Shown piece by piece: positions 1-64,000 of a stretch of 64,000 bases of DNA. Location of the stretch: contig CM074513.1 of NCBI GenBank assembly GCA_037379345.1, positions 26,102,001 to 26,166,000 on the forward strand, written 5' to 3'. This DNA is from Perna viridis (taxonomy: Eukaryota). The position numbers and the translations under genes were made by a program. Each line of letters begins with the position of its first letter. Positions within the stretch are counted from its first letter, which is position 1. A model generated the notes under the pieces. That model was not told where the DNA came from. It saw only the letters and a program-made list of their open reading frames with translations, and did not search any database.

Positions 1-3000
1 AGACAAATAGCCCAGTTCTCCACTAAAGATGCAGAGGTAATTCTATCCTTATTGTTTGAACAGTTGGTTCTTCTGGAACCTTAGATGCATGTTTATTTAT
101 AACCCTTCAAATAATAAAAAAATACCACCAAAAACTAAAACAACAAACCAACAAAACTGAACTAAAGTAAGAAAAAAATAATACAAATGTATTGGTATAG
201 TTACTACAATATTTAGGACAAAGAGCTTTGTGTTCCTTTTTCAGAAGATTTCTATGCTTCTAATTTTAAGAGATTATCTCCCTTTAATTAGTTTTATCTT
301 ATTCAGTTGTGTAATGTAATACTAAAAAAACTACTAAATGTATGCTTAATTTATTTTTGCTGATATTCCTTAGTATTTCAAATTTCTGTTCTGTCAATAG
401 GAAGAATTATTTCTGTATGCATTAGCATAACTCTATCATACATGGTCAAACAGCTAAATTAGTCTATACATTGCATTGTATGCTTTTTATTTACTCTTAG
501 TTGTTTGGGAAATATGAACATATGTTGGAGGAGATAGTTGATGCTATAGAGCCACTCTTAGATTCCAGTCCAGTGTACCTACCCCATGTTTTATCCAGTG
601 CTACATTGATGGAAACATTGTCACAATTACCTAACATTAAATCTGTTGCAAGTGCAGGTAATGCTATTTCTGTTTGAATTTGTTGTATGATGTTTTTTTT
701 TTTTGGGTATCTTTCAACAATATCAGAATCATTGAACTAAAATAATAAGTGAGATTATACATGTTTTCCGTAAGTTGAAACTCACAAAAATGTTTTAAAA
801 TATGCTAATATTGCTTCCTACATATGTTTGAATTGACCAACCTGAGTAACAGATCAGTATTCACAAAACTATTTTTACCCTAATGTTGAATAATTCAAAT
901 CTGTGTATTTCTAAATCTAATTTTAAACCTACTTTACAGCAAGTCTTAAATCCTTCTCCAGGTGATGGTTGCAACAAACAGATTTGCAGGAAATTACTCA
1001 TTTTTCAACAGAGAATTTTTGAAATTCAGTGTTCATTATTTATAAATAGTGCTAAGATAACGGAATTACAATAGAATTTTCTTATAAAGAAATATCTTGT
1101 CAGATTTAAGAGATAGACAACTCTGATCTGAGATTAAAGCAAAACTCTAGAAAAATCACTGGTTCATTCAATTAAAATATTGAATTTTTGTCAAGCACTT
1201 TTTAGTTATGTTATAATTTTGATCTTTAGTTGGCTAATAATAGTTATACCATATGACGGGTTATATTGCTGGGTGTAAAATTTAGGTGTTTCTCATTTTG
1301 GCGGATGTTTATAGGTGCACAAAGTATATAAGCCCAGAGTAAATATTTCTCAGAATTTATCATGGCCTTTTTAGACAGACTGTTTAGATATGCCAAAATA
1401 AGCACCTTGTGAAAACTACCTGCTGTACAGTAAATCAGACATACAAGAATCAACAGCATGGTTATCTCACCTTTTTGTGTGTTTTCATTATTATTGTTAG
1501 TTTGGTTGAATTTTTTATTCATGTTGCAATTGAATTTTAATTAATCACAATTATATGTATCATCTTATTTTTTAGCTCGTAAATTAAAAGAAAATACTGA
1601 AGCATTTACAGAACTGATGACAGCACCGACTACTAAGGTAATTGCTGAGGAAATGTACTTTTAGCTAAAATGCTTAACTGACATGTTTCCTACTAGGGAT
1701 TTGATTCTCTGGCTCCCAAGAGCTATCTTTTGGAAGAGAATATAAAAGGCAAATGGTTATAATTACAATATGCTATTATACTAACGTATGTAATGTAAAA
1801 AATTCTATTACTGTAGAACATTTGCTTAATAAACATTTATAAGGAATTTCCATTAACTTGTAATATGCCATTATACTGACTGAAACATCACAGGTAAACC
1901 AGAAAAATTCCAGTTTCAGAGGTTGAAGACAGAGATTATCATAAATATTCAGCAATCTCTAAGGCATGAAATTGGTGATACTTCTAAACTGGCATTTTTC
2001 TGTTTCAACTGTGAAGCCTCAGTCAGTATAATTGTACTTTTTCAATTGAGAGAAATTCTTTGTAATGTTTTTGAAAGTGTGCTACTGCCTCTTTACTAAA
2101 AATGCTGATGAGTAAGAACAATTAGGATGATTGAGAATGTATGAAATCGCCTGTAAAATTCAGATCCAAAGAATCATAGGTGTGTGGAGTTTGAAATTTA
2201 CTCGTTATTTTTTCAAATTTGATATTTTTTGTTTGATTGTTTGCTTGTTATTTCTTTATGTTGCATTAATTTGAGAAATATGATCTAAAGATGGCATGTG
2301 TGTTTTGTACTGTACAGTATCTTCTAGAGGAAATATTTCAGTATTTTTTTATTTATTCTTGTAAAAAAACATAGTATCTTTTTGAACTTTATTTCTATTC
2401 TCATAAAAAACATGGTATCTTTTTGAACTTTATTTCTATTCTCATAAAAAAACATGGTATCTTTTTGAACTACATTTGTATTCTCATAAAAAACATAGTA
2501 TTTTCTTGAACTACAAAAATATGCATGTCTCCTTTTCTCCTTGTAATTTAAAGATTTTAGATAAGTGGTTTGAATCTGAGCCTTTGAAAGCTACACTTGC
2601 AACAGACTCAGTCATTGGTGCAATGATTAGCCCTAAAACTCCTGGCAGTGGGTATGTTGGATTTGTAAATGCTTTTAGTTAGCTTTAACCCATGTACAAC
2701 TGTTTTCCTTTTTGTGTTTTTACCCATTATCAGTTATTGATTATATGTTATAATTCCTTGTTTTATTGATCTACCTGTAATATTAATTTATCACCAATTA
2801 AATTTTTATGATATGGCAATTTCTTGTAAAATTGATGCAAAGTTTTAAATTGTGAATGATTTACCAGTTTGACATTTAATTTGAAACCAAATCAATTTTG
2901 AATTTAAGTCGAAGATTGGAGTAAAAATGAGAAATGGTTACAATGTAGGATGATAATTGATGTTAAAGTTTTAGTAAAGCCTACAAAATATATTGTTTGT

Positions 3001-6000
3001 GAGGTCATTCCTTGTCTTTTCAAGGGTGGATAATTTATCATTATAATTACTATAGGGTATGTAATGGTTTTATGAAATTGGGTGCCAATCTACCATTCAA
3101 ATGCATGGAAATTTGTCATTTACAGAGCATTGAGTTTTAAGAGTAAAACATCTTCCTGTGTGAAAATATCAATGAAAAATGACAAATGTCTATTTCTACA
3201 TGATCAAAGTGTTAACAAAAACAAAAACAGGAGATTTTTCATTGTAATGTGGCTATTCAAGATTCTGGGAGTAAACAATAAAATCTGTACAGGTCTTAGG
3301 ATTTCAATACATTCTACAAGGGAACTTAAAAAAAAAAAATGAAACTATAATTACACACCTTTTATCAATGAAATAAAAATAAAACAAAAAACACCTCCCT
3401 TATCATTTTACCCTGCTGTGAACATTGAAAAAAGCTCCTCATCTCTTATTTGACAATAAAACAGTAAAAGAAAATTGGTATTCTTGAAAACAGCATGTGA
3501 ACCAAGAACTTAACTATGAAAGCCTGATGGAAGTGTATGTATGTTTACTGCCATTTCAGGTATGTACTTCTTCACCATGTAATGGGAGAGTTAGAAGGAA
3601 TCAAAGGGGCTTGGGGCTATGTAGAAGGTGGAATGGGATCAGTATCTAGAGCTATAGCTAACTGTGCTGAGGATCATGGAGCTTCTATATTCACGGAAAA
3701 GGTTAGTGATATTAAGTCATGTTTTAGTCTTTTTACTCATTAAACACACTATCATATTTTTCTCAATTTTTGCAGTTGAGATAGACAGGCATTAAATTTG
3801 TGTGAGATTTACTGATTGAAATGAGAAAATTTCTGCTTGTACGAAGCAAGTTGTTAATGCAAGTCAGACAAATTTCTTGGTATGGAATTATGTGATTTTT
3901 TTCTATATTTAGGTATGTTTCAGGTAACACCTGATTTTTATAATTGTGTAGTTTCTCTACTGCATAAATTTTAATCTGACAATTATATATTAACTATTTA
4001 ATTTTTTGTCTGCTGGACACAAAGCTGTGCTTGACATACTTTGTAGGATTTGATAGAAGTGGATGTATCCATAGCATAATCCCAAAGTAAAATATTGTGT
4101 GCAAATTTTTGTAAGGTATATACTTAAGAAAAAAATATTGTTTGTGGAGTGAGCAAAACCATAATTCAAACCATGAATTTACATTCCCAACAAAAAGTAA
4201 AATTTCATGATCTAATGAAATCTAGGAACAACTGGTAGTGAAATTATGACATATCAAGAAGTTTGATACCAACAAATAACCTCCACATTGAAATATTTTA
4301 ATCATATGTTCAACTTATAATTTCAGCCAGTGTGTAAGATAGTAGTGGAGAACAATGAGGCTAGAGGTGTAGTATTAGAAGATGGATCTGAAATCAAGGC
4401 CAGGGCAGTTTTGTCTAATGCCACTCCTAAAGTTACTTACTTAGATCTATTGGAAAAGGTAATATAAAAATAGCAGAAAATGGTCATATATAGTAAAAAA
4501 AATCTAATAGAATCCCTTGTTGATATTGAAACTGATCTCCAAGCATCTTCCATACTCTAAAGTCATGTGCATATTTGTATCTCCTTATTCCTTACATCTG
4601 TTTAAATATCTTATTATGAATCTAAAAATAGTGTCAGTTTAGATAAGGTATTAAAAATGAAAGGAGAAACAAGAAAGAAGTATTTTAGACAGGTAATTGA
4701 GGACAGTTTGGGAAGCTTTGTAGAACAAAAAATAGTTTGATATGAAAGAAGAATAAAATGTTCTTATGCAAACTCCGTTTTACTAGACCTGACGTATTCA
4801 GTGATTATCATTTCATAAGTGTCCAAAGTTCTAAAGAGGGAGATCTCCCTCTCAAAGTTTTCTCAAAGTGGGAGGTTTGCTAATTTTTTTGTTTCCACAA
4901 CATGTCATGACAAGAATTGAAGTATTTCAAGCTGAAAAGTGACTGGAGAAATTTTGTTAATGTGTCTAAATCTCTGACTTTAACAAGAGCACATAAGCCA
5001 GAGATTGTGGAATTTTTCATGAAATATCGTGAGGCTCCTGCTGATGTGGGAGACTTAATACCTATGTCATTCAATGTATCCAGTGTTTTATTTTTTACTT
5101 CTTACTGTTTATCTATATCATCTTTAGGATTTATATTCCCTGTTGCCAAAACTTATTTTAAGGGTAAAAAATTAACCCATTGAAGCACAATAAATTGGTA
5201 TTTATCTTGCATGCAGTGACTGATTGGAACATTTTGATTAGAAAATACCATTAAAGATTAGGTTTATGTGATCCTACCTTTTATAAAATTAAAGTCATAA
5301 CATGTACCAATTTTCAGAAAATATTTGTCATATGAGAGTTTTCTTAAATGGCATGTTGCATAGAAATTCTTCAAAATGCTGGTACATGTAAAAACTTAAT
5401 GAAAATTATAACAAATTATGGTTTGAAACATGGTGCAAAATGCGGTAACACTTGTACATGTACCAAACACATGTACAACAATACTGACAGAGGTGTAGCC
5501 TGCAAAACATGTTCTTACCTTTTGCGTTAAATATTTAAAAAAAAAATAATTAGATTATTGAGGAAGTAAAGAGTCTCAAAGTGTGGCAATCTGAACTTTT
5601 CTTTATCAGAATTCATTGATTTCTAGTTCATATAACTCAGCCTTTTCATCATCAGGAGAAGTTCCAATTAACATGTGCCCACTTTCACTGAAGGTCATAC
5701 TGCACAGCTTTGTTATGCTAATAACCTTAGTGTCAAAGTATGTCAGAAAGTGACCAGAACTGTCTAGGAGATGTAAAGTATCTGTGTTGTAATCACAAAT
5801 GACAATATTATTAAAGAGGGTTTGTTTTATGTGAAATGGTTTGAATAGTGTTCCATCTTGATTAATATCTTGGTGGCCAGTGTATTTGTTCAGTATTCCT
5901 CCTTCATTTTTCAAAATCACTATTCTTCCATCATTTTGAGATGAGAGCGTGTCTTTCACAAAAATATTTCCATTGTTTTCACTTGTTAAATATCTTGGAG

Positions 6001-9000
6001 AAGTGAAAATTTTGTTTTTGTCCTCGTCATATTCCCACGTTCTTTCTACATTTCCTTTACTATCAAACCTTATAACAACTTTCTGGCTATGGACAAGAAA
6101 CGCATCCTCAGAACTTCTTGCTCCTACTATAATTGAATTATTACTAGTGACATGACATGCTATTATGAAAAACGGACTGGCATTGCATTTAGAATCTTTG
6201 ATTCTTCCCTCTTTACCCTTTATTATCCTTAGAGTTGAGGTTCTGTCTGCTATTAAGACAGAGCTGTGTGAAAATGGTTGCATATCATAGACCAGAATTT
6301 GAAGTTTATCTTGCTTTGACATTGTCTCTGCATTTAGCTTATAGATGATAATGTCTGAAGTATGTGTATCAGCTGTTATATCACATACCCAAACCATTGC
6401 ATTATCACACACAGCTATGTTATGACATCGATTTACTTCTGTCTTAAACTTTCTTTTAACTAATAGATGCATCCCTTGTACTACTATGGACTCCTTGAGT
6501 GTTCCAAAGATAGCCTGATTTATATCTGCTGGAATAAAGTTTGGCATTGAATTTAACTTAATAGGCAGCACCTCAAGATTGTTATCTTCAAGATCTTCTA
6601 ACAAGTTGCCAATATTTTGTAAGAAGAAGGATGGGTTTTGGCTAGCAAGCATTTCTATGGATTTTTCTTCCCTTTGCAGGAGTTTTTGTATACTTTGATC
6701 CAATGCATATTGTTCTTTTGACAATGTTTGGTATATTTCATCTGTTCTTTTTTTCATTTTTGCTGTAATTTCAGTAAAATGCATATTAACAGCTTTTTTC
6801 CATGCTTCCTTTTCATCTTTAATTTCTTGCAAAACTTTTTCACATTTTTTATCTTCATTTAATGTTTGCTTTTTAATTTTCTACTTTGTCTTTTTAATCT
6901 ACTCTTCTGGATTTCAATGTCCTTAATCTTTTCTTGTAGTTGTTCCACTTTTTTTAAATAGCTGTCTTTTATCTCATTGAATGCATGGCTTGTATGATCT
7001 TTAGCAATACAGACAGGGCACACAAGCAGTTCACAAGAGGTGCAATATAAGCAGCAGGATTGATTCGCATGCTGTAGGCATTTGTTATCAGAGAAATCTG
7101 ATTTGCTACTTTGTAGAGTATATTTTCCAATATCATTTATGTCAATAATTCTATGGTCGCTGGCATTTTTGAATTTCGGATGAATCTTTTCATAACATTT
7201 GTTGCACATAAGCAGTTCACATTCTAGGCACTGAAATTTCAGTCTTTGGTCCTCTTCACACAACTGACATGAAACAATATCCTGAGCAGATGAAGTTGGT
7301 TTTGACTGGGCCATGCTATACATCCATAATAATGCAGATTTTTTATATTATTCTTGATAGAAAATTTCTAAATTAACAGGTTGAATTTGACAGTCACACA
7401 ATATAATTTTGTGCACATTTAAAGGACATTCATCCATTGCAGTTTTGTAATCATAGACTTATTGATTTAAATATCTCTTTGTATATTTTTTTACACTTCG
7501 TATTACATGCATTTAAACAGCGATGTGTGGAAATAGCCACGAAACTGCAATTCAAACTTGTCTGGATTTCAATCTTTTGTATTTTCTTTCTATGCATGTT
7601 TAAAATCAGTTAAATGATCTTTTTACTACAAAAATAAGGAAGACAGTTTCATATGTAAATACACCCCATTCTTTAATTTTGTGAATAGTAGTTAGAAATC
7701 TTATCTTTTACTTGTCAAAATGTAGCCCTATAATGTATTATTCTATTGAAGGTTTAACTAGAATGATTCTTTATATTGACTAGAAACTAATAAAATAAAG
7801 TAAATTAGAAAATGAAGATTTGCTTTCAGCAACTTAATTCATAACTTGCTGACTTTGAAAACAAATACAAGGTTACCAGATTTTGATTTATTTAAGGTCC
7901 TGCTTGATCGATACAGGTGTCATTTTTTTGTCTGTCCATCTGCCTATCTGCACATTTAAAGGGTGTGCATTTTTGGTATTTTTGGTTAAAGAACTAGGGC
8001 CCGATTTCATAAAGATTATTTTCAAATCCTTCATCAAGTCAAGTTTCAACGAATCACTGGAAATTGAAGATTTGAGGAAAAATTCAAGGTTTTATGAAAA
8101 TCTAAATTAGAAATTTTTCATGAAATCTAGGCCTGGGCCAACTTTCTCATGATTTTGTTCATAGAAAAGTATTCACAACTTAGAACTGTAAACTGTAACT
8201 GTAACACATCACAAATCAATTATATATTTGACTGATTAGGGTCAATAGGGGTTATGACATGAAATCATGAAAATGTGAACTGTTCATTGACAAAATAGGA
8301 GAAAACAGTTACTGAAATTATTGAATGCTATTATAATAATGAAATATTGACCAGAAATACAAAATAGAAACTGAAAAACTTTTGTTAACTATTAATTAAA
8401 GTACAAAGAGTTCATTTTTGGTCAATCAAATTAATTCTTTTGTCAATTACCCTGTGACACATACATTGCTAAGATATGACATTATGCATATATTAATATA
8501 TTTATCAAAATAAAGTTGAAACACTTTTAAGAGTTCAGAGGTTTATAAAGAGTGCACTTTACATTCCCTTTTTACAGTTTTTTTACAAAAGTTTAGGCTT
8601 TAAGGAGGTAGACCTAGGGTCAGGGGCATAACTCATGAAATCAGTGATATGTTTATATCATATTCAATTTCACCAAAGCCTCTCAATCTTTCATTTGAAG
8701 CAGAATAAAATGAATCCAAGTTAATTAGGTGCTGACATAAGATTGATGTTAAATGCTGAATACAAATGTTCCAATGATTTTTAAGAGTTGTGTCCCTTAC
8801 CCTAGGTCTACCTCCTTAAACTGAAAGAATTTTACACAGAGTTTTCATGGTGTATTAAAATAAAGAGACACCATTCCTTTAAGTGTACTATATTTTATAT
8901 GTTGTCTATATTTTGTTCAGTTTGAATCAATTTAAGACTTGTATTGAAGGATATTGTCCATGTGCAATGATAGTGTTCATACATAATGTTACCATCACAA

Positions 9001-12000
9001 AAAACACTCAAACATTGACCAGGCCAGTTATAGGATCTCTGCATTAAAAGCTCTGAAAAACATTTTGTAACTAGTTGACATTTACTTTGTCATTTATTAA
9101 TTTGACTAAGTGTTTTTCTCCATTTATTCTCTTCTGTATGATGCATGTACAATGATTCTATGTAGCTATAAATTTCTTATTATTTAGTGTCTTTACTTGA
9201 TGAATAGAAAATTGTAAGGTTTTTTTTCATTTTATTTAAAGGGTGACTTACCGGAGGATATGGTTAAAGATCTGAAAAGTATTAGTTATGAGTCTCCAGT
9301 CACTAAAATCAATGGTAACTATATTATTTCAGTTAAAAAGTGAATAGTTTTCCAATGGAAGTGGTCTTCACTATTTAAATATGTGCATGTTTAAATTGTA
9401 TTTAATAGATTTGTTTGTGTGTTTAATTTAAGTTATAAGATAGAAAATTGAAGAATACTGTTTAAGTGTTTTTTTTGAGTGAGGAAATTTTCCATTTTTC
9501 TTAAAAAACTGGGTGAGGTTTTTTTTTGCATAATGTAATTTTCGCAGCAGACAAACAGTTCAAAGATCAAAACATGGATGAATAACTCTATTTTATCTCC
9601 ATAAATATTACGCTTGATTTAATTTTGCATTCCAGCTTTGACCATGAATATAGCAAAAATTAAATGACTGTGGAAATACCTACTTATATGGTATAATAAA
9701 ACTTTTTCAACTTTTTATACATTTGGATATAGGAGAAAAATTCATGAAGTTTTATTTTATCTTTTGATCTACAGAATTTTGATCCATCTTAGTTGTGTAT
9801 CTTAATCATGAATTTAACAACGGTATTTAAATTTACTTATAGTTGCTGTAAAAGAGATACCTAATTTTCTTGCTGATCCAAACCTAAAGGCCGGAGAACC
9901 CATGCCCCATCATAGGGCTACTATACACCTTAACTGTGAACACTCAGACCTCATACATGATGGTTATATAGAGGCTCAACAAGGAAGATTCTCAAGAAGG
10001 TCGGAAATACAGAGACTTAATGAGGGGCAATTTGAATGAAACTATTTACATAATCTTAGAATTGCTTAGATAGTATTTATAGTGCTAAGATATAGAGCAG
10101 GAGATAAATTAAGTTCAGCCATAGACCAGACCATACCAAACATGTTATAATTGGTATGGTAGTCACTGCTTATATACTAGTTTGTAGCATTAGCAAGTAA
10201 TAGGAGGATCATTCTAAAAAAATGTTGGTTTAGTACAAAACATGTCCATAACAGCTTCATAAGTATAAGCCAGTTGGCTTTCAGGTAAGCTGATTCTATA
10301 TTTTAGTCATTATTAATTAATATTCTGCATTGTATTTGACTATAATGGACTGATTATTTAGATTGTCCTTTTTGATCATTTATCTTAAAGCCCAATGATA
10401 GAGATGACAATACCGAGCAGTTTAGACCCTACCCTAGCCCCTCCAGGATGTCATGTTTGTTTGTTATTTACTCAGTATACACCTTATACACTGAAGGATG
10501 GACAGTGGGATGATGCTACCAGAAATGAGTATGCAGACACAGGTAAATCTTAATCATATACAGTAGAGAACTTGTAATTATAAACATACTGAACAAGTGG
10601 GTGATATATTAGAATCACCTAATCTATCCATCTGACCAAATTTGTCGCAAATATCTGAACTCCTAATGGATAGATTGATTTCATATTTGGTATAGGGCTT
10701 TATATTGATTTGGCATAGGTTGTATGTGATTTTGGTAGTGTCCTGTATTATCTTCTTTTTCCATAGGTTTCTGTATGGGCAGGGGTGTATCTAGCATTGC
10801 ACAACAATGTATGCGGCTTCATATTTTTCATACCTATGGCAATACTCTTATGATAGAGTTTAATTTTCATATATAGTGCAAACAACTTGGTTAAAGATAT
10901 GTAAATATGTAATAATTCTGAAATGAAGCTTAAGGGACATTTGGAAATTTCAAACCAAAACAAATCAATATTGAGGCATAGGAATGGAGACAGGTTACCA
11001 CCTGTTTTTATTCAGAGATTGGTTAGACAGGTTTTTTTTGTGATATTATCGTACATTTACTCTGTGCATTTCAGATCTATCATATATTGTTGCCAGACTA
11101 TATATGAATTTTAATGTTTGCCATCACAGTGCAAAGCATTTTGTGCTGTCTTATTGTGGTTTCTGCAACCAATATACTTTCGCGCAGTACTAAATTTGCA
11201 ATTATTCCTCAAATCATTTTAATGATGTACTTTGAAGAAAATATTCACAACAGTATTATTTTTACCTTACAGATCTTACAGAGAAAATAGCAAAAATAAA
11301 ACTGTCACAAAAATTTCATCACTTACAGTATTTCAAACCCATTCACATTACTGGTGTGTCTTTTCTGTATTTCAGTCTTTGATATAATTGAGTCATATGC
11401 TCCTGGATTCAAAGCCAGTGTGATAGGAAGGGACATACTGACTCCGCCAGATCTCGAGAGGACCTTTGGACTAACAGGAGGGGTAAGCAACTGTTAAATT
11501 CTTGATTCTTTTATTTTACAACAGCTTATAATTGAGTTCTTGTTGATGGTAGACAACTGGATAGACAAGGAGAAAGATAGAATATAAAAAAAACCCTTTC
11601 TTTTGTTAAAATCTGTGAAATATGTTTTTTATTGCCATGTGCTGCTACCCAGGTGGTACAAAATATTGTGTCTTTTTATAGACAAGGTATACTTCAGTTC
11701 AAACTACTTTCCATGACAACAGAATGAATAAAATACAGGAAGTGCTACTTGACCTTTTCCTGGATGTATAGACTATGACCTCACACTACAGTGGTGATTA
11801 CTACTATTTTTCATAAAAAGTTCCTGTTTCGATTTTAACAATTAAATTTACTTATTGTTTTATAATTTTGTGAAAGTTGAATTTAGTTTAGGAACACCTA
11901 CATGTATCATGCTTCTTCTATTGATGTATGTCTTCTCAACTGTCTGGATATGCTTCATGCAGATGTACCACAACAAAAATATTTATCATGTATAACCTTA

Positions 12001-13334
12001 GGCTTGCAGTAGTAACAGCTATCCACACCAACAACAGATTTTTATATCCCCACTTGAAAAGTTGGAGGTATATAGTGATTATATGGTCCATGCATCCATC
12101 CCCAGTTCTAATCTGCAACCTCTAAAAGACTTCTGTATGGAATTTGATGAAACTTTGGCTCATTCCTTATCTCATGTTGCCATTGTGACCTCTTATGGGG
12201 GGCTATTTTCTTATCCACAACTTTTCTAAAAATGCTGAATGGAATTAGGTGAAACCTTTACACATTCTTTATCACATGATACCATTGTTTACCTTTCATT
12301 TTGTTTTTACATCTGAATGATTTTTGGGGTTTCCTCTATGGTTTCTAGTGAGGGGAGTGGCAGTTATCATCAAGTTAGTTTTGCTCACAGTTTTTCTAGG
12401 TTTTCTTTTAAATTCCAGAATATTTTCCATGGTGCAATGTCATTAGACCAGTTATACACAACCAGACCAATACCAAAGCTCAGTAACTACCAGTGCCCAA
12501 TCAAAGGACTGTATTTATGTGGATCTGGAGCCCACCCAGGTTGGTGTTTATAGGACAATTCACTTACATCAAAATGCAAACAAATGGCATAAACATGAAC
12601 AATGGGAGCAGGAACAGAACAAAATAAAAAAAAATAAAATAAAGATAAGGGAAAAAAGGTATTTTGCTTATTTGGCACACTCTTTGAAAATGTCAGTATA
12701 AAATGAATCAAATCATTAATTTGGTCTGTGGTCCTGTGACTAAGACTACTTTTTTTCAATTAAGACTGAATTACTTCATCAAGAGACACATAGTACTTTA
12801 TGATATATTTGTTATTTCTAATTTTTTATGGTTCTGGCTAACACTTATCAGTCACTGCAGTTTAACTGTAAATCTGAAATTATTATGGGCATGAGGTACA
12901 GGTGTGGCCTGTGTATGCCCTCCTCTGAAATTTTTTACACGAAATTTTGATTTTTCATAAATGCTACCCCCAAAATTTATTTTACCTGGCTTTGCTTGGC
13001 ATTTAATTGTATTTTTGCCCACCCCTCAATCTGAAACCCAGGATCTGCACCAGAACTAGTTGCAGCTTTGAATATTTTTGTGATTTTGTGAAATTTACTC
13101 CAAAAAGTAATATTTTACACAGTGATAAAACATCTACAAAATTCTTAATGAGTAGTAGGAAGTATTGAAATGCATAAGAGAGAATCTTCATTTTGTGTCC
13201 ACACACTTCCTTCATATCAATCCAAGTATATGTTTTTTGTCAGTATAGAAATAAATTGTTATTTTCCAGGAGGTGGAGTAATGGGTGTTCCAGGGAGACA
13301 AGCTTCTCAAGTAGCCATTAAAGCACTCAAATAG
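1..13334 (+). CDS. PYROXD2: Pyridine nucleotide-disulfide oxidoreductase domain-containing protein 2 (5' partial, 12 exons in window)
   Basis: Hand-spliced GT-AG exons with consistent phases: <1-36, 501-657, 1576-1637, 2554-2651, 3560-3701, 4327-4458, 9242-9314, 9843-9999, 10391-10542, 11376-11482, 12419-12539, 13270-13334 (TAG); 433 aa in window. Peptides [86 protein letters not shown] and [17 protein letters not shown] match PYROXD2 as I remember it. Confidence 0.95.
2355..2514. repeat. Tandem minisatellite, about 41-bp unit, about 3.7 copies
   Basis: Unit AAAAAACATRGTATCTTTTTGAACTTTATTTCTATTCTCAT; CATRGT recurs at 2370, 2411, 2453 and 2494. Confidence 0.9.
5606..7323 (-). pseudogene. RING-less TRIM-like gene (B-box1, B-box2, coiled coil, NHL-like beta-propeller), intronless, nested antisense in a PYROXD2 intron; split by a 1-nt frameshift (pseudogene or assembly error)
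   Basis: ORF 6859-7323 has CQLC..CLEC...CNKC...H and [29 protein letters not shown]-boxes plus the start of a coiled coil. ORF 5606-6832 has the rest of the coiled coil and propeller-like repeats ([34 protein letters not shown]). Adding one A in the runs at 6870-6874 or 6877-6880 fuses them into about 569 aa from the ATG at 7314. Confidence 0.8.
7997..8133. mobile_element. Small degenerate MITE with GGGCCCGATTTCATAAA-type terminal inverted repeats
   Basis: Left GGGCCCGATTTCATAAA and right TTCATGAAATCTAGGCC are imperfect reverse complements; no clean TSD. Confidence 0.5.
8604..8815. mobile_element. Kolobok-like MITE, copy 1 (212 bp)
   Basis: About 30-bp TIRs GGAGGTAGACCTAGGGT.AGGG.CA.AACTC; TTAA on both sides (8600-8603, 8816-8819); purine-purine termini; second copy at 22702-22914. 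Confidence 0.85.
12038..12402 (+). mobile_element. Degenerate Helentron-associated (HINE-like) interspersed repeat
   Basis: T-run start, short 5' inverted repeat, CCATCC microsatellite-like block and duplicated TGAAAC.TT..C.CATTC.TTATC.CATG core; a related reverse copy is at about 22918-23110. Boundaries approximate. Confidence 0.5.
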
Positions 13335-13792
13335 ACCTATACAAATACAATGGCCATAGAAATCAGATTTTTGTTGTATACTCAGGTTTTTTTGCTGATC
13401 AAAATTCATTCGTATGTACATTTATATTTGTAAAATGTATTTACATTTGTAATTTCTAATTTGCGGAAAAAAAGATGAGAAACTGTTTAGAAAAGTTGTG
13501 ATTTTTTTTCCTGTTTCACCTGCTACATTTTTTTTAAATACAGAATATATATTGTATGAATCCTAAATGAGCATTTTTTATATTATACACTTCTATATGC
13601 ATGTACACAAATGAACTGTGATAATCCTAGCATTCCCTTCTTTTACATCTTTGATCAAATATGCTTAGTATTTTTTTGATTAAATGTATACATTTACATG
13701 ATTTATACTGTAATTGTTCCATTTGAGCTGTCCTAGTGCATTGTCTGTGGTACACTGTCACTGACTTTTTATTGTGATGTAACAAACTACTT

Positions 13793-14186
13793 TTTTTAGA
13801 CCTGCACTCAATGAGTGGGTGGTAAATTTGAATCACCTTGTCTGTCCATCTGTTGTACTGTCCAAATTTTAATTGCTCTTAATGGGTGATTCAATTTAAA
13901 ATTTGGTATGTAGCTTAGTATAGACAGGGCACATATTGGAAGCGATTTCTGGTAATTGTCTGATATCAGCTTCCGGTTTTGAATTTTGCCACAAACATTT
14001 CAGCTCCTACCACATGGATTGATTTTCATATTTGGTGTGCAGCTTTATATAGATATGGCATATTGTGTACACAGTTTTGGTTGCTGTTCAATATCAACTT
14101 CCTGTTTCATGGAACTTTGCTATTTTTCACTGTATGGAACAAGTGGGTGTATACCTAGCAGGACAAAGTGTGCAACTTCATATTGT
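13793..14186 (+). mobile_element. Degenerate HINE-like repeat (related remnant at about 10590-10810)
   Basis: Shares GAATCACC..TCT.TCCATCTG, GATTGATTT(T)CATATTTGGT and GGGTGTAT.C.TAGCA motifs with 10590-10810. Boundaries approximate. Confidence 0.5.
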
Positions 14187-16783
14187 AAAGTTACTATTCT
14201 ATCTACATTTCTTTAAAGTATTGTTTTCTGTTCTTGTTATTTCACATTTTATATCTGTTTCAGTGTTCTAGGATTCTACTTTCCCTTCACCAAGGGCAAA
14301 TGCAATTTTGGTGTGGGAAAGTTGATTATTATGTCCCACTTTACATTTGACAAGTAGAAAGCTTGAAAATATTTGAAAGGATTTGTTAAGTTTGGAAAGC
14401 AAACTTCAAGTGTGGGAGAGTTAATCTTCATTTAAAGTTATCCCATGGAAGTGTAGAATACTGTGTTGAGCTGTTTACTTTAGAACATTGTACCTTTTCT
14501 ACAGATTGTCATTAAATCAACATGGTATAACAAGTACATGTAGAAACATATTAAAAGAAATGTTTGTTTTTTGAAGATTTTATTAACATCAAACCTATAC
14601 AATAACAAACCACACTGACATGAGTTAAGCCAACAGACAAATGGTTTTCAATTCATGAAAAATAAATTATCAAGCAATATATTACAACATTATTCTATCT
14701 AGAGTCATTGACAAAGGTTTATTTTAAGAAACTTTATTTGATTTGAAGTCTGTATAAAAATAACTAATTATTTTTCCTGCACTTTATTTTATTATTCAAA
14801 TTCTCAAATTTAAATCATTATACTGTTTGATTATATGTTCAATGTAGGTGACCTTAGATTTAGACCTTAGAAAGTCAGCCATGATATTCTGTTCACCTAA
14901 TTGGAATATAAATTACAAATTTGTATGGTATATATATATAGGCTATTACATTGTATCAAATGGATCAAGGCAGGTAAATGACTTTATATTCATCACAAGC
15001 TTTAGCCTGTGTTTAAAAATACCAATAATTTACCATGAAGGTCAGAGAAATCGGTTAATAATGAAAGAAATTTTTTCTTTAATTTCTTAAATTTCATTGA
15101 AATTTAAATCAAAGGTCAAATTCCTTCTAACTTTAGAGAGTAATGTTATAAAGCAAAACTTATATTTTTGACTAGGTTATAATCAGTCCTGTAGAGAGGA
15201 TAACATTCTTCTCACACGGGTCAGGAGATGCAAAATATTTAATCTCCTATCTTTTTATTGAAGTTCTGAATAAAAAATAATCATTTTGATGAATGAAATT
15301 AATTTTGTTAGCTGTGGAATATTTTTTATCAAATTGCAAGACATTGAAGAACTTATATGCAATTTACAGTAATTATTTGTGATAAATTACATAGTCAATC
15401 AATTATGTTGCTTTAGCTTAATTTGTTATGCAAATATGATTTTTTTTTTGCCTTGATAAAGTTTTCTCATATTATATCTGTCTATTGGTGAAGTTGATCA
15501 GTCAAGGTACATGAATGTGCATGAAGTAACTTTAGTTTTTTCTCAATTCACTCATTTTTTAAAATGATCTCTTCCAATAAAGACAATCATTTAAAGTTTT
15601 TATTTTTTATTGCCAAACTTGGATACTGAAATCTCAACACATTAATGGATACTGAAATGTTTGTTTTATTTCACTGCATCCTGATAAAATTTGATATATG
15701 TGGTTACAAAATTAAAATTTTTTTAAAGGCCTCATCCTCAGTGACATACCTGGTAATTCTTTTTTTACAAAAAAGAAAAAAAGATCCATGGCAATATACA
15801 TGTGCATGTGTTAAGTTATGAAAAGGTAGCAGTTAAATTTAAAGCAGTTCCTTAAAAATTACCATTCCACAATTATTTGTTTCACAAGAATGTATACAAA
15901 AACAATTACCGTAAATTCACCATATATTCAGTTAGTTTAACACCATTACATTTATTTAGGTAAATAGTAATTTTGTCTCCTTATATATTGTATCAAACCA
16001 ATCATCATAAGAAGTTATCATAGAAAATTTGTGATACACAGCAGAATATGATACAAGCAACTCGCACAGAATTGTATCCAAATAAATTTTTCTGTTTGTT
16101 TTTGACTTGATAGATATGCACATGACATAAAGAAGCATACTAAAATTATTACAATACATATATCCTTAAATAAAGCTTTAAAGTTTAAAATACTGTGTGA
16201 GATAGATGCAATATTAAGAAAGAAAAGTATATGCTTATCATTTGTGTGGATACAAGATAGGGGTTTAATTACATGGAGAAATTGGTTTACAATAATCTCA
16301 CTAAAATCACTATGATAAGTTAGCTTTGAATCAAACCTAAAACAATATCAGATAATATGACTGTTGGATTTTAGTTAGATTATTGTTCTCCTTGTAAATA
16401 GTTCAGAGATTCTAAAGAATCACAAAGTTTATTTTGGTCTACTGGTAAATTATGTTGGATTTTGCTATGATGCTTAGCCAGACCAATAATCTTTTGTTGA
16501 TTAATAGCAAATTCATTGATTAGTAATTAAGTTTTTCTAATAGTCAAGGGTAACAAATCATACACATTAAGGTTTTAAAAATTATCATCACACTGAACCT
16601 TTACCAGTAATGCAAAGCTCTGATACTGCCATTCAAGTGTTAAGGTTTCTAGGACACTTCAAAGCAAGGGGGTTTTCTTGATTTTGAAACAATGAACTTG
16701 TACCCTCATAAATCCTGCAAACAATGTGACTGCTTGAATTAAACAGTAAACAAAATTGTAAAGGATTCGGTTACTACTTATAT

Positions 16784-16940
16784 CAGGGATAAAAATTGGT
16801 GGTAGCCCAGTCACCATGGCTATTTCTGATCTTGAGATGGGCTACCAAACTTTTGGATACAGTTTAGTTGAAAATATGGCAAGTATTAAACAGAAATGTT
16901 ATCTGGGCTACCAGCTTGAAATTTCCGAGTTTTACTCCTG
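16784..16940. mobile_element. Short hAT-like MITE remnant
   Basis: CAGGGATAAAAAT...GTTTTACTCCTG termini and internal inverted GGTAGCCCAG / CTGGGCTACC; TSD not preserved. Confidence 0.45.
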
Positions 16941-19039
16941 TATATTCAACAAATTTTAGAAATATCTACATGTATAAAAAAACAAGGGCAAAACAAAGCA
17001 TGGCATCCCATAGGTAATATCTAGACACAATGTGAACTTGACCTTTGACCTACTAAATCTAAAGGGTTCTAAATATGATTTTAGCATGTTCATAAGATGG
17101 ATTGATGGATAGGTAGACAGTACCGTTACTATATCCTTTGGTAAATATGTTGACAGGAGGTAAAAAATGTGGAACCTGAGCCACAACAGACAATAAGCAC
17201 TCAACATGAAACACAAAAAGTCACAGGTTCAGCGTAGCAATAGAATAAATATAATGAAAAAAACATTTGTATATATAAAATATTAATCTCTATAAAAGCA
17301 TAGAAAAATAAATAATGGAAATTCACTTAAACATAAGGTAGCACTTTGTCAAGATTATTATCTGTAATGGAAATATACATAAACACACAATAAAAACAAC
17401 ACTGAAGCATTTTGATAAACTGAAGTATTTACAGATCAGTTTAAGAAAACAGTGGACTTTTTTTCAAATATGTGATTGCTAACTATTCTAAAAATGATGA
17501 AAAAATGTAGAGTTATCTTCTGTTTTCTAATAATTTACAAATCAGACTATTTTCTTTCATAAAATTATGAATTATTTTTTTGCTACTTTATATTATTTTC
17601 TTGTCCAGTGGTTCCCCTATAAATGTGCTTGTGTCTTGTTAACTAAAAAAAAATCATTCATGTACAAGGCTTACAGCGTTATACTCCAAACACTTACTCT
17701 TGGAATACCAGTCTTAAGTACTCAAAACACATCAATAGCTGGAAAACTGAATGAGTAATAAAGAGCTTAGAATATCTATTTCGTGAATTAAAGAGAAATT
17801 GTGTTAAACTGAGTAGAAGGAACATTCAGGCGCATTCAAATTTCTACTCCATTACAAACATCTCTATGCAGCCAATTTCTTTAAAGTCTGTTTTACATTC
17901 TCAAAAAAGGATTTGCTGCATATGGTTAGAAAAATTAAATTAGCATTAATTGTTATAAGAACTACATATTTGGTCGTTACAAAAAAATAAATAATCTTAA
18001 TGTGTAATAATCTGTCCAAGCAAGTAAATGCCTTATTCAATGCCAACTAATGATAAGCATTTAGGTCTCTTTTAATTATTGGTACAAGAATGATTATAGG
18101 AGATCTGCTCACTTGAAAAGAAAATAGTTCATTTTTAAGGAAAAGCAAGTTCCACATTATGATGAAAAACATTTTAGTATGTAGAGACAATTGTCAACTA
18201 TTTTATTTAGAAATGGACAAGGAACAATGAAATAAAAGACTGACCCAGTAAAACCTGGCAGATCCTATTATATCAGTGGCACAGAGTAAATTTTATCCCA
18301 CCATTTTTGTTCTAGTGAAATGTTATACTTATTATGGTGTCAGAGAAAACAGGAAATGTTTTGATCAAAGTGGACAACTCAGATTATATGTTCAAGTCTC
18401 CTAACAAATTAACTAAATTATGAACACATCAAAGAGTCATTTCCCTTTATTTCAAAGTTTCTTGTGCTTTCTTTTTAATAATTCATTCTTGCCATTTGAG
18501 TAAATTACAAACCAACGTTCATTTCTTAGAAAACATGAGTTTTTGATCACTAATAGAGGAAAATGTTTTGGAAAGCAAATTTGGTATGTGCCACCCCCTG
18601 CCTGTCTTCCATGGACACCTAATTTTAATTTCTTGATAATAATAATAACAAGCGTTCTGAGAGTGTCGCAAAATAAAACAATACATAGTCCCCTACTGGC
18701 TGTTTATATCACTGACCCAAATACAACCTCGAATCATCAAGTATAAATGACAAACTGAGGAAATGACCTTGATTTTGAACAGAAGAAATGATATGGACAA
18801 AGACAAGAAAGATGTTCAAATCAATTTAACAGATACAGATTTGCCAAGTTTTATGCATCAACAATTGAACAAATTACGTTTCAATTTTATACCAATCTGT
18901 ATGAATGATAATTGTCCAGATAAGGTTTCAAATTCCATACTAATCTAAATGAATAAATTACCTGATCTTTTGTTATATTAACATATTGTTACATTGAGAT
19001 ATGTTAACAGGTTTTCTTTAGAAAAAAGCATATAAAACT

Positions 19040-19425
19040 GAAAGTTGGTAACTTTGGAAAAAATCATCAAGTGGAACAAAATGTAAACTTGATCTGTGCC
19101 TTTTCAAGGTAGACTCATATACCAAAAATCAACTCAATATCTGCAAGCATTTAGAAAAAAAAATCAGAAAACTTAAATTTTGGTGAAATTTTCAAAGTTC
19201 AAGGGCCATAACTCAGACAAAAATCAGTGAAGAGGAACGAAACATAATCTTGATCTGTAACTCACCAATTTTGACTCATATACCAAAAATCAGCTGAATA
19301 TCTGCAAGCATTTAGAAAAAAAAGTATGGAAAACTTCAGTTTTTTTCCAGACTGAAAGGCAGACGGAAGGATGGACAGAGTGCAATGTAAAATCTTATTT
19401 GTCTAAAGCCGGTATGGGGACTAAT
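19040..19425 (-). mobile_element. HINE-like element with two about 161-bp internal tandem repeats
   Basis: GACTCATATACCAAAAATCA.CT.AATATCTGCAAGCATTTAGAAAAAAA at 19112 and 19273; GACGGA/GGAC microsatellite-like end followed by GGGGACTAATAA. Confidence 0.65.
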
Positions 19426-20042
19426 AATCTTAATTTTGGGATGCCTTATGGACAATGTCAAACAACACTACTCTTCTGTGACATCAAGCAAAGCTCCAAG
19501 TCACTTCCTAAGAATGAAGGCATTTGTCAATTAAAATGTATCCAAGTGTTTTTTTTTAAAACATTAGAATAACAACCAGCTTCTCTTCTTTTGTTGATTA
19601 TCCTCACATTGGCTATGACTTCTCTGTGGTGATTCTGTTCTCTGAAAGTATATCCACATTTCAATGTTTTATGCTTCTTTCATTTCTTAAATTCAGTAAA
19701 TAAATTGAAAATGCCATTTTAAAAAGTTAATTTCTTAAAATCATGCCTAAAACATTTTTTCCTAAATGAAGTCTAAAAGCCTTATGTCCCTCTATGTCAC
19801 ATAAATTTCTTTTTCAAAATCAATTGTTTAATTAGGATGGATTGAAAAGCAGCTTCATTTCTGGTGTTTTATGCAATAAGTACTAGTGCATGCATAGAAA
19901 CATGCACCCCACCATGTGAATGTAGACTATCTTGAATCTAAATTGATGTTTATTGATTTGGTTTCTGTCTTAGGATGTCAATGTAGAAACTGATATTGAT
20001 TGAAACTTTTTTCTGGTAAGTTAGAACAAATACACGCAAGAT

Positions 20043-20262
20043 CGGGGGCGGATCCAGAAGTTTAGATTAAAATTTCACTGAGTGGAGCGAGGCGAAAAAT
20101 GAGTGGGTGCAATGTAGATCAATGTAGATGTCTTTTGTGGTAAAATTAGCAAGAAATTAAAGTTTCAACCTAAACCGCCTAAATTTACCCCTGACAACCC
20201 ATGCTTTGCCAATTTTTTGGGGGGATGCATGCCCGTCACGCCCCCGCCTGAATTCGACCCTT
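20043..20262. mobile_element. GC-rich hAT-like MITE (CAGGGGCGGATCCAG-type ends)
   Basis: Left CGGGGGCGGATCCAG, right CTGAATTCGACCCTT; near-perfect 8-bp TSD CGCAAGAT (20035-20042) / TGCAAGAT (20263-20270). Confidence 0.7.
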
Positions 20263-22701
20263 TGCAAGATAATTTTTTTAGTTTTTTTTGTTTTGTTTTG
20301 GGTTTAAATTTTCTGTTGTGAAAACTACTTGTAATCTAATTCTGTTCATACAATTTTTTCATCATCAATACACATCATTTATCAGAATTTTTGGATATTG
20401 TTTGATTTTTCAACTGTTTTTACATGGATTTTTTTTGGTCACCACACATCAGTCCCTCTATCTATAATGCATGCATCACAAATAGTCGTTTTTCATATTT
20501 ATGGAATGCAAGCCATTTTAGCAAGTTTTTGAATGGGACATAACCCACCAAAACCCGACAACCTGGATGGCGGTCTCATTGCTGAAATGGAAAACAGTAA
20601 AGATTTTTCTTGGAAACTTAAACTATTTTCACTTCCGTAAGGACCTGAATAGTTTGAAATAAATTATTTAAAAGTATCCAAGTACTAACCGCAACTCTGA
20701 TAAATGGAATGGTTGAATTTTAGTATATTGAATTTGAAGTCTACTGTTGTCCATATTTGACAGTAAACCAATCTATCGGATGACAAATTAATAGAAAGTT
20801 ATTCCCCTTCAAATCTTAAAAACACAGCCAAAGTCCGGAATATGAAAAAGGACTAATGCACAGACAGTACTGATAAGCCACATCTTATGCTTAAAAAAAA
20901 CACAGGTCAGTTTCTCTTTCAAATGTAAGATTTTGTTCTTACAAAAGTTCATATATTCAACAGATAGTTATTACTTTTTGTTGACTGTCTGTAATGTAAT
21001 TTTGGTTTTTGTTTATTAATGCATCATTTTTTGTCCTTGCCTTTTATAAAAGTGGAAGGCTATAAAATGGGTCTCCAGTATATAATTGTTTCCTGCCACT
21101 TTGCTTTAGTTGGCCAAATGGATTTGAAAATTTATTGACAAGGTTCACAGTTAATAATTTTGCAGTCAGTAGGTCAAGGATACTGTAACTAGAAATGATT
21201 TATGAAGGAAGGAGACCTTGAGCATGAGTTTTTTATATTGTTTCCTATTATGTCTTTTCTCTGTATAGTCATAGTCACTACTCTTGTTTAGTCCATTTGC
21301 AGAAAAAATCAATTGTTTTTCCTCTTTACTTTTTCTTTAATTTATTCAAAACTCATTGTTTTCCATTCCTAATTCCCTCGTTTCTTACTCTAAAATTATT
21401 TTACCAGATCATCTTGAACATAAAGTAGCACATATTGTTATGCTAAGTTTAATCCATCTTGTATGGGAAGTTTATATATCAGAAGGGAGCTTTGGATAAT
21501 TAAATATTTTGCCTGGAATTGTAATAATACCAGCTATTGTTGTTTAAATTTTTAAGTTTGTCACATGGACAGTATATTTTAAAAATACCTAGCAAACATG
21601 CTGGGACTTGTGCCATTAGTAAGATTTTTGTTTGTCTGGTCATGCCATCTTCCAGCTGTTTTCGAACCATTTGGCAGAATGTATATGTCTTGCTTAGTTT
21701 TGTCTTCTGTTTCCATACAACACATGCACAAATTGCATAAAGATTCTTTTAAATGAAGGTACTCTTTTAGTGATATGGCCTTTTTGGGCCATTACCCTAA
21801 AATCAATCCGAATTTTTTTTTTTTTAAGTTGATCAACTAATACACAACTTGTTCCACAACAATGACCACCACCATACCATTATACAACCTAAACAGGCCT
21901 TTCTGTTGTAAAACTGTAGCTTGGTAGGTTGATTCTAACTCTAAATTGAATAGAAACACCTTTAATAAACATTAAATTTGTTCCATGTCTGCTTTGATTG
22001 TTTTATATTACATTCTATTCATTTCATTCAGTTGCAATTAATAATAGGTTGTGTTTTGGGAACATTGCATACCAACATGCTGGGACTCGTGCCATTAGTA
22101 AGATTTTTCTTTGTCAGGTCATGCAATGGACAAAAAAAACATGCTTAGTTAAGTACAATTTGTTTATTTGTTTACATTTTTACTGAAAAATATGCTATGT
22201 GCATAATGCAATTACATATTTTAACTTCATAACAATATCAAACTGTAAATTTGAATGTCATACATTTTCATGATTTCTATAACTATTTCAAAACAATAAC
22301 TACTGGTACACAAATTTTGTATCTATAGGACTGAATGTATTCTAAAAACAGCAGCACTAAGACTATTTAAGTGATGGGAGTTTATATTTTTTGAGTAAAA
22401 TCAATCAATGTATTATGTATATATTTTATGTAACAGCATATTCCTAAGTATTTCAATCAATATGCTTTCCTTGATAAAGACAAAATACTTATTGCTTTTT
22501 GTTCATCGATTTCTCATGGTTAACATCTCAGAACCACTTCACCATTAATACCTATTTATTTGAACCTCTGCCTTTAACTAAAAATAGCTAAAACTGCAGT
22601 CATGAGTTGTCTCCCTTTACTTTACAATTTGGGGAATTTTATTGAAATAAAACTTACCACGAAAGAAAACAAGTTATAATGCAAATAAGTTTTTATTTTA
22701 A

Positions 22702-22914
22702 GGAGGTAGACCTAGGGTAAGGGACATAACTCTTACAAATCATTGGAACATTTGTATTTACCAGTTTTACATCAATCTCATGAAAGCATCGAAGTAATCT
22801 GGACTGATTTCATTCTGTTTCGAATGAAAGCTTGATATGCTTTAGTAAAATTGAATATGATACAAACATATCACTGATTTCAAGATTTATGTCCCTTACC
22901 CTAGGTCTACCTCC
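22702..22914. mobile_element. Kolobok-like MITE, copy 2 (213 bp, inverted relative to copy 1)
   Basis: TIRs GGAGGTAGACCTAGGGTAAGGGACATAA / TTATGTCCCTTACCCTAGGTCTACCTCC; TTAA at 22698-22701 and 22915-22918; interior is a diverged reverse complement of 8604-8815. Confidence 0.88.
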
Positions 22915-24658
22915 TTAAACTAGGAAAACTGTGAGCATAGCTCACAAAAGGATTACCTCATTCCCAGTAACCATATTGTCAAAATATAAATAAAGTTGTT
23001 TCACAGGAAGTTTATGTCACTTCAGTACAAAATCAAATCCAATGAGCTATGGACACACAAATGGATGGACACCATGATCACTAAATACACTCAGCAAACT
23101 AGGGGTATGAAGACAAAAAGAAAATGAACTCCTTATCTATCTTTTTGTAAGTAAACTGCTGGGTAATTACGGAAAATAATTGTAACTAATACTACCTAAA
23201 CTAAAATTAATATTAAAAAAATACAAGATATTTAAACATAAATGACAGTACACAACAGGGTAGAAATTACACAAAATTTATATAATTGATCTTTGCCAGG
23301 TTTTGCATGACTGAAAGCAGTTTGTCACATGATAAGATGTTAATGGAATGAACTTATTCACTGTATACATGATGTCCAAAATATAACTCTCAAAATGATT
23401 TACTTGTATAACTCTATCAAGAAAACACCAATTTTTTCTATGTCTTTTTGCCAATAAGGCAAAAAAAATAAATGACTTCACTTTATACTGATTCAGAAGT
23501 TGCATATAAAAAAAATTATGCTAATATCTAATCCACACAAGTCTGAACTAAAAAAAAATGATTTCAATTTTAAACCAGTATTATCCTGGCAATGAGAGTT
23601 GAAATAAATAATAGTATAAGGACTTAGTAAGTCCTTTCGTAAAAGACAAAGGTCTACTTACCAATGAGGGTTTAAATAAATAAAAAAAATATTTAGTAAG
23701 TCCTTTGGTAAAAGACAAAGGTGTACTTGCCAGAACTCCAAAAAAATAAAATAATAGCAGAGAAAATAAATCTTCATACGTAATTAAGTAATTTGCCCTA
23801 TTGACACAAGAACTGTGCTACTGAATAAGGGGCTAAATTTACAAAGTAATAAATTCTGAGAAAATACTGTTCAATACATTAACACAGAAAGTCATCATGA
23901 CCTAAGATAACAAGTCCTAACATTGTGTACTATCTTTGGTGATCGCTCTTGTCAGCAAAATCATACCATGTTTTAGATTCTACTATTTTGAATAAAAGAG
24001 AAGATCAAATTGTATATTAAACTTGTAAATAGGGAAAAATATTAGAATTATAAAAAAGGATTAAAGCTGAGACAAGTAATAAAAGCAAAATACCGATCTA
24101 ATTTGGTAAACGAAAACCTCTCCATTGGTCATGAATTTACATTTCCCAAACCATGAGCACATAACAGATCCTTTCATGTTAACTGTATGGTAATTGATGA
24201 ATATGCTTAATACAAATTTCCACAAGGAAAACTCTTTTGTTCTTCCCTAAACCCTACCTTGTGGAAGTATGGTATATACCATATATACTGGTACTCATCA
24301 ACTACCTCATAGTTAACACAAAAAGGTTTAGATTTCTAGATTGCTTATGCCATGTATATTTCACAGCTAAGTTTGAATGATTTACCATAACAACTGAGAT
24401 CAAAAGGGTTACACAGATAAATCAGATTTAAAAAGAAATAGTATCAAGTATACATGTACTTGTTTCCATGGCAATGACACCATATCAAGGATTTCTTTAC
24501 TTTATTGCACTCTATAAGATATTCTAATATGACTTGTGTCAAAGCTCTTTAGATCACAGCCATGGTAAAAAAAGTGATGAACACATGGCCAACATTTCCT
24601 GCACCATATAAGCTGTATCTATTCAAAAATATGAAAAAAACTGGTCTTATTAGAATCG

Positions 24659-24792
24659 AAATAAATCATGAAAACTCCATTTTATAATTGTTTTACCACA
24701 GGCTGGCCATTTACGTCATTATTTAAAACAATGCAACATAAATGGCCACCTATGGTAAAACAATGATAAAATGGAATTTCTATGATTTATTT
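24659..24792. repeat. Foldback hairpin / palindromic MITE (about 55-bp arms)
   Basis: AAATAAATCATGAAAACTCCATTTTATAATTGTTTTACCACAGGCTGGCCATTTA pairs with TAAATGGCCACCTATGGTAAAACAATGATAAAATGGAATTTCTATGATTTATTT. Confidence 0.8.
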
Positions 24793-25353
24793 GTTAAATA
24801 ACCAATTACAAACTTTTAGTAAGCAAAATATCCTAGAAAGAATATATATTTTGCTTGGAACACTGTTATCTAATGAAACTCCATATGTAACAAGACAGGA
24901 CAGAATTACACAAAAATTTGTAGGTGTAAAATTCATCAGATGTGAAGATGTCAGAATACTATAATTTTCTAATATAACATTATAACTTGCAAACAAATTT
25001 AGACATAAAACTTTCAGTGAAACTGAATACAAAATCCCCGAACTGTATCTTTTTATATACAGAAAGATGCTCACATCATTACCAACTAAAATAACCATAT
25101 TACCAGTAATTTTTCATACAGTAGTACACATTTTTTATGATAATATTAGCTAACAAATAAATATAATGTGTTTGAATGTCAAAAAAGCAGGAAACAATGC
25201 AACTGATCAATGCCATTAACAGAAAACATGGGGTAACATTTTCAAAATTGGAATGTTAAAAAATATGCAAGGAAAGATCCATTCTAAAAAAATGCTCTGA
25301 TCTGATTCTAACAGTAACTATGACTACTGGTAGCCATGGAAACGTCATGCAGG

Positions 25354-28300
25354 TCATACCCATTCTTTGCTAGGGAACACTCTGGTCACTGCCATTTCCT
25401 GTGAGGTTGGGGGTCTTTTTAGACTCTGTGACTGAAATGAATAAAGTGAATAGTGACTTTTTCAGATCCAATTTCACACTGAAGTTCCATCTTTTATTAC
25501 ATAGCAAATAATTCATTGAGATATTCATTTTTCTGTATGCAGATTTTACTGAATATCATTAGTGATTAAAGCATTAACAAGAAATTGTATAAACTGCATT
25601 AAAAAGTATCTGAACAATGTATTTACTGTTATAGAAATTAAACAATTAAATGGTGCACTACTACTGAATTAAAAAGTAAACTTTTATCAAATTTTTTCAC
25701 AAAAAAGCCAATTTTAACCAGCAATTTAAATAAAAAGCTATTTCAACGTTAAGAGGTTAAGGCTTATATATTTCAATAACAATCAAACTTCTGGGTACCA
25801 AAACAACTTATTTCTTAGTTGGAAATAATGTGTGTATGAAATGTTGGAGAATCTAAGGGATAAATTTGCAGAAGGTAATACTAAAAAGGCTGCAAGCTCT
25901 TTCTTATACACTGAAGCAATGTAAAATGATGATGCTAGCATGGAAAGTTTCTTCAAACTGAAAACTAAAAACACTCATATTTTCAAGATAAGTATTGACT
26001 CATAACACTTCAAAAAGGTTAACACACCATGAAAGCTATGAGGCACACTAGTCACTCTCTTAAAGAAACCAACCTCCCTCATAAATGTGATAAATTGTCT
26101 TCAATGTTAAAATTAGAAAGTAAAGAAATATGGGGGCCAGTTTTTGGTATACAGAGAATATGACACCATGCTACAGCTATGTAATACTGGTACATTTCAA
26201 AGAGGAAAAGTGAGGTTAAAGATTTGTCTATTATATTCTTCTTATTAAGAGCAAATGTGTAATATTAAAATACATTATAATGTGTTCAATATGCAATATT
26301 TCAAAAAATAGGTACACAACTTCAACCAAAATGTATAATGAATCAAATATTACATCGTGCAAAACTGTACTAAAACATGTGAGCAAAATTGATGTAAACT
26401 GGGAAATTTTCAAAAATACACACCCCTTTTTTTAAATTTTTTTCTTAATGTACTTTACTTTTGTTATAATATGCAATGCAATTTTAATACAACAAACCTT
26501 AATATACATGCATACTGTACTTTTATTGAAGAGAATTGATGTTGATAGACCAATTACCCAGTTTACAAATCCCTGCTTGCAATTATCTCCCTTTTACAGA
26601 GTTATCTTTCCTTTACAGCAGATTTATTAAAAATGTCTTCAGACAATATCACATCTTCATTTTACTTAGTATCTTACATGATACAAAATGTATTATGTTA
26701 GACTTTCCAGGCTATGTATCTTTTTTAGAATAAAAATAAATTTGCCTTTCTTTTTATAATGATATAACCTGCAAAAATGAATCTTAACCTGCTAAAATGA
26801 AAGACAACTCTGCAAATTGGAGATTACACAAAATTCCTCAAAATGGGAATTCTGATGATCAAGGTTTCTATACCTCAAACCATTGACTCATATAAGTATT
26901 TCCTTTTGGTTGCTCGCTGGAAGTCATCATCCTAATGTAAAGTTTGAATGTTTCAGAATTGTAAGTTAGATCTAATAAAAGGATTGAACAATCCACTTAA
27001 TGTCCCTTTGAACCTGGACTCTAAAGTAAATCTTAACTTGTACTGGAATTAGAACCTATCATTAATAGTTGCTGGGTCATCTATACTACTGTACATGTAG
27101 GGCAAAGATATATACTCAATTCAGGCTCTGTTTGATATGAAACACTTTGTTAAGCAACAAAGAGCACTGTAATTAAATTATGAAAGATAGACAAAAGGAT
27201 GGAATGTGAAGGGAATGTACCAGTATGCTCCTATAAGACATACATGATATTTAATCCATAATTAATGATTGGAAATTGGTATCATAAACCATAAGCCATA
27301 CATCCACCTAGAGAAAAAGGTTTGGATTGAAAAGGTATGTTCATAGCTGTTTTTCGGTACATATACCAGTATATTTCTCATACAAACCTTCCTAAATTAT
27401 AGAGATGGGCATGAAATGTACAAAAATATGACAAATCAGATAAAGTCATTGACACTGAAGAATCATAGATCTTACACTTGGAAATATACCAATAGTGTGC
27501 AATAAAATTAGAAAAAAAAGCCTTTCCAATTGTATTCTAGGCAAAAGTTCAACATACTAACTTACAGTGGCTTGGCCAAGGCCAAATCAATGTGGAAAGC
27601 CTTTCATAGCACAGAAAAGGGGGAGCAATTATTTTGGATGGTTTCTATTACAAGTATGTTGAAGCCTTGGCTTCTTGAAATACATTGTAGCTACACCACT
27701 GACTTACCATATAAACTGAAATATTAGTTGATCCCCCTTAAAGTTTTAGAAGTAAATTTTCAACTGCCCAGAATGATACTGACCTACATCCTTGTATGAA
27801 TCCTTGATCATATGACTATTTTAAATGTTTAAAAAATCGTATAAGAATATTTGTTCATGGATTTCAAGTTTTTGTGATTTTTGTGGTTTGTTAAAACCAT
27901 GAAATATTCATTGTTAATTTGACAGATACATAGTCTGTGTAAGTTAAATAAAATCCATGATTTTTTTTTACCTAGGAAGTGATTTAACCATACAAAATTT
28001 CCCCCAAACCAGATATTATACCCATGAATAAAAGTTCTTCAACAAAAAGTAAAAGTTTTTACTTTGAATTTCTGTTTACAACAAATACATGTATATATAA
28101 TAAGAATACATTGTTACAAAAAGAAATGTGTGTTAAAATTCATGAAACAAAATAAAAAAAAAAAAAAATGAAGATTAATGTCATAAGATTCATGAAGTTA
28201 TGACAAAGCACTCATGAATTTATGACAAAACACTCATTTCAATAAAAGATAAAAGAGTATACAGTACATTGAGTTACCCTAGATTGATTGCAAATATTGA

Positions 28301-31300
28301 TTAGTGGTTGCTAAGTCAAAACCTTTAGAAATCTTAAAAAAAAACCTATTTTACTCCTAGCAACCTTATAATATGATAAGGATTAACATTTGTGGAGCTA
28401 GTCATGAACACTAGTGATGTTAAGGATTTGTTCTAAAACATTCACAAGAAACTGAGTTCAGGTGAAGAAACATAACAATTTACGGTAAACTAAGAATTTT
28501 TCGAATGAATGGAGCTAGGCATCATTAGGGCAATAATATGTGTCTGTTTAGTATACGGCTGGTTATAGATAACTATTGAAAACACTTGATTAACATAAAA
28601 TGATGGTGACCAATGGTTTATTTGCATTTCAAGTAAAGTTTGCTTAAAAACATGTCTTTCCCCAGTAATTTAGCCGAACTGACAACGGATTTTACTATAC
28701 TCAAATATATTATTTTGAAAAGCATAATATGGTGACCCTTAACTGGGCTGAAAGAGTAAGAAATAAACCAAGTCAGGTCATTTTACTGAACTTGTGAACT
28801 TTATAATGAAAAAGGGAATAAATTCTTTTAGCCAAGAGTATCTTAATGCTAAAAATATTACAAAACTCTACCATTTTAAACAGAGGACAAAGTCCTTGTA
28901 ACAGTAATCTATACCTATTCATTCTATGACAGAGGGACCGATTTCAGTCAGACAGGTAGTGATTTGATTTCAGTCAGATAGGCAGTGATATGTAGGGCAA
29001 ATACTAATCAGAACTACTGATGCCTATCTCCTTACATAAAAATCTTGTGAAAATGGCCAAGTAGTTCCAAGTGTGCAAAAATATTGGATACTAGTCCCGC
29101 AGACAAGTCGTCCCTATTCTACTAGGACCTGGGAAGGCTAGGATGACATCAAAGTTAAGATAAGTGACACATCTATTGATAAGGCCTCTCTAGCTTTCTC
29201 CTCTAACAGTATATACCTGCCTCATATTACAATACTAGATAATTAGGGAGGGGATTAACAAGCACCTACTCCTACTGAAAATCACTAAATACTAACATCT
29301 TCAAAATGAATAAGAGCTAGCCTAAAAAATCCAAATGTTTATCTCGTAAAATATTGGAACTTAATGTTATCTTAATTTCAGAATATAAAAGCTGTCTTGC
29401 AAATACATATATTATCATATTTTCTGTAATTGTCCTTCAAACACACCAAACTTAAAACAAATAAAAAAAAAACAGGAATCTCTTGATTTGTTCTTACATA
29501 TGTAATTATGCAGTTGGGTTCTTTATTGTGAAAAAGAAAAGAAAACTCAATAAAAATCAATTTTGAGCTTGAAATCTACATCAAAACATTATATGTCTTA
29601 ACAAACAGATTTAAACTTGAAAACCTCTCCTTTCAACACAAAATACGATCCTTGCTTGACTTCAAACTTTTACTGATGAGAAAAGAAAGCTTGATGATAA
29701 AATAAAAGTTTCTTTCTCCTCAATAAAAAAGGCAATATCTTAACAATTAAAATGGCCCATAAATTATAAATGATATGGGTGACAATATTTACAGATTAAC
29801 AGGTATTGATCATATCTGCAATCCATCTAAGGTTAGAAAAAAAGATTTACCCACTATTAAATGGCAGTTTCACTCATAATCTGTAGAGAAAGATAAAACC
29901 ATGCTTTAGTTGGAGAGACAAGCAAAGAAAGGGAAACTAATGGGAAAACACAAAAATCTGGATTTTTCATGCAAATCAAATATTGATTTTTTTTCATTCT
30001 AATTCTTGGGTTCTACCTAAAATCAATTGTACTTTTCACCAAAAATATCTATAAATATATACCGAAGAGGAAATGGCTTCTTTGGATTGATAGAAACAAT
30101 TAACATGACAAGAAGCATGCTTGTATTAATTTAGAAAAAATACACATATACATATTAGCCAGGAAGCTTCACAAGCTAATATCAACTTAAGATTCAAACC
30201 TCTTAACTTAATAAGTTTGGTTTGTGGTATTTAAAGACAATACAAAGACATACTCCTACAACAAGGACAAAATCAATGGACTCCAAATGACAAAATGTAA
30301 TATACAAATATATCTATATACTTTGAACTCTGAAGTTATAATGTACTGCTACTTGACACCCTTGTCCTATCATTATTATTTATATTAAATAGCCATACTG
30401 CTATGTTTAGAAGCCTTGTAAGCAATCACTTTGCACAGCTTTATATAAATACATGGCTTTTTAATTACCTTCATCATGATCTTTTTGGGTTCCTAGTTCA
30501 ATATTGTTCTAAAACATTTATAATTATATCGTGGAAAATGCATGCAATTTCAAAGCGTACAAAGATAAGAATACGAATAAAATTAAATCAATTGAGTGTC
30601 AGTGAAATTGGGAAATAAAATTAAGACAGTTTGATGAAAGGTAAAAGGGTCAAACATTCCAGGTACTAAAAGATCAATTTTCAAAGTGACACAAGTTTGA
30701 TGCTACAACTTGTCCAATCCTGAAGTGGCATGCATATTTTAGATGTCACCAGTTAAGATTTAGACCTACAAAAATTGTTGTATCAAGATTTCCAGTCAGT
30801 TAATGAAGAATTATCATGTACTTGTATCATAGAACATATAGTTCTAGTTCTTTTCCTCAAAAATATAAAGAGTAGATAAAAAAAAAAGTAAAATAACTAC
30901 AATAACTTAATAATCCTTAATTTAGCACCTGTAAATACACAGTATCCCTGGCACTTTGCTTTTGGACCAATAAGCATTTCATTTGCACCAATTTTTAGAC
31001 TAGGACTTTTGATTAGGTAAGACATATCAAACACTCACACACATAAAAATGAAGAAAACAGCACTTAGGGTTTTAATTCTATGACATGTACAGTCAATAT
31101 AAATTTTATTCTGTTGGGATTCCATGTTTTATGTTTGTGCCACTTCCTTTTGCTGGTCTGGATTATGGTTTTGGCTTTTTAACAACTGAACTGTGGTTTT
31201 GTTTTCCGTGTCAGTTGTTAACCTTGCTTTTGCAAGACTTTTTGAAGCATATAGACTGTAGTGTCCATATTGACACTGTGATTGAGTACTACAGTTAAAC

Positions 31301-34300
31301 CTGTCTATAGTAACCTTTCAAGGGCCACTGATTAAAAGGTCACTATAGGCAGAGGATCTTTTTACAGAGGTAATTGAGATTTTCAGAACAAAATATATTT
31401 CCTTGTGTAGAGTATTGAAAACATGGGTTGTGTCATTCCATATACATCATTTTTGATATGCTGTTTTGTTTGTTGCATTTACACATCCTGTCTTTTTCTA
31501 TTACATTTTATAAGTAAATGTAGTTTTTAAGTACTTTAATAAATGAATAAGCAATTTCATTATTTAAAAATCAATATTTCCAAAGTTTACATATTCGATT
31601 CTATCTTTAAAAAAAAATGTCTACATATTGATTGAAAATGGATGTTTTTCCTGTGAGTTTTGTTAAAAATTATCTTCATTTTATAATAATTTATCCGGCA
31701 GCATTGTCCCCAGAGTCATTTGACACCTTGAGTATTTGTTGGTTCTGAATCTGTGGTTTGCTGATACCAAATAATTCTGCAATTTTCTATGCAGTGTATC
31801 TAATGTTGGAGAAGCCATTTTTTCGAAGAAGATTTTCCTTAGCAATTATGTGAATAGTATTCATCTTATGAATGAAGATTACATTTTACTCAATTTTTCC
31901 AATGGTTAAATCTGAATCTCATTCTTGAAGAATTTGAGAATTGTTTCATAACTGGCGTTAATCTGGTTTCATACGAAATCTCTTTCGATCAAGATTGAAA
32001 AATGTCAACTTTTGGTTTCGTCCAAGCAATGAAAAAGTCGCTCTATTCAGGTTTTCCATGGCTGTTAGTCACGTTTTAAGGTCACTACAGGCAGGAAGTC
32101 ACTCTAGGAAGGGGGTCACTAGTACAGGTTTGACTGTATTTGATTTAAATATTGGTTCAACAAGGGCTACAGCTGACTAAGCTATCCATTGAGATATCCA
32201 TTATGTGACTATCATTCATTGTAAAATGACACATTATTTTTTGGTGCAAAAGAAATGTTCCATAGGGGAAAATTACAGACCATAATTTCTCATAATTGGT
32301 GTAAATATAATATACCTAATATGCCAAAAGCTTTGTTCCACTCCCAATAAAAATAAATTATCTCCCCTACTTTAAATAATACTGCAAGTTTGCAGTAATT
32401 ATTGATTAACTAATACACACTTAACATGCAATAGTAATACCCTCCTCCCAGGGTATGACATTCAAGGTTGTCCTATTGCCCGGGACAAGTGAAACATCCA
32501 TTTGGACAAGTAAAAGTTATATTCAGGGGCGTAGCTAGGCCTGTTTTAGTTGAACGCAAAATTACGGTGAGGGGTCTTGAGGGGGGAGGTCGCTCAAGGC
32601 CCCCAGTGAGTCCGGCAAGGCAAAGCTCTGAGGGAAACTTCTGAATTTTAACGATTTTGGAGCCAGTTTTTCAGAGCCTATACTACGTTCATGGTATGCA
32701 TATGTAATAAATAACCTTTATTTCATCTTTAAAATGTGTGTTTTTACTTTTGTTACTTTTTCCGAAAGTACGCAACTGCGTATTTGCGTATAGGCAGCTA
32801 CGCCCGATATTAAACTTGCCCTTGGGACATCCAAATTCATTCATTTTTTAACATTCATTTTACTAAAGGACAACCTAAATTTTCATCAACTTTCCCCATA
32901 GGACAAGGTTATTAAAATGTTAATGTCATACCCTGCCTCCTTCCAGAACAAAATAATTGTTGAAATTTATACAAATATATCAATCTGTTTGCGAACTTTG
33001 ACAATATCAATAAATTAGTCAGAAATAAGGTAAAGCTTGTTAAGCATTTTCATGTAGTAGAAGGGGGGATAAGCAAATACCCTTGGTTTATTGGAAGCCA
33101 TGGTTAAAACCTTTACCCCCATTTTTACCCACCTGTAACCATGACATTAACCCTCTGACCTTTGAACTAAATTTTGGTCCACAAGCCTTAAATACCTAAA
33201 ATCTATAAAAACCTCTATCCTAAAAGATGAGTTCATATTTAAATAAAACATACCAGTGATATTTGAGTAGTTGGTAAGTTCTGCTTCATTACTGTCACCC
33301 ATTTATCAGTCTCATTTGGATCATCACACTGAAACAACAAAGAATATTTTGATGCAAGACTGGTGCCCTGCTGGATATTTTCTGTTCTCACTGATATTTA
33401 ATAGTGTGAAGGTATTTTTATTTGTAAGTGTCAATTTTTATGGTTGCAATTTTCTGACTTAGATGATTTTGGAATTTGTAGATTTCAATAGAGTTTTTAA
33501 GGAAAATATATACTTTTTTCAAGATTATGAATTCCTTGTTAAACCAAACAGAGAAAACAACATTAAAAAGGCACACCACAAAGAATGGTTCTTTAGCAAT
33601 TTTTTATATGTTATCTTAATTTACAGCTACATAAACAAACCAATGAAAAACTTTGGTTTAGAGATTTCGTCATTCCTTATTCATCTTTATCACTTACTGG
33701 AAGTGATAAGGACATTTCTTCCCCTAGTTGCAAGCTGAAATCAGGGCTGATAACTGGTCATTGGTCCATTGTCAACAGCTATGTCATTGATATCAGCCCA
33801 TTGTTAATGGTAATGTCATTAGTAATGAAAGTAGCATTCTAATTAGAAAATGAATTATTTGTTTATAACTGAAGAAACTACCCTCTAATATGACTAGATA
33901 TAGTCATCTGCAGTTTTTTTTGTAATGATTCAAATATGTGATAAAAAGATTATGACAATAATAATATATTAGTAATGTAAAATTGGATGTTTCATACATA
34001 CAGGTATATCTTTATCATTTCCTTATTGTACAATCAAAACAATACGTCAAACTGATTACTGTGAAGATATTACTGTTAATGGGGTACCAAATTTTGTGGA
34101 TTTCATGGGTTATATAAACCACGAAATTAGGTTCCCAAAGAAAAGGAAATTTCCATTTGTTTGTATGATTGAGTTGTCAATTCCAGGAATTCAAGAATCA
34201 ACGAACTGATCCTTTTCCCCTAAACCAAGAAAATTGGTACCCACAAATAAAAGCACTTTCACGGTTGTATTGTGAAAGTTCTTTTATTTGTAGGTACCAA

Positions 34301-37300
34301 TTTTCATGCATTAGTGCAGAAACACAAGTTTGTGGATTTTCGAATTCGTGGTTTTGAGGTTTTCAGTTTACATATCAATGGAAATTTCATTTTCATTGGA
34401 AACCAAATTTTGTGGCTTTTCCTACCCATGAAAACCATGAAAATGTGTATCCCACAAACAATAGTACTTTCTCATTATGCCTCTGAAGGAAACTAAATGG
34501 TAGAGAAGTCCAAAATATAAATTAAGAATATGATATACATGTATTTTGTGCCAAATTATTTTTTGGAAGATGGTGGAAATGGGGATTCTTGCACATAAAT
34601 TTTCCCAATTTGACTAATCAGCAGACACATAGGAAGCTGAAAAATTGCAGGTAGTATTTGTCTCATATCCATGCCCACTAATTGTATGTAGAGGCAACTA
34701 TTTAAAAAAAACCTTTACTTGTGTTAGCTGTTTTATAAGTAAGTTATGAGTTTTCAGTATAATATATATTATGTTTAAAAAACGGTATTACACATTAAAC
34801 TTATAAATTGTGAACATCTGTCTCATGCGTCATAATGATTCTAAAATTTAATTGTCAACAAAAGTCTTAACCTGAAGTGTGATGGATAGACAAATAGACA
34901 CAAGACAGATGTCAGTTTATCCTAATGGTTTTATGGGGCAGGTATAAAAAAGAGCTTCTTTTTTTCAACAAAAGAAACTATTTGTTTTCAGCTGCACCAA
35001 AGCAGTGCACATATGTATATAATATCATTCCAAACCTGTATGTAGAATGTCCTTTTAGCAGTCACAATTTCAAATAGGTTATCTCTACTCTGGTGTCTAC
35101 AATTCAAAGCATTTTATTAAAGTTTAAGCAAGTTTATGAACTTGCAAAATGAAAAGAAACTTACAAAATATTACTCAAAAGTTCCCTTAAATTCATTTAA
35201 TTTTTTGTCAGATTTAACCTAATGTAAATCAGGAAATTTTCGTGCAGTATTTTTTTTCACAGTTTCGGCTATAAATCTGTTTAATTTTATGTGTTACGGA
35301 TCTCGGCCAGAATATAGAGAAAATAAGACTGCTGCAAAAATTTCATGGCTTACAGTATTCAATAAATATGATTAAAAAACATGATTAATCAGTTTGTTCC
35401 TTAACTGAAACAGGGATCTTCAGTGGATATTCAGTAATCAAAAAGGAAACTTCACAATTTCCCTTGTTTATCAGCATATAATTTTTTCAACTGTTTAATA
35501 AAGCAACTTATAGTACACTTTTCAAGAAGAAAATAAGTGATTATAGGCTATAGCGAACCTGAATGCCTCAAGTGGAATAAAAAAAATTTGCAGTGTCAAT
35601 GTCAATGAAGAAAAAAAATTACCTAATATCTGGATTTCTAAGATACTAGTTATTTCACAACACTGATTTTTTAATTGAACCTTTTAGTACATTGAGTAGA
35701 TCTTAATTCAGTTTCCTCTGGATATATACATGTATGTCTTTGTTTTAAGGGTTGAATGAATCACACTTCAAGAACAAAATATCAAAACAAATTGAAACAA
35801 GAAAAAAAATTATTGTCAAACTGAAGTTGGACTCTCACGAACTCATAAATTATGAGTGTATTTTTACTTTGTATCTGTATAAATAACTAATGATAAAAAG
35901 GTTTTCATTTTTATCTTTTTTAAAGAAATAAATACAAGGCTAAAAAAAAAAGCTACGTTTTCAGGCCCAGCCGCAACCTCCCGCATCTGCGATTTTTATA
36001 ACGGTAATATCCAGAAATTTCACATCCGTTCCGGAAATTTTGATATTCAGTCCGAAATCAACTTTTAATTAGTTAATTAGTTAATGGATTCATCTCTGTG
36101 CTTAACAGAAAGGTAAAAAATACAATGCAAATGAGGCTGTTCTTTAACATTGATCATTAAAAAAATAAAAATAAAAATTATTTATCTTGTCAACATCCTG
36201 TACATTTGGTAATTGTTCAATTCGATGAAATTTCACGAAAAAAAAAAGAACTTGCTTCTGATATAAGAAAAAAAAAATAAGCCTCCCATATTATTTTTTC
36301 AAGTCACCTGGCCAAAGGCCACATGAGCTATTGCCATCACTTGGCATCCTTCGTTGTCTTCCGTCGTTGTTAACAATTATACAAAACTCTTCTCCTCTGA
36401 AACTACTTGACTGATTAGAACCAAACTTGGTATAAATGTTCATTGGGTTATCCTGCATAGAAATGATGTGGGGATTTTTGATTCGTCGAAAAACATGGCA
36501 GCCGATACTAAAAATAGAACATAAGGGGTCAGACAGCAGATTTTTGCATATGTTACAAAATCCGTGAGGGTTTGCTAAATTTTGACGGGATAAAAGTGTT
36601 CAGCATGGTGAGAGCTATCTCTGGTCAAATTTTGGTTTTAATCCATTAAGCCATTTTGGAGTTATTGCCCTTTTTCTACAATTTTTGCTATTTTTAATGG
36701 GTTTTTTTTCAAAAATCTTCTCCTCTGACACTACTTGACCAATTGAAATTAAACTTAAAATGAATGTTCCTTGGGGTAGCCTGCATAGAACTGATGTGGG
36801 GATTTTTGATTCATCAAAAAACATGGCCACCATTACTAAAAATAGAACATAGCGGTCAGACAGTAGTTTTTTCGCATATATCTCCAAAACTGTTAGGTTT
36901 AGCCAAATTCTTCCAATAGCTGAAATGATCCTTCTTATAAGGACTACAAAAGTCTTCAGGGATAAAGTTGTCAGATGACTCTCTGTAAGAGTTATTGCCC
37001 TTGAAAGGGGAAAAATGACTTTTTTGATAGTTTTCAGTCAATGTCTTGAAAACTATGATAGATTAAAAGAAACTTTCAATTGTTGAAATGATCCATATGA
37101 AAAGCTCTACCAAAGACTTCTTGAAAGGCAAAATTCAACCAGGTGGGCGATTCAGGCTCCTGGGAGCCTCTTGTTTTAATAAGTGGCCTGAGAATCTAGC
37201 CATTTTTTTATACGGCCTAAAGCATACTTACACTGATTTACGGACATCAATTATTTCACATTTTGGTAATGTTCTTAATGGCTCTTTTGCCTGAAAAATA

Positions 37301-40300
37301 CATATGATTTAATTCCTTTGTATATGTGGGAAATAACTCTTTCATGTGAAATCTGTAGCAGATTCATTCAATTTTAAAGCTAGAAAAAGATTAGCTTAAC
37401 TAAGCTAATATTCTGCTAGTATTCAAGCAAAACCATTTTTCACCAAGTTCAAAAATGATTTTTTAATACTTAAAATTGTATGAAATTATATGTAAATCAT
37501 TCAACACAACACTGTTTTTTTATATAGAAATCAAGCCAGGTCAATACAACCTCTATAAAGTTTACAATGTACACAACTTGTATCCTACCATCACACAAAT
37601 TTGAAAAAAATGTTATACTGAGTTCAGTATAAGTCTAGCTAGGCTTCTGAATGATTTTAAAATACCAGGAGCTATTTGAATCACTTAGTAGCCTAGCTAG
37701 AGTTGCATTGAAATCAGGATTACTTTTCAAAGTGGCATCACTTTGATTCAGGAATGTTAGCTTACCAAGTTCCTCTACATTTTACAAACAGTCCCTGCTT
37801 GTTATATGATCTAATGATGTATACAGAGCAATGTAAACTTTGAAGTCAATACAGAAAGTAACACAATGAGAGTGATTAAACAAAAAACCATGTTTCTTCT
37901 GAAACATTCAAATTCAAAACTGACATTACTAAATTAATCTGAAAAGAATCTGATATTACAGAAAACTGTCAATGAAAACAGAGACCATTTTTCAGTATCC
38001 AGTAAAATAGCCCGAAATTTACCAAGTAATAAGTAAGAACAATATAAAAATCTTAAAGTTGCCAATAAACAATTAATTCATACTCTATCTGAACTGTAAT
38101 ACTGTAGTCCATTTTCAGAAAAGACAAAAAATCTTCTCTTCCAATTCTTTCTCTGAAATGCCAAATCAGATCATACATTCAATACATTGGTTCCCATACT
38201 ATCAAGATTCCTTTTTTTTCAAAGATATTTTAAAACATCAACAGAACCTATTTTCATTAATACAGCTAGTTGAAATAGACCAGTTCCAATTTCAATACAA
38301 AAATCTACAAATTGTTAAAGTATCTATAACTCTGGTTATCATTTTGGCTGTATATCAAGTTACATTTATCAAATGATGAAACTCAAAAGATTCCATTCTC
38401 ATAAAAATTAGACTTTTGTATTTTTACATTTAGCGGTTTTAAAAATCAACAATATGCTAAAGACCTGCCAAGATAACTTCTTGGTTCTCAAGTCATATAT
38501 ATATATACATATATATATTATACCATTTTATTGCCTCAAATAAGTGATGAGGAAGCTTTTACATTGTTCATAGGTGAAAAAAAAATGATAAAGAAGACCT
38601 TTTTCGTAATCATTTTAATGATATGACAATAAAAATAGATAATGGAACACCCTCAGAGGAGATGAAGGAGGACCACTTTTGAGGAAAATATTGTTGCTCG
38701 GTTATAATATTACGGTTAAAAAAAATGCAGAAACAGAAAGCTGATGACAAGGCATCAGACCGGGAGACGGAATCAATTGACACTGTGTCTTCTTCCCTGC
38801 AAACATAGAAATATACATAAAAATATCAGATAACAAAATTGCATTTATATATCTTACGATTTGGGACTTGACAAAACATGGTTCGGGCTTAGTGTACAAA
38901 AGATGAAGAATTCCAGGGCTCGGGTCTTCAAAAATAAATTTTCAACCCCTGAGTAATTAACTTTAAGAGGCCTGATGACTGTTTCACTTACCATACCACC
39001 TTGTTTGACACAAAAACCACTGATGTAAGACTGCATATCATTGGCTGCTATGCCTGAAGACTCATCTGGACTATCTGAGCCTGAAGCCTCTTCTTCACTG
39101 GTCTGAAAAAATCGAGTCAATTATAAAGGCATGCCTAAAAAAAATGAATACCTGATGACTGAAGTTTAGAAATAATGCTATTTTAATATTAATTAACAGA
39201 ATCATGTATCTTACTTCCTTGATACTTTTGTTTGGTTAAATTTCTTCATCAAGTTAAACAATGGAACAGGTAGTTTATAAAGACTACTGGAAGTTTATCA
39301 TTTGATGTAAATAAAACTATTACGAAAAATCCGTCCAAGTAAAACAGTATAAAACATCAAACTTGACTTCTACCTTTAGAATAAGAAATTTTTTTACTCC
39401 ATGTGGCATTACAACAGGTCACAAAAATCGCACACACACACACACACACAAATGAAATGAATACTGGACACTAAAAATATTAACATCTTATTCAATAAAC
39501 CAAATGTAAGTAAAACAACACCAAGAATACTTAAATAGCACACACACACACTCAGGAAAGACAAGATAAACTATTTAATTCAACAAGCACCTAGAGGTTA
39601 CTATGGCTGTGATCAGCAAGTGCTTTAGGTGACTTTTAACATTCAAATGGTTCTAAAAACACCAGCAATATAAAGTTAACATGTATAAAACCAAAAATTT
39701 CTAAATGGTAATGAGTAAGGCACATTTGATCTGGGTCTTTAAATTATCTCCCTTTTTCTGTTGATATAGAATAGTTTATATTTAAGTTTTATTTTCATTA
39801 ATCATGCTTAAGATCTGAATATAACAGCTACACTTTGCACGCTATAATACATTCTAAAATGTTATTCTACAAAAAATGAATTTCCATGTTTTCACTTGCC
39901 TGATATCTATAATGACTAATACCTTATTGTTCTTTGCATGTTCAGCGAAAACTAAATGTTATTTTCAATGACTTAAGCAGTAAAACTTGTTATCTTATTG
40001 CATGGACTTATAATTTTAATGTAACTACACACAACAGTCAAAGAACCAATATGTCATATTCTAAATATAAAAAGCCACTAATGCTTGTCACATCAAACAA
40101 CAAAACCCCTTACCTGAATCTTACTGTACTATAAAACATTATGCATACAACAGATAAAACAAGTTCTAATTAAATTGTACTATGTGTCTTGTTGCCAAAA
40201 TAAAAAAAAAAAACAACTTCATAATTGCTGGAAAAAAATACATTTGTTTGCTTTAAACTGAAAAGCAAATCTACGTCAATACCTAATATTTTTTAATGAT

Positions 40301-43300
40301 CAAGAAAAATATGCATAACAGTTTGTTTGACAATGTTCCTTTTTTATTACATAATGTACACCACAAAGAAAGAAACAAGAATGTTGATCAAAGTAAATAG
40401 ATTGTACAAAAGAACAAGGTAGCTTTTAATATAATGATATACTGTTTAATTATCAATCTCCTTATGCATGTATATTTAATTCAATATTTTCTTTAAAAAG
40501 CTGAATATTGGACTGTTAATCATACCTGTCTATATCTATCATAGCATGTAACATGGAAAGTAAAAAGAAAGGTACACTGTTTGAGTTACTGACTTCAAAT
40601 TATTACATACTATACTGAAGTATAATTGCGTAAGGTTTTCCATATTGGCTTACTTATTGGTCCAAGGCTAGCCATATTGAACAAGCATATCTGAAGTCCA
40701 ATATGACTGCATGAGGACCAATAACTCAGCCAATATGGAAAACCTTACACAATTATACCTTAATTGACTAACCAGTCCAACACCTCCTATTGACCTTGGC
40801 CAATATTGATTTTAAGCAGGCCAATTTGATGTATTGGATAGGTAAAACCTGTATTGTATGGCTAAATCCTGTACTGGCACACTTTTGTATTTTGTATTGT
40901 ATAGGTAGTTTTGATCATATATAGGCTAAAATTTGAATATTAGTCAATAAAATCTTTTTCCAGAGTAATCAAGGGAAACCAGATTCAAGCAGAAATCAAA
41001 AGAATATATCCAAGGATAAAGACTAGACAGGAAAAATAGACACACACAACATTGAACATGAAATAACCAAAATAACATGTACAAAGAAACAAAAGAAAAA
41101 CAAAAGAGCAATTTTAAAAATTCATGGTAACTCAATAACAATTTCTTAGTATGCATTGCAAGAAATATCTTTCCTTTCAAATTTTTTGACATCTTCAAAA
41201 ATTGTACCATACAAATTCCTAAATACAATAGAGGTATATTTTATATTCAGTAATTAAGTTTAGCTAAATTAAAATGAGCCGCACCAGCAAATCATCATGC
41301 AGCTTTTTAAAATTTGAGTAAAAACATAACTTACAAACAAGCCAGTTATGGATTCATGTAAAAGACAACCAATTATGCCTATAATTCAAAAATAATATTG
41401 GTACACAATATTTTTATTTACCTTCATGGGTATCTTACAAACAACACCACCAGCAATCTCAGCAGTAAATCCTGTTTTAGAATCTTTTCTGGTTGGTCCA
41501 TCTCTTGAATCATGTTCTGGAATCTGAAAAAAACCAATGAAATCTTGTTTAAGTTCAGTATCATTGGTTGCTGGACAGTGTTTACTTAAGGAGTCTACAT
41601 TTTTGTAACTGCTCAATTAATATTTCCATGTCTTTCCTTATTTATACAAACAAATTCCAAATTCACAAGTATTTCCATTGTATTATATTACATGTATACC
41701 AAAAATATTACAACAAAACATGTCTCTACTGTCTGAAAACCTTACTAAACTAACAATATTCAAAAACATATGGCATAGTGTTGTTAAACACAACTTGGAA
41801 GCTTTTTTGAACTAAGATTTCTTGTTTGAACTTGTACTTTCTATATTACATCACACTACTTACAATTCTCCTCAAATAAAAAAAAAAAGAACAAAAAACT
41901 AACTGTTATTTTACTGGCATCATTTAATGCCTTTATCCATCCATCCAAATCATCTGCATCCTCAGCTTCCAAAAACAAGGAACGGCCTGCATATGTTATA
42001 GCTGTAATTGTAATAAAATATCAAAACATACAAAATAGTGTTCAATCTAAACATTTATCACATATCCATTAATACTGATAACAGGGACACAGCTAGAAAC
42101 TGAGGGTCAATCTCAAAAACAAAATATATCATATCACAGATATAATGGTAGACAAGGAGTCAACAGACATAGGATGAGGCTTATCAGAAGATCTGACATG
42201 TAAAGCAATTTCAAGTCAAATATGCACTTTTAAAAACAAATCCTATTGCCAAAAATATTACTTGACATCAGGTAGTCCAAGAAGGAACTCCAAAAAGAAA
42301 CTTTTGTGTATATTTTACAGGCTAAAACGGAATACAAAAATATACATATTGCTACTGGAAAATGAAACCAAATCATTTTACACATCATGATGCCAACAAA
42401 ATCTGGCATTGGTGAAATCCATAGTAAAAATTCCCCTAAATATCATTACATTAAAATGTACAGTAAAATAATAGGACTTCAGATTTTAACTCTGAACAAA
42501 ATAAAATTAACTTTGATTCTATGTGATACTTACAGAAGCAGTTGTCCACCTTTGGTCGTAGCTTCCTGGCATCACTAACCTACATCATTAAACAACAATT
42601 CATCTATAGACTATCCATCAAATAGTTCGACACTTAAAGTCAACAACAATAAAAATGTAACATACAAAAATTTGTAATGAAAAATATACGTACAATGCAC
42701 ATGAAATTCAGACATATTAGACATTAATTATCTGATAATTATATGTATATTTCTATATTGGAAGAATAAGCTTTCTTAAGTACATGTATATGAAATGCCA
42801 ATCTCCAGTTTTTGTTGTTGAAAGTTCCATAAAGCAGAAATAAAAAAAATGAAGGCACCATGTTTCTAAATAAAATACTTAAAGCTGCATTAGCTGCCAA
42901 ATTTGTTCAGTTTTGATTCTATTGAATTTTGCTGATTCAATGAAATAAGTTTGTAGTAATGCAATTGAAGCAATAAATGTTGACAATACAGAATAACAAT
43001 GTTTTTTTAATCAGAGAAGATCCATAGCCCTGCTCTAATTATTTTTTGCCTTTACTTCTGAAGATTACCGACAGGACATTCACCTGGGTTAAAAATACTT
43101 TCACCTTGGTAAAAAAATAACAATAACGAATACACAGGTAAGCACATGTCTTGTTTTCATTTCATTTATCTATTTCTTGATTAGTTTTCAAATAGATAAT
43201 GACCATATTTGTGCCACGTTATATCAAAATACGTAAATTTCAAAAGGATCCTTGCGTTATATTCCAATTTTTTTTCTTTTATGGCTTGAGACTGTCTGTC

Positions 43301-44554
43301 TTCCTTGCCGTTGAATAACCACTTTTGCTTTGCAATCAGATTTGTTATTAAAGAAGCAACCCTTACAGCACATGTGTGGATTAAGGTCACCAGAAGTCCC
43401 ATGCATACGAATTTATCTAGGTCAATTTTTTGTCTTGTAAGACAATAAATATTTAGACACCTATTTCATGTATTTAATGCATTTTATTTGTGGATATCAA
43501 ATGAAATTATGCAGGAAAAGTACAATTTAGTGGAAATAATTCAAAGTTAAGACATATTTCAACAGAAACAAAAATTTACAAAAATGACAGCTAATGCAGC
43601 TTTAAATCTTTCAACATGTTTTAAAGTCATGATATGACATTTAACTTAATGCATTGATAATTGAATGGTTAGATACCATTTTACCATAATTGATTTGTTC
43701 AAAGTCCATAACAATGATAAAAAAGTATTTAAGAGTTTTGTAAAATAATTGCTGCTTTCTTCATAATTACAGAGAAATTTATACAACCTTTGATATAAAA
43801 TGTATCTCTATTTCTCCACTATGTTGTCTGTAGTCAGCATGGAGATTCTGAAATAAACATTGAGATCAATAAAACAGATGAACAAAAAACAGTTTAAATA
43901 AATAACTGTAAGTCAAAGATAAGTGAGAAACACTTTAATTAGACAACATCAGTCACAGTTCTGACATACATCTTCTCTTCTAATCTTCGTGTTATTTTTT
44001 AAAATTCTAAGTCTCATATTGGATGACTTTATAAGAACCATAGATGATTCCTAATTAATTTAGAGGTCACAACAAGTACAACATGTAAACCTATAAAAAA
44101 TTATTTACTCATTCTATTATCAAGTTTCATCAAATTCAGATTTTAAATATGTCCCATTCACACTATCATTCTACAAAATGTGCGATTAATACAAAATGAC
44201 ATTTCTAATGCATCAGTTCAATCTAAAAGCCTACTTCATACAGACAAATGCTGCTTGCTAGTTACTAGTATTAAATTCTTATAAATTATAGCTACATGTA
44301 CATGTAAATAATAAAATTAAGAAGAACCTGAAAGTCAAGTTGGATTTACATGAGCTGTAAACTGAAAATCTGAAATTAATCTACCAGAATGCCACAAAAT
44401 GTAAAATTCTAACCTCAGGGTTATCTTTATAATAGTATAATCTACTATGTTTCTGGTCTAATAGGAAGTACCGTCTGAGGAACTTTCCACTTTGTTCTTT
44501 TTCTTCAGCATTTAAAAATCCACATATTCTTCCATACTTATCTTTATAAGGCAT
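25354..44554 (-). CDS. PLEKHA1: Tandem PH domain-containing protein (TAPP1/TAPP2, PLEKHA1/2 homologue); exact 3' exon chain uncertain
   Basis: Minus-strand GT-AG exons in phase: 44554-44414 (MPYKDKYGRICGFLNAEEKEQSGKFLRRYFLLD..DNPE), 43847-43788, 42579-42534 (VSDARKLRPK), 42001-41904, 41523-41422 (AEIAGGV), 39102-38992 (GFCVKQGGM), 38152-38084 (RKNWKRRFF), 37290-37232 (KEPLRTLP), 35096-35036 (RDNLFEIVT..RTFYIQ), 33328-33254; 274 aa, closely following human TAPP1 as remembered. Candidate terminal exons: 30508-30469, 29880-29851, 27715-27708, 27600-27566, 26931-26874, 25431-25354. Confidence 0.9.
31292..32136. mobile_element. Non-autonomous Tc1/mariner (pogo/Tigger-like) DNA element, 845 bp
   Basis: Imperfect TIRs CAGTTAAACCTGTCTATAGTAACC / GGTCACTAGTACAGGTTTGACTG flanked by TA on both sides; no transposase ORF in the track. 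Confidence 0.75.
32449..32935. mobile_element. hAT-like MITE containing a nested second MITE (about 32524-32806)
   Basis: Perfect 14-bp TIRs CAGGGTATGACATT / AATGTCATACCCTG; 8-bp TSD CCTCCTCC / CCTCCTTC. The inner element has CAGGGGCGTAGCT...AGCTACGCCCG ends with ATATT on both flanks. Confidence 0.8.
34057..34477. mobile_element. Two adjacent, oppositely oriented copies of an about 200-bp TACTGTGAA-type MITE
   Basis: Copy 1 at 34057-34265 and copy 2 at about 34268-34477; both share GGTACCAATTTT and the ATGGAAAT.TC core with 58501-58694 and about 50617-50821. Confidence 0.75.
35938..37217. mobile_element. Harbinger-like MITE interrupted by a HINE insertion
   Basis: Left GGCTAAAAAAAAAAGCTACGTTTTCAGGCC and right GGCCTGAGAATCTAGCCATTTTTTTATACGGCC are imperfect inverted repeats; CAA/TAA flanks. 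Confidence 0.55.
36296..37175 (+). mobile_element. Helentron-associated interspersed element (HINE) with 328-bp internal tandem repeats
   Basis: T-rich target; subterminal IR GTCACCTG (36303) / CAGGTGGGC (37140); 5' GGCCAAAGGCC stem; GTC-like microsatellite; 3' palindrome AGGCTCC-TG-GGAGCCT then CTTGTTT; TCTTCTCCTCTGA repeats at 36388 and 36716. Confidence 0.85.
39431..39450. repeat. (CA)10 microsatellite
   Basis: Perfect CA run; a shorter run is near 39540. Confidence 0.95.
40620..40758. repeat. Foldback hairpin / palindromic MITE (about 60-bp arms)
   Basis: GTATAATTGCGTAAGGTTTTCCATATTGGCT.A.TTATTGGTCC pairs with GGACCAATAACTCAGCCAATATGGAAAACCTTACACAATTATAC. Confidence 0.88.
42883..43601. 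mobile_element. Kolobok-like non-autonomous DNA transposon, 719 bp
   Basis: Perfect 14-bp TIRs AGCTGCATTAGCTG / CAGCTAATGCAGCT; TTAA at 42879-42882 and 43602-43605; AG...CT termini. Confidence 0.82.
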
Positions 44555-45779
44555 TGTTTTTCTTCATCTTAGCATCTGCAAGTATAAATATATAATACAA
44601 GACATTGTATATGCTTAGTCATAATGTGCAAAGCATCATAAATAGGTAAATGAAGTGGATTTTTACAGTAATACCAGTTAACAGCAGAGATTTGGGTAAA
44701 TTTATAAATTGTATATTGCATATCTATGAGTTGTGGAGTCAAGGGCATTGGTCAAAATTAATTCCCTTCTACTTAACCATTTACAAATATATTAATCAAC
44801 CAAGTACATGTTCACCAAATTTACCTCATGGTAATTTTATACTTTAGATTGGTACATGTATCTGTACAGTTGTACTTTTAGTTTACACTACTTATAAAAC
44901 CTTGGTAGGTAGATACATATCAAAACATTTCTTTCAGTATTATCAAAATACTGTGAGCAGGATCACAGTGTAAATACAAATGTACAATTTACTTTAACTT
45001 AGATGAAAAACATGTACCACCTTATGTTGGAACAAAGAAGAGTTTCTTCTTAATACAGACAGATACATTTTGTAAATTGAAGAACATTGTGGTTCCTACA
45101 ATGTACATGCTGGGACAATAACAAATTAAGATGACTGCATGTTTATGTCTATCAATTATGCCATCAAAGCCATATGATGTGGCATTATGTGTTTATCCAT
45201 TATATGGAACACTCTATACAAAGATGTTCATAAGAGTACTCAAGTACTAAAAGCCTAATGTAGGAGATTTTCTAACGTTTTGAAGGAAACAAAGAATATA
45301 AATCAAAACTTTGATTCCATTTGTGCATAAGTATTATGAAAATATAAGAAAACATGACAGGTCTGTTAAATCATGTAATACGATTGTTACGATTATTCAG
45401 TACAAGAATACAGCAACAGATGCCACAATATAGCCCTCATCTGAACAATTTTTTAATTAAAAGTGCACAAGGAGTAAATACATGACAAGTGAACTGTAAT
45501 GTATATTGATACTTGAAGAGGAAGTTAGCTGCTTAATAAGTAAAGAGAATGGTGTGTGTTTCTCGAATAAATGCATAACAAATATATATTTTCTAGTAAG
45601 TAGCTTAAACTGATGCATATTCTAGTAATGGATTGGATCCCCTTTGACTCAGTGTTAAATGCAAGTGACTAGAGACTAGAGTATTTAATTTGATGACAAT
45701 TTATATTCTGGAGTATCAATTAATTTTCATTGTACATGCATATGTATCATTTTAAACACAGAACGTCAGAAGAAAAAAT

Positions 45780-46210
45780 GATTCAGGGTTCACTACGATT
45801 TTAGAAATGTGAATCACATGTAACTTTCGTACACTCATTCAACGTAAACATATACTGTCCTGCTCTTCCGTCTTTTTGGTGTAAATCTCCTTCCTTTGTG
45901 GTTATACCGACTTCATTGGTTCAATTCAGGATGCGGAAGTAAATAAAAAATGTGGGCTTTCTCAAACGGTATTTTTATTCCAGTCACCGCATTAACTTTT
46001 GAGGTATTTACAACATAGCGAGTTCAAAGAAAAGTACTGAAACCTTTTATTGTGAAAATATGATCATATTGGCATGTTTTAATCTGGAAAATACAATTTT
46101 TACTGATGGTAGATAGTACTTTTTTACCTATCACCGTATTTTTTTAAGACGTAAGCGGTAATGTTGTTGGTTATTCTCATGTGCGCTAGCGACTAAATAC
46201 GTTTGTTCTA
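45780..46210. promoter_or_regulatory. Candidate bidirectional promoter between the TAPP gene (-) and SLU7 (+)
   Basis: Local CpG enrichment in otherwise CpG-poor DNA; ETS motif GCGGAAGT at 45933-45940, CTTCCG at about 45867, ATTGG at about 45915; plus-strand donor GTAAGC at 46151. Both flanking ATG exons begin with splice acceptors (44575, 49370), so non-coding first exons are expected between them. Confidence 0.55.
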
Positions 46211-46536
46211 CTCTGCTTGAAAAAAGAAACATGTAGAAAAAGAAAAATATATCATAATTCATATGATTAGTTGAAAGGTTGGTAGATTATAATTCTTCCC
46301 CAATGAAGTTTGGTGCTCGTTTCATTTCTCATTTTCAGAATGAATCGTTTTAGGGTTATTCCTAGAGTTACAAATACAAAATACAAATATTTTTATTTGC
46401 TTAATCAGCGCCTTTCTGGGCAATGTAATGCACAAATTCGAAAAAAGAGATGAAAATACAATTTACAGAGCCTATGAATCACAAACAAGCATATACCAAA
46501 CATAGTTGACAAATAACGACATACAAAACCATTCAT

Positions 46537-47393
46537 TAGGGGTTTCAGGTGAAATTTTGACAGGGAAATGTAGTGTTTTTATGTTGTTATATGAAAATAC
46601 TATTTAATAGAAACAACACACAATTTACCTGATCAAAAAATTCCTACAAATACCCGAGTTATTACAGTTTTTTTGTAATCAATTTGCTACATATGTCTTA
46701 TATAGCACAAAGGTACCAGATATGGCCAAATAAGCACCTTTTTCAACATTAATTTTATTATAACTTTTTAAAATTGATTATTAACTCAATAAAACTATAT
46801 ATTTTGTGAAAGGTTTATGAGTCCTGCGCAAAATCAAATGAACATAAAATTAAATTTTCAAGATGGCCGCCAACAAAATGGCCACCAATTATAGGCTGTA
46901 TAATATAGCCTCTGCGACTTGATGAAATGAGGAAATGGTTAAACACCATGGTTTGGCTGAAATAAATTCATTATATCTCATTCTAAAATGTATTCATTTT
47001 TATGTTCTAACCTTGAATTATCATACATCATTGGAATCTGTAGGATGTAAGCTGTCCGATGGTTGGTCAATATTTTTAGTTCCTTCCTTTATTTAGCATG
47101 GAACAGCCAATAAAAACATAGATGGCGCCAAAATTTACCTAAATATAGATGCCACGTTTTCAAATTGTGTTCATGTTGACGAATACGGTAACCCCAGTCT
47201 TCCGTCCATAACTTCGTTATTTCGATGTCGATTCACATAATTTTTGTAAGCAGAATGGTTATATTTATTTATATTATGTTTATTCATAATTATCATAGAT
47301 GTGATACTAAACTACTCATAGCGTGATTTAAAGTCGTTCAATTTTTCTGTGAAAAACATCATCGGATAAAAGTCACGTGACCTGAACCCCCTA
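46537..47393. mobile_element. Non-autonomous TIR DNA transposon (857 bp) with a 7-bp TSD
   Basis: TIRs TAGGGGTTTCAGGT / ACCTGAACCCCCTA (one mismatch); CATTCAT duplicated at 46530-46536 and 47394-47400; CpG-rich interior. Confidence 0.8.
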
Positions 47394-49384
47394 CATTCAT
47401 GCCTGATTTGCATTAGTTTTGACACATACAATGTAGATGGTCCTGTCACCAATTTTTGCTAGTCCCCTATTTTCATAAACTGATTTTTAATTGCTTATAA
47501 CTGTCACTTCTGATCAGATATCTTGCAATGTATGTCTTCTTAAATATGCTGTCTGCTAAGCAAATATGTAGGGCGACTGGTGGTGATTTGCTGAAAAGTA
47601 GTAAGTTAATTCTTAATAAATATATTATCCTCCATTTTTAGTTGCTTTCACTAATGCCCATTTGTTTTCAAATTTAACTCTCAAGATAATTTGGCCATGT
47701 TACTTAGATGAACCTTTTTTGCAGTAGTGACCTTCCATGGAAATCTTTTTAATGAATTCATGGTACTGTCATGTGATCATTGTTCATATTAAGAAAATTA
47801 TGACGAACTTAAACGACATCAGTCCTTATTTATTTCTCAAGAAATTCACTCTGTTGATATAAATAAATTTCCCAAAAATTGATTTAGTACAAAAAATTTC
47901 TAAGAATATATATTTTTTCTTGGCATGCTTTTTTTTCCACAAGGAGGCAGGGTTAGACTTTTAATGATTTAAGGGTTTGTAATTTCTACAAGAGTTCATG
48001 GATTTTTGGAGGTAAGATTTTCATCGAAGGACAATTTTTTTTAATCCTTTCTTGTGTTATTTGTATCAATTCCAGATTAAATATGACAGTTGTCAGTTCT
48101 AGAAAATACTATTTACACAGTTAACATAATTTTGACCTTGCCCTAGTGCCAGTAGTTCCATCTAGATTTATCAATGAAAACTCATGGAAATTTCTTTAAA
48201 TTTGCAATTTTTATTCTTTAATGGACTATTTACTTATTTCTAAAATCATGGTTCCAAGCATTTATGAAATTTAAAGCAAAATATCCAGAAATGAACTTAC
48301 ATTCACAAAAAATGGTGACTCAAGTTTGATTAAGGGGAAAATATCACAGACAGATATGCTGAATAGACTGACTATAATTTTTTACATGAGAATGTGTTGA
48401 TGAATAAAAATTCTTGCTATTTGTGTATCAGAAGAGCATGATCATTCATGTCTGTAACACCAAGGATTGACATGCACAATATCAACCTAAAAGTTATGAA
48501 ATGCATTAGAAGAGGGGTACTCCACAGTACCACTAAATCACTCTTTTTGTAAAGCACACCAACCCAATATATCAATATTCAATTAAAAAAGTAGACTATC
48601 ATATAAATGATTTCATACCAATTTTGAATTAAAATGAAACCATTTTCAGTATAAGGCTACATGTAGCTAGACTTCTATGCAATTAGAATAGCTCTCTGGG
48701 TAGAAATCTGTCTTACCAATGCATCCAACTGAAAATTCATTGAGCATCTGCATGCAGTCTGTAATAATCAAAATGACTTGTATGGTTTTAACCTTTAACT
48801 TTTGCTACCCATTGTTTTAGGTAGCTTTTGCTTTAGTGGTCAAAAATAGTTTGTTTCTGACTGGTCAGCAACTTATTGAATTTATTGAATAAAAATTCTC
48901 TTCAGCAACAAAATGAGATTTCACTTGTTACCATAATGCTAAGTTTTCTATTTCTGTTCTATAAATTTGGATTTTTAAATCTTGAATCTGAAACACAGCA
49001 AATAGTATCACAGGTAATTTTCTGCTCCAGCATTGGGAGTATTAAATTTTCATGGTCTGTATTTTCAGTGACTTTAGATTTAATGGAATGAAATTTACAA
49101 TGTATAACATACCATAATGACATAAAATGAATGTGAACTGTAGGAACCTTTTCAATATAAAACTACATGAATTTTTTTTTAGATAAATCAGTGGTCTTAT
49201 TACAATATGTGTCAATAAAGTCATATATCTTAATTTGTCAGTAATAAAGTTAGAACTTGATATTGATACTCTTGAACAACTCGTATGTAGAAAGAGGATA
49301 TTTGACTTTAAGTGCCAGGGATTCTCTTTACTGATGTCATATTAAATGTTGACCACAATTTTTTTGTAGGAATTATTTACAGCC

Positions 49385-62620: not shown

Positions 62621-63313
62621 ATGGAAAGATATGAATCAACTCTGGCTTTAGTGGACTTTGAACAAGACTTTGATGGCTACTCTTCTGGGTATGAGTCCAC
62701 ACCCTCAGACTCAGAATCTTCTAATAAGAGTAAAGAGTTACCTGTAGGAGAGAACAAGGAACCTGTCAAGATCAAAGAAAAGATGACCTATAGAAATACA
62801 CTTACTCTGGCTGAACATCTGAAGACCATGTCATCTCTTCCTGAACTCTGTGATGTTACATTTGAAGTTGGTGCAGACAAGATCGAAGTTCATGGTGTCA
62901 AGGCCATCCTAGGGTCCAGAAGCAGAGTACTTTATAATCTCATCCTTAAGAAAGAGAAAGAAGCAGAGTTTGAGAAAAAGTCTGGAAAGAACAAGAAGAA
63001 GAGAACAATTTCTGACAAGACCACTATTGTTGTTAAGAAATACGAACCAGAGGACTTCAGAAAGATAATACAGTTTATACACAGTGGCTCAGTAGATATC
63101 AACAGCTCATGTGTAACTGGACTTCTATGTGGCGCTTCACAGTTTGGACTTGATGATCTTGAAACAGCATGCTGGGACTTTGTCAACCATTCAATCAAGT
63201 CAGGGACCATCTCAAAAGTTATCCAATCAGCAAAGAGATACAGTAACCACAAGACTGGAGCAAGACTGCTGAAGAGGATATTTAGCCTAACACCACAGAT
63301 GGTTGAATTGTAA
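62621..63313 (+). CDS. BTB/POZ-domain protein, serine-enriched protein (gprs)-like, single coding exon, 230 aa
   Basis: ATG at 62621 in AACATGG context. LAEHLKTMSSLPELCDVTFEVG..VHGVKAILGSRSRV and FRKIIQFIHSGSVDI....VTGLLCGASQFGLDDLETAC form a BTB fold resembling the Drosophila gprs family as remembered; the protein ends shortly after the BTB domain. Confidence 0.88.
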   Translation: MERYESTLALVDFEQDFDGYSSGYESTPSDSESSNKSKELPVGENKEPVKIKEKMTYRNTLTLAEHLKTMSSLPELCDVTFEVGADKIEVHGVKAILGSRSRVLYNLILKKEKEAEFEKKSGKNKKKRTISDKTTIVVKKYEPEDFRKIIQFIHSGSVDINSSCVTGLLCGASQFGLDDLETACWDFVNHSIKSGTISKVIQSAKRYSNHKTGARLLKRIFSLTPQMVEL

Positions 63314-64000
63314 GAAATTCATTGTGCTTATCATTCAACAACTCTATTAGTGCTGTACTTGTGCTTATCTGTTTTGTTTTATATAAACTGTAATAAATCA
63401 GGGTTTCAATTGAAATATTTTTCTTTTATATGGACTAATCTGGAATGCACTTATTCAACAGTTTTATGATCGAATGGGAAGCACAATCATGAAGACAATA
63501 CCAATCACCCACAATTTCAGTTTTTATAATCCACTACAAAAATGATGTTGCAAGTTGTGGTGCTAGATATACCCTACACAAAATTGATATTAAAAGTAAA
63601 ACCCTACAACACATGCTTCACCTATCAACCAAATTTGAAATCAATTTATCCATTGAGAGTTGAAACATCCACAACAAATTTCAGACAGACAAGGTGATTC
63701 TAATAAACCATCCACTTATTAAGTGGGGGTATAATACATTTCATTCCTGGCTATCAATTATTGTATATACAATTTTCAGGGTTTTCTTTCGTGGATTCCC
63801 AGTACAGCCACTAAGTTTTCAACAGAAATCTTACATTTTGTTTGGAATTTGAGTTTGTGGTTTGAAAAACTGGTACCCCACAATCAATACTTATTCCATT
63901 TTAATTTCAACAAATGGTTGCAATTATTGTTAATTCTGACTTTCGAGTGTCAGTCCCTGATAGAATCAGACAATTGGTGACCATCACAATCAAGGGAAAC

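What the first reader, a model, noticed from the sequence alone, without database searches (positions are those of the whole stretch)
25354..33254. Candidate micro-exon switchboard giving the TAPP homologue alternative PDZ-ligand C-termini
Seen: after the second PH domain (exon ending 33254, phase 0) are six small minus-strand segments bounded by splice signals: A 30508-30469 (40 nt, NNIELGTQKDHDE+G), B 29880-29851 (30 nt), C 27715-27708 (8 nt), D 27600-27566 (35 nt), E 26931-26874 (58 nt) and terminal F from 25431. Phase-consistent products: B alone gives IMSETAI*; E alone or A+C+E gives (..DHDEVYM)DDDFQRATKRKYLYESMV*; A+C+D+E+F is fully open and ends ..RVFPSKEWV*; A+B gives ..DEDYE*; A+F gives ..GSDQSVP*. 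ETAI and ESMV both fit the class I PDZ ligand E-S/T-x-V/I, and each stop sits within a few nt of a donor. Established: vertebrate TAPP1 uses a C-terminal PDZ ligand to bind scaffolds. Inference: splicing chooses which PDZ scaffold this phosphoinositide sensor recruits, or none. Some of these segments may be chance splice-like sites.
Basis: partly seen in the sequence, partly recalled or inferred. Interest (0 to 1): 0.75.

Follow-up and report, generated by a model that had tools for sequence, protein, structure and literature searches.

The report
Mussel TAPP gene's alternative protein tails
A mussel lipid-sensing adaptor gene (TAPP/PLEKHA1-2 type) really does end in several alternative ways, two of them looking like docking tags for PDZ scaffold proteins, but only four of the six proposed small exons are real.

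Summary
The gene is a minus-strand mytilid TAPP (PLEKHA1/2) orthologue, with coding exons from 44554 to 33254.

**Exons backed by RNA contigs of two runs:**
- Splices 33254|30508 (into A), 30469|25431 (A to F), 30469|29880 (A to B) and 33254|25431 (A skipped).
- Contigs that read through the F donor, giving KEWV*.

**Exons backed by relatives:**
- B alone (IMSETAI*) and E (..KRKYLYESMV*) showed no junction of their own in the four runs.
- Their tails recur in relatives' isoforms: MSETAI* in Mytilus and another mytilid..KRKFVYASMV*..RRYVYESMI* and ..RLYMYETMI* in Mytilus, scallop and oysters.
- Motifs built from the relatives hit the window once each, at these places.

**Not supported:** C and D. 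D lies inside a dispersed repeat with at least 40 copies.

**Verdict:** this is a real, conserved set of alternative last exons plus one frame-shifting cassette, giving about six C-termini. Two fit the class I PDZ ligand pattern; binding itself is inferred. Splicing of human PLEKHA1 with or without its PDZ ligand is already published (PMC10140001), so this is a new variant of a known kind.

The parts
33254..33328 (-). Last exon of the second PH domain (CDDPNETDKWVTVMKQNLPTTQISL). It ends in phase 0 and is the common donor for all tails.
   Evidence: Its last 29 letters are the loose ends joined to 30508 and 25431.
30469..30508 (-). Exon A: a 40-nt frame-shifting cassette (NNIELGTQKDHDE plus 1 nt).
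   Evidence: Junctions 33254|30508 (X1, X13), 30469|25431 (X1, X13) and 30469|29880 (X1). Translation. Single copy. 13-aa counterparts at the same place in mytilid isoforms (TKLTGPNGEAIED, TKLTGHLKDISED).
29857..29880 (-). Coding part of exon B. In phase 0 it reads IMSETAI*. After A it reads D-Y-E-stop.
   Evidence: Acceptor used in X1, and an X13 contig starts at 29880. Translation. MSETAI* isoforms P0286, P0295, P0301. Motif unique in the window, 0 matches in 200 shuffles. 14 of 18 pyrimidines before the CAG.
26874..26931 (-). Exon E. In phase 0 it reads DDDFQRATKRKYLYESMV*.
   Evidence: Translation. Single copy. Counterparts ..KRKFVYASMV* (Mytilus)..KKRRYVYESMI* (Pecten maximus)..RLYMYETMI* (oysters). 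Motif unique in the window, 0 matches in 200 shuffles. No RNA junction in the four runs.
25360..25431 (-). Exon F in its internal form, 72 nt. Frame 0 reads SQSLKRPPTSQEMAVTRVFPSKEW. Frame +1, used after A, reads TESKKTPNLTGNGSDQSVP*.
   Evidence: Junctions into 25431 and out of 25360. 22 of 25 residues identical to the mytilid proteins P0182 and P0168.
24780..25359 (-). Read-through extension of F. It adds V plus a stop (KEWV*) and a 3' UTR. The lower end is approximate.
   Evidence: X13 contig of 1632 nt and X1 contig of 664 nt run unspliced past 25360. AATAAA at 24791-24786. ..WV* isoforms in mussels, scallops, oyster, octopus and other unnamed relatives.
19564..19641 (-). Coding part of the conserved last exon (RTESPQRSHSQCEDNQQKKRSWLLF*).
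   Evidence: The loose end at 25360 equals 19612-19641. Translation. 19 of 25 residues identical to P0168.
33329..44554 (-). Upstream coding exons of the TAPP-like gene. Approximate positions: 44554-44414, 43847-43785, 42579-42535, 41999-41904, 41523-41425, 39102-38992, 38152-38084, 37293-37234, 35095-35036.
   Evidence: tblastn of relatives against the window. Partial PH-domain hits on exon pieces.

Best explanation
The 3' third of this mussel TAPP (PLEKHA1/2-type) gene is a region of alternative last exons plus one frame-shifting cassette. Together they attach one of about six different C-terminal tails to a constant tandem-PH core.

From the donor at 33254 (phase 0) the transcript can take these routes:
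1. Splice to F (25431-25360) and on to the last exon at 19641, giving ..VFPSKEW-RTESPQ..KKRSWLLF*.
2. Splice to F and not use F's donor, giving ..KEWV*. An AATAAA lies about 570 nt downstream, so polyadenylation there is likely.
3. Include the 40-nt exon A, so that F is read in the +1 frame and ends ..GSDQSVP*.
4. Go from A into B, giving ..DHDEDYE*.
5. Go directly into B, giving ..IMSETAI*.
6. Go directly into E, giving ..KRKYLYESMV*.

Shown here: the junctions of routes 1 to 4, and the conservation of the tails of routes 1, 2, 5 and 6.

Inferred:
- Routes 5 and 6 are used in this species, probably in tissues or stages not sampled.
- B and E are terminal exons with their own poly(A) sites.
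- The ETAI and ESMV ends are class I PDZ ligands. On that reading the choice of tail decides whether, and to which PDZ scaffold, the phosphoinositide-bound adaptor is tethered.

C and D are chance splice-like sites at a transposable element.
For: - Junctions with GT..AG ends at the exact exon borders in contigs of two runs from two studies. The loose ends map uniquely to 33255-33283 and 19612-19641.
- The 15 listed members of the Mytilus cluster carry seven tail types: 4 long with a micro-exon, 1 long without, 1 KEWV*, 4 A-like plus frame-shifted F, 1 A-like plus B, 2 MSETAI*, 2 ..KRKFVYASMV*.
- A 281-aa ORF ending MSETAI* from a 1129-nt contig of another mytilid (P0301).
- E-type tails in Pecten maximus X2, Magallana gigas X4 and Crassostrea virginica X7.
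- Four motifs built from the relatives alone match the window once each in six frames. All are on the minus strand, in the order B, E, F, last exon. Mean matches per shuffled window were 0 for B and E, 0.63 for the F motif and 0.055 for the last-exon motif, over 200 shuffles.
- E, A and B are single copy in the 723-Mb genome.
- PDZ binding by the TAPP1 C-terminus is published. PMC10140001 describes it (passages read). PMC3162930 reports two-hybrid binding of the last 10 residues to MUPP1 PDZ10-13 (passages read).
Against: - No junction 33254|29880 or 33254|26931 was seen in the four runs, and there was no local depth above intron level over E.
- Only two of the four runs held the gene's spliced RNA. 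Their tissues are unknown, and 'RNA' is the tool's guess for them.
- The NCBI isoforms of relatives are model predictions whose evidence I could not inspect.
- E aligns to relatives with weak statistics when taken alone (10 of 19, 8 of 14 and 5 of 9 identities; E-values 7.6, 0.8 and 37 in a permissive search).
- The stops of B and E are followed by GT. If those donors were used, the transcripts would be candidates for nonsense-mediated decay rather than for protein.
- PDZ binding rests on a three-residue pattern.
Confidence: 0.75

Rival explanations
1. Only the A / F / last-exon choices make protein. B and E are unproductive 'poison' exons or splicing noise. They bring in an early stop and lower the amount of TAPP, and their PDZ-like ends are coincidence.
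For: Both stops are followed within 1-6 nt by a GT. No junction from the PH2 exon directly into B, and none into E, was seen in four runs. The A-to-B contig has the same low depth as the surrounding intron and runs on unspliced for 4.5 kb.
Against: - The last seven residues of E keep the pattern [FY]-x-Y-[AE]-[ST]-M-[VI]-stop in mussels, a scallop and oysters. That is protein-level conservation, which a mere stop-carrier does not need.
- MSETAI* is identical in three other mytilid sequences.
- Both ends keep S/T at -2 and V/I at 0 in every species seen.
Confidence: 0.15
2. One reading: all six small segments, C (8 nt) and D (35 nt) included, are combined freely, giving among others A+C+E and A+C+D+E+F.
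For: The frames work out (checked segment by segment). C and D carry the only two GTAAGT donors of the interval.
Against: - No junction at 27715/27708 or 27600/27566. The X1 contig crosses both unspliced.
- No relative's isoform holds matching residues.
- D lies inside, and C's donor at the edge of, a dispersed repeat: 27548-27705, 40 scored copies of 135 candidates, 78-87% identical.
- 1301 AG..GT pairs of 8-60 nt exist in the interval.
Confidence: 0.03
3. One constant 3' exon chain only; everything else is chance.
For: Splice-like sites are abundant in this AT-rich intron.
Against: Four different junction pairs leave or enter A, B and F, and there are two fates of F's donor, within single runs. 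The same variants occur in relatives.
Confidence: 0.02

Closest known systems
Human PLEKHA1 (TAPP1) long and short splice isoforms
   Same: Same gene family. Alternative splicing at the 3' end decides whether the tandem-PH adaptor ends in a class I PDZ ligand. PMC10140001 (passages read) describes a TAPP1-L isoform with the ligand PVSDV and partners including syntrophins and MUPP1.
   Different: The human case is described there as with or without one ligand. Here there are about six tails: two different class I-type ends on separate exons, a ..WV end made by not splicing, a basic-hydrophobic ..KKRSWLLF end, and a frame-shifting cassette.
Annotated PLEKHA1/2-like isoforms of Mytilus spp., Pecten maximus, Magallana gigas and Crassostrea virginica (NCBI models and Logan/ENA contig ORFs)
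   Same: The same tail classes at the same position after the PH2 exon: MSETAI*..Y-[AE]-[ST]-M-[VI]*..WV*..SW[LF][LW][WS]*, and A-like plus frame-shifted F.
   Different: - The window's species is a different mytilid; its closest protein here, P0182, shares 41 of 47 residues in exon 1.
- Its B begins one codon earlier (IMSETAI) and its E is 8 residues shorter than in Mytilus.
- No counterpart of the Mytilus 8-aa micro-exon GQMERQLK was found.
- These database isoforms are not discussed in any paper my searches found.
Other splice-controlled PDZ ligands (for example PMCA 'a/b' tails, NMDA receptor GluN1 C2/C2'); recalled, not checked here
   Same: A C-terminal exon choice switches a PDZ-binding end on, off, or to another type.
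   Different: Those are membrane proteins. Here a soluble lipid-binding adaptor is switched, and by several alternative last exons.

Membership tests
TAPP (PLEKHA1/PLEKHA2) tandem-PH adaptors | Orthology over the whole coding length with named PLEKHA1/2 proteins. | tested here: met
   Ten exons align colinearly with Mytilus PLEKHA1-like proteins, for example 40/46, 15/15, 28/34, 21/23 and 18/20 identities. A search of 1.84 billion representatives with exon 1 gave 153 proteins at E <= 0.001. The ones later seen with names are PLEKHA1/2.
TAPP (PLEKHA1/PLEKHA2) tandem-PH adaptors | Two PH domains, one N-terminal and one C-terminal. | tested here: inconclusive
   Exon pieces give PH or PH_8 hits, all below Pfam's cut-offs (20.6, 17.4 and 21.6 bits against 25.1-30). 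This is expected for fragments. I did not scan a joined model. The full-length relatives carry PF00169 and related families.
TAPP (PLEKHA1/PLEKHA2) tandem-PH adaptors | PI(3,4)P2-specific binding by the C-terminal PH domain. | not tested
Not examined.
Class I PDZ-binding C-terminus (x-S/T-x-hydrophobic-COOH) | S or T at position -2 and a hydrophobic residue (V, I or L) at the very C-terminus. | tested here: met
   ..E-T-A-I* and ..E-S-M-V*. Relatives have T-A-I, S-M-V, S-M-I and T-M-I. The consensus (S/T)XV is as quoted in PMC10140001. ..KEWV*..SWLLF*..DQSVP* and ..DEDYE* do not fit it.
Class I PDZ-binding C-terminus (x-S/T-x-hydrophobic-COOH) | Demonstrated binding to a PDZ domain. | not testable with these tools
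   Needs peptide or two-hybrid assays.
Alternative last exons / cassette exons | Different junctions from one donor seen in RNA of one sample. | tested here: met
   In run X1: 33254|30508, 33254|25431, 30469|25431, 30469|29880, 25360|19641 and read-through of 25360.
Alternative last exons / cassette exons | B and E have their own poly(A) sites. | tested here: inconclusive
   AATAAA lies about 330 nt after B's stop and about 250 nt after E's stop. Contigs cannot show RNA ends.

The most novel reading that the evidence does not exclude
Pteriomorph bivalves keep a multi-tail TAPP adaptor. One tandem-PH lipid sensor is given, by tissue-regulated choice among four alternative last exons and a frame-shifting cassette that makes exon F dual-coding, either of two distinct class I PDZ ligands, a ..WV end, a polybasic-hydrophobic membrane-type end, or no tag. 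The E-type S/T-M-V/I tail would be the retained ancestral bilaterian PDZ ligand of the family. The same PI(3,4)P2 signal would then be wired to different scaffolds in different cells.
Probability: 0.3. Interest if true: 0.6.

Novelty: new variant of a known kind. Interest (0 to 1): 0.45.

Why it matters
TAPP adaptors link a short-lived lipid signal, PI(3,4)P2, to PDZ scaffolds. In people, splicing that keeps or drops the PDZ ligand has been tied to cell spreading and epithelial-mesenchymal transition (PMC10140001).

A mollusc gene that offers several conserved tails on one sensor would be a natural experiment. It could show how the tail, rather than the lipid-binding core, sets where and with whom the adaptor acts.

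It also gives a clean example of two things that automatic gene models of bivalves tend to split or miss:
- a dual-frame exon;
- a stop codon placed right behind a donor, so that 'not splicing' makes a defined protein end (..WV*).

Tried and rejected
- Micro-exon search. I looked for a counterpart of the Mytilus 8-aa micro-exon (GQMERQLK) among 90 open AG..GT segments of 15-30 nt. The only look-alike, 31750-31727 (IQNQQILK), lies inside a dispersed repeat with 14 or more longer copies, so I dropped it. That place was outside the stretch laid with reads.
- Genomic loci of relatives.
- Metagenome scans for an E-type and a B-type coding pattern: 0 matches each.
- A protein search restricted to the E-type tail of P0289 found no candidate. 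This says nothing about absence.
- Runs X24 and X21 gave nothing useful. X24 had one 31-nt piece. X21 had short pieces with foreign letters on both sides, which I take for repeats of other loci.
- Contig depths are reported but not used to rank isoforms, as the tool warns.
- Literature. The search was too loose: none of its 15 listed papers holds a PLEKHA term. One search (PLEKHA1 and Mytilus) found 0 papers. One search found 4 papers, none on molluscs.
- Supplements were closed. The supplementary tables of PMC10140001 may give the human exon coordinates, which I did not see.
The window was searched exon by exon, and full-length queries were database proteins (P0048, P0182, P0289).


Full report
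**What is there.** The window is mollusc-like DNA of about 30% G+C. It comes from a 723-Mb assembly in 46 contigs. On the minus strand lies an orthologue of the tandem-PH adaptors TAPP1/TAPP2 (PLEKHA1/2).

- Exon 1 (44554-44414, MPYKDKYGRICGF..) found 153 proteins at E <= 0.001 among 1.84 billion representatives.
- tblastn of those proteins, and of Mytilus proteins, lays ten coding exons colinearly from 44554 to 33254.
- The closest protein, P0182 (an unnamed Logan contig ORF), shares 41 of 47 residues in exon 1. Mytilus PLEKHA1-like shares 40 of 46. The species is therefore a mytilid other than the annotated Mytilus.
- Exon pieces give PH-domain hits below Pfam's cut-offs, as fragments do.

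**The observation.** That alone means little, because the 7.9-kb interval has 1301 AG..GT pairs of 8-60 nt.

**RNA evidence.** No run is on record as RNA. I laid four runs, kept as Logan contigs, on 25200-31150. Two of them, X1 and X13, come from different studies and hold spliced forms with GT..AG ends exactly at predicted borders:

- 30469|25431 (A to F) in both runs.
- 30469|29880 (A to B) in X1.
- Loose ends at 30509 (X1, X13) and 25432 (X1) that are the last 29 letters of the PH2 exon, 33255-33283. These give 33254|30508 and, skipping A, 33254|25431.
- A loose end at 25360 in X1 that equals 19612-19641.

From these junctions it follows that:

- It splices to a further exon that reads RTESPQRSHSQCEDNQQKKRSWLLF*.
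- Other contigs run straight through that donor. One is an X13 contig of 1632 nt that also carries F, A and a loose end matching the PH2 exon. The other is an X1 contig of 664 nt.
- An AATAAA lies at 24791-24786, and from the contig lengths I reckon that both contigs end shortly beyond it. F is therefore both an internal and a terminal exon.
- With A included, F is read in the +1 frame and stops at ..GSDQSVP*. F is a dual-frame exon.
- An X13 contig starts exactly at 29880 and crosses the proposed donor of B unspliced. The X1 contig that begins with the A|B junction runs on unspliced for 4.5 kb through C, D and E.
- No junction was seen at C, D or E, and none from 33254 directly into B.
- Runs X24 and X21 held next to nothing of the stretch.

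**Evidence from relatives.** Searches with database proteins and cluster look-ups gave many isoforms.

Tails after ..TTQISL among the 15 listed members of the Mytilus cluster:

| Tail | Members |
|---|---|
| GQMERQ[LF]K + TQSLRR..KEW + RPESPQ..KKRSWL[WL][SW]* | 4 |
| The same without the 8-aa insert | 1 |
| ..KEWV* | 1 |
| TKLTGPNGEAIED + AESTEA..GSDPGVS* (an A-like 13-aa exon, then F in the +1 frame) | 4 |
| ..AIEDE* (A-like into B) | 1 |
| MSETAI* | 2 |
| SPNDV[SL]DDNQEQEAPVKRKFVYASMV* | 2 |

In a second, unnamed mytilid cluster (14 listed):

| Tail | Members |
|---|---|
| ..KEWV* (three of these with a 7-aa insert) | 10 |
| MSETAI* (P0301, a 281-aa ORF on a 1129-nt contig, hence from spliced RNA) | 1 |
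| Fragments | 3 |

- E-type tails also occur in Pecten maximus isoform X2 (..ACKKRRYVYESMI*), Magallana gigas X4 and Crassostrea virginica X7 (..RLYMYETMI*).
- The ..WV* end and the ..SW[LFM][LFW]x* end recur in named scallops, oysters, octopus and abalone, and in unnamed relatives.
- I saw no E-type tail in the gastropod or cephalopod clusters listed.

**Control.** I wrote four motifs from the relatives only and scanned all six frames of the 64-kb window.

- Each matched once: MSETAI* at 29877-29857, YLYESMV* at 26898-26875, VFPSKEW at 25380-25360 and KKRSWLLF* at 19590-19564.
- All are on the minus strand, in the order expected.
- Mean matches per shuffled window, over 200 block-shuffled windows, were 0 (B), 0 (E), 0.63 (F) and 0.055 (last exon).
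- Taken alone, the alignments of E are short and statistically weak: 10 of 19, 8 of 14 and 5 of 9 identities. The weight lies in the unique, positionally correct match and its recurrence in three families.

**C and D.**

- The stretch 27548-27705 is a dispersed repeat: 40 scored copies of 135 candidates, 78-87% identical.
- It contains D and its splice sites. C's donor sits at its edge.
- No relative has matching residues.
- By contrast E, A and B are single copy.

**How it most likely works.** A constant tandem-PH core receives its tail through a choice among last exons (B, E, F read-through, or F plus the exon at 19641) and through the 40-nt cassette A, which shifts the frame.

- The two tails that fit the class I PDZ pattern are ..ETAI and ..ESMV. 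The consensus (S/T)XV is as quoted in PMC10140001.
- Vertebrate TAPP1 uses such an end (..SDV) to bind MUPP1, syntrophins and others (PMC10140001, passages read). Its last ten residues bind MUPP1 PDZ10-13 and LNX in two-hybrid tests (PMC3162930, passages read).
- That the mussel tails do likewise is inference.
- The other tails (..KEWV, ..KKRSWLLF, ..DQSVP, ..DEDYE) do not fit class I. The basic-hydrophobic ..KKRSWLLF end may help membrane association, but that is my guess.
- The main rival is that B and E are unproductive stop-carrying exons. It is weakened by the protein-level conservation of E's last seven residues.

**Comparison and novelty.** Splicing of human PLEKHA1 into forms with and without the PDZ ligand is published (PMC10140001). 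The bivalve isoforms exist as database models. I found no paper on them: 0 papers hold PLEKHA1 and Mytilus, and the 4 papers holding PLEKHA1, isoform, PDZ and alternative splicing are none of them on molluscs. The finding is therefore a richer variant of a known kind, not a new kind.

**Limits.**

- Only one reads call was allowed, on contigs of four runs of unknown tissue.
- The supplements of the papers were closed.

Noticed in passing
window 27548-27705: Dispersed repeat of about 140-160 bp: 40 scored copies of 135 candidates across the genome, 78-87% identical. It carries a perfect GTAAGT that mimics a donor.
   Followed up: partly
window 31659-31794: A second dispersed repeat: 14 or more longer copies at 71-79%, plus shorter pieces. 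It holds an open 24-nt AG..GT segment (31750-31727, IQNQQILK) that resembles the Mytilus micro-exon GQMERQLK by chance or by descent. That place was not covered by the reads call.
   Followed up: partly
window 25360-25431: Exon F is dual-coding. Frame 0 is conserved across molluscs (..V[FY]P..W). The +1 frame, used after exon A, stays open to a stop at a similar place in three mytilid lineages (..GSDQSVP*, ..GSDPGVS*, ..DSNTGIS*).
   Followed up: partly
window 25354-25359: The intron after F begins GTATGA, so not splicing adds Val plus a stop. The same ..W-V-stop (or W-I-stop) end is seen in isoforms of mussels, scallops, an oyster, octopus and other unnamed relatives. This suggests the stop behind the donor is kept by selection.
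   Followed up: partly
window about 41410-41425 and 39102, between exons 5 and 6: Some relatives' isoforms carry about five extra residues here (..CKIPMKYSKIQ.. in P0182; ..KYNK.Q.. in P0289, P0286 and P0285). This points to another small alternative exon or donor. I did not look for it in the window.
   Followed up: no
window 5609-7347, minus strand: Two long open frames: 162 aa, Cys/His-rich; and 424 aa. Together they look like a separate single- or two-exon gene downstream of the TAPP gene. They were not searched against any library.
   Followed up: no
window 26583-26811: Contigs of run X21 touch here only over 21-33 letters, with foreign letters on both sides and a 'joint' carrying 27 inserted letters. 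I take this for short repeats shared with other loci, not for splicing.
   Followed up: no
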